A program made the translations under genes and the position numbers. The notes under the pieces were generated by a model that was given only the letters and a program-made list of their open reading frames with translations, searched no databases and was not told where the DNA came from. 64,000 bases of DNA from Paragordius varius (taxonomy: Eukaryota > Animalia > Nematomorpha), in NCBI GenBank assembly GCA_964247055.1, contig OZ176052.1, positions 3,162,001-3,226,000 of the forward strand. The letters run 5' to 3'. Shown one piece after another: positions 1 through 64,000 of the stretch; the first letter of the stretch is position 1; every line of letters begins with the position of its first letter.

Positions 1-1
1 T

Positions 2-91
2 TATCCAAATCAACCACCTATGAATATGCCATATCAAGGATTTCCTATTCCTCCAAATGTACCCCAACCGACACAACCTTATTTTCATTAA
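2..91 (+). CDS. 3' end of a Pro/Gln-rich coding exon (gene starts left of the window)
   Basis: Frame from base 2 reads YPNQPPMNMPYQGFPIPPNVPQPTQPYFH* and is much more GC-rich than the flank. The family cannot be identified from 29 aa. Confidence 0.6.
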   Translation, partial: YPNQPPMNMPYQGFPIPPNVPQPTQPYFH

Positions 92-695
92 AAATTTAAG
101 CATAATTTTTTTTGGCTTTCGAAAAGCATGAATATATGTGATTATTCTTAATATATAATTAGTTTAAAGTATTTGATAATCAAGAAAATTGCCACGCTAT
201 ATATACACTTATACCCTTTCTTTATATATTTAATGCTATCTTCAAATGATTTAATTTATATATTACATATATATTATTAAAAAAATAAATTCCTTGCTTT
301 CAATATCCCTCACAATATTAAGAGACTTGATATGCCTCGTAGAACTAAATTGATAGCGATATGGGTGAATATAAAATTATAAACTATACTAAACAATAAA
401 AAATTTGGACAACCGGTTTTTTTTTTCCAATTTCTCCTAATTATTGCAAAAATACAACAAAATATAAATCACAATTTGTCACAGAAATAAACTGAAATAT
501 TTTAATACCATTATTTGTTATGTATGTTAAAACCAAAAATAATTAAATAATATGGCTTCATAAATACTATAAATCACATTTATTACATTGTATAAAGATT
601 GATTAAAAAAATATTTAAAAATAAACGGTAAAAACCATAAAATATTTTTCAAAATTAATATCATCATCATCATTATATCATATTAAGCAAAAAAT

Positions 696-3600
696 TTATG
701 GTGACAGGAACCCTGTTTCAAACAATTTCTTCAAGAAAAATTTGAGTTCAGCCAAACTGTTTTCGTCTTTGAGATTTAATTTTCGTAACGTTTCAGGATC
801 ACCATTTTCAATGTTTATGAGGAAATTCCTTAAATGATCCACATCATCCCTCATGAGATTAAAAGCTATAGCAAATTCCTGTATAGTTTTGCTTTCTAAA
901 AACGTAAAAATGCAAATTAATTTTATAAAGATATATATATATATATATACACCAAGAAAAAATATATATAATTTTTATATATTTTGTGTCTCAATATAAA
1001 TTTATAACTTGGTGTGGACAATAGGTAATAGATCATATTTTTACCAAAATAAAACAACCAAACATAGGAGATTAATTTAAATGATGCATTTATATTGACT
1101 TACTTACCATCTTTTAAAAAATAAACAACGACTTCGAAAATTTAAGACAAATTTTTATTAAAGTATAGGTTAATTTAATTAAGTCGAAAACTCCAAGAAG
1201 TTAAGACAAGAGACGGAATAAATATTATTAACAGGTTCCAGAACAAAGGATAGGGAAATGCATTATATTAATCCCAAACGTATGAGATATGGCTAACATA
1301 TATACACTGTGTGCAAAAAAATTTTAAACGAAAAAATTTTTTTTCATGAGATAGCTTATGACCAGCGTATTCATTTGCCGCAACAATTTTTATTTGTTGA
1401 CAACCTAGTTTTTGAGATATTGAGAGAAAATCGAAATCGGGCAAAAAGTGAAAATTAAGGATAATTAAGAATAATCCAAAAAATAATGATAAAATTTGAA
1501 ATATTATGGTTTATTATCATTTTAGGAGATATTTTCAATATATAAATAGCCTAAAATCATATAGTTTGGGTTTCTATAAAATTTCAGGTCAAAAGATGGC
1601 GTTTTTCTTTTATCACACTTAAAAGACAAAATTAATTTAATGAAACACTATTCAAATCTTAACATTCATATTTTATTCAGTAAAATATACTTCTATATCA
1701 AAATAAAACCAAATATTGTTTTTTATTTTTGCATTTTTTTGTCATCTGGTTTATGAGTGTATAAAAAATTTATACTGATTTATTTTGGATTCTCACATGA
1801 TTAGGAATTATTATGTATATAATTTATGCACAATAGGATTGATAATTAGTGGAATATCAACCAACAAATTGTACAAATCCCAATACAAATATTAATTTGT
1901 CATAAAACCGACTTGTTAGAGGAAATAGTAAGGATTTTTTGGTTGATATTCCACTACTATATTTTGCATAAATTATATACTTAATAATTCCTAATCATGT
2001 GAGAATCCAAAATAAAACAGTATAAATTTTTTATACACTCATAAACCAGATGACAAAAAATGCAAAAATAAAAAACAATATTTTTGGTTTTATTTTGATA
2101 TAGAAATTTATTTTACTGAATAAAATATGAATGTTAAGATTTTAATAGTGAGTTTAGGTAGTAAATAATTAAAAAAAATTATTTTAATATAGTTTCATTA
2201 ATTTATTTTGTCTTTTAAGTGTGACAAAAGAAAAACGCCATCTTTTGACCTGAAATTTAATAGAAACCCAAACTATATGATTTTAGGGTATTTATATATT
2301 GAAAATATCTCCTAAAATGATAATAAACCATAATATTTCAAATTTTATCATTATTTTTTGAATTATCCTTAATTATCCTTAATTTTCACTTTTTGCCCGA
2401 TTTTGATTTTCTCTCAATATCTCAAAAACTAGGTTGTCAACAAATAAAAATTTTTGCGGCAAATGAATACGCTGGTCATAAGCTATCTCATGAAAAAAAT
2501 TTTTTTACTTAAATCAAAACGACCCTCTTTTTTACACAGTGTATATATATATATGTATACATATATGTATATCAAGACCAGATGCTTATAAATCATTCCT
2601 CATTTAATAGAATCAACATTTCTATCATCTAAAAAAAATTTAATTTTAGCTAACCGAGTGTTTTCTGTGCAAAAGAATGTGTTAGCAATGTGTTAAATTA
2701 ATTTAGGTGGTAGTTTTGGGGTATCGAATTGTAAAGGGTGTTTTTATGAAATAAAATTTTATTTGTTTATTATTAAAAGTTAGTTTTTAAAAATATGATT
2801 TAAAACACAACAAATCGTTTGTTCAAAAAAGCATTTTTTTTAATATAAATTTTTTATCGCACATTTGCGGTTTGTGCGCTGGAAATCGAAGTGGGACTAT
2901 TTAAATCTCGACTAAACGTTTGAAAGCCTATATATTTAAGATCCAAACAAATTTTGCTAAATTTTGAAATATATTTATTACATATGATAAAATAATTTTA
3001 ATTACATTTTCCCTCTATCAATAAAAATTATTTATATTTTTCGCATATGCGATTGGAATTTAATAAAACAAAATAAAGTTTATTAAAAATAGCACCATAT
3101 CACTCCTGAGGCTTTTAAAAGTTATCCAGCATTTTTCGTGTTACACTGTAATGCTATGATAATTCTCTGCTTTTTTAACTAAATAAAACTTGTAATAATT
3201 TACCCGACAGAGCAACGGCCAACTCTTCTATCCCTATCATGGGTTTCAATTTTTCCACAGTTTTTTCACCAAAGAGTTGTGCTAAAAAGTTATTACCATT
3301 TTCTCGAATCATTTTTCGTAAAAACATATCTATATCATCCACTGGTGGTCGTTTAGCTGTTTAGGGGATACAAACAAAATTATTAATATATAGCAATATA
3401 CTTTTTTCGCATATTACAATATATAAAAAAGAATGCCAAAAACATAATTATGTTTTAAACATATTTGTATTCAAATAATGTCTATAAATCGGTATTTCAC
3501 AGGCCCCTTAAAATAATTTTTCATAGTGCCGTCGACAACGTATATTAATACCATATACTTGGTTGTTAAACATAATAAGCGAAATCCGTCTTTTCATCAT

Positions 3601-6600
3601 ATCAGCTTTAAATTTATACATAATATTGTGTACAATATGTATCGCTAATGTAATTTTACTTGATAAAATTTTGATATCTTTTTTAAAAATCTGTCACCAG
3701 AAAAAATTAATTTAAGGCCTCATGCAGCCTGTGGGCAGCGGTTTGAGTACCAATTGGCATATATCTTTGAAAAATATAGTTTTTTAAGAAGATTACGCTT
3801 CTGCAATAGTCAACAAGTGGTTTTACTTAAAATTCTAATTTCATATTTTATCGTATTATTGAGTTAAACAGTAATTTTTAAAATGTTAGTAAAATAAAAG
3901 TAAAGAGAATTGAAATTTATTTAATCAGGAGATATATCGTATCGTCATCATATTTAGCCGAACAATGGGAGGCAAATATATTATTTAAATTAACTTAAAT
4001 ATTTTTTGAATAAAATGTATTATATTTTTTGCAATATAGACGGCCTACCGTCGATTTTCCCAATAATAGCAGATTCATTTATGAAAAGTTTTGAAAGCAA
4101 TAAACAATTGCAACTTAGTTTAAAGTAAAATTAATGCTCCATATATGGTCGATATGTTTATTATTTGATAATGATAATGATTGAGCTAAATTAATTTTTT
4201 AGATATAATAATTTACCATCTTTTAGGAAAGAAATGATGCTAAGACAATTAAAAACGAAATTGGGCTATAATTTTATTAAAAACTAACGAAATTTGTATT
4301 TACAAAGTAAACATTAGGATTAATCACATAAGCGTTTTTATCGAAATATTTAAATTAACGAAGATCATGGAATGGCATATTCGAAACTTTGATATTCAAT
4401 GTCTACTCCCTAAATATCTTTTAGGTATTTTTTAAACAAGTTTACATAATACTATCGATCAAATCGCTCATAAAATATTTGTTGGAAAAAAAAATTAAAA
4501 CTTTAAGATTCTTTTTATCTAATAATGAAAATTGTATTACAGAGGTGCGTAATTTTCTTACCAACGATTTTATATCGGTAAAACCACGAGGCCTACGCCT
4601 CAGTAAGCATAACGGTAGTCTAAGAATAAAGTTTTAAAGCTGTATCGCGGAGTATTCTTATATCCATTAATAGTTTAAGGAGGTATTATGATTACAAAAA
4701 TTAGGTGAACCGCAGGAGAATCACAAAGGAGCTGGTTGCTAAAACTCATATTATTTTAAATTTCATTCCCTAAAATGCAGAGTAACTCCAATTTTTCGCT
4801 TTTTGAAGCTGGATTAATTATCATCTAAATTTTACATGCTACGTTGTATATTAATACAAGACATTTCATGATGAGATGTGATGAGTAACAACGTTTTTAA
4901 AAAATTAAAAAATATTTTAAAAATATAATTTCATTAATCCTATGATTGTCAAGTTTTTTTATTTCCTAATGAAAAATATTTTTGACAAATTGGCTATGAA
5001 ACAACCATCATATAGCTATTTCAGAGCACATTCATTGCCAGTTATAAATGGTATCCTAGATTAGATTTAGTAATTGAATTACGCAATTATATTTGGTTAA
5101 AATGTCAACACTTTTCCAAATGACATTCATAATTATTATACAAGAAATTGTCACTAAATTTGAGATGGCTTAACAAAAGAATTTTTCCTCTCATATACCA
5201 AACTATTGTTTTATGGGAGTCTGATATGTTCCTAGGTGGACTATAAGAAATTTTAGTTTGATTGTAAAAGTATTAATTTGTCATCCTTTACAACTATTTT
5301 ATATCAAATAATTCTTTTATCACCCATTTTTTACCTAATATATTATGATAATATGGTCATTTAAATTTTTAATAAATATGCAAATTTTAGTGAAAAGCTA
5401 ATTGCATGGCAAATCACCGATGCACCATATAAATGATTTATAGCAGTGGTACTCACCAAAAAAATTTAACGGGCCAAATAAAATATATATTTTTTTCGAG
5501 GGCCATCATGAACCTTATAATGAAAAATACTCCATACTATTTTACAAAATGCACATATTTATACTCTACATCAGCACAAAGAATTTTGTGCTGATTACAT
5601 GTAAATCCAGCTAAAAACTCGTTTTGCACCGTTTAGTTCAAATTAACAACATTTATTTTGATATTAATCAATAATTTTTGACTAATTTGTTTCGCCTCAT
5701 GACAGGCCACTTAATACGTCGTCCATATGATCATCGGTTAAGCGATTTCTGCATGTATTCTTGACATATTTCATTTTTGAATATGCCGTCTCACGCGTGT
5801 AAGTTGAGGGAAACATTTAAAATGACTTGAGCACATTTTTTTTATTAGGCACATCTAGCCAAAACTCTACATATCTTCTTCCCTACGAATCTCCTTGAGT
5901 ATAGCCTCCAAATTGGCATTTTTAAAATCTACGAATTCTTTAATGATATGCGCCTGATCAAAACCAAAATACTATTGGATATATTCATATGCCATGGATT
6001 TTCAACGAGTTTTAAGCAATTTATAATATTTATTAATTCTTGAAATCTAATTTCATCTCATTAGATAAAAATGTTAAATGATTGTCTATAATTAAATTAA
6101 TCTCCGCGGTAAATCCACATTTACATGAATCGTTTTAAGTGTTGGAAAATATAGGAATGTTTTAATTATAAAATCTTGTTTATATATTATTATTTTCTCT
6201 TCAAAAGCAAATAATTTAGAAAAATTGGGTTATTATTTTGCTCCCTTGAAAACTTATATCAAAAATTCTAAGATTATAAGTAATGTGGCAAAGGTAGGCT
6301 AAAAACACCCACTATTTGTCACAATTAATTTCCTCGTCAAACTTTCTGTTATCTTTTATAAATAATAGAATTTCTTGTCTTAAAAAAATCTATTTAATAC
6401 TTTGCTAAGATTTAACCATCTCACAGCCGAGTACAAAAGAATATCATCAAATTCACTGTGGATATCTTTCAGAAGGTTTTTGAATTTATGATGATTGAAT
6501 TCTCTGCCATGGATGTAGTTAACTATATCCACAACCGTTTTAATTATTGTGATTCATCTTTTACACACAAAACCAAGCTTTGCTGATGAAAGCAGTTAAA

Positions 6601-8427
6601 GGATAAATATTTTGCAAATTATATTTGTTTTTTAAAAGAGGAATAAATCCGTTGTTTATTCCAATCATAAAGGGACAGCCAGTGCATCAAAACCAATTTT
6701 TTCATAGTTATCCAAAAAAATTATTATTTCGAGAAAATCACATCCTTTTGTGGTATTATTCATTGGTAAAATTTAAATATTCATCTTTGATTATGTCGTT
6801 GTAAAATCCTTACGAAGAGCGCAAGTTGAGGTGTTGAACTAATATCAGTGCTAGAATCAATAGCAATACTTGTAGTTTTTCAGAGCCAATAATGTATTGT
6901 TAAAAATATATTAGCCATATTTTCATATCGTCGGGCACATGTTGAATCATAAAGGTTTTTTAATTTGTCTCATAATTTTATTATGGAATTTATCAAATAA
7001 AAAAGGCAACCATTTATTAGACATTCTTTTATTAGTTGGAATCAGTAAACGGTTTCATATTTTTCCTAAAATATAGCATACGAAGCTAATATTACAGATT
7101 TTTCCTGGCTAAAGATATGGATATAATAGATTTTTCCTTTTGGTATAATTCTTAATTTTTTTTCCGTTTCTTTTCTCATAATTTTCTGGTAATTTATAAG
7201 AATGATGGATTTTAAAATGTCTTTCAATACTATATTTTTTATAATTATGCTGTCCTTACATAACGGCAGGTAACAATAATATTATTTTAAACGACAATTT
7301 CTTTCCAATCTTTTTTAAAGGAGAGATTTTCATCGGATAATTTTGCGTTTTTTAGCATTAGATGTCATCCTTTGAATTTATGTTTAAATATTATGTAATT
7401 TTTTTTAAAAAATAGGAATATAATTTGAATTCATGCTATAAAAAACAGGTCGAAATATAATGATGTTGATTTGAAAAATATTTTATGGGAATGAGTTATA
7501 AAAAATGATGCAGGATAGCAACGAAAAGAATATGTATATGCACGTTTGGGTGAAAGGCTTGTTAAAATACAAAAAAATGCAATTAAAATTTCAGAATAGA
7601 AAAAAATAGAATACAGAAAAATTCATCAATCAAGAAAATAATTTAAGTATCAATATGGTCATAGGGCAATTTTAAAGCACTCTTAGGGCCGCATGCGGCC
7701 CGCGGGCCGCGGTTTGAGTACCACTGATTTATAGCATAGCGTTTAAATTATAAATGATAAAAAATATAAATAATAAACATTATACTAGAGCTGTGAATGA
7801 ATTTTTCATTCAATAGCATCTTCAATATACATTAAGAATAGGGTATAAGATAAGTTAGAAATATGTGTGGCGCATCGTAAATAATTGCAAATCTCCTTTT
7901 TTACCGAAGAAGTCAATTTTTCCACTAGATTTTATTCTTTTGTGCAGCATATGGATTATTACAGCCACAAAATTAGTTTAAACATGATTTGTGGGCGGTT
8001 TTAGCCCAAACCACGTCTAATTAAACCGATTTGTTTTATCGTTAAACCGGGTGAGACTTGAGTTATTTGATAAAACTAAGAAGCTTATGAATTTTATATT
8101 AAGGATTGTAAGTTTTGTTTAAAAAGATTATGCTCATCCTGTGCGGACACGCTAAAAATTAATGGTCAATTTGTGGGTTAGTTATTTGGTAATCCCAAAA
8201 CATATCATATACGGCACACAAACCCTTGTACTTTTACACCAAGTGGAAGGCTTTATGTTAAATGAAAACCAGGGCGGTCGAATTTTAGATCGTATTTTAC
8301 ATTAAAAATTATGCGAATTTTTTTATTGTACATATTCTATGGAAACACATGACAAAAACTAACCAAATAATTATTTTTTCCTAAATACAGCCGTAAAATA
8401 TATGTAATCACACATAAAAAACCTAAT

Positions 8428-8467
<40 letters not shown>

Positions 8468-11400
8468 CACTTTCAATAAATAAATTATCAAGTCTGCGAT
8501 TCGCACGCTGACGACTTAACTGCCGTGTGTTAAAACATACATATATATTTACCCTTTTACGCCACTGATATGATAATAGTCGGGATATAAGAATAATTGT
8601 TCAATTTAAATCGAAAAATATTACTTAATCCATTTTTCATCATTTAGATAATAGATATACCATTTACAGTTCAAATTCACCCTTGAACAATTCAAATATA
8701 CCCTAAAATAAATTAAGTGTTTTTTAAGATTAAAAATTACTAATATTTTTTATATATTTTAAAAAATAAAATTAAATAATAATGTAAAAATAATAAACTA
8801 TGCTATTAAGATATATTTCATATTAATGATGGGTTATATTAGCCCGAATACACATAATTTTATTATTAGGGTGAATTTGAATTGTTCGAGAGTGAAAATA
8901 AATTGTAAATGGTATATTAAAACCGTCATTTTTTAATAATCTCAAATTAAAAGTAATTTTTAATTTATATATTAAAACTTTTTTTAGAATCATGTCCTAA
9001 AACTTTCATAGGAGCCGTCTAATTATATTTATAAGTTTTGAAACAAAAAATAAAAAACAAACCAGCAGTACAAAGCTTTGAGTTTTCGTCATATCCATCA
9101 GGACAATCGGGATTCTCGTCGCACAGGTATTGAAGTGGCAGACATTTGTCCGAATCCGGACACAAAAAGGGTTGAGAAGCCAAACATTTAAATTCTACCA
9201 TGAAATATTAGTTAATTTACATGAATTCATTTATATACCAAATAAAAATATTTTTAATCATTGGTTTTTTATTGTTTTGAGATTTCTACATAAATGACGA
9301 TAAAACTTTCTAGGAAATAAAACAAAGAATTGAGATAGGACATTCTTAATGCCCTGGTCATAAGGAATGGCATTGTCAACGATTCAACCTTAAAGTAAAT
9401 AAAGATTGATCAATAGTCTAAACATCAATATTTTTGTATGGTTCTGACAAATGGGTCATAATGTCTGCAGGTGAAAAAGTTTTATACGCTTCGAGTAAAT
9501 TATCGAATTAAATGTTCAAAGAAAAAGCTATGGATATTCAAATTAAAAGAGAAACTATTCAACATAACTAATACAGATAAAAAATGGTCTTTTTATGGGC
9601 ATGTTTATTAGAATAAATGGATGTGAAAAAGGTGTTATTAGCAACTTTGGAATTTAAACAAGAAAAGATGGGAGTATTATAGCCATTAATCCTCAATCTA
9701 AAAAAATTAAAAGAACTGTCTAACGGCAATTAATGGCGACGATTATTATCAGAACGGGAATCAATCAATTATTCACTATATTCTTTTCCTATTGATATTA
9801 TGGCACGATTTGATATTTCTGCGCTTAGCCTAATAACCAAATATATTTATGGATCGTTTGCCATTTTAAAGAAGTATTTTAGGATTATGTCATTTAAATA
9901 TATAATAAAAACATACTTATTAATAATGATATTATTGACAAATTTGAGGCATTATGGTAAACGTCTTATATGGCCTCGACTTTTTACAAGCTTTTTGAAA
10001 TAAAGATCGCCACATACTAATAGGTTTATGCTAATCAGATTTAATAAATTCTTAATTTTAAGTTATAATAAGATTCCATCAACTCACTAGATTGTGGGTA
10101 TTTTGAGTATTTTTTCATTTTAAATTATTACAAATAAAGATAACAGGCCAATTTTCAGAAATTAAATGAAATGGGTAGCAGGTGTACTATACATATTTTA
10201 AATTATAATTTTAAGTATAGATTCTATTTATCAAATTTAATTTTAAGTAAATTAAAACGCAATCAAAAATTTAAAAATGGTATTAGTTGTGAGCCTTTAT
10301 TTAAATACGCGTTAAATTAAAAATTAGTTTTGATCTTAAAAAATAACTTTTTAACTAATATCATACATACCCTTTCCCGCCTTTTTCAAGATTCTAGAAT
10401 AAAATGGTTGATACACAGAATATTCGAATGTAGATTTCGCACAAATCAAAAGGCATAATACCAAAAAGTAACTCATCATCATCTTAATATATCTTTCCAA
10501 CTTAAATTATAAAAATAAATTATATTACGATTTCCAGTTGAAATTATACGTTGATTTGTGTTACAGAGATAGTATATTTACGCTTAATATATATTATTTA
10601 TCGCCATTAAGTCTAAAAATTCGTTACTAAATTATAAATAAATAAAGGTAAAAAATGGTGTTGGAATTTTTTTTCCGATATAATTTTGGACACAACGCAC
10701 GTTAATACACGGAAATGTATAGAAATATATATATATATAATCCATTTGTCACGATAATACTTTAACATATATCTTTTTTAATGGACATAGACCACCAATC
10801 TCAATAAGGTAAAACTAAAAAAGCTTATAAATACTGTTTATAACTATAATTATAATTACTATAGAAAAAGAGTTTAGGAAAAGCGGTTCCTAGTTAGTAC
10901 ACTAAAACCATTATTTAATTATTTACCTTTGGACATACGTGCGTGCTTATGAACGATCGAGAAAGCAAAATATTGCATTCAATATTTTCAGAGTGAAAAT
11001 GCCGAAAGAGCACTTAAAAAATTTATATAAATTATGCTAATAAAGTTAAAATATTAATGAAAACTATGAATAAGGGTAATACCTTTTTAACTTATGTATT
11101 ATTCAAAACGAAAACGGTTCAAAAATCAAATCGAATCGACACTAATGCTATTTATGTTTTGATAAATTGTTCATCCATTTGACAATGCAATTTCATTGTC
11201 AACGTCAAATTTTTATAGATTATATAGTTACTAAACTACACATCCTTTAAAATATTACTAAATTTTTGGGTGTTTATATTTAACTTTTTACCAAATTTCC
11301 ATTTCGATTTGGTTAATTTGTGATATATTGAAATAAAAACCTATAGGTATTATAGTATTTTATTTTCTTTCACACTTCCATCGCAAAATGTAGTTTGCTA

Positions 11401-14400
11401 TTTTTGAGGCAATTAAGAGTTAAATAATAACCAGTTAGTTAAAACTATTTAACACCAAGTTTAAAATATTACCACAAAGTTTTATTTATTTAACAATGAT
11501 GAGGAGGAAAACTTTTTTAAACTTTGCTTTATAAGTTAATGGTTCAGGAAGAGGATAAATTGCAATTAAAAGCTAATGTTGGAGTAATGGTTTTGACCAT
11601 AAATATAAATTTGCAATTAAACTGTCATCATTTTTTATTTTTTTGTGTTTGGTTAAAAATTTCAGGTTAGTTTTTAGGCAATTGAAACAGAACTAATTTA
11701 GTGTTAAAAAATTTACACCAAATGAGGTTTAACCTAAATTACAATCAAACATATAATAATTTTTTCAGGAACTTTCCTGTTTCATATTTTCTAAATTTTA
11801 TTAATGGACTATTTATAAGCTGTTCCATTTTTGTATGTTCACGATATTAATTAGTTTTTTTACTAAAAACTTAATTAGGTTCCGTTTAAGGGGGAATTAT
11901 TTGTAGCCGAGGATAGCTGTACTAGATTAAATTTTGTAAAACACTTAATGTTACAGGAAGAATTTTTAATTCTTTGATTGGCAAATAATTTTTGTTTAAT
12001 TCAACAGTTTATAATAATTAAAACATTTAAACGTCTCAAAACAGATTTACTTAACAAGGTCAACACGACTTATTGTTCTAAACCATTACCTTATATATCA
12101 GCAAATATTTAATTTATACCCATTTAAGAACTTAATAATTTTATGTTGCTTACAAAAGGTTACAATTTGATTTTAGGGGGTTAAAGTCAAAATTAAATTA
12201 AATCTCGATTTACATACTAAAAAAAGGTTAATACATCTTCTATTAAATTTTAAAATTTAGGATTTTAGAGTATTTGCGCTGTAAGCTTTTTAATTATTTT
12301 TTAAACATATTTAACACAGTGCACCAATATCTTAAAATATGTATTTTTTACGTAAAGTTTTCGGATTCTCATACACCTTTTTTGGGTACGAATGATAAAA
12401 GAATTATATTCATTTTTGTGGCAATTCAATACGAAAAATCGCATTGTTCACATAATGTTAAATAAAATTTTTTTGGTAAAAGGTAAATGCTTCATTCCAA
12501 AAAATATTACCAAAATATATCACATACTATAAAAAAGCCAAACTACATTTTTATACTTTTAATTTTAGATGAAGCCTTTCAAGCTCTCAAATTTTAGGCC
12601 TCTCCAAAATGGTCTAGTTTTTAAAATTAACCCAAAAAACCGGCATCTTGGCATAAGAATGTTAAATATGTGTTGGATCAGTGGTTTCCAAAGCATTGGG
12701 AAGTTATCATTGTAGAATCTTAAATTCACACATATATCCAATTATTTTTCCTTTTACTGGTTTTTATTATACTATATAAAAATAAAATAGCGTTAAAAGC
12801 TAAAAATACAAATGGAAAGCATTATAAGAATGATTTAAATGTAAAGATTTATGTAATACATTACATATTTTAATTTCTTTCCGCCCATTCCTCGCTTTTA
12901 TACAAATACACACTTGTAATTTTTAGTTATTAGTATTCATTTCCATTATTATTTAATATATTGCATTATGAAAACAAGACAAAATCATAAAGAATATTTT
13001 TTAGCTCAATAATAAAACTATAAACAGGAAAGATAATCTAAATCTCATGAAAATTAACAAGATTTGTCCCCCGATATGGAGAAAATATATCAACGATCGC
13101 AAATACAGATTTTAATAGATATTTTATAAAAAACATATGTTATATTGAACTCATATTTAATAATCATCATAAAATTCTGAGGTTAAATTGTTCAGGGTCA
13201 TTGAACTGTATTGAAAAAATGTTTTTATAATATTTTAAATGTTTTTTTACTCACAAATCTCTTAATTACCATATAAAATGGTTCATTAAAATTTTGATAA
13301 AATTTTATTTTTCAGGGTTTGTTAAAATTTTCTGGTGATGTCGTCTACCTCATATCGAAATTTCGGCGTTCTACTTTAAAAAAGTATCCGGGAGCTTACA
13401 TTCAAATTTAAACATTTTATAAAAATATTGTTTTGCTTTTTATATATAGTTAATGATCTGTTAGTGATATTTTTCAATGAAACATTTAACTTTTACTATA
13501 AAAATTTTATTTATCAGAATGTGCACCCCTTTAGCGATTTTTTCATATGGAGCAATCATCACAAAAATGTAAATATATTTATATATTACTCGTATTAAAA
13601 CCAAAAACACCATGAGATCCAGATACATTTAACTATCAGAATATAATTTTGTGCGCAGTGTACATAGTAGAAATTGGAAAACCGTTTTCGGTTTCTAGAG
13701 TTTTTCGAATAAAAATGGTTGGAATTTTGACTTAATTATATTTGGAATTACTGATATGTTAGTTCAATATTTTTGCAAAAGAATGTGATTAATCGTGGCA
13801 AAAATATATGCCACTATTGCATGCTAATTTTGACTATTAACTTAAAAGAATTATTCACATTCAATAATTTTCAGAAAATAATATTAAAATATAGATCAGT
13901 AATACTGACCAAAAAATTTATAAGGGCCGAATTTTTTATCTTGTTTTCAGGGGCCTTGCACCAACCATATAATACCGATCGAAATTTCAGAGCTGTTGAC
14001 ACATTTGCACAAATAATTATACTCATGAGTACATCAATAAATTTATTAAATAATTCAGGGCCATAAAAAGGCACTCTTAGGGCCGTGGTTTAAGTACCGC
14101 TGATATAGATTATGTCGAAAATTAAATATTTTTTTTTTCGTCGTTTATTAAAAAGGCTATGGTTTTGGTTCGGATCATAAGCATATGGAGTTAATCATAG
14201 TAATCATTTGATTTTAAATTAACATCTTGTCCGCACATTAGCGGCACTCTTTAATTTATTTAGGTCAAACATATATATATTTTTTAGCTTTGAATTTCCT
14301 AAAATCACTACAAAACTATAATAAATAATATTTTGTTGGAATATCAATTCATTTTAGAAATTTAATTTTTAAAACCCAATGTGCGACATTTTTCGAGTTT

Positions 14401-14752
14401 AGATAATGGTAAAAAGCAGAAATTATCGAAGCTTTTAGTTATCCAATGATAACTATTAGGATAAGTAGCCCATATCTTTTGCATATTTGTTTGATCAACT
14501 TTATCCCTATATAAGGTAATATTTGCTGAGTAAACTTACGTAAAATTGTTTATAGCTTTATAGGAATTAGGGATGACTTGATATTCTTTCTTTGCACAAG
14601 ATGCTTTTAGGATTTATTTTCTAGGTTATTTTTTGTATTTGCAAAATTTATTCTAACTTTCGATACATGCAAAAATGTATATAAATAAAAAATATATTTA
14701 TATTGATTCCAGATATAAAAATTTTCCAAATGACATAAAATCGCTTGAAATG

Positions 14753-14795
<43 letters not shown>

Positions 14796-15928
14796 TGGAA
14801 AATGTTAAAATATTTTAAAAAAAACCTGGTCAAATAATGGGTACAAATGGCTTGATTGAGTGTTTAATGCACTTGCACCCAAAAATAAATGTAACATAAT
14901 ATAATCCAATATTTTGTAGCGAACCCGTTTTTACTTTAATCCTAATTGATTTAACCAATGGCATTTATAAAAGCCGACACCTGGTTTTTTTATTGACTCA
15001 TCAAATTTTTACTTTTAAAAGAATGATAAAGTGATTTAACTTTAATTGACCTAAAATTTTAGATATATTTACTAGCGAATAAACTAGATTTCGCTATTTA
15101 AAATCAATAGCGATAAAATCTTAATATAAAAAGTAACATTACAGAAATTAAATCCAAAATTAATTATTTTTACACATTTAAATTATAACTTTTGTTAAAT
15201 TAAATACTTGTAATTAAAAGATTATTGCGTTAACTTTTGTTTGCCTAGATTCAATATTAACGCCAGTTTTTAATCGATTTTTCGACAAGCTTACTGGAAA
15301 TTTAATTAATTAATATTTTACATCCTTCCCTATAAAAATTGGAATAAATTTGTTTATAATTAAGATTTTGTTCAAAGTTGCACAAAAATTGCTCCCATTC
15401 CTAATCCTTTAATTGAATTTCAGATACAATTTAATGACAAAAATGACAAAATATCGGATATCACTCATATTTACAAGCTAACTAGTATAACAAAAATAAA
15501 AAAATTATTGTTAACTCAAAACAAAAAATTTATTATACATTGATTGGGGACGCGATGAATTGATATTAAAAATCACATTGCAATCTAATCCATATATATA
15601 TGGTCTAATAATGACTTTTTAAATAGGTATTTACTAGTTGCAAGATAGTTGGTGTATCAGTTCGATAACTCGTGTCCGCGTAAGGCCATTGACCAGTTGA
15701 GTCAGGTATTAAATCAAGGTGTTGAGAGTTCAAATATCTAATAAATCGATCAATATCACTCGGATTAGATAAAAAATTAGCATCGTAATTGTTAGGGTTT
15801 GAGGGTACGGGCGGAAATATTGCACTAACTGGCAAGGAGTTGGAAATTTTTAAGGCAAAAACACTGAAAATCAGAAAGCTAATAAAAATGCTTGACAGCA
15901 GAGATTTTCCAACCAATAGATGTGCCAT
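696..15928 (-). CDS. Prohormone-4 / IDLSRF-like neuropeptide precursor with LDLa domain (multi-exon)
   Basis: Exons 9063-9194 (LDLa: [41 protein letters not shown]), 3204-3356 ([30 protein letters not shown]...ELAVALS) and 696-895 ([33 protein letters not shown]...[15 protein letters not shown]) join with GT-AG, phase-1 junctions. They match the insect prohormone-4 layout as I recall it (CTAAKRPP...ESQTIEDFG...ENGD...KFFLEKL..TGFL). Signal-peptide exon 15635-15928 and 19-nt exon 10927-10945 are tentative. Confidence 0.85.
1305..2541. mobile_element. Foldback-type non-autonomous DNA transposon (Tc1/mariner-like ends), in an intron of the prohormone-4 gene
   Basis: Ends CACTGTGT (1305) and ACACAGTG (2541) are flanked by TA on both sides. 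Arms ~1305-1868 and ~1936-2541 are near-perfect reverse complements around a ~67-bp spacer; the right arm has a ~40-bp insertion. No ORF. Confidence 0.85.
3714..3757. mobile_element. Degenerate solo terminus of the hAT family seen at 5444-7726
   Basis: AGGCCTCATGCAGCCTGTGGGCAGCGGTTTGAGTACCA resembles the right end at 7685-7726 (GGGCCGCATGCGGCCCGCGGGCCGCGGTTTGAGTACCACTG). Confidence 0.6.
4520..4620 (+). mobile_element. Possible GIY-YIG endonuclease relic of a Penelope-like element
   Basis: Short frame reads FYIGKTTR, like the YIG-x-T-x-R motif. It is surrounded by stops and no RT was recognised. Confidence 0.3.
5444..7726 (-). mobile_element. hAT (Buster/SPIN-type) DNA transposon with decayed transposase
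   Basis: TIRs CAGTGGTACTCA (5444) and TGAGTACCACTG (7726). Perfect 8-bp TSD ATTTATAG (5436-5443 and 7727-7734) fits the nnnTAnnn pattern. Minus-strand fragments [19 protein letters not shown] (~6390-6445), CFHQQSL (~6570-6595) and [30 protein letters not shown] (~5730-5820) are transposase core and dimerisation motifs. Many stops and frameshifts. Confidence 0.95.
8430..8463. repeat. (TA)n microsatellite
   Basis: Direct reading. Similar tracts at ~14755-14795, ~17360-17384, ~36565-36601 and ~62046-62068. Confidence 0.95.
8655..8917. mobile_element. MITE with ATATACCATTT(A/G)CA terminal inverted repeats
   Basis: Left ATATACCATTTACAGTTCAAATTCACCCTTGAACAATTC; right GGGTGAATTTGAATTGTTCG...TTGTAAATGGTATAT. 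Same termini as 40643-41169 and a solo end at ~59315-59348. Confidence 0.75.
9330..9760 (+). mobile_element. Highly decayed RTE-like LINE 3' fragment
   Basis: Fragments LYGSDKWVI (like LYGSETW) and FMGHV (like WFGHV) occur in the expected order among many stops. Confidence 0.4.
14030..14102. mobile_element. Solo right end of the same hAT family
   Basis: GCACTCTTAGGGCCG...GGTTTAAGTACCGCTG matches 7677-7726. No matching left end with a TSD found. Confidence 0.65.
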
Positions 15929-18900
15929 AAAATAAGATATCAGTTTTCTCGATATACAGAATAAAATTAGATAACTATATAAAAAATAGAAAATATCTGT
16001 GTGTTGGGGAATACTATATGCAAATTTAACTGAAAAAGTTATCCAACCTACATATTAGCCTATAAAAACAATCTCTTTTAAGTTTTTACATTACGTATTT
16101 GTTGGTAAATTTTAATTCTTATCTAAAAATAATCAGAAGTATGCAAATCTAATGCCCGTTAAGATAGTTTATAATTTATAATATGTAAGTAAAATTGTTT
16201 GTTATTGTTACTATTCAAATACGATCCTTTTTTATAAAGATAAACCAAAAAGCCTTTAACAAAAAAACTTAAAAGTTGTATGCATTAGTTCAAAAATTTC
16301 CCTTTTTTTGTTTGCATTCTAATCTTTATTAAAATTTTTAGGGTAAACTTGTTTTTATCAGTGTTAACCAAAATTTGGTTAAAGATAAGGGCGAGAAATC
16401 TTTAAACCGAATAATATACATTATTTAGTTAATAATATATTTATATTGACTTTTAAATAATTTATGCGATTATTACAATGAAATATTAGATATCATAACA
16501 AGGTAGTATAGAAATAACCTTTAATGATATTCCACACGCAAAAATAAAATTTTATATACGTTTTCAAGAGTATATTTTAAAAAATTTTATACTCTTATTT
16601 AAAACGATTGTCGTATTTTTTAAAAAGCATGCCTGATATTCTAAGAATTACATTCATAAATTATTTTTTAATTATACACTAGAATTATTAATTTATATTA
16701 ATTATTTATCACGTTAGGAAAAACCTTTTAAGATTTACAATGCAGTGTCCAAAAACAGTGCGCTCAAAAAAATATTAACGATATATTCTGGCATAAAAAT
16801 TTTGGATTTATATGGTGCTTTAAGTTTTAGAGCTAACGAGTCATTTTATTATAGTACATTGACCTTTATAATAATGAAAATAGTCGTGCTTCACGATTAA
16901 AAAGGAAAAGTTTAAAGCCGAAAAAAGTTTTACACTTATAAACTATATTTAGAAAGCTAAGCAATACATATATTTAAAAAATTAACCTTTGTTAAAATCA
17001 TTATAAAAACATATAACATAATTTATAATCAAATTTGTATGTGAATTTTGATACTTGATCGTGTATTGCCTAAATTTTAATGATATTTATATAATAAAAA
17101 AAAATTGATTTAGTGATATATTTTTTAATAGATGTTAGATAAAAATAGTCATACGGCCTTATGACCTGATAATTGTCAATGATATAAATTTATGGCATGC
17201 AAATATTTTAGGTTAGTTGACACACTATTATAAACTTTTTTAAAAAAGCATAAATTTTGCTAATTAGTTCAACATATGATCAGTTTTAAGACATTTATAA
17301 CAATAATTATTATTATGGCAGACTGCATGCGGCTGGCAAGACAAATCTTTACAACGTGTATATATATATATATATATATATATCGATTGCATATATCGAT
17401 ATACTCTCCTTTTATTTCAATAAAGTTTTGTCTTTACAATAAAATAAACGCTTTGCAAAATTAAACATGGCCCACAATCAGCAGCCCCAGCTTATCATCC
17501 CAAATCAAACTTTTAGTAATGTTTAAAAGCCAAAGTCAATTTAAGTCAAAGACTAGTTCTTAAATGGAAAATTTTATTATAAATTTGGATTGATGACAAC
17601 AAAATATATCTTAGAGGAGGGATGGTTAATAACATTGTGAATAGTGAAATATGTTTAAGTGTTAATATAAAATTTCATTTTTCATTAGTTTATTGCAGAA
17701 ATAATCTATCTAACCGCCTCTTTAATTATTTGGAAGATGCCACAACAATGCGTGACAGAGCATGGGAAAAATCTAAATGTAATATGAATGTCTGACTTTT
17801 CTAAATATCAAAACGCAATCAAACACGGCATAAATAATTTGCCTCTAATATATTTTATTCTAAGAAAAATTTATTTTTGAGATCAAAATAAAACGCTTTT
17901 TCGGATTCTTTTATTTTCCAATAATATCTTTAAAACTAAAACACAAAGTTTTAAGACAAATTATATTCAACACACCCTTTATATATAAAAATAAAATGAT
18001 CATAAATATTATTTTAATATTTATCATATTTTCATGCACAACATATCACAGAGAATGGCAATAAAAAGTATATTTGTGACTGTATGAGAGACTACTTTAA
18101 TATTTTGATACAGGAAGATAATTTAAAAAATGTATATAAACAAATAAAAAAGTAATTAATTTTTCATCCAAAAAACGACAAATGCTAAATAAATCTCATT
18201 ATGCCTTTCCATTTATGTGCAATAAATTAAAATTATTATATTTATATATATACATAAAAAATTAATGGGAATACGTAGTATAAAAAAGAATAAAGCAAAC
18301 GTTTTAAAACCTGGTTATATAGAAAAAAGATAATCGGTCAGAAACCTCTTAAATATTATGCATGTATGATATGAAGTATTTTATAAAATTCATTGAAAAA
18401 AAAGATTTTAAAAGTTTTGTCTTTGTAAATTAGATTTTGATTATCATTGCGTCAAAATGGCGGTATATTTTTTTATAAAAAAATAAATTTGGCCAGCTCT
18501 GTTTCTATCATTCCTTGGTAATAATCTAAATGAATATATGAATGAATAGTATATTAATAATATTAAATAATTTTGGAAAATGATTTATTATACTTATTAT
18601 ATATGCAAATTAAAAAAATTTTTTTTATTGAAAATTAATTTATACTATGGAATAGTATATTAAAAGAAACTTTTTTCTCTGATTTTTAAGTAAAACCATA
18701 AATCATGATTATAATACTTTTATGCCTTGAAAATTACACGATAAAAAGCTATAATTTTTTTCCAATAAATAATCAATTTAATTTTATGATTTAATCAATT
18801 CAGCATTAGTAAAATTAAAAATTATTACTGCTTCTCATTACTTAGTTAATGAAATAGAAACAAATAATAATTTTACGTGTTAAAAAACATGCAAATTAAT

Positions 18901-18972
18901 TAATTTTTTGCCTTTTTAATTTTGCTCTATAATCAAATTCAAATTATTACCAACGGAAAAAAAGTGGCAGTG

Positions 18973-21900
18973 TTATGTAGCAAATTTTCTTTCCAAATCC
19001 TCTTCTGGTTCATTATGAAAAGTTTCATTAAAATTATTATCCTTTGTATTTTGTTCATTGCTTCGAAATATGTGACTAAAATGGTTTATGGCAAAAGACG
19101 TGGCATTTTTACTATCATGATTGTTTTTGCCAGAGTTTAAATTATTATTATTATTGTAATTGGGGGAATGAGAATAATTGAAAAAATTTGACATTTTATG
19201 ATCGCTGGTTTCTTTTACTTTTTCTTGTCGTATTAATTTGGGCGAGTCTATGTGACTTTTTTGAGGGAAATTAGGCATTTTATCATAATCAGCATAATTT
19301 TCATTTTGATAATTATAATCGTAATATTCGTTTTCGTATTGGGCACCAAAACAATTGTTATAATCCGGGTACAAAGTTTCAAACATGGTAAAAAGTTTTG
19401 CAATTTCCTCCGGCCTAAATTCATCTATAAAGCACATAAACGTAAGGGTATTTTATATTCTTTAAATTAAAAAATACCAAAATAATAATGGTTTGTGCAT
19501 GCGTTATTAACAAATATATGTATAAGCAAATTTTAGTGAAATATTCAAAAGTATAAATGACATAATGTGAACAGTTTTAATAAATATGTATCTTTCAAAA
19601 ATGTAAAGCCAAATCCAATTATGATAGTATTACTTATATGTAATTACTTAAAGGTTTTATTTTTATAAAAAAATTAATTTAAACAAAATATGATACTGCT
19701 TCTTTTTTAAGGTGGCAATTTTTTATTGGGGCAAGTCCATTTTTTTACAAAAAGCCGAATTTAATGAGAAGACTGTTATTTTTTTAAATAAAGACAAAAA
19801 ACCTTAATTTTTTCAATAGTGCAGAATGGTGATGTTTTATAAGGGGTAAAGTATTCTCAACTCTATATTCCAATCTATTTAACAATACTCGTATCAGCTA
19901 AAAGAATCTTTTTTTTTAATTTTTTTACATTTTTTGCGCGTTATCAATTCAAAAACTACAGTATGGCTCCTAGAATAAATTTTTCCCAAAACAACATCTT
20001 TTTTAACCAAAAACTCAATTCGAAAACAAAACCAGTTTCATCGAAAATACAAAATAATTTTTATGATGTCATATACATACTTGGCCTTTTTCGATAAAAT
20101 TGCATTGCCATCACCATATTATTGATAAATCATCTCATTAAGAACTTTATATATTTATCGACTTAGTCTTTTTCCCTAAAAAAATTAACCCTAAAATCAA
20201 AAACCAATAAAAGTTATATACCCTTTTATTTATTAGTTTCACCGAAAACGTTCGCATAATTGATTTTGTCTTATGCATTTTACTTGGTCCTTTTTTTTCA
20301 ATAAAATTAGCCATTAATCCTGTTTTCAAAACCAAAAACTAATTTATACTAAAAACCCTCCGTTTTGATTGATAATATACTATTGGCCCCTTTAATATTT
20401 CTATTTTATATCTTACACATGTTTAGTTCTTTTTTTTCGATATAATTGTGTGGTATCTTGACCACAACATTCTTATTTGCAACAAAAAACCGAGAATTCA
20501 CAAACAAAAACACACCATGTTTTAACAAATAGTTTTTTCAAAAAGACTAAATTTAATAAAATTGCGTGGCTATTTTTTATCTCAATTTTCTTTTCAACCT
20601 AAAATGTTTAAAAAAGCCCAACGTTTTAATTAATGTTGTCATCAAAACCCTAAATTTTATCTCATATCCAATAGCGACTGAATCCCTTTTTTCGATACCG
20701 ACAGTTTTCTTGTAACCAAAACTCCGTTTAAAAACTTATAAAGCCTCATTTTTTCTTTAATAATTTTATTTTGTTTAATACTTGGTCTTTTTTTCGATAA
20801 AATTGCTTTGCTATTTTCATCTCCACCACAATGTTGTTTGCATTTGGTGACAAAAGTCGCAAATTCTTGGGGACCCATCCATTTCTCAAAGATTTCTGTT
20901 AAGGTTGTCCCTTTAGGTCTCCGTAAAAAAATTCGAACGAAAGCTATAAAATTTGATATGCGTTCTGGTGATTGCCAAACACGATATAAATCCGGCTTGG
21001 GTGTCATACTTATCAAGTGCATGTGAGAATAATCAAATTTTCGTTTCTGTATATGCAAAAAAAGAAAAAAAAAACGATAAAAAATGAAATATTGCAATTA
21101 TATATCATACATATCTCCCTTGAATTTTCATCCTCCAAATTAAGTATTATAAATTGTGTTTTTAAATACCAAAAATACTTATATTGTTTTAATTCTTAAA
21201 AAAATATTTTTTTATATAATCATTATAATACAGAAAAAATAATAAATTATGCCGTAAAGATTATTTCATTTTTTAAAGAGTTAAATTAGTTTAAAAAAAA
21301 TTATTTTTAGGGTGGATTTAATCATTCAAAATGTTTTAGAGCATTTTTGAAATGTTCAGGGGTAAATTTGAGGTTTAAATGGTATACATTATCTATCATA
21401 ACTTATGATAACATTTTTCAAAATAAAATATATCTTTGCAAAATACATAAAAAATGAAAACTTTCTGCTTTTCTAACAATATTATATTAATATTATACAT
21501 AAATATTAAAAATAATTGCAAATGTAATCAAATTAACTTGTTCGACAAAACCATGTCTAAATAAAATTCAAATTTTTCAAACATATTTATTGATGTAAAA
21601 AATTTTTGATAGAGTACAGACATCAAAAATCAATCTCTGATGAATTTTTGTTCTAAAAAACAGTCAACTTTAAAAGTTTAACCCAAAAATGGTTTATAAA
21701 ATTGTAAAAATCAAATGAATAATAATGAATTGATTACTCCTCCAAGTAGGTAATTGAGATCAGGAGTAAAATTATCAAGGGGTCGTTCATCCAAAAATTC
21801 AATGTCATAAAAAAGTTTGTAAGCGGTTGAAACGAAATTGCACATGGCAGCAGGGTAAGGAGGTTCATCATTCATCATAGTTTTTATATACTGGAGTTGG

Positions 21901-24900
21901 GAAATAAAATGCAATACGTATTACAAAAAAGTCATGTGAAATTATTATTCTAAATTATTTGTGTTAATTTAAGGAAAAAATACACGTGCTGAATATAAAA
22001 AATAGTTTGATTTGAAAAGTTTTAAATTAAGTAAATATATAAATGTTATATAAAAGTAAAAAAGTTATTGTTATTTAATGCCCAAAAAAAATTTGTAATT
22101 GATCAAAATTTATATAATAAATACGTTAATTTTTGACATATAAATATACATTCCATATTATTATTATCTTAGGACGTTTAATTTTAATTGAAATAACAAT
22201 AAAATAAAAATATTATGTTAACAATTTTTGTAATATATATTTAAAAATTTATAACCTTTATTAAAAAAATTAAATGTTATTGATTTTTATTAAAACAAAA
22301 AAATAACTGTTTTATTCAAAAATAAAAAAAATGTAATATTTAGCATTTTTAAAAAATATATAATTAAAAATTCTTAATAATTACTGTGGCTTCACGTCCA
22401 GAAACATAGAATAAAAATTCGATTCGCCCATGTGAATAAAAGCTATCAGGTGATGTGTTAAACAGCTGAAGTATGGAATTATGTAAAAATCCTGCTTCAT
22501 ATTTATAAGGTATAACACCAAACAAAGTTGCTACTGGTTCTATTGAATTAAAAACAATTGAAAAATTGATAAATTTATTTAATTTGTATGACAAAAAGTT
22601 ATAAATGTAAAAAAAAAACTAGCAGACCCCCCTTATATACATACCGAGCCAAGAATTAGTATTTAATCATTTTTAATTTTTTTCTGTAAAATATAAATAT
22701 TAATATCGAATAAATAAAATGGAATAATATTGAATGTTTAACATAAAAATTTAATATTTAATTTAAAAAAAGAGTCGTGATGCGGATAATTAACCATATA
22801 ATTCCGACAATTAGGATTATCAAGAAGAGAGTCTGTCAATGAGTTGGGTATTAATAATTTATTTTATAAAATATATTGAATACCATGATAACATTGTTAG
22901 GCACATATTAATAATAAAAAACTTTACATATATAAATCAATTAAAATTTTTTTTGTTATAAGATTCAAAAAGATGTGCGAAATTACCTTTGAATATTTTT
23001 TATAATTTTTCCTTTTATATATTACATATTCCGAATCATAATTCTTATTCCTCGCTGTAAAGATGCGTATTTTATTTTATATATATTGATATTATTTATC
23101 TATTTTTTGGTTCAATTTTTTGGTTTCATTTAATATTTGTTATTATATATTTTAGTGTATATTTTTTTATCTACTTTTATTCTTATTAATTATATTTTTA
23201 TTTTTTATGGGTGTTTTTTGTAAATCGCCATTCGCTATACGATGGTAGAGGCCAATAGGGATAAGGAATGTTGTAGAGTATGTTTTGCCAGTATAAATGT
23301 TGGTATCTGTTAAGAAATAAGTTATATGATTTAGTTGAAACTATGAGGGTAAAAAAAGTAAATTTTTTGTGCATTCAGGAGACCAGATACCGTGGAAATG
23401 GTACTAAGACGTTAGAGGGTAATTATAAAATGTTTTATTTAGGTTCTACGGATATGGTTACAGTGGGGTTGCTATAATAACGTGTCCAAGATTTGCCAAT
23501 CAAGTAATTGAGGTTAGACGTGCTGACAGTAGAATTATAAGTGTCGACCTATTGTTAAATAAGAGGATTTTTACTATCTTTAGCGTTTATGCCCCCCAGA
23601 GAGGGTTAACTAAACCGGAAAAAGATAAATTTTATGATTTGTTAGACGCAGAAATGACTTCATTAACGAAAGATAGAGAAATCATATTTTGTGGTGATTT
23701 CAATGGGCATGTGGGACAAAATAGAAGAGGTCTTGAGCCTTGGCACGGCGGAAAAGGTTATGGGGTAATAAATAAAAAAGTGGATAGTTTATTAAGATTT
23801 GCTCAATCTTAAAACTTAGCTATCACAAATACCTTTTTTACTAAAAGGGATAGCTACTTAATTACCTACGAAAGTGGAAATAAGAAGTCAAAAATCGATT
23901 ATATTCTGGTACCGCGAGAGTCTGTAAGGTTTGTTGTGGACTGCAAAGTCATACCTTACCCGCAGATTAGTATACATCATAATTTAATTATGTGTAAATA
24001 TATGACAAATATACCAATAAATGCTAAAAAGCGTAAGGTTATAGCGCCGAAGGTAATTAAATGAGATTCCTTAAGAAAGTAAAGAAAAATCTGTAGAAAC
24101 GGTAGGCACACTTAACAGGAACAACGATACAGAAAGTGTTTGGTCAGGTGGCCAAAAAATTAGAGAGGCGGGAGTTAAGGTGTGTGGAATGAAAGGTGGA
24201 AGAAATCAGGTTTGTATAGAGGCATGTTTAAAAGACGAAAGAGAAATCGCGGACAATAAAGCTTTTAAAAGATGGAGGTGTACCCACCACGCAGAAGACA
24301 AAGAAAAATATAAAGGGATTGATATGGAACTTAAAAGGCTTGTGATTATGATCAAACAAGAAAAGACGGCATCATAATATGAGGAGTTAAACAGTACACT
24401 ATGTCTAAACAACGTTTTGAAAATTGCTCGACAAAGACACAAAAAAAAGCTGGACTTGCCCTCTTACGCGACAGCTATTATAAAAAACGGCAAATTAATC
24501 AAGAGGAAGCGAAAATTTTGAAGAGATGGAGACTATTTCCAGGACCTTGAATTGGGGAGTGAAACGAATCTACCCGAAAAACCATTTATATCTCCGCATA
24601 TTGAAAGTATGACAAAAGAAGAAGTCCAGGTTGGTTTAGAAGAGATGTCTATAAATAAGGATGCAGATCCAGACGATATTAACATAATTTGTTGGAAAAT
24701 AATGTCAGAGAAAGGTATTGAATTGACGGATATTTTTAATAATGTAGTTACTATAGGTATGATACCAACTGAATGGAAAGAGAGTTTCACTGTTACCATT
24801 TTCAAGGGTAAAGGAGATATAAATGATTATAGTAAATACAGAGGGAAAAGTGTCGCACACAAGGAAGTTTTTTGATAAAATACTAGAGAAATGAATGAGA

Positions 24901-26897
24901 AAAATGGGAAGGCTAATTGAAAAGCATATAGAAATAAAAAAGGAGTTGCCTGGTATTTTAATCGATATTGAAAAGGCGTTTGACAGTATACCACGGAGTA
25001 TAATATGGTGGAGTATAAGACAAAAAACGTTCCAGAAAGTTACTAAAAATTGTAAAAAACATGTATGACTCTCACCATACCAAAGTTAAAACACACCAAG
25101 GAGTGTCAGATCCTATTGAAATAAACCAAGGCGTCTATCAAGGGTCAGCAATCAGTCCGTTACTATTTATAATATGCATGGACAAAATTTCAAAAGAAAT
25201 GGGGTAAAATATGGGCTGGTATTTTCTTTATGCAGCCTAATAGTGTTGTCAGACGAGTTGCATAAATTGAAAGAGTTGGTGAGCAAATGGATTGATGTTA
25301 CGACGGTACTGTTAAGTTAATAAAAAGAAAACGGATATTGCGGTGTGAAAAAACGAGAAATGGAATTAGAAGAAGGCTGGGTATCAAAAGAGGAGGAATG
25401 CAAATATTAGGAGCGATTTCAGCAGCAGATGGTTTAACGCAAGATATAAATTTTACAATTCATAGTTGGGCAAATTATAAAAGGTCTAAATGTTTTGTGC
25501 GATAAAAAGACTGATCTATAAATCAAGGGTAAGATTTACAGTGGTGTTGTACAGCCAATGATGTACAACTCACAGACATGGGCAATAAAAAAATCAGAGG
25601 AGAAGCACTTTGAGATTACTGAAATGACAAGGTGAAGAATGTCTACATAAGAGGAAGTACGGAAGTCAAACCGGTAACGCAAAAAATGATGTTAAATCGT
25701 CTAAGATTGTTTGGACATGTAGAAAGAAGAGATAATAACTACATTAGTAAAAAGATTGATGATTATATTGTGAAAGGCAAGAGGGGAAGAGGGCGCCCTA
25801 AAACGCGATGGATAGATACAATAAAGAGGGACATGGCAAAACTGAACTTAAAACGCGAGGACGCCATAAACAGGATTCTATGGCGAAATAGTTTACGGAT
25901 ATGACCGCTCGAAAGAGTGATATCATATAATGTAATTATTATTATTTTTATTCCCAATAAAATCATTTATAATGCTGCAAATATGATATATAGACGTTCC
26001 GCATCAAATTTTTTATTGATGAAAAATAAAGTCATTGAGTAGTGCTAACGAACAAATTATCATTGACAAGGAGGCTTTTAACATAAGTTTGTATTTTTAG
26101 TGTAAATTTAAATTATTTAAGCGTTTAAATAAAACATTATTTCACGAACTTTAAGTTAATATAGTCATAATTTGTGGGGAAAATTAAAAAATACATAATA
26201 TTTGACTCATTCAAAACAATAAACTAGCGGTTAAACTTACAAATACAAAATGCCTAACTATCATTTTTTTAAATATACAAAATAATTAAAGATGTCAAGC
26301 AAGAAATTCGTAAATATATAATTTTACCTTTTGTCCATATTTCTGAAAAGTGTTTATTTTCTTTTTCGGGCCAATGTCTTCGTTTAAAATTCCGAAAAGT
26401 TAATGAATGTTTTAAATGAAATATATTAAATTGTGATATACGTTTTTGATCAATTAAATCCTAAAAAATATTATGCAATGGACGAGTTACTTGATAATTT
26501 TTAATACATGATTTTTTGGATTCAATTATATTTATGTCGCAATGGTTATTTAAACCGTCCTCAATAAATCGTTTTAACAATTCACCATTCCCTTAAATAT
26601 AATATATTTATACCTGGATTTATATAATAGAGTTTTGGTTTGTGCTTTAAAATTGGCATTAATTGTTTAGATATTTCGGCTATATGTCATAAAAATAATT
26701 GGCAAACTTGTAAATTGGGGTTTTATGATGGTATAGTTAATGAGAGGGCTTCTTACAGCGGAGTTAACAACTTTATCAGCTTTTGTAAAGTTATCAAATG
26801 AGTCGATTAAGGCTGGATCAAGACACAAAGTTGACAATAAACGATTATCAAGAATATGTTTCGAGAAAATCGCTGTAGAAACCACATGAAGACGCAT
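18973..26897 (-). CDS. TFB2M: Mitochondrial transcription factor B / dimethyladenosine transferase, TFB2M-like (8 exons)
   Basis: Exons 26708-26897, 26614-26679, 26491-26591, 26328-26460, 22385-22539, 21738-21890, 20782-21046 and 18973-19424 splice in phase into one ORF. Motifs recalled from TFB2M: KPKLYYINPGNG (SAM motif I), WTKEPVATLFGVIP, SHGRIEFLFYVS, YKLFYDIEFLDERP, HLISMTPKPDL, FRPEE. TFB2M versus TFB1M is judged from remembered motifs only. Start codon and the 20782 donor are inferred. Confidence 0.8.
23225..25950 (+). mobile_element. Dead RTE-clade non-LTR retrotransposon (APE endonuclease + RT), antisense in TFB2M intron 22540-26327
   Basis: APE motifs LCIQETR, SVYAPQ, CGDFNGHVG and IDYILV. 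RT motifs IDIEKAFDSIPR and QGSAISPLLF; the catalytic YADD reads YAA-stop-stop. C-terminal LRLFGHVERR...RGRGRPKTRWID and an (ATT)n-like tail. Multiple stops and frameshifts. Confidence 0.93.
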
Positions 26898-26940
26898 CTC
26901 ACGCCTAACACCTTTACAAATGAATGTGTAAAACAAAACG

Positions 26941-29082
26941 ATGGATTCAGATGGCGAGGATTCCGATTCTACATTAAATGCCAAAACTAATGAAATATTC
27001 AATGATCCTAGGCTTAAAAAGCTGATAGATCAACGTCGCAATAATCCGGACCCTACTTACATGGGTGTGTCCGACTTTGGTGTCCTTGATGAAGATTTTG
27101 ATGATGGATCAGGGAAAGAGCCGAAATTTGATCCAAATAACCCTAAATCTATCGGGAAACGAATTTTATGGGCCGCTCAAAACAATCATTTAGATGTTAT
27201 ACAAGAACTGTTTGAAAATCCATCTTACGCACACCTTAAATTACCATTGACCGTTAAGGATGAAGATGGATACACACCATTGCACAGAGCTTGTTACAGT
27301 GGTCACACAGATATTGTTAAAGTAATGAAGTTTCCTCCTCTGAAAATATTTTAAACATTCATTTTATTTGAATATTTGATAGGAATGCATTTTAGGATTT
27401 AATTAATAGCATTTTAATGTTTTCTCTCGGAATTCAATTAAGCATCAAAATATTTTGAAGTGTTTCTATCTTTGTATAACTTGCAAAGCTTAATGTTTAT
27501 GTATCTGCTTACAAATCTTGTTCTAATATCTGCAAAGACATTTTAAACTTGGTTATATATTTTATTTTCGTACCTTAAAAAATATGCGACAAAATATTTT
27601 AAATTCATATTTAATAGTATTTTTAATGCGCACAAAAACATAAAATGCATATACCACAAATTTACTTTTTTAAATAATCGTTCCAGGGTCATCGACTATT
27701 TTAAAAGGTAATGCAGTGTTAACATAATTATTTAATGTGCAAAAATATTTTGCGAATAATATTTTTTGAAATAACATGCAAAAGAGGTATTAGAATCCAT
27801 ATTTCTTAATTTGATTCAATATAAATATATTTCTAATTATTTAGTTATATCGTCTACCTTAAAAGGTATTAACGTATGAAATTTAATATACAGTAAAATT
27901 AATAAATGATTATCACGAAAAAGAAATGAATATCCAAATGAAAAAAATGATTAGCACATGATAAAATATATGTATAATAAATACTCCATATAGGTCACAA
28001 ATTTTACATTTTTTAACCATTGGTAATACTATACTAAAACTTGAATCTTTACTTATGCATTAGTATTTATTGGATCATGGTTCTTACCCGAGAGCACGTA
28101 CCAATGAAGGGTGGGAACCTTTACATTGTGCCGCTTTTTGGTCAAATCCGGAATGCATGTCACTTTTATTAAACCATGATTTTGACATAAGTGGTAAATT
28201 TATTAGTTTTCATTTTGATCATTGTTGGAATACATTGTATATAAATGGCAAGGCTTTTACTTTTCACATTCCCTTTTTTATTTTCTAAGTAAATATTTTT
28301 TGCAGAACATGTGGCCTCTGGTGTTAAAATTTGGCCGACTTTTTTTGTTAGTTACGCTTTTTTACGTCTTTTTGTAAATTTTGATATATATATTATCTTT
28401 TTCTGCCAGGAAATCGTAGATTTTTAAAACTATTTTTTATTGCTGATTTTCATTTTCTGGCGAATCTTAATCGTCTGCTATAATTATATTTTATCAGTTA
28501 TACCACGAATATATCAAAAACAATTAAAAAACGCCCATGAAATTGAAAGAAACTATTTTTACATATGTAATATGGGGATCGATTTCACATATAATTATAT
28601 TGTTTAAAGCAAGAGTGTCCAACATGAATAGCTTCACAGCCAGCTAAATATAATATTTTTAAGTTTAGTTTGGCATTCACAATATTTTTTACCACAGGCC
28701 GCCAAAAATTTATTAGGCCACCTATTGGCACCCTTTTAAGTAATCTTATTTTTTCATGTTGTTTTTTATTAGTTACTTTATTTATCTTATTTGAACCTTG
28801 TTAGAGACAGATAAATCAATGACAGCCCAAAACAATCAAACCACAACTCATCAACACATGGTGAACGCCACAACCAAGGGCGGATTAACACCGCTGCACT
28901 TAGCGTGCCAAAATAATGCATCAAAGCCAGCGATAGAATTACTCTTGTTTCATCCATTCATTGATTTAACGTTAAAAACGCCCATGGGTGATACAGCCTT
29001 CAATATTGCTGAGAGAAAGTTTTGTCCAGAAATCGTTACACTTTTTCAGGCATTTTATGATCCCTCGCTTAATGGTGCATGA
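26941..29082 (+). CDS. ANKRD49: Ankyrin repeat domain-containing protein 49 (3 exons)
   Basis: Exons 26941-27321, 28064-28193 and 28805-29082 join in phase. Motifs ILWAAQNN, KDEDGYTPLHRACYSGH, GWEPLHCAAFW, NATTKGGLTPLHLA and ETAF-like DTAFNIA follow the human ANKRD49 order. Confidence 0.9.
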
Positions 29083-29336
29083 AAATATGAGAGCTTAAGT
29101 TTAATTTTATACCTTTCAAATGTGATACATCATTCCGTTTTCAAAATGTGTTTTGACTAATCAATTACGATAAATTAGCTAATTATATATATTCAGTTAC
29201 ATTTCTGTATATGACGAGACATATTTATATAATTATAACAATTTGTATTTATTTCAACTATGTACAATAACTCACACAACACCGTTAAAATATTATATAC
29301 TAAACGATTGTTTTGATTGGTTACATATTATATCTA

Positions 29337-32300
29337 TTAAAATCCCAAATCCCATACCAATTTAGGTTTGACTTTTTTAATGGTTATGCATCGAATTATG
29401 TCACCAGGTCGGTATCTGATTGACATTGGATTCATATTATTGCTCGTACTGGCAGTATGTATCGTATGATCATTTATAGCGTTTGTCAATTGATTTTTCC
29501 CATCTTTACGTTTGTTGTTTAATGATTCCAAAATAATTCCACATTCATTACCCTTACTAATTTCATCAGCATCAATCTTAAAACTTTTGAGGGAACCAAT
29601 TTTACCCTTGAACAAGGTTTTATTGGGGGTGGACTTTGATAATAATGCATGGTTTTCACGAAGCAAATAGGCATAAGTACATTTTTTATTCATCGTTCCA
29701 CTCTCTACCATACACCCGGCTACTGGGATTTTATTTTTGCCTTCAGTCACTATGAATTCTTGCTTAACACGCGCTTCACCTAACATGTATGATTCATAAA
29801 AAGGGAAATTTAGCGGATATAACGTAAAACTAAAAGATAAATATTTTTGTAAAACTATTCGTTTTAAACCTTACTTTTTCTTGAATAAACTATTTAATAA
29901 AATGTATAAATGATGTTACCATTTAACATCTCTCATTATAATTTTAAATAATCAGTTATACTAAAAAATCAAGGTTCAAATAGTACATAGGTCTTTTAAA
30001 AAAATATTTGCCTTTATATTTTTACGTTTTGTTTATATAATTTCAATTTTTATTATATTATTTATAGGAAAATGGAACTTTACAATTAAATTTTGGGGTA
30101 AATGACATTTTTATACCTATTTTCATTACTAAAATCAAACTTATTCTACCAAAATCAAAACTTTCTCTAACAAACTCGCCACTTTTTTAATCAAACTCCA
30201 TTTATTTTTAATTAAATCTTATAATAAAATGAAATATTTAATAAAATGTTTAATCCATTAATCTTTACTTTTTTTTAAGTTTATTTTTAAACTAAAAATA
30301 ATTAATTTAAATTTTCCAAGATATATAACAAATCATAATTTTTTATCCAACGAAAATAATTGTTTTTATTCATATCAAAAAGTTTATTTTTATTTTACTA
30401 TTCTTATATTATTAATTTTGTATGCCAGACTCAAATTTATATATATTTTTTTAAACTTAGTTAATAAAAAAAGTATATTTGAATATATCGAAATTCACCT
30501 TTAAATGCTTATTAAACTTAAAAATTCATAAAAATTCTTAATTTAATTAAAAATTGTTGACTTTGATGGAAAAAGATTGAATTCGTTTAAAATGTTCAAT
30601 TTCGTTTCAAAAAATGATAAATTTAAATGAAAAATTTACAAATTACTATTTAATTTTCACAAAAAATATAACCCATAACAACTTCTTCATCTAGCTCTGG
30701 TAAGATTGCGGTAAGTTCTGACATTAAATCATCATAAAGTTTGTATATAATTTGATGTCTTTTAATTTTTATGGACGGCTCTTCCGTGGCAGATTTGGTA
30801 TTTGAAACATTCGAGTCCACATTAAAAGCATATATAATACCTATTTTCAATCATAAATAATAATTTATATAATTATTTAATTAAAGATATAGCTTTTAAT
30901 TAAAATACATTATTTTTTGGCTCAGACGCGACATTTTTTGCTGTTGTTTAGAAAAATTATTTATAAAATTGTATAGTTATGGAAAAATCTTTTATATTAA
31001 AAAATATTGCGTAAAAATAAAGTTTATGTGTAACATTTTAAATTTGATGGGTTAATAAAACTCAACTCTAATTTAATAAAACTAAAACAATTATCATTGA
31101 GGATTGTGGCATCGTTTAACTATACCCTATTTCTAAATATAATTTCCAACAATATAAAGTTAGGGTATACAATATAGATTATTTTAAATATCAGGATGAA
31201 AAAGCGCCTTTAAGAAATTAATAAACTTGTCAATATAATTCTAATAACCATTAAAAGCTCTAGCAATTTCAACATCAAAGTCGGTCACTGGACCAATCCC
31301 ATAATGAAGGATATCAAGGGTACAATAATTTTGTGTTTCATCAAAACTTTCTACCATATCAAGGATGGCTTCAAGTGAACCATTTACATCCGCTACATAA
31401 ATTAGGTTTAGGGTTAATTGCAAGGATTGAATTTAAAAAGAAACCAAAAGTTTTTTTTATATAAATCATTATCAAATCAATTGGATTTTAAGGGTTTCTA
31501 AGATGAATACTATCAACTTTATATGTGTTGCTATGGAGATAAAATTAATATATTCTTAAAATTTTATGTGAGGTATTTGTAATATAAAACGCATTTAAAA
31601 ATAATTTATTGTATGTCCAACAAATAAATTAAATTACCTTTTATTACGATGGGGAGATGTGGTTTTTCCACAATGTTATTTTGGTTGTCCAAAAATGTTT
31701 TTTCAGACGTAGACGGATGCGATTGTTGCTGAGAAAGCATCCGTGGTAACCTTTTGTATTTTAGTGCACGTCGCATTTCTAAATCTTTTTTATACCTAAA
31801 ATATGTTGCTATACGAAAAAGTTGTATTAAAATGAATAATTATCAAATTTGTAAAAAGGTATTTTAGAAATAAATATTAGTATATACAGACTTTAGTCTC
31901 TTTATTATGTAAAGAAACCCTAACAAGGTTTGATCAAGACTTGAGAAAGATTCAACATTTATTTTCCTAGAGCTGGTAAGAAATAACAATGACATAATAT
32001 ATTGTTTTTTAAAAACTATATTCTTACAAAACATAATGTGTGCCCGAGTTTTATGCCTAAAAAGCGAATTTTTAATAAAGATTGAATGAAATGAACATAT
32101 ACTGTTCTAGATGTGCGCTTCGTTGAACTTCAATAACTTTCCAATCCTCTTCCATTTTTTCAAGCGATTCTTGTCGTTCAAGGGCTCGAATAATTTGTTT
32201 GGCTTTTTCCTAAAAACACAACAATCAAAAAATGGAATGCGATAATTTTTATCGCATAAAGAAAGACAATTATCACATTTACATTATAAAAAAGCAAATT

Positions 32301-35300
32301 TTTAAAAAAATAAAATGTTTGATTTTATAGTTTATCCTCTATAAAACGGAACTGTTATACATTTAAATAACATATTTCCATTATAATAGTATATAAATTT
32401 TAAAAAATGTATAATCAATTAAATGTTTTAAGATAAAACATTTTATACTGCGGGTGATGATTAAGGTAACCATTTATATATGAATGACATAAAAAAGTAG
32501 TATTTTTATAGCAGTTGCAGTACCTATTAAAAAGTGTTTATAAGAGATTTGGTTTGGTTTGATATGCTAAAAAATATTAAAAATCGGTTATTTTTCTTTT
32601 TAGTTTAAAAAATTTTTTTATAAGCTCTTTATTGTTACCTCAGATTCTATTTGATAAATTCGGGAACCAACCATTGGAAGTGATTTCCATCCAATAACCT
32701 CTGCTGGGTATCTTAAACAAGTGATTAAAAATAGCCATAAAAATATATTTTAAGTTTAATTAAAATAATCATATTTAAAAGATAAAATATTTTATTGGAT
32801 TTCAACAGAAGTTTTTGATTTATGTTTTATAATCAGTGTAACAAAAAGTGACGTTAAAATTATTGACCCGATAATATTCGCTGGTAAACAACTTAAATTG
32901 AAAAAATATCACGATTTTATAATTATAACTTGCTAAACTTATATCTTTAAAGAAAGCAACATTGTAAACCAAAAAAATTCTAATATTTTATATATAAATA
33001 TATATATATATTTATATAGCCAAATCATAATTAAACTAATAATTTGAAAAAATACCCCGGACACACCGATTTCAGTATTTGACCATTTTCCCCAAACAGC
33101 GCTCTAACTTTACAATAAGCCGGAGATAAATCAATCGTAGACTTTAAATTCTCATCGGATGGATTGTTAATTGATTGTTCTTGTTGCATTTTTTCATTAA
33201 ACAAGGAAATGAGTATGTCACCTTTCTTAAGCGTTCCTCGTGTAATTAGCAGTGTACTTAATATACTGTGTTGTTTTATATTAATTATAAAAGTTATTTC
33301 TAATTAACATACTCCAATTTAAAGTAAATCATATATAGATATATTGGCCCAAAATTTTGGTAACATTAACATTTACCTATCGAATTCACCCTTAACCACT
33401 TCGATTCACCTTTAAACATTTCATATTGCCCCTAAATATAAATAAACTGTTTTCGCGCTAAATTAACACATATTTAATACTATTTCATGAAAATAATAAA
33501 TACTAATCTCGTTTTTAGCTTGTATTATATAATATAAGAAATGAATATATTTACCCTCTGTTTTTATCCAGTTTAGATTCAATAATTGCCCCTTCAACCT
33601 TACCAATATAATCAGCGCGTAAATCCAACATTTCTGCTTGTGCAAGAACGGATTCTAATAAACCATTTATGTTGGTTCCCTAGAGGCATACAGGAAAAAA
33701 CGTTTTAAATAAATTTATAATAATATACATCTCTCAAATGTATTTTTTAAAAATATATACTTTAAAGTTTTGAAATTATGTATTTTTTGCAAAATTTCAC
33801 ATTTAATGCTAAATTATTTAGGATTTTAGCTAAACTTTATATTTTTGTTGCAAAATAATTCCTATATATAGTGCCAACGTAAGATTTATGAAAATCCATA
33901 TTTAAACCCACAAACCTTTTGTTTTTATATGCTTCATATAATTCTCTTTGTGTAATATTTTTGTGCTAAAAATTATATTTTTACCGACAAATTTATTTTA
34001 AAAAAATTTACAAAAATAGATATATTAACACAAAAACATATAACCATATAAGAATTATATTTCGAAATGAAAATCCCGATTACAGAAAAATTGTTTAAAA
34101 ATCATACTTTAAGTGCAGATATTGGTACAACTTGAATATCCCCGCCAAATTCTTCGGGCGATAAACCATGTGATAATAAATCATATTTCACTTTTTCCTA
34201 CATAAGCAACAAACCAATAAATCAAATAATTATGTAAAATATATAAAATAAATTTTTCTTGACATTTTTATTAAAAAAATATAACATACCAAATCCAAAT
34301 TGGGTTTATCAATTTTGTTGAGTGCTACAATGATTGGTACTAAAAAACGATATCAAAAATAAAAAAACATTTTATACAACTATAAACAAATAAGCTATAG
34401 GGTATAAATTTAAGTATAAAACTAATATTTTTATAGAAACCTAAAGAAAATCATAATTAAATAATAAAATTTTAATATTTCATTAACATATTTATAATAA
34501 CACACTTATAATTATGTGGATACACAGATATATATCCTACATGGGTACTATATATTTTATACATTCCACATATTCTAAAATTCCCTTAATAAATATATGC
34601 ACCAAATAAAACATTTTTGGGGCTTAAATCAATACAATAAAATTTCTATCCAATCACAAAAAAACAATCTTAAAGGACTAATCAAATACCAGTTTAGTGT
34701 CACTTAATGTGGCCAAAAAATTAAGTCAATTAAATCAAAAGTTTAAAGTGAATACTTTTAGATTCTTGGGCAAATTTGATGGATTGTACGGTTTGAGACA
34801 TGACCCCATCATCAGCTGCAACGACTAAAATAGCTAAATCAGTTAAATGACATCCACGGCTACGCATATTTGCAAACGCGGCATGTCCAGGAGTATCAAT
34901 GAATGTTATCACATCTTTACTGGCGTTTTCGAGTTTGACTGTGGCCAAAAAAAATTCATATTTAAATTTAGATTGAAAAAAAAACCCTCGTTAATTTTGT
35001 GCTTAAAATATAATTAAATTGATAAATACGGAACGTAAAACACAATCAATGATATTTTACGTTTGATATAATTATTTTTATAAGATATATTAAATTCATA
35101 TTTAAATTTAGATTAGAAAAAATAATCCTCCTTAATTTTGTGCTTATAATATAATTAAATTGAAAAGTATACAATAGAGATGTACATTGTAACACAATTA
35201 ATTATGTATGCTACGTTTGATAAGATAATAATATTTATAAGATAAATTAAGGTTGCAAAAAAATATGGCTGTTCTTTTGAATCTTAAATTTTGTCTTTAT

Positions 35301-36559
35301 ATTTTTACGTTTTGTCCGGATGTTTATAATATATATATATACCTTAGGTTAAAGTTGTTTTACATTTCTAATTGAATTAGGGATAAAGTAAAACTAAATG
35401 CCATTTTAAGATCAGTTTGGTTTAAACTGTAAGGCAATAAAGAATATTTATATAATTATAATAAATATAGATAAATTATAAATTTGTAAAATTGACTTTA
35501 CAAGAATATACAGTGATGTTATAAAACCCAGCCAAGTTAAAACAATTACAATCACAAAGTTATTTAGATCAAAAGGCACCGAATATCAATTTATTTCCCC
35601 CCTTATTTATTATTGTATTAAAGTATCAATAAATATATAATTTATTAAACAAAAAATTTATTACAAAGACAATCATATATTCCGACGATCGATTGATTGT
35701 TAATCAATTACACACAAAATTTTCACAATAAAGTAATATGAACTCTTCTATCATATAACAAGTGTAAAATATTCGACAAAAAGATGTAAAAGTATATACA
35801 AAAAAATCGACAATAACCTCCTAATTTTTTTTAATTTTTATATTTTTTTTCATTTTTAGCGATAAACTTTGCTACCCCAAATTGAGATAGTGTGTAAAAG
35901 TTTCAAAATTTTATCTTCAAAAAAATTGACGGGAATCGATCCTGCAGTTTCTTTCTAAGGGAGCTTAAACGATACAAATATAGTTGTTGTTTAAATTAAT
36001 TATATAATTTTAAACTTGCATATCTTCTATTCTATTCTTTCTTTGAATCATATTTGTCTTTTGTTTACTACTTAGAAGTATTTAACAAATTCTAAATTAT
36101 TTGCGAAAACACTTGTGACAAGTTAACCATATTGTATCAAAATAATAGGCTATTATACTTAGAATTAAAAAGTGGTAATATTTAAACCATTTGACTTAAA
36201 ATCAATGGCATTGCAAGCCAAAATTATTTTGTTCGAACCGAAATATGATTAAAAACCATTTATTTTCTCGAAAAAATGGTTGTTGAAAGATATCGTATTT
36301 TATAAAAAAAATACGGAGTGGGTTTAATTCCAAATTGTAATATATAATTTTCATAGCTGGCTGACTATAGTTGGTAAAACGTGTAAAATTAAATCATATT
36401 GCATTAAAAATGTATTTAATCTACATCATATTCAATCAAAAAGTTAGTTAGTTATGTCTATATTATTGCGCGCTGATATAGAAACAAACACTTAAAAGGT
36501 GTAGGGCATATCAATTATATGAATTTATCACATTATTAACTTAACAATTTTAACCTCCT

Positions 36560-36605
<46 letters not shown>

Positions 36606-39600
36606 ATATTATATTTTCAATAAAATTTTAATGGCTGTTTTCAAATTAATTTATATTTAACTTAAATATTTGTATATTTGTAAGTATTAACATATTTTTT
36701 TTTCAATTCATTATGACATAATAAATATTTCGAATTAACTGATTAAAACAAATAAATACTACTACTACTACGTTTTCCGTGTAATATCAAAGATCAGATA
36801 GAGAGTAATGAATAAAAAAAATCTTTTTTCAAATATAAACTCTTTATATTATATTGGTATTCGTATTTTATCATTGGAAACAAAGAAACGAAACGACATA
36901 TAGGTATATAGTTAGAAAGAGTTACCTGTAAAAGGCGAAATTAAAAAGAAAACTTTATAAAAAAAATAATTATCAAAAATTTAGATTATTATGTATATAA
37001 ATTAATTTAATATAAAATTTAATGATTATATATTAATTATCATTATAAATATTTTTATTTTTATAAATTTAATATTTATAACATTAAACTGAGTGCATTC
37101 AAAAATTTTGCAAACATTCATATTTAATCCGAAAATTGTTGTAAATCCAATCCATGTAAACTTTAACAATGATAATAATTAAATTTGGTACTCACTCATA
37201 TAACTGCATTTTACAACTTTTGCAGCGAGGAAAAAACCATTCTGAAAACAAAAAAAATGTCAAATATTGTTAATCAAAACTAATTGTCATATGAAGATAT
37301 CTTAAACGCTCTCAATTTGGGAATATATATATAAATCCGATAACATCTTTAAAAAAATATAGTATTTGTTAAAAAGTCCAAGTATGGCTCCATACAATTC
37401 CGTTATCATAACCCTAGTTATATTGGCTTCAGGAACTTTGTTACCAAATTGTTTTACCCGTTTTTGGGTATTGGGATCGAACCAAAATAAAACGCATTGG
37501 TTAGATAAAGTAGAAAAAACTACACCGATAGATTTAACATCAACATCTATTCGTGTTACCCCAACATTTGATAGCAATGATGTTAATGTGATTAGTTACG
37601 GAGATCAAGACTATTCAACTATGAAATTTAGGCGAAATCCGGTCTGGAAAATACCGAGATCTCACGCCTCCTATAAAACATTATTCCTTTACGATGGTTT
37701 TGGAGGTAATAAATTACAACAAAATTTAAACAAAAACTAGACAATGAAAAGTTGAATGTTTGTTAAATAGTAAAAATTTTTTGGACATTAAATGTCGATA
37801 AAAGCTTATCATAAGAGACATAAAAATATCAACATATAATTTTTTTGTCTTTCACTCATTCTTCAATTAATATAGCTAAATGTTATCTAAGTTTTCCAAG
37901 TAATATAAACTAAATTTTCAACATTTTTTTTATTTATATGCAGGTAAACGAGTATCAACATCCTTCTCCGACTTTGATAACACAAATTATGCAGCTCGTA
38001 TCAAAAAGTTTCAAGACATAAGGAAAAAATTTGTCCCTACCGCTTTTTATCATGATATGTTTGGGACTATTCCTAAACGGGATTCTGCCCCTCTCTTTTA
38101 TGCTGGCCACAGATATCATCTAAATAAAATGTATAATAGATCATCACCGGTGGCCACCAACTTACATCCCAGCATAGTAAGGGATTGGCAAAGTAATGCC
38201 CAATACTTGATACGGAATGATAGGAAGGAGAATCAAATGAAAACGTTTTGGCAAACCGAAAATGTTAAAAATCATGAACAAGGTATGTTACCGAAATCTC
38301 CGGATTCTAATAACGTTGTTGTGGATGAAGACGGTGAACAAGATTGGATAAATGAACACCACGAGGAACTGCCTGAAAAAGAATGGGACGATCTGATAAA
38401 TCGAGAAATAAATGATGTAGAACACTCCACATACAATGAATTTGCCCCCAAAAGTCGACCCAAACTGGTGAATGCTAAAAGGCGACATAAAAAACTAAAC
38501 CAAAAGCACGGTAAAAAGGGCGATGTTGACAACAAAGACACTAATACAGAAACGAATTCAGGGGATACTGCTCAGAATGAGTCGGAAAAACCGGTTAAAA
38601 AGCCTAAACAAAACCGGGACCAATTTTCATCATCCTTTTTATACAATAACGATAATAATATCAATAATCACAAAAATAAAAATGAACATATGCATCATAA
38701 TTACAATAATATTTGGTCATTCTCACAAGAGTTTACTACACCGATTCCTAGTAAAAACAATGATTTAATAGAAAAAAATGAAACATATCTTACTCTCACA
38801 AGGGAAAAGAAGACAAAATATGGCCAGCCAGTTTCGTCTCGAGATACTCCAATTTGGCCCAATACAGTCAATGATACATATGTACCGGCGACTACTCCTA
38901 TATCTCATGTCAAAAATGAACATAACGCTCAACCAGAGTACCAAGATGTATCAAAGAAAAGTTTGACCAGCACTGTAGGCGAAATCGAAGTGGGTAAAAA
39001 TGAAACAGAAACTCCTTCATTCGTGTACGTGGTGTTGGATGAAACATTTTCCTTGCCCGCCATGATAAATAAGAAATTGTTGAGGCACGATAGCGCAAAC
39101 CAATCCCTCATCAAGAATGTCATGATACCATTCATAGCAAGGGATCCTGTATGGAATCCAGATTGGTCTAAACAGTTTAACATTTTAAGTCAACGTTACG
39201 ATAATAACAACAGGAATCGAAAGATAGGAAACAGCGACGATGATCGACACATTCAACCCCAATTCCCAGTGTTATCGAATGAGTCATTTGATTCAGGTAA
39301 ACGACGTCAAAATGAAAACAACCATCCCAAGTTTGATGATAAATCTCTCAGTCTTTTCCCGTACGTTATGGCGGCCTACCTTGAAAAAGAGGATAGTAGT
39401 GGAAGCAACCCAATATTTTATTTGTCCAATGCAACAGATTCAGGAGGAAACCATTTTCAATTAGAAGGACAATCGGATAGTTTTGGGGTTGGTAATTCAA
39501 ACGTAGATACTAATCAAAATATGTATCAACATTTCACCAATCATGGCAAAAATATGATAAGTGTAGAAAGTGAACCAAGTATAGAAATGATTGAGGAATG

Positions 39601-42600
39601 GTTAAGCCGCAAAAAGAATTGGCATGTTCCAGGTAATATATAGAGATTTGATTAATTTATGCTAATCGTTGCAAAAAAAGTTATTTGGTTAACCGAGTGT
39701 TTATAATATATTTTTAAATTCTAATAAGTTAACAATGTGCATCTCGACTAATGTGTTTTATCGAGTGTTGTTAAGCCATAAAGATAAAGTTTTTACAAAT
39801 TTTTCTACAAGAGTTCAATTTGCAAGGCACTATAGTTAAACAGCCAATAAAGTTTGAATTAATGTGCTGCACATTAGGAGTCGAGTCCCAATACTTTATG
39901 AATTTGATTGGAATAAGGTTTTGGCGAAGTGCTTATATGCCAGCTTCAACGTATATAGTGTAATTTTTTGCATGATATGAGGAGCCATTATTACTTTACA
40001 ACTTAACTTTATCATTGTGAACAAAAAATTTTTAAAAAAAACGGTAAATTTAATTATCTCAAACATGCATGATTGTAGGAATAGAGTGAATAGGTTGCCT
40101 TATAAAAAATTCTCAGTTTTTGTTTTTATAACAAAATAAACTCTTCTGAAAAAAGGACAGACAGATTTTCTTGATAGTAACAATAAATCGATGTAATTTC
40201 AACTTAGAATGAATAGTTATCATATATGATGGTTTAAAGTTACTTAATTCAAACTGCACCTGTGTTTATTCCGATAATCAATTAACTTTTGACGGGTAGG
40301 TAAATCCGTTTTTCAAAAGATTGCGTTAAAAGTATTGGTTAATTGATGCCGTTTTTAGGGTGGATGGATTAAAACAGATATTTAAGCCCTTAGAATTTAA
40401 AGTACGCCAATGTTATAAAGTAGAGTTTTAGGTTTCAAACAATTTTTAAATTACAGTGAAGTGATTTTCATATGTATCGATTTTTGGAAACCTTTAATGC
40501 TAAGAATTAGCACATATAATGCTTTACTTGGGGTCAAGCATGAAAAAATAAAAAATGTTTGGCTAATCATGTAATATTCATTGTTAATTTATCATGGAAG
40601 CTAATCTTAAACATAATATTAAGGATGTCAAAAGGTATTTGTATATACCATTTGCACTTTAAGAGTGTCATTGAACAGTTCAAGTTGGTCCTTGAACACT
40701 TCAAGTTGGTCCCTTGAACATTTTAAGTTGGTCCTTGAACACTTCAAGTTAATCTTTTAAATTTTTAAATTTTGATTTAACCATAATTTTTGCATTTATT
40801 TTTTATTTTATTATTAATTAATCTAATTTTCTTTATTTTATATTTATTCATTTAAAAATAAATTTTTTTATTGAAAAACCACTTTTTTGTTTCAAACAAT
40901 TTTCATTTCATGTTAAAATCTTATAAATATCCAAAATTATTTTAAGAAATTAATAAAGATATACGGTTTCTCAAAGATTAAAAGTAGATATCGTTTTAAA
41001 ATATATGTTAAATAATAGAAAATAGGTTAAAAACAATAAAATAGATGAAATATTTAAGATTTGATTGATAAAAGTTATAAACAAAACAAAAAAGTCAAAG
41101 GACCAACTTGAAGTGTTCAAGGAGCAACTTGAAATGTTCAAGGACACTCTTGAAGTGCAAATGGTATATTAATTAACAATAAAGGGCAACAGTTAAGTTT
41201 AAAATAAATTGAATATTTTTTATAATAAAACGCCTGACAAAAAATTGTTAAAAAGCACAAAATTTTTATTACCTTTCAACCAATCATATATTTATTACCT
41301 TTACAACATTTCATATTATGATAAATTTAGGTTATGCCGCAACAAAATCGACACCTATACCAATTGATTTTGATCCCTTACTATTGGAAACAAACGAAGA
41401 AAAAATGAAATTTTACCTTAAATCATATCAAGTTCTGGCACACGAATTATTCGGTGATCAGTCCCATGACACGGAAAAAGAAAGTGATATGGCCAAAAAC
41501 TTCAATTTCAAACCATTCACAAAACTAAATTATAAAAAACAACCCATACCTTACGGAGTAGAAAAGGGATATGCGGGCAACCATGTGAATGATAGAAATA
41601 ATCAAAGAGTAACCCAACCATCGGATAAAATCAATGTTGACCCGCCGCTCAAATACTCATATTTGCAACGTTACCTTAAGCATAAACATGCAGAAGCGAA
41701 AAAAAGAGCCAAAACTCATCAAAGAGATGACACCGAAAAATCAACTAAACCCAATCCATTTAATTTTGGTGCGATTATTACACAGCAAAAACCAGAAAAT
41801 AATGTAATGAGACCGCCGCCGTCCATAAAAACACAAAATTCTCAAAACTATTTCATATATGACATACAAAAAAATCGTGAAAGCGGTGCATTAACTACTA
41901 ATGTTGCACATCAAAACCAGCATAATCTCTATTACAGTGGTGTGGAAAAAGAGTTACCTGAAGCGACAGATTTAATTCTCAATACAAACCATAATAAGGT
42001 TAGGGATAAAAGTATCATTACTCCCAGCACGAATAGATGGGTCATCAATCAAAATATTTTCCCAAATTACATTGATGTCCGGAATGAAGCTCAAATAGCT
42101 AAACATCCACGTTTGGCAATAATCAATCGAAATAAATACAATTTTCCATTAGCGCAAGATTCTAGGGTAAGCGACGACACATTTGCAACAAATAACGAAG
42201 GAAATTTAAATATGCAATTAGTTCGGGAGTATGTTAGTAATCAGAATAGTGAATTACTTCCATACAATATGAACTCCAAAGACGGTCAAGATACCTCTAA
42301 TACCGATGATAGATTATTAGAATTGAATAATCGAGAGGAACACGTCTCTAAAACAATCGATCCATTTTTGATTCCGAGACCGAATCCACCATCATCAGAA
42401 TTCGCAGCAAACAATCAAACTTTTGCCTCGAAAAATAATGATATAGATACCCTAATGTTTAGAAATAATGAAAGATATAACGGTATGAAAATACAGGAAA
42501 ATGTTAATCAAAACGATGGTTTCATAGATGCAATAGTATCTCGCAGTTATCTATTACCATCTTTACAGAGATCAAAGCAGACGAAAGGTACATACATGTT

Positions 42601-45600
42601 TACATTCAATGGTATATCCAAAAATTTTCCATTGAAAAAATCTAATTTAGTATTCGAAGATAAAGAAAAACGCAGAGAAATAAAAAGGAATATATTGAGA
42701 GTGAAAGATACATTTGGTCGAATGGTAGACGATAAAAAGAATGTGAAAGCTTCCAATATGTATAAAACAAAATTTATGGAAGAAAAACCACAGTTTTCCT
42801 CCAACAATGAGCCAACAAGTGACCAATTTCTATCGAATTTGGGCGATATAAATGCCGCATATTTTGGTAGCCAAAGTGTAATGAATAAAATTTTGAACAG
42901 GTTAAAAAGTTCGGACACTGATCGTATTGAGAACAACAACAACAAAGAAACCAATAATGGGATGAATGGAATATATAAAATCGTTTTTAACGATAGTTCT
43001 CAACGAACAGTAAAACCTTACAAAAATGTGAGATTGTGGAAAGATTATATCCAGTCGTCTGACGCTTCACCCCATCTCATGTACAAGGAGTATGTCGATA
43101 GTCAGCCTAAATCTAGGCTGAAAACAAAATCTGACCCTAATATTGACCCATACAGTATGCCTGAAAATGTGGACTTTATAAAAGGCTCAACCCCGACAAA
43201 AAGTGTGCAAACGAAAAACAATCACTTCAATCATCAATACTCAAAGTTTCCTAAAACATATGCTCATTCTTTCATTCGAGGTGGTATCAGTCAACCTAAT
43301 TATATCAAATTTGACTCTGATGACACAAACATTAAGAAAGACAGTAATAAAGCTACGATTTCTGAATCATCAGCAATCGAAACAAAACCATTACCACCAT
43401 CTTGGCAAAAGGGCATAATACCATCGACAACGACATCACCATCACAAATGATTAAATCCATAAAAAAATATTCACAGTTGAATCCAGCCAAGAGGAGGTT
43501 TAAAATGACTAAAAATTTTCTCAATCCATTCATCCATACGAATTATCATCATTATCCGGGTCGACAAACATACGACGAAAGGGGTAGTCAGGGAGCCCAA
43601 GTACCTACCATTGTTAAAAAGTATAACTGGGCCTTGGAAGGTGAAATGGCTAGGAAAGCAACGGCTACGAATCCATCTACACTGATTCATTCTCAGCGTT
43701 TACCACCTCCTCGAACATTTTTATACCATCGTCAAAGAAATAATGCTAATCATAATAATTATTCCCCATCAACAAAAAATAGATACAATTCAGCAGATAA
43801 ATATAATATGGGAGAAAATGTCGATGGATATTCCAAAATAAATAAGATTTTGGAATACCTGAAGGGTAAATTTCAAATTCAGATAGAAGGTGATAACATT
43901 AGCATCAAGGGTAGATTGGATAAAAATGCCGATCCTCAACTGTCCTTAAAGGGTCTAGGGGATAAACTAAATAAAGAGATTACACAATTTACCTCTAATC
44001 AGCACAACAGGTTACAGTTTAATAATGACAATCAGAATAAAAAACCCTCAACTTCGGGCATAATACTCAATCATGGACATATTGGTAGGGGCTTGATTGT
44101 AAACAAAAATAAAGGCTTATATAACGGTCATAATCCTATGACTCTTACAAAATCAACTGGAAAAAATACCTATCATATCGTCGATACAGATAAAAATCAT
44201 GATAGCCTTGATAATGAGGATGAAATAAAATCTTCCAAATCCTACAACAGCAATGGCAAATCAAAATATAACTACAATAATAGGCTCGACAAAAAGGCAA
44301 GGAAAAAAAGACCACTAAAAGATGATATCAATTTTTTTGATCCCATAACATCCATAGTAGAAAGGTTTGAAAGAAGTCGGAAAGCTAGTCATCGAAGGTT
44401 ACCAGTGCCCGTAGTTCTTGCAAATAATCATCCATTATCCTTTAAAAGGGATAAAGACGACCCTGGATCGCTATTTACAGTTCCCAAGTATGATCCATGG
44501 AGACCGGAAGTACGACCACCTCGAAGCAATATATTTTATGTGCCAAACCAATCGAGATTGTATGAACGTAGACCTTACCAAGAGGAGGATTGGGCTCTCC
44601 AAAGCGTCGATGGACTTAAAGTGTCACCTTATCCATACAATAGTCAAGCGACAATGTCACCATGGTACCTGAACAAAAACCGTAGAAATTACAACATGAA
44701 AAGAGGAGATTATAATGAAGATGAAGTAAGAACACAAAATATGATAGATTATAACGCTAAAGGTAGTAATTTAAAAGACAGTGTTATGTATAATCAATCT
44801 TTGCCTGTAAGTGATGATGAAACCAATAATCAGATAATGGAAAATGAGATAGAGACAACGAGTACAATCAGTAATGTTGGTGTGGATGAAGAAAATATAA
44901 ATAATAATTCTGAATTACCAATCACGGCAGAAGAGGAACAAGCATTAATCTCATATTTAAATGGGGAAATCGAGAACTTTAATGGCAGCCAACAAGGTAT
45001 CAGTGATGAACAAACTACGCGACCGGTACAAAGGCCATTAGATACATTTTACAAGGATGGAAAAATTGATACCTTTTACAATGATTTGTATAATAAGGTT
45101 TTAAACCATAATAATAAAACAAAAAATCAAAAGGGTAATAACTTCCCTAAATTTGCCCCGTTAGTCAATGATTTAGGGTATTTGGGCAGTTCCCATAACG
45201 TAGGAGAGCATGGTAAAACCGATAATTTAGAAAAGCCGACTGATACATCATCATATGCGCACCGGGGTAATCTGCAACATAACGCTTATGTGCCTAACCC
45301 AGAAATTATTAATACTAAACACAATGTGAAGAAAAACTATGGCATAGAAAAACAGCACAAAAATTTAACGCTCATGGTAACAAATCAAGACAAAAAGCTA
45401 CCGGTTAGACCCGAATATGAAGTGATGGAAAAACGTTACAACAGCCTAAATAATAGTATGGATCAAGGATTAATCTCAAAACTTATCTCTTACATACCTC
45501 AAGACGCTAACACAGGCACAGATTTTATAAATCGTGTAATGCAAATACTTCCCTTAAATGCAAACCAAAATATCGATGTGGACGATGAGCCTGAACAACC

Positions 45601-48600
45601 CAATCAAAAAAATGGAAATGAAAGCAGGAATGTTAATATGAATGGAGAATACCTAAAACAAGGAAATTACAAAAATTCGACGATTAATAACCAATATTCT
45701 GATAATGTAAATGCAACTCACATATCGAATTAAATGATACATACCTTGGTTTATGCTAAAAATTTTTATATTTTTGATAACTCTCATATAATGTTAATAA
45801 ACATGTATTTATTTAATAGATATTATTAATTATGCTGTTATAAAATAAATATCATATATAAGCTAATTTAAAATCATAAAAAGGAAATTATTACTAAAAC
45901 AGTTATAAAACGAACAGATAGGATAAATTTATATCTATTAACAAATTATTAACTGTGTCCCAATATCCAAATTTTTATATATAGGACAAAAAATATATGA
46001 CAGGTGTAATGTTTTAAGGGGTTTTTCATAAAAAGGAAATATTCAAAGGAAGTCAATTATTTATCTATTTAAAATATTGTAGGCTTCTACAATAAATTCC
46101 AGGTAATATATGAATGGTGTGCTAGAAAAACTGATTGCTTTCAAAGCGAATTCGGCCATTTTCAAACGTCTTTGATATTATAGCGCTGTTTTGCGAGGGT
46201 GTGTTCCATCTTATGGCGCAGTGTCTTGAGAGTTCAGAGGATGCGAAAGAATTTCTCATCGCAGCAAATTCATGGTGTCTTTTATTAGTTTTGCTGTGTG
46301 AGATGGAGCATCGACGTGTAGCCAAATCACTTTGCCATGTCTTCTGTCAAATTTTTGAAGTTTTATGATTAATGATTGGTTTTAATTATTCATTAGATAG
46401 TGTTGTTTATTAACGGTTTCAACATATTTCAAAAGTTTATAATATACAATAACGCTTTAATTCCCAAATCACAATTTTCTTGCCGAAGCCATTTGGCATT
46501 AGTGTAATGAATAAGCTTGGCAAAGTAAACAATTTTTCCGCTTAAAGTTATAAAATAAAGTCATTTATTATATTCGTCCCGATTCAAAGCATAAATGATT
46601 TCTTTTTGTAACGTTGAATCGGAAATTCACAATTCACTTTGCGATTTTCGATTTGACACTTATTCAACTTCAGTCGGACTAATTTACCGAGTTTACATTC
46701 TTATTGCTCGTAGATATCTATTGAATGGTTTTAGGTAATGTAATGACCCTGTCATGTTGTTAAATTTGAGTGGGTCATTATCTAATAAGTCTTGCACTTG
46801 CGCGTATTTGCAGTTGTGTGATTTGCCAGAGCGCCCACCATCTTTAACTCGTAATTCGAATCCATATTTCACATGTGTCAATGCATGTTCATATTTCTGA
46901 CAGTAAACGAAACTTTACACAGCCTAATTTTTTAACAATGCGTCCCGCGAAGTTCTTTATCAGGCACAAAATTGGATTATTATTAAATAAAAATAAGACG
47001 GCATTTTTTGGAAGATATCACCTTGTGTGCGTCGTTTAATGTCAGATAAACAAAATAGTGTCTGATAAAATAATCGTCTGCGTAACTCGCAGACGTTTTT
47101 TCCGGTATTAATTACACCTGATATGTAGATTATTGAAAAAATAATAATTTATTTATTTGAAATATGTAATATAGATTATATAATAAAAATCAGCTGATTT
47201 TAGAAGCAATTTAGTCGCAGATATTATTACAGACGAGCTCTAGATTATAAACTATTTATTCAAGGCTTAAATATATCTTTTAACCAAATTTTAAGAAAAT
47301 AATTAACTCCAAAAATTCGAATATCATGTTAAAAACTAAATAATGAACCAATGCAAATGATCTATAATTATATTATAACAAATTCAAACGAACGGTTTAT
47401 TAAACATCTTGTCTGTCACATTTGATGTCTAAAATTGGCCATAAAAATATTGCTATAAATCATCTAGTTAGCATCTTTATGATAGTCGTGTTAAAAAAAT
47501 TCTATGCTCATATATAAAATAATTTCACTATTCTATTATAAAAAATTTTTTTTTGGTTTATAATTTTTTAGCAAGAAGACATTAAAATTCGAAAATTTGA
47601 TAAATATTTGTTTAAAATTATCTAACCGGTAAAAGCTCCAATATGTTGCGTTATACCACCAAACTCAGAATCTACTATACGGGATTTGCGTATACAATCA
47701 AGCAGGGTAGTTTTCCCATGATCTACATGTCCCACAATAACTACAACCGGGCATCGTTTCAAAAGTTTTGAGTGAGGTGGTAACGGTCTAATTTAAAATT
47801 TGGAGTATTTAAAATTTAAAGATTTATTTAAAAGTAAGCATGCTATTTCTCATACAGTCATTATTGGGTATCCTTATCAAAATCAATAACTAATGAATTG
47901 TCCAATTATAGATTTATTATGGCCCAATATGTATTGTCTATCTACAAAACAGAATGTAAATTGTATCAATAAATTAAATAAAAAGTTAAATTTAAAAATC
48001 TTTTGGACCTAAAATGATACATTATCTATTAGATAAAAAATGTAGTTTTTACATTTTATATTTCAATTACAGAAATTAATTAATCTCTTTTGAGTTTTTG
48101 GTATAATTTACATCTAAGAATAAAACTCCCTCCGAAAACTAAAATTTAATGTATTAAGCAATTAATATAAAATCTCACTAGCACGACAAATTAAATTATA
48201 AAAACCATAATCTGATTTTGATTATTTATTTATCGAAAAATATACATCGTTTTGACGAGAAATGAAAAAATAAATCATATTACATTATAAGTATATATAT
48301 ATTGCTAGAAAGTTATTAATTATGCCAAAAAGCATAAAGAGAATTATTAAATTATAATCTTAAAAAGTGAAAAAATAACATAAACCAATAATACTGCCCT
48401 TTGTTGTATATGCTATTTGGCAATAATAATAAACTAGCAATGTATAGTTACTCATACTGTAGAGTTAGCCTTAAGAACAACCTTAATATGATCTTAAAAA
48501 ATTTATTAAATTTCGCTTCAAAATGTAATTTAATAGAAGCACAAAATAAAATTAACGATATTACTCGGGTTGAAAGATAAAGTTTTCAGGATGTTTAATT

Positions 48601-49104
48601 GGCGAAGCGTGCGGGTTTTGAATGGTCAATGTTTTGATATTGGCCGTTTTGAATAACTTCCTTATAAATAATATGTCTTCAATTACTAACAAATAGAATA
48701 TATATAAACTTGTATTTGGAGATAATCTAATTTTCACATTAGCAGTATTATTTAACTGCACAATGTGATATATATCATCTATGATATAAATAAAAGAAAA
48801 ACTTAATGACTTATTCATTTCATCAGCTATATCTCGTAAGCTCATGCCAACCCATATATTGGCTAATGTGTCATTAACCCGGAATTTTTGGGTTTTTTTG
48901 GATTTTAGTATAAAATTTTTCTTTATGTAATCATATTTTTCGACTTTATTAAGATTTTTTACCTACCGTTAAATAAATATATACATCTTTTATAATTCTT
49001 ATTTTGGCATGGCAAATTGCGCCTGTGAATATTCGCCTATAAGGGCTTAAAGCGAAAATACTTTTTTCGAAGCTCAATAGAAATGAGCATGCGGTGCCAT
49101 ACAT
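29337..49104 (-). CDS. MTIF2: Mitochondrial translation initiation factor IF-2 (16 exons)
   Basis: Exons 48985-49104, 48803-48962, 48710-48778, 48565-48685, 47627-47787, 34756-34938, 34290-34339, 34108-34197, 33555-33679, 33056-33265, 32639-32711, 32103-32209, 31638-31795, 31249-31392, 30673-30840 and 29337-29779, all GT-AG and in phase. G motifs [34 protein letters not shown] and ISALK; later [18 protein letters not shown] and a terminal W..GF. Confidence 0.97.
34950..35240. repeat. Local ~140-bp tandem duplication in a MTIF2 intron
   Basis: AAATTCATATTTAAATTTAGATT...TTAATTTTGTGCTTA.AATATAATTAAATTGA occurs at ~34952 and ~35092. Confidence 0.8.
37384..45733 (+). CDS. Large orphan secreted low-complexity protein (~2,137 aa, 3 exons), nested antisense in the MTIF2 intron 34939-47626
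   Basis: Exons 37384-37705, 37944-39632 and 41331-45733 join through two phase-1 GT-AG introns into one 6,414-nt ORF. Hydrophobic N-terminus ([20 protein letters not shown]). N/K/D/S-rich, with many KR/RR/KK sites and only one Cys seen. No recognisable domain. An alternative start is possible at 37366. Confidence 0.85.
40643..41169. mobile_element. MITE with subterminal ~21-bp tandem repeats, in intron 2 of the nested gene
   Basis: TIR ATATACCATTTGCACTT..AAGAGTGTC at both ends. TTGAACACTTCAAGTTGGTCC occurs about 4 times on the left and 2-3 times inverted on the right. Confidence 0.8.
45999..47123 (-). mobile_element. Decayed mariner (Mos1-like) transposon
   Basis: TIR core CAGGTGTAAT at 46001 and inverted at 47111-47120. 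Minus-strand fragments KDGGRSGK...QDLLDNDP (like EDKPRSGRP...QALLDEDP) and [33 protein letters not shown] (like LLHDNARPH...WEVLPHPPYSPDL). Stops and deletions. Confidence 0.85.
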
Positions 49105-51999
49105 AGGAACATGACATATGATATAATTTAGTAAAAATTTACCGATTTATACAGAACCATAAAACTCTTTTTTAAGAAAAAATATGACGCATTTATTTAA
49201 ATCATTACTTTTTCAGTGTATAATAAGCAAAGTCTTTGCCGACCCAGGGATGACAGAGATAATAGAAAATGAAGCTGCGCGAAATATATGAGTCCACTCC
49301 TTTGATATATGGGTTATAAAAGGCCAAATTATATTGGAATCCTTTTTCGTAATAAAATATATAGGGGATACAATCCGGCGTAAAAATTGTCAATTTATAG
49401 TTGAAAATGTAAGATTTTTTATGCCAGAGTATTGGATATTTAAGATATTCATGTAAATTTTGTTATTATTATGGCAAGTAATTAAATTAAAACCCTTTTA
49501 GCCTTAAGATTTATTTGGTAACCTAAATGCTTCAATTTATAGGACTTGTTTGTCACAGTGTAATAAAAAATATCAAGAAAATATATTCTGATAAGAAAAT
49601 GGATCAAGATTATAATAGTGCTTTTGGTTTTGGTCCTACATATCAGAAAATGGCAAAAACACATTTTGTCTAAAAAAATTTATGGTGAACTAAATCCTTC
49701 ATTACAAAATTTTTCTAGAATATATCATAAATTATATATAAAAAAAAAGAATAATTTTATGAAATTTTCATATGCAGATGTCTCAAATTTTTTAAGCCTC
49801 TAAATAGTACTTTAAGTAAAAAAATCCGAAAAAAAGCATATCTAAATTTTGACATAATATAGTTTATAAAAAAAAGGGAGGCTTTGTGTAAACATTTTAA
49901 TTGTAGGAAAATTTTGTTGAGGCGTACTCCTTATTTTGGCATAATGACAATATAAAAACGTTTTAAGATATTATAGAAACCATTCTAATTATATCTCTGA
50001 TGCTGAACATTTATATTACCTCATCAATTGTTTCTTCGTCCTTAAATTTATGTTAAATATTTATTCTTTTCATAAATTACCAAACTTAAAAATTAAAGAA
50101 AGCTTTAAATTCTTAGGTGATATCTCAAAACTATCGAATAATATAGAAAAAATGTTTTATTTTTACCGTCCCCATCATGCCCTAAAACAGTATAAAGGAC
50201 GCATCAACAAAATATTGCTAATCAAATTTTTAAACAAAGTATGTACTTTTTGAAATATATATTTTCTTGATATAATCTAGCGTTTTTCAAAAATTTTATC
50301 GCAAAGTTTCCGCATTTTTTTGTTTACTTAAATAAAACCAAACCAGTTTAGAAGCTCCCAAAATACTTTCGGCTCACAGCTAATAATTATCTTTTGAAAA
50401 ATTGTGTTTTGCTTTTTATATGAAGTTTAATTTTAGTGCATTAAAATTTTGCATTTTTGGAGGATCATTGACAAAAGTAGTATTAACTGTTTTGTATTAC
50501 TCATAAGGCTCAAAAGCCCCATGATACTGACACATTTTTCTATCAGAGTATAAATATTTTCTCAGGATATTATTTTGGTCCTCCAGTTTTGTGCGCAGTA
50601 TTAGACTATAAAAAATATTTATGGTGAAAGCTAAATACTTTATTCCGAAATCATTTATTTTCAAAAATTTTCGCTTTTTGGATTTGGGCTCGGAAAATCT
50701 CAAATTTTTGTTCCCTCCGTCTAATCTTAATTCTCTCAAATCAAACATAAATCGCCAAGTTTTGTAGAATTTATATGCTAAATCATGACGTCAAAATATA
50801 TTTTAAAAAATGTATACTTAAAAATATTTAATTAGCTAAATTATTGATAAACCGTATTTTGTAGCATTGTGATTTAAGGTATTACAAAACACTTAATTTT
50901 ATGTAGCTAAACAATTTTTGATCCTATTTGTAAAAAACATTTTTTTGATTCAATTGGAATAGATTTCATATAATAATTACATATTATATTTGAACTTAAT
51001 TTGATGATCGTATCTTATATTAATTATGAGATGATGGAGATGTACATCATCATAAAATGCTTATATCAGATTTCGGTATTCAATCTCTTAAAATTGTTAA
51101 AAAAAAATTATAAATTTAATCAAATTTTTACCATTATTTAAAAACTATATTATCAGAAATTGGAAACATAAACAAAAAACCCCAAAAATTATTAAAGCAG
51201 CCCGCGTAAAAAATTATGTTGAACACCCCTGTACTATATATATAAAGCAAAATATTATTTTCAAAATTATAGATCCGATAGTTTCAAATTTTGGTCCCCT
51301 CTAAATTATAGTGTTCTTGTTGCGTTTGGTTGAAAAAGTATGGCTTTTGACTGAATGGTATAAACAGTTCATGACCTTTTCACTTTTTTTGTCGGCGATG
51401 AATATTATGGTAGTTTTATATCAGAGCTGAATCCTGTAAAAAAACTAATGTTTTGAAAGTAAGAAATTATAATATCAAACTTTGTTCTCTTTAATTACAT
51501 AAAAAAGCTTATATTTTACTTTTGTAACTTCAAATGACTAAAATTAGGACACCTCCAGGCACGATTGAACTAAACATCAACAATAAATATCATCAAGTTT
51601 TTCTGGTAAAATCCTATCTGAAAGCTACAAAAGTTTTTGCCTATTTTATTAGCGATTTGAAAAATCGAAAAAAAATGGCGGTGAAAAAGTTTCAGATGAG
51701 GATTTTTTACATTTAAATAAAGGTTTGTATTATGCGCCTAAACGGCTTAGGAAAGCATATTTTTAAATTCAGCCTAGTACCTTAAATACTTTCAAAATTA
51801 AAATCGCTTTGGAATATAAAGCGCCCAAAAAATATAATTTATTAATTTTTTTATTTACAATCATAAAGAAATAAATAAACAAAAATAGTAAGTTATTAAA
51901 TATATTAATTTAGTCGATAGGATTTATTTTACCTGTAAATGCCAAATATATCTTCATTTTATTTCATACATGTCTTTTTATAAATCTTATTATTATATT

Positions 52000-52330
52000 G
52001 TAATGGTAAATAACGGATTGGTTATGTTTTGTAATAACAGTTGTTAAAATCCGTAATATAACGAAAAGGATAATTAAATAGAATTAAATGCAACTATCAA
52101 TAGAAATTATAAACGATATGTGAAACCCTTCGTCACTAGTAATCGCAGACTAGTTTCGTGCTTGTTAGCACTCATCAGTTCAAATTTTCAGTTTGATTTT
52201 CATAAATTTCATTTAATTTAATTTAAATTCGTGTAACCAACTGCATTTATACCAAAATTGCAAAGTTGGAAATATATACGAAATCGATATGTGAAAACCC
52301 CAAGTTTTTCTAAAAGACAACCATACTTTT
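52000..52330 (-). mobile_element. Penelope-like element terminal relic carrying a hammerhead motif
   Basis: Homologous to 58880-59170; contains the hammerhead motif listed separately. Confidence 0.55.
52148..52178 (-). ncRNA. Minimal type I hammerhead ribozyme motif
   Basis: Minus strand reads CUGAUGA-GUGCU-AACA-AGCAC-GAAA-CUA-GUC: complete core, 5-bp stem II and the short palindromic stem III typical of Penelope-associated hammerheads. Stem I pairing is poor. Confidence 0.75.
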
Positions 52331-52929
52331 TACAACCTTAATTTCTAAATATAACTTATTGTTTCAAACAATAAAGTATGAGATAGAGATGTTTATTGGT
52401 AACACAATCCATTATATAATTTGCTTGAAACAATCAGATATATTAAAATAATTGAATATTTAGGAGCATGGTTGTCTTTTAAAAATATTTGTCCTTATAT
52501 ATTTACCTTTTGTCCGTATAATTTCAAAAATCACTGTAATTTAACAACCACTGCTAAAAAAATAACAATACAAAAATAACATTTGTGCGACAAAATAGTC
52601 CGCACGGAAAAAGGTATTCTTAATTAAGTAATACCAGGTAAATTATAAATACATGTAAATAGCAATCGGGAGGCAATACTTATTTAACAAATTTTATGGA
52701 GAAATATTTAAATTTATATTTGACCGAAAATCATCTTTACTATGCTTTAAAGTTCTAAATATAAATCTAAAAATATAACATATTATTCCTATTTATTCAA
52801 TTCTAGTTGTGTAAATTGTCTATTGAGCACAATATGAGTAAGTAACAATGATTGATTGCTATTGATAAAACAAGTCATTATTAAAATTACATATTTTGGA
52901 CAACAATTATGATAAGAAATAAAAAAAAA

Positions 52930-55900
52930 TCAAGAAAATCGAGGCAAAAAGCGTGCCGTCAAAGATTTTGTAAGATTATATTTCTGTGCTTTGTTTTCTT
53001 CTTCCAATAAGCGTCTTTCTTGTTCTTCCTAAAATTAAAAAAAGTTTTTAAAAATAAAATAATAAATGGCCAAAAAAGTCCTATTGCCACCTCCCTGCGA
53101 ATGATCTGTAAAAACATTAGTTGTACACAAAGGGCATGTGATACGTAAAAAATCGCCTCAGAATACTACAAAGTATGAATACGTATACTTCGTGGTACGA
53201 AAACTCCGAATCCGGAGTCCTACCCTTTATGATGATGATGCTGTTATAAATAATTAACGATAATAATTTATTTAATAGCCAACATTAATTTGTGCCAAAA
53301 ATTAGAGTATAACAAGATATATCCAAATTTTGTAATTACAATTTTTAAAATTCATTAAAACACCGATTAATTTAAAGGTGTAATTGTAGGGTTTGGTAAT
53401 GTAAATTTTTTATCATTAACGACCAAATGTTCTAATACTCTGGTTTAATTACGCATCTATTAGCAGATATTTATATTGTATAATCGTCAACCACTCAGAA
53501 TAAGCTTAATGTTAATAATAAACCTGTAAAAGAGTTTGATTTTTTCGATAAGCTTCAACATTGTTATCGGGATCCAATTCATGGTAATATGATATCACGT
53601 CTCTGACATCTTCAACATGACTCATTCCGATTGCTAAATGTCATCAAATAAAAAAAATCAATTTTAACAAAAATTTAGATTAAATTAGTAGAAATGTAGT
53701 AATAAAAAATAGTAAAAAGAGCACCCTCATTAAAAACCAATGTTAATTATAAAACCAATATTTTATTATTAATTCTATTTAAAACAGCGATTACAATTAT
53801 AAATCAGAAATTACATTAATTTGTTATACATCATCATAATATAAATATATTTTATATAAACTATCCTTAAAATAATTAACGTCATTACTAAAAATCCAAG
53901 TAAATTAAATGAGGTTAATCAAAGGTTTATAAAGAATTTGTTAACTATAATAAGCATCAAATATATTTTAATTATTTTCTATTTAAAACAACTATTAAAA
54001 TTTATTAAAGAACTCTTAGTATCCTCCAAAAAAAGCTTTAAAATTATAAGTCTATAAAATATTTATAAAAATAACTACAATATGGACCATACACTTTATT
54101 GATCTTCATTTAACAACTACATTAAAATTTATTAAAGAACTCTTAGTATCTTCCAAAAAAAGCTTTGAAATTAAGTTTTGAAGAAAAATCTAAACTTCTA
54201 AGCATTGCGGCCAGATCAAAAAGTGTGCGATCATCATCATTTCCATTCCATTTAGGGAGACGAATAGCGTTTGTGGGTTGGAGTTGAGTCGCTTTCCCAT
54301 TCCAATCCACCATGATGACTTTGGAAAGATCGCGATTAAGGCAGGAGAGATCCTGATTATCATTCAAAATTGAATATAACGTGTAAAAATACTAATAAAA
54401 TTCTTATCTTTTAAGTTATGGTTAATATGAATATTTGGTTGTTTTATGCAATTGTCAAAAAAATTAACTCAATAAAATATAAAATTCTTATTTTTTAGTC
54501 ATGGTTAATAAGAATATTTGGTTGTTTTATTTATAAAAAAAGGGGGTTGCGTGTAACCCAAAATAACTGATTGATATAAAGTGTGAAAATATATTAACTA
54601 CTATATTAATGTTTTCAAAGAACACTAGATAATAACAAAACCATCTTTACACAACCAACCAATACCTATCAATAATTGTAATTATTTTAGCTTATGAAAA
54701 AAAAATTAAAAGATATTTAATAAGTAAAACAAAAATCATCCCTAGCTTTCATTTGATAAATTATATAACAAAAACGAAAAATATATTGATTCATGCTTTT
54801 ATATGTGTCCCATCTTGATAACGTGTGGCATCACGGAAAAGGCGATACATAATGTAACCGTGAGGGTCTAAGCTATCTATCACGGGAAAAGCGGTCTGAA
54901 AAAAATACGTTAAAAAATTATTTTTAGACAATATCAATAAACTATAAATGTTAAAATTTTTTAATTAATAGATTCTTTCGTAATATAAAGATTATTAGCA
55001 ATTATGTAAGAATATAAATAAAAAAATAATTTTAACAAAAAATATCTTACGAATCCTTGTTCGGCCGTATAAATGACAACTTCAAAAAGCGGAGGTCCAA
55101 CTTGTTGAAGGAAAAAATCGACGCCAGGACGTTTTTTAAATCTCCAACCCGTACCATACTAATAAGAGATATGATTTTTTTTATTCATAAAATTTTAAGT
55201 GTAAACGAGTCGTTTTACATGGTACGATATGACACATAATATACAATTGTAATATACTAAAAATTTATTTAAATAAAACTTATTTTAGTCGGATTTTTCT
55301 CACACAAAAATTATATTTAGACAATCTGGATTATAAGAGGTTTTTTTAAAAAAGCTGTGATATCCCAAATTTTCTACAAAAAAGGAGTAAAACATATTTA
55401 TTATCCGTAAAAAAATAAAAACACAGTTTTATTTTTTTTTATAAATAGTATTGCGCAAAAAATCACAGCTCATTAAAGAGGAAAAAAGGCGAACTTGCAA
55501 AAAAATCCGCACAAGAAGTCAGCAAAAATGTTAATCGCTTTGCAAAAAAACGTTATAAAGAGATCTATTGAAATGTCCCCAATAAAAGTTTGGATTGTAT
55601 ATTAATTCCAAATGATTAAAAAAATGTACCGTCCATTCAGGGTGAACTAATAAATCGGTTAATTCAAGAACTAACGTATATGGTGGTTGAAAATATGGTT
55701 CTTTCAATGGATCCGGTAAAAGTTTGTGCCTTGATGGCTCTTTTATAACCTTATAATATTAAGATAATCAAAAACTTTTTCGTAATAATTTATTTCATTC
55801 CATGCACGGTATAAGTACGCTTTCCAAACAGGCACTAAATATTATTTATTAAGTATGATACTTTGGCTAAAACTATCCTCAATCTAAATGGAAAAATATA

Positions 55901-56367
55901 ATTAAAATATGGCAATGAATAAGTATTAAATTTAAGACTTACGACGTTTCCATCTTTATCTTTTTCAGGCGGACCTAAGCTTTAGATAAATGAATTAAAC
56001 CAAATGTAAAGATTATAAATAAGAGTGAGCCTCCAATAAAAACAGAAAGGGATATTATTGAATATTTCATCATTTTAAGGGTCATTTGATCTCGCCTTTT
56101 CTTTTCTTCATCGTATTTATTTTGATCTTCTTCGGATTTTTTTTGATTTAAGGCCAATGAATCAAAAATATTTAACTTGGGTTTTTCTGATAACTTGGTA
56201 TCTTTTGTTTGTGTTACATCATTGGTAATAGCACCCGTATAAAAACGTATGGATAGGGGAGTGAAATATAATTTTGGGTAATATCGTTGCTTTTGATAAA
56301 TAAGAGGCGAATTTAAATCATAATGCTTCATTAAATGTCTAAAAAGTGCTATATTGTTTTTCCACAT
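52930..56367 (-). CDS. TIMM50: Mitochondrial import inner membrane translocase subunit TIM50 (10 exons)
   Basis: Exons 56001-56367, 55943-55974, 55862-55883, 55776-55834, 55630-55749, 55051-55158, 54797-54895 (GC donor), 54196-54352, 53524-53633 and 52930-53028. Motifs [63 protein letters not shown] and VEDVRDVI; transit peptide and one TM helix in exon 1. Confidence 0.97.
53985..54170. repeat. ~55-bp direct repeat pair in a TIM50 intron
   Basis: AACAACTA..TTAAAATTTATTAAAGAACTCTTAGTATC.TCCAAAAAAAGCTTT occurs at ~53987 and ~54112. Confidence 0.8.
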
Positions 56368-56430
56368 TTATTGGGTTATTTTTGAACCAACACCTGATTT
56401 TATGGCTTTCCAATATTTTTATTTTTAAAA

Positions 56431-57363
56431 ATGAAAATTTCTGATCAAGCCTCTACCCTAATTTTTAACATTGGGGCTGTTATGGTGGCCCTTATTCAAG
56501 GATGTTTTTTAAACTATTATATATATCGATATCAAAAATCCATGTTTTTCTACTTTTGCTATTTTGATATCGTTTTAATCATTATCATATCTGGTTTATG
56601 GAAATGGACTCATTTTAAAATAACCGAGGTCCTAGATAAACAGAACGTTAGGCGATATGGATTATTCCTTCATTGGGATTCTAATTTTTGGTTTTTCTAC
56701 TCAGTATTTCTAATTATTCGATTAGCATTCATCTCAAAAACTATTGCTCCGAATATTGATGAAAATATGTATTTTGGTTCTACCGCATTAAAATTAATTA
56801 TGGCTCTATCTTCAATTGTTTTTATCCTTATCGCTTTAAGAGATTTACATTCTACAAATTACGAATTTAGTGCCGAAATTAAAATGGTTTTATTTTCTGT
56901 TCCCCTTAACATATTTGACAGTGTGGATATTTTGGAGGTACTTTTTTACAAAGACACAAAGCTTGAAAGAAATTGGATCATAGAAAATATTATGATTATA
57001 TTAGGGTGTATTAATTTTATCCTACCTTATTTAAATATTCTCTATCTTGATCTCATTGTACATCGGGAAAAGTATCCAACTTTTTACAAGTTTGGTACAT
57101 TCATTCAAGTGTTTTACAAACTTTTTGGGCTATTCTTATTGAACATTCCCTATTTCGTAATAAGGATTGTGGTTTGGATTACATTTGATCATCACATTTC
57201 AACGTTTGCCATAAAAAATGTGCTTTGTACATTTCTAGATTTTCTCGAGTTACTCATGTTAATTGAAACACTTAATAGGCTTCCTTCAAAGTCGGCTCCT
57301 GGAGGGAAAACCGATTATACTCCTGTAGTAAATGACTTACCTACAAAAACTGCACTTGAATAA
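56431..57363 (+). CDS. TMEM121/CECR6-family multi-pass membrane protein, paralog 1 (intronless)
   Basis: 310-aa ORF with about 6-7 hydrophobic segments. Motifs IFDSVDILEVLF, CINFILP, LNIPYFVIR and FAIKNV resemble invertebrate TMEM121/CECR6 as I recall it. Confidence 0.75.
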   Translation: MKISDQASTLIFNIGAVMVALIQGCFLNYYIYRYQKSMFFYFCYFDIVLIIIISGLWKWTHFKITEVLDKQNVRRYGLFLHWDSNFWFFYSVFLIIRLAFISKTIAPNIDENMYFGSTALKLIMALSSIVFILIALRDLHSTNYEFSAEIKMVLFSVPLNIFDSVDILEVLFYKDTKLERNWIIENIMIILGCINFILPYLNILYLDLIVHREKYPTFYKFGTFIQVFYKLFGLFLLNIPYFVIRIVVWITFDHHISTFAIKNVLCTFLDFLELLMLIETLNRLPSKSAPGGKTDYTPVVNDLPTKTALE

Positions 57364-58879
57364 AATTTTATTGTTAGCTGGCAAAAAACAATTATTAAAA
57401 TCTCAATACATTATAATATTTCTATGCCATATTAATTCACACCTGGTGCAATATTTTATCAAATTTTTATTTATCAATTTATTTTTACATAGCACTCGAT
57501 TGTAGAATTCCAACAAATAAATTTATTTATACATATATATCATACAATATGTATTTCCCATATTTTATGATAACATAGGAACGCTTAAAAAATAATGTAA
57601 CATTTAAGAATGGCTTCTAAATAAGGCCCGACATTGAAACTGGAACCTGGATCGGCAGATTCAAAATATTAAAAAGGATCTAAGCCAGGTTTTTTATAAA
57701 TTTCAAACCAGATCCAGTTTTGTAGAATTGGGATTATGAGGAATTATTTTAGGGAGATGCTAATGATTTTTTATGACAAGATTGGATACTCTTTGCATAG
57801 GTGTGTTCAGAAAGTAAACAAAGTTAAAACCAAATTACTAGGTTTAACTTCCAAACATTAAAAAATTAAGACTTCAATGGTGTTGAAAAGCAAGCAAAAA
57901 TAGGTGCTTATGAGTAGATTTAATCTGATTTAAGCGCATTTTTTTCAATGTTTAACGCTAATGTATCGATCTTAAGTGTAATTATATATAGGGCTGTTAT
58001 ACAATCCCATCTCAGCAAATTGCCCACTGGAATTTAAAAGGGTTTTCATCATGAGAGAATAATGTTAATTGATGGGTAATATACATTAAAGAGATAAAAT
58101 TAAACGTTTCCACACAAGGCAATAATTGAGAAATCAGTCAAGAATTAAGTAGTGAAAGTACTAGAAAACTGTATAAGGTAAACGTGTTATAATGGTTTGT
58201 TACAGAATTTACCAATAATATAAATATACCAAACGATGGAGTATTGTGTGGTAACGACGAAAAGGTTTGTTAAATAATATTTGTATGCACGTCGTAATAA
58301 GGCGGAGTAAAAAACTAAATTTATTAAAATCTTAAATTTTCGCAGGCATCGTTAGGACTTAAAAAAATAAACCTAAAATAAAAAAAATTAATACACTTGA
58401 TATGAATTTTTTAGGTAAATTGGTCATAATCGAAATTTTCACAATTATATATTAATAAAAGATTTTTAGGCTGGTTTTGTAATAAGTGAGTTTTCCATTC
58501 TGTTATTACCAGATAGGTAAATGTTATCGTGACTTTATTTTTTATAAATTTGTTTTCATTCGATAAAGATTACTACTAGTAAAAATAAATTCATGATGTT
58601 TATACAGATTCTTTTGTTTGAATGGTCATATAATTCTCAAGCGTAATAAAATTTGTCATTTGAATTAAATGCAATTATAGAAAAACGTCATCAATATAAA
58701 ATTGAACGAAGACAAACTAAAATGCCATAAAGTTTATTTATTCTAAATAAATTATTAATTGAGATGCAATTACCGAGTATAACTTTTACTATTCTCTCAT
58801 AAAATATTTCAAACTACTAATTATGTCAATTAAGTTTTCTACCCAATTTATTAGTTATATGTTCTTTGCCCGACACATC

Positions 58880-59170
58880 AAAGTTATTTACCATTTCAAA
58901 TAATTTATTAACAGTTGTAACGAAAACTAATCTGACAATTAAATGAAAATTATTTTTAAACTGTAAATATAAATGTGCGAAACCCTTCATCAAATCGTAC
59001 AGACTAGTTTCGTGCTTGTTAACATCATCAGTACAAAACAATTTGACATGGGGTTTTCACATATCAATTTATACATCCCTTTTTGCAATTTTGGTATAAA
59101 TGTAGTCGGTTATACGAATATAAATTAAACTTATATAGCAGTTATGAAAATTAAACTGAAAATTAGAAAA
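58880..59170 (-). mobile_element. Second Penelope-like terminal relic with degenerate hammerhead (59002-59031)
   Basis: Minus strand reads GUA-CUGAUGA-UGUU-AACA-AGCAC-GAAA-CUA-GUC-UGUAC. Flanks are homologous to 52000-52330, with one ~130-bp block inverted. Confidence 0.6.
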
Positions 59171-59600
59171 TTAACATTAAGCAAAACCCTAGATTTCGAG
59201 AATAGCTACTTAGGATTTTGTAGTTATCAATTTAATTAACTTAGCATCACTCTTTTTGTTGGTGTTATATTTTTCATTAAAGAAATCCTAAATTAATATC
59301 CGAGCAATACATGTGTACAAGGGTGAATTTGGATTGTAAATGGTATATGTTACAATCTTAACATGTGATTTTACAATAAAGTCCAGAAAATCATATTATG
59401 AATGATATTTTCTCGTATTTTTTTCAATAACATTGATAAATTTTAAAAAGCTCTTCTAGCATAGCTTATATTAACAAAGTTATTTTTCTTTATACACTTA
59501 AAACACAATGGCTATGAACATAAACAATTACTTTACTTAATATACAATATATGTTGATATTTTAAAAAAAATCTAATTTTTGTTTTAAAATTAGACATTG

Positions 59601-60545
59601 ATGACAATTAATCGATTTTCCATTTATCTCTTCAAAATTGCGGCAAACATTATTGCCCTTACTCAAGGATCACTCCTAAATTACTACATTTATCGTTATG
59701 ATCGGTCCAATTTCATCTATTTTTGTTCCCTTGATGTCATACTATTGATTATAGTTTCTGGGGTGTGGAGATTGGCTCGTGTACAAATTGCACGCATATT
59801 AGCACAGCGAAACCAGCAGGCCTATGGATTATTTTTGTGTTGGGATCTCAATTTCTGGTTATTTTATTCCATGTTTTTGATTGCTCGTATTGCTTACATA
59901 TCAAAAACGATTGTACCCACGATAGATGATGACGATGGTGTAGATTTTGGGGCAACGACACTCAAACTAATTATTTCGTTGTCAAGCATCGTTTTTATCC
60001 TTATAGCGTTGCGGGATCTTCATTATACCAGCCATGAATGTAGCAGTGAAATAAAAAATGTACTTTTTTCCATTCCTCTGGACTTGTTCGATAGTATCGA
60101 CATTTTGGAGGTTCTGTTTGCCAAAAATAAAGAATTCCAACCAACACCGACCATTGAAAATATTGTGATTGCACTTGCGTGTTTAAATTTTATCCTACCT
60201 TACGCCAATATTTTGTATCTGGATCTCTTGGTGCACAAAGATAAATATGTTATGTTCGTTAAGTTTGGTCCAACCATACAAGTTTGTCACAAACTGTTTG
60301 GACTTTTCTTGCTTAATGTCCCCTATTTCGTCATGAGGATTGTGGTATATATTACGTTGGATCACCATGTCTCCACGTTTGCCATTAAAAATGTCCTCTG
60401 TACCTTTTTAGATTTCTTGGAATTTGTTATGTTAATTAAATCGCTTAAGCGTGCACAACCCCTCTTGCTTCCCCGTAAAGAAGAAAATGGATATAAACCA
60501 ATCGATCAAGTGGAGGAAGATGCAATTAGCAATCAAATAGATTAA
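59601..60545 (+). CDS. TMEM121/CECR6-family protein, paralog 2 (intronless)
   Basis: ~314-aa ORF, colinear with paralog 1 and sharing long identical blocks (SSIVFILIALRDLH, NFILPY, FAIKNVLCTFLDFLE). Start is the first ATG at 59601. Confidence 0.75.
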   Translation: MTINRFSIYLFKIAANIIALTQGSLLNYYIYRYDRSNFIYFCSLDVILLIIVSGVWRLARVQIARILAQRNQQAYGLFLCWDLNFWLFYSMFLIARIAYISKTIVPTIDDDDGVDFGATTLKLIISLSSIVFILIALRDLHYTSHECSSEIKNVLFSIPLDLFDSIDILEVLFAKNKEFQPTPTIENIVIALACLNFILPYANILYLDLLVHKDKYVMFVKFGPTIQVCHKLFGLFLLNVPYFVMRIVVYITLDHHVSTFAIKNVLCTFLDFLEFVMLIKSLKRAQPLLLPRKEENGYKPIDQVEEDAISNQID

Positions 60546-60919
60546 AAACTATACACGCATGATTTTTGGTGAATAAAAACACAATTTTTTTTAATTTTAA
60601 GGATCTCAATCATGTTGCGACGTCGTTTACTAATTTAAAATAAATAAAAAAATTCATTAATAATTATTAAAACAGTACTATCTTTTGTGCGTATACTTTA
60701 GTTAGTTGACCCAAATTATGCGAAAAACAATTTTTATAACAATATTTGTGCGTATAGACATAAAAATGATCAAATTTTTTTAAATCTATTAATTATATTG
60801 AAAACGTTATTAAAACTTATATGTTTCTTCAGTATTTGCGTATGAATAGTGGGCGAAATAGCTAAATTAAGAAATATATTTGTATCACGCGTTCAGAAAA
60901 AGAAATTCCTTCTAAATAC

Positions 60920-62040
60920 CAGGGGTAGTCATATTTTTTACCGATTTATCGGGATAAAAAAAGCATGTGTTAAACGGATATCAATTTTATTATATTCAAA
61001 TATTGTCAATCGGCTTTTACACAAGCCCATCTCTCAGGTATCATATAAATGCCGTGCCAAAAAACTCATTGTCTTTGAAGAAAACCCTTTATCAAGCCAT
61101 TTTTTAACGTTTCAAAAATATTGAAGTAATCTGCGAGGTTAATCCCATTGGAAGTTGTAATAGTCAAATGATGCCAGGTAAAGCGAGTACTGCGGATGCA
61201 AAAAATTTCTCATCGAGACAATAAGTCTCATTCATTGGTTTTGCTGTGCTGGAGCATTGTTTTGCGATGAAATCGCTTTGCCGAATCCTCGGGATTCCGG
61301 TCTTCGATTAATACATGGTTTAAATTAATTATTTGCTAGCGATAACGTTGTGTCTTAACGGTTTTACGGGTTTATAAGCTCATAATTAAGAGAACCGCTC
61401 TAAGAACAGGGCTTGCTTCTTGCCAAAGTCATTTGGCCTTGTGCCGGATTGGCAAGGTAAAGGCCACATTTTTTTCCACTAGATTTACAAAGCCACTTAT
61501 CATCACCCGTCCCGATTCAATGCAAAAATGATTTTTTTATGGAGTTCAAGTAGGTTCCCAAGTCATTTTGAGATCTGACGTTTATTGTGTGGGACCCCAT
61601 AGGTTATTAATGATCGTAGACATCTATTGACTGTTTTTGGTAATATTTTGCCATTTGTTTTTCGGATCCTAAAATTATTTTTGCAGTTTAGCGTCTTTGC
61701 AATTGTGTGGTTTACCCGAGCGCCCACTCACATGAAATTACAACTTTAATATTTGCAAACGATGTCAGACAAGTTACACGTAGATCATACTCATCACATC
61801 TTTCTGCAAGCACACGATAACTTTCAATCTTTTTCTTCTGATGGCAAAGCCTGCCGTGCCGCAAATGTTCTTTTTGAACGTTCATGGTAAAAATAAGCCG
61901 CTATTTTTGGGAACTCAACAGGTGTCTGTTTGTCTTTTGATGTCAAATGAACATAAAGTCAGTATCAAATGAATCGTCTGCGTACTCTTCACTAACGCTT
62001 TCTCTCAGTTAAACAGGTAATAACTTATAATTCCACCTAG
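60920..62040 (-). mobile_element. Second decayed mariner copy, related to 45999-47123
   Basis: Colinear nucleotide similarity, e.g. GGATGC.AAA.AATTTCTCATCG, CGTCCCGATTCAA.GCA, GAGCGCCCAC and AATCGTCTGCGTA. Minus frame reads GGRSGKPHNCK. TIRs are eroded, so the ends are approximate. Confidence 0.7.
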
Positions 62041-62876
62041 CATATAATATATATATATATATATATATTACGACATATCTAAACATGATTTATTAATTTG
62101 GATTCCAAGAAATTTATATAATCCTTGATTGCAATATCATAATCTAAATTTGTTGAAATGGCAAACTCACAACAATCATTTTGTTGCTTTATAGAAACAT
62201 GTATGGCAGCACGCTGTAAGGGGCTTATGTTAGAATAATTGAGCTAATAAAAAAATATAAGCAAAAATTATTAGATTGTACGATGATGTTTATACAAGAT
62301 AATTAAATATTGTCTGTAAATATTTTACAGTCCATCATGAATGTTTTTAAATAATAATGGGTAAAAAATAAATTTGGCTAAAATATCATGACATTTTAAT
62401 ATTTAAAGCAGTAGTGGACCACATAAAATTTGCAAGCCAGGTCTAAGATCGTTTATTGTTAAAAAATCGCTAAACAATAACTATTATTACGAATATATTT
62501 TCAAACCAAAAATGATTTTTGATTAATTATTTGCAACCAGCGTAAAATTATTAAGGGTGAGTTTATGGTTAAAACGAGATAATAATAATAATACAATAAT
62601 AAGCTATAGGCATTATCATATTGTTAATTTCAGATTCAATAATTTATGTTAGCAATATACATATACTTTTAAACTAGACTCACTCAAAAATTTATGACAA
62701 AAAATATAATTTTATAAAATCAAATAAATTAGAAATCCACATTTGGAATATATAAGGCGATTTTTGCACAAAATATAAGATTTTGATTCGATGAATAAAT
62801 TTAACCATGACCTATTTTACATATTTACGTTTAATTCAATAAATATGGATATACGTCAAAATATTAAGTAAAATAC

Positions 62877-63832
62877 CCAATCTATAAGTATGGAATATAG
62901 GGCATTAGGGTTTTCGGACAGATATCTTTGTTTCATAATTTGAATTATTATATAAACAGGGATTTGACAAGAATATTCTAATTCATATATTAATAAAATT
63001 TTATTAAATGGGTTGTTTTTAATATAAAAATGTAATTATACCCAAAAATTGAAACGTTTTTGTCTTTAATGTTTCGACCACATTTTGGACAAGATTTGAG
63101 ATATTTGGGTCAGCATTCAACGATTCAATAAATATTGTAAACCAAAATGGAGATACTGTTTGTAAACCTAAATAAATAAAAAATCAAAAAAATTTTATTT
63201 CAAAAATTAGTTAAGTATAATATACCAAGCAAGTTTCTTTTATCAAGAAGATATATATCGATATCTTTGCATATAATTTGGAAAATAAGTTTATAATATT
63301 CAAACGACGTGTTATCCACAATTTCAGTGGTAATATTTTCACTATTAGTGGTTTGAATTGGTTGTAACAAAATGGATTGTAAAAATTGACAATATTTTTT
63401 CAATGTTGTTCGGTTTAAAACATTTTGAGAGTATGTATAAGTGTGATAGAAAAGGCGAGATAAATAGTGTATGTAACACATTGGGGCATTGCTAAATCTA
63501 ATATCATTATTTTTTATATAATACATGAAATCTAAAAATATATTCTTACAATATTTAACATGCTTTTTGTAAAAAATCAATGTCGGCCATTAAAAACAAA
63601 TCATTTTTTCAACATTATAACAGTATTTTTACTTTTATTGATGACTAAAGTAATTATAGCAAAATATTTTAAAACATACTCCGATATTTCGGATTGCATA
63701 TACTTTGCGGAGGATAATTGCATTTCAAAATCCTAAAATATAATTTTTAAATACTTTCGAAGAAACTTTTTCTACATCTCCAGAGATGGTATTTGGAAGT
63801 ACCAAGTCAACTTCAGCCAAAACAAAAAATGC
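62877..63832 (-). CDS. Internal exons of an unidentified multi-exon gene
   Basis: Exons 63226-63531, 63042-63167 and 62877-62977 join in phase by GT-AG introns of 58 and 64 nt (...LLDKRNLL/GLQTVSPFWFTIFIESL.../EYSCQIPVYII...). Upstream candidates 63680-63732 and 63755-63832 have unresolved phase. No family recognised. Confidence 0.55.
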
Positions 63833-64000
63833 CTAAATAAAATTATCAAAACACATAAAATGTATACCATAAAAACAAAATATAACATACGAAATTTAAC
63901 AAAATACTACCATCGATAAGCATAAATCGCTATGTTTCCCTTGACTTTTAGTTATGCTAACACATAGGTGCCTTGCAAAATTGATTAACCAACCATATTT

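Follow-up and report, generated by a model that had tools for sequence, protein, structure and literature searches.

A genuine, spliced, single-copy, three-exon protein-coding gene lies on the forward strand of a 64,000-nt window of the Paragordius varius genome (contig OZ176052.1, positions 3,162,001 to 3,226,000; coordinates below are counted from the first base of the window), nested antisense within an intron of MTIF2. We favor, at a probability of roughly 0.55, the reading that its predicted product is disordered, restricted to this lineage, and secreted in soluble form, possibly contributing to a matrix, coat, or secretion.

Three forward-strand open frames (37384-37705, 37944-39632, and 41331-45733) are joined via two GT-AG introns of phase 1 into exons that sum to 6,411 nt, or 2,137 codons. 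The first-pass annotation had read these separate entries of its open-frame list as one gene, and coordinates, splice sites, and phases all agree with that. Exon 1 (37384-37705) starts with ATG, encodes a signal-peptide-like segment at residues 7 to 20, a proline, and then some 85 further residues, and terminates one base into a Gly codon at the donor GAG/GTAATA; its open frame spans 37363 to 37740. A TATA-like run on the same strand (37324-37336) includes TATAAA at 37330-37335, 49 to 54 nt 5′ of the ATG, which is weak evidence, such words being frequent in AT-rich DNA. Intron 1 (37706-37943, 238 nt) ends in a T-rich tract and the acceptor TTTTTATTTATATGCAG/G, and the codon formed at the junction yields ...LYDGFG-G-KR, confirming that the LYDGFG-GKR signal described earlier is created across exons 1 and 2. 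Exon 2 (37944-39632; 1,689 nt, 563 codons including split ones) is entered at TTTATATGCAG/G and left at CAG/GTAATA, and it encodes a hydrophilic, Cys-free stretch in which one acidic block is significant and one patch is rich in Lys. After intron 2 (39633-41330, 1,698 nt), which contains a MITE, exon 3 (41331-45733) is entered at AAATTTAG/G and comprises 4,400 coding nt and a TAA stop, encoding 1,466 nonrepetitive, Asn- and Lys-rich, Cys-free residues. Immediately past the stop, G+C drops to 0.15-0.19; a candidate AATAAA poly(A) signal stands 63 nt beyond it (45796-45801, forward strand), with a second at 45844-45849. Both donors read AG/GTAATA, each being the final GT ahead of the stop that closes its open frame, and both are phase compatible with acceptors in short open stretches. 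Few acceptors are possible, since the open frames of exons 2 and 3 extend 5′ only to 37904 and 41252, respectively. From this structure we infer that both junctions are used and, hence, that the signal peptide is joined to the two big exons.

The entire gene is enclosed by a host intron of 12,688 nt on the minus strand (34939-47626; GT-AG, phase 1). The flanking MTIF2 exons, one with the GTP_EFTU P-loop ending at 47627 and one with DTPGH beginning at 34938, match positions 2 to 28 and 62 to 120 of the Pfam GTP_EFTU profile. Joined, they give a continuous G domain with nothing missing, and exons of the IF-2 domain were found further down the gene. The antisense nesting in a 12.7-kb MTIF2 intron that had been claimed from the letters alone is thus borne out by the intron boundaries and the profile matches. 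As in other nested intronic genes of animals, the whole unit from TATA-like element to AATAAA is contained in a single intron of a housekeeping gene and runs antisense to it; the guest differs in taking up some two thirds of that intron, with nothing else unusual about the arrangement. As a nested orphan, the gene is otherwise ordinary. Routine annotation is likely to overlook it or break it up, because it has no homologues and is nested in an intron.

The coding nature of the gene is evident from its open frames and composition. Whereas the remaining forward frames of exon 3 contain 95 and 191 stops and its three reverse frames 72 to 93, the coding frame contains 0; exon 2 likewise contains 0, against 24 to 68 in its other frames. 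Calculated from the composition of exon 3 itself, the log10 probability that it remains open is −49. With a P of about 1e-49 and 72 to 191 stops in the other frames, a chance open frame was rejected, and the earlier argument that 4.4 kb free of stops in AT-rich DNA implies selection is upheld. All three exons form islands of 0.33-0.45 G+C (exon 1, 0.33-0.34) in a background of 0.13-0.27, the window overall having 25% G+C. The frequency of G is 0.23-0.26 at codon position 1 versus 0.12-0.13 at position 2, and MTIF2 exons are alike in this respect. The sole Cys of the whole protein is residue 23; the prior observation that Cys is lacking after the N-terminal region holds strictly, with 0 in the 2,028 codons of exons 2 and 3 versus 22.9 expected from position-specific base frequencies. 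Trp, likewise encoded by a TG- codon, occurs 17 times versus 6.6 expected. The gene thereby shows about 2,000 nonrepetitive, "disordered" codons kept free of stops and Cys by selection, and because selection holds them so, the sequence matters despite having no visible fold.

Adding up the exons gives a product mass of about 247 kDa. Its N-terminal hydrophobic core (residues 7 to 20, 14 residues) has a mean Kyte-Doolittle hydropathy of 2.59 and is followed by Pro. By hydropathy, the N-terminus thus resembles a signal peptide, as first described, but basic residues are absent from its n-region. Outside the N-terminus, no 40-residue window has a mean hydropathy above 0.12, and the C-terminus is neither of the KDEL type nor of the hydrophobic GPI-signal type. 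Exons 2 and 3 fall on the disordered side of the Uversky charge-hydropathy plot. Single-sequence AlphaFold2 returned a mean pLDDT of 35.7 for exon 2 and of 39.5 for the last 477 residues of exon 3, values that are no proof of disorder when obtained from a single sequence and that were too low for a fold search of the models. The calculated pI is 6.68 for exon 2 and 9.34 for exon 3. The protein has one RGD triplet (0.2 expected by chance). In exon 3, Tyr reaches 4.9%, and N-x-S/T sequons number 14 versus 23.8 expected (z = −2.4), a shortage that is a weak hint of ER passage. The aromatic/Pro-rich islands that had been described between spacers do not stand out from shuffled sequence: 11 such residues occur in the richest 25-residue window, where shuffles average 9.4 (P = 0.13).

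Database searches returned no relative, with single exons rather than the spliced protein as queries in every case. All three exons were searched against Pfam, where no family, granin included, appeared at an E value of ≤1, and, separately, against the PDB with phmmer, with no match. For exons 3 and 2, the ESM Atlas gave a best score of 0.77, below any useful level, and a word-based homology search gave no match. HMMER, run in full over 1.84 billion representatives with residues 267 to 1466 of exon 3 as the query, likewise found no match. The word-search blanks say little and the lineage is poorly covered, because the open frame of a genuine TMEM121-family (TMEM121-like) neighbor also drew a blank. 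The claim of no recognizable fold is nonetheless consistent with the absence of a relative or fold in Pfam, the PDB, and the ESM Atlas and with the AlphaFold2 confidence values. A six-frame search of the worm's own 110.6-Mb genome with each exon found self-matches only and no paralogue. Nothing relevant was found in the literature on comparable genes. On these results, the gene may be an orphan or lineage restricted.

In the reading we favor, the product would enter the ER through a cleavable-looking signal peptide and, having no later hydrophobic segment, would be exported in soluble form. The body of about 2,100 residues, nonrepetitive, hydrophilic, Asn/Lys-rich, predicted to be disordered, and strictly Cys-free, may then act extracellularly as a non-globular part of a matrix, coat, or secretion. 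Unpaired Cys would be selected against in such an exported protein, which would not be cut into peptides. Secretion and an extracellular structural role are both suggested by sequence features, and the latter is guessed from composition, the protein having no repeats, known matrix domain, or relatives. Against this reading, the junctions and the link of the signal peptide to the big exons are predictions, and basic patches in the protein look like nuclear localization signals. If truly secreted, the product would be one of the largest exported orphan proteins in a parasitic phylum that has received little study, and a candidate for cuticle, egg-string, or host-interface material.

Vertebrate SCPP/SIBLING proteins and insect resilin are secreted, intrinsically disordered matrix proteins. 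Compared with them, the nested-gene protein is likewise putatively exported, non-globular, and Cys-poor, with an RGD triplet and a Tyr-rich composition. It differs from both in having no sequence similarity to them, in not being acidic, and in not being enriched in S-x-E sites (2 in exon 3 versus 6.0 expected), and it differs from resilin-like elastomers in having none of their typical repeat motifs. Mucin-type proteins are similarly large and extended, with long Cys-free stretches, and are secreted, as this product putatively is. Here, in contrast, Ser, Thr, and Pro together make up only about 20%, tandem repeats are absent, and N-glycosylation sequons are, if anything, scarcer than expected. 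A mucin was rejected on the basis of that low Ser+Thr+Pro content and the absence of a Pro/Thr/Ser-rich tandem-repeat domain.

The basic patches bear on an alternative that we regard as unlikely but of real weight, namely, that the protein is disordered and intracellular, for example nuclear. The N-terminus would then be no signal peptide, or exon 1 would be part of a different transcript and translation would start at the ATG at 38057. The patches resemble nuclear localization signals, one of them having 7 Lys/Arg in 10 residues, but they only marginally exceed those in shuffled sequences (P = 0.07 and 0.04). Cytosolic and nuclear disordered proteins are typically Cys-depleted and hydrophilic, so these two properties fit the intracellular alternative as well, and the exon 1-2 junction is a prediction. 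Against a start at 38057, the first ATG of exon 2, the frame upstream of it is open for 51 ATG-less codons, back to the region of a good acceptor. Exon 1, too, forms an open island of raised G+C that carries an ATG and a consensus donor in the matching phase.

The same patches, combined with the signal-peptide-like start and the long disordered body, would also suit a host-directed effector that is secreted into the arthropod host and works in host cells, possibly in the nucleus. The absence of detectable relatives is what fast-evolving interface proteins would show. We consider this improbable: 2,137 residues is very large for a delivered effector, and the basic patches are barely significant. 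Effector genes often expand into families, but no paralogue family exists here. Equally much of a long shot is the broader proposal that the gene is the founding member of an unrecognized class of very large, nonrepetitive, Cys-free, secreted disordered proteins, employed by a host-manipulating parasite at the interface with its host, such as an effector reaching host nuclei by way of its basic patches or a coat on the larva or egg string that serves protection or adhesion.

The headline of the first-pass annotation was a polyprotein- or granin-like, multi-peptide neurosecretory precursor, which would enter the regulated secretory pathway, where prohormone convertases would cleave it at dibasic sites and release bioactive peptides, some of them amidated. 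Prohormones, neuropeptide precursors, and granins do share with this protein a signal peptide (putative here), few or no Cys residues (exons 2 and 3 have none), a hydrophilic, unstructured body, some KR and RR sites, and a G-KR motif; the ...YDGFG-G-KR at the exon 1/2 junction is formally a correct amidation motif, and exon 2 contains SGKRR. The "many basic sites" of that annotation, however, are what chance would give in the main exon, where [KR][KR] pairs number 28 versus 28.9 expected (KR, 8 versus 6.4; RR, 5 versus 3.4). In exon 2 there are 19 pairs versus 9.3 expected, an excess mainly of Lys-Lys (9 versus 4.0). The triplet G[KR][KR] occurs twice in exon 2 versus 0.3 expected (nominal P = 0.04) and 0 times in exon 3 versus 1.2 expected; with the junction site, the total is three in 2,137 residues, numbers too small to show a clear enrichment. 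Peptide units do not recur, either as repeats or as related forms: no self-BLAST match of the exons was better than an E value of 0.01, the matches being long, low in identity, and compositional, and TRF found no tandem repeats in the exons. Granins are acidic (pI of about 4 to 5.5) and have a granin signature, unlike exon 3 with its basic pI and the protein as a whole with its lack of any Pfam match. To our knowledge, no peptide precursor approaches 2,137 residues, the known ones being several times shorter. The neurosecretory reading therefore lacks statistical support, and we judge it very unlikely; the secreted structural or effector protein that had been offered as a fallback remains the best reading.

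Least probable of all, to the point of being nearly negligible, is a transposon-derived or recently arisen open frame that heads to decay and is no functional host gene: the lack of homologues and the transposon-rich intron around it would fit, but the gene is single copy at the protein level in the 110.6-Mb genome, has no transposase, reverse transcriptase, or endonuclease domain in Pfam, is flanked by no terminal repeats, has three exons with consensus splice sites, shows the codon-position pattern of conserved genes, and comprises 2,137 stop-free and 2,028 Cys-free codons that need sustained selection. A transposon open frame was accordingly rejected, on the self-matches-only result in the genome and the lack of Pfam domains.

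An Rfam search of 34000-48500 gave no match, and the hexamer CAGCTG is not enriched in the window (3 versus 2.3 expected; 0 in the nested gene). The host intron is rich in transposon remains. The MITE in intron 2 (40643-41169) has inverted arms of 82 nt that are 90% complementary and composed of 21-nt units, and at least 191 matches to it occur genome-wide.

The ORF list and the raw sequence are compatible with the joining of three open frames on the + strand into one gene at 37384-45733. Exon 1 (37384-37705) begins with an ATG at 37384 and ends at the donor GAG/GTAATA, exon 2 (37944-39632) lies between the acceptor TTTTTATTTATATGCAG and the donor CAG/GTAATA, and exon 3 (41331-45733) extends from the acceptor AAATTTAG to a TAA stop at 45731-45733. 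The introns (238 and 1,698 nt) are each placed after the first base of a Gly codon, and the exon sum of 6,411 nt corresponds to 2,137 codons, in agreement with the length and the phase-1 introns of the first-pass annotation. Both donors are the final GT ahead of the frame-closing stop, and few acceptors are possible because the open frame reaches back no further than 37904 for exon 2 and 41252 for exon 3. TATAAA about 50 nt upstream of the ATG and AATAAA 63 nt downstream of the stop are weak evidence, since the DNA is so AT-rich.

The open frame is overwhelmingly beyond chance. Not one stop occurs in the 1,466 codons of exon 3, compared with 72 to 191 in the other five frames, and the log10 probability of remaining open, given each exon's own base composition, is -49 for exon 3 and -17.7 for exon 2. 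The exons form G+C islands (0.33 to 0.45, with introns at 0.13 to 0.27), and the falls in G+C coincide exactly with the proposed exon boundaries. G is high at codon position 1, A at position 2, and A/T at position 3, a pattern similar to the one in this window's conserved MTIF2 exons. From position-specific base frequencies, exons 2 and 3 should have 22.9 Cys codons in their 2,028 codons; there are none, while Trp, likewise a TG- codon, is in excess (17 versus 6.6 expected). The absence of Cys together with the excess of Trp shows selection on the protein, beyond the open frame alone. The product has a single Cys, at position 23, adjoining the likely signal-peptide cleavage region. We consider the gene to be real with a probability of about 95%.

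Its claimed antisense nesting within a 12.7-kb intron of MTIF2 is borne out by the flanking exons. On the minus strand, one ORF piece of MTIF2 (47622-47762) carries GHVDHGKT and matches positions 2 to 28 of the Pfam GTP_EFTU profile, another (34730-34948) carries DTPGH and matches positions 62 to 120, and pieces of the IF-2 domain are found at 31241-31423 and 30650-30850. Removal of a GT-AG phase-1 intron at 34939-47626 (12,688 nt) unites the two G-domain exons with no residue lost, which places the orphan gene antisense in this intron, two thirds of which it occupies. No RNA gene was found by Rfam in 34000-48500. Intron 2 of the nested gene contains a MITE (40643-41169) with inverted ends of 82 nt, which are 90% complementary and consist of 21-nt tandem units (consensus, GTCCTTGAACACTTCAAGTTG); matches to the element number at least 191 genome-wide, at 74 to 95% identity, and many of them are half-elements. 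A G+C-richer block just 3' of the gene (46100-47060) is not a further exon; it belongs to an old dispersed repeat, of which the genome has at least 46 copies at 65 to 77% identity.

The predicted product has a mass of ∼247 kDa (sum of exon masses), a GRAVY of about -1.1, and a pI of 9.34 in exon 3 and 6.68 in exon 2; Asn makes up 12 to 13% and Lys ∼9% of residues, and Tyr reaches 4.9% in exon 3. An N-terminal hydrophobic core (residues 7 to 20; Kyte-Doolittle value, 2.59) is followed by Pro. Beyond it, 40-residue windows never exceed 0.12, and thus neither a membrane span nor a hydrophobic C terminus was recognised. Exons 2 and 3 both fall on the disordered side of the charge-hydropathy plot. 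The protein was folded, and also searched, exon by exon rather than as the spliced whole; single-sequence AlphaFold2 models (pLDDT, 35.7 in exon 2 and 39.5 over the final 477 residues) had only scattered low-confidence helices, which is consistent with disorder but no proof of it. Internal repeats were found at neither the protein nor the DNA level. Despite 12.6% Asn, exon 3 (41333-45730) encodes 14 N-x-S/T sequons versus 23.8 expected (z = -2.4), which may reflect avoidance of N-glycosylation; exon 2 has no such deficit (8 versus 9.0).

Export of the product is probable, because the signal-like start sits on an exon spliced in phase, hydrophobic segments are otherwise absent, the sequon deficit is mild but present, and Cys is wholly avoided, as expected if a long, unfolded polypeptide passes through the oxidising secretory pathway. 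The main alternative to export is a disordered protein that stays inside the cell, its hydrophobic N terminus being a non-working signal or part of another mRNA. For an exported product, a basic, Tyr- and Pro-containing, non-globular chain of 2,100 residues could serve as matrix, coat, lubricant, or adhesive material; judged by composition only, this is the most plausible role, offered tentatively. A protein of the parasite-host interface is another possible extracellular role. The likeness to known secreted disordered proteins is at most one of mode of action, and the product belongs to none of the tested families. Genes nested on the opposite strand are common, as are disordered proteins restricted to one lineage.

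The first-pass annotation favored a granin-like or multi-peptide neurosecretory precursor, with many basic sites and with aromatic/Pro-rich islands between N/D/E-rich spacers. Measured against 1,000 to 2,000 shuffles per exon, the richness in basic pairs ([KR][KR]) held for exon 2 (19 versus 9.3 expected), mostly as Lys-Lys (9 versus 4.0), but not for exon 3 (28 versus 28.9; KR, 8 versus 6.4; RR, 5 versus 3.4). G[KR][KR] occurs twice in exon 2 (0.3 expected; nominal P = 0.04) and never in exon 3 (1.2 expected). The motif ...LYDGFG-G-KR across the exon 1/2 junction is present and is best read as a dibasic site that composition alone would yield; with it, Gly-dibasic sites number three in 2,137 residues, too few to back the precursor idea. 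The islands did not stand out: the richest aromatic/Pro window has 11 of 25 residues, and shuffles average 9.4 (P = 0.13). For basic residues, the densest window gave a P of 0.07. Of the windows tested, only an acidic block of 40 residues in exon 2, with a net charge of -14, was clearly non-random. Together with the basic pI, the size, and the absence of any repeated unit, these site and island statistics leave the precursor reading unsupported.

Searches for relatives gave no Pfam match at an E value of ≤1, no PDB match, and an unusable best score of 0.77 in the ESM Atlas. Word searches with exons 3 and 2 were blank; HMMER, run in full with 1,200 residues from exon 3 against 1.84 billion cluster representatives, also returned nothing, and each exon matched only itself in the 110.6-Mb genome. 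As a calibration, the word search was run with a neighboring, clear CECR6/TMEM121-family ORF (56431-57363; Pfam E = 1.5e-27), which likewise returned no relative. The word search thus sees almost nothing in this lineage, and the orphan status rests mainly on the HMMER scan of exon 3. Disordered proteins diverge fast.

The calibration ORF and a paralog of the same family (59598-60545; Pfam E = 4.8e-27) stand in tandem, and both look intronless. Three minus-strand ORFs of 107 to 154 aa (15605-15928, 18973-19437, and 20657-21097) had no Pfam match. CAGCTG occurs three times in the window (2.3 expected), once in an MTIF2 exon (34813) and never in the orphan gene. A purine-skewed, G+C-richer segment at 23280-25904 (GC, 0.35; GC skew, 0.28) contains broken + strand ORFs resembling endonuclease and reverse transcriptase (e.g., ...VNFLCIQETR... 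and ...RGRGRPKTRWID...) and appears to be a decayed copy of a LINE-type retrotransposon.
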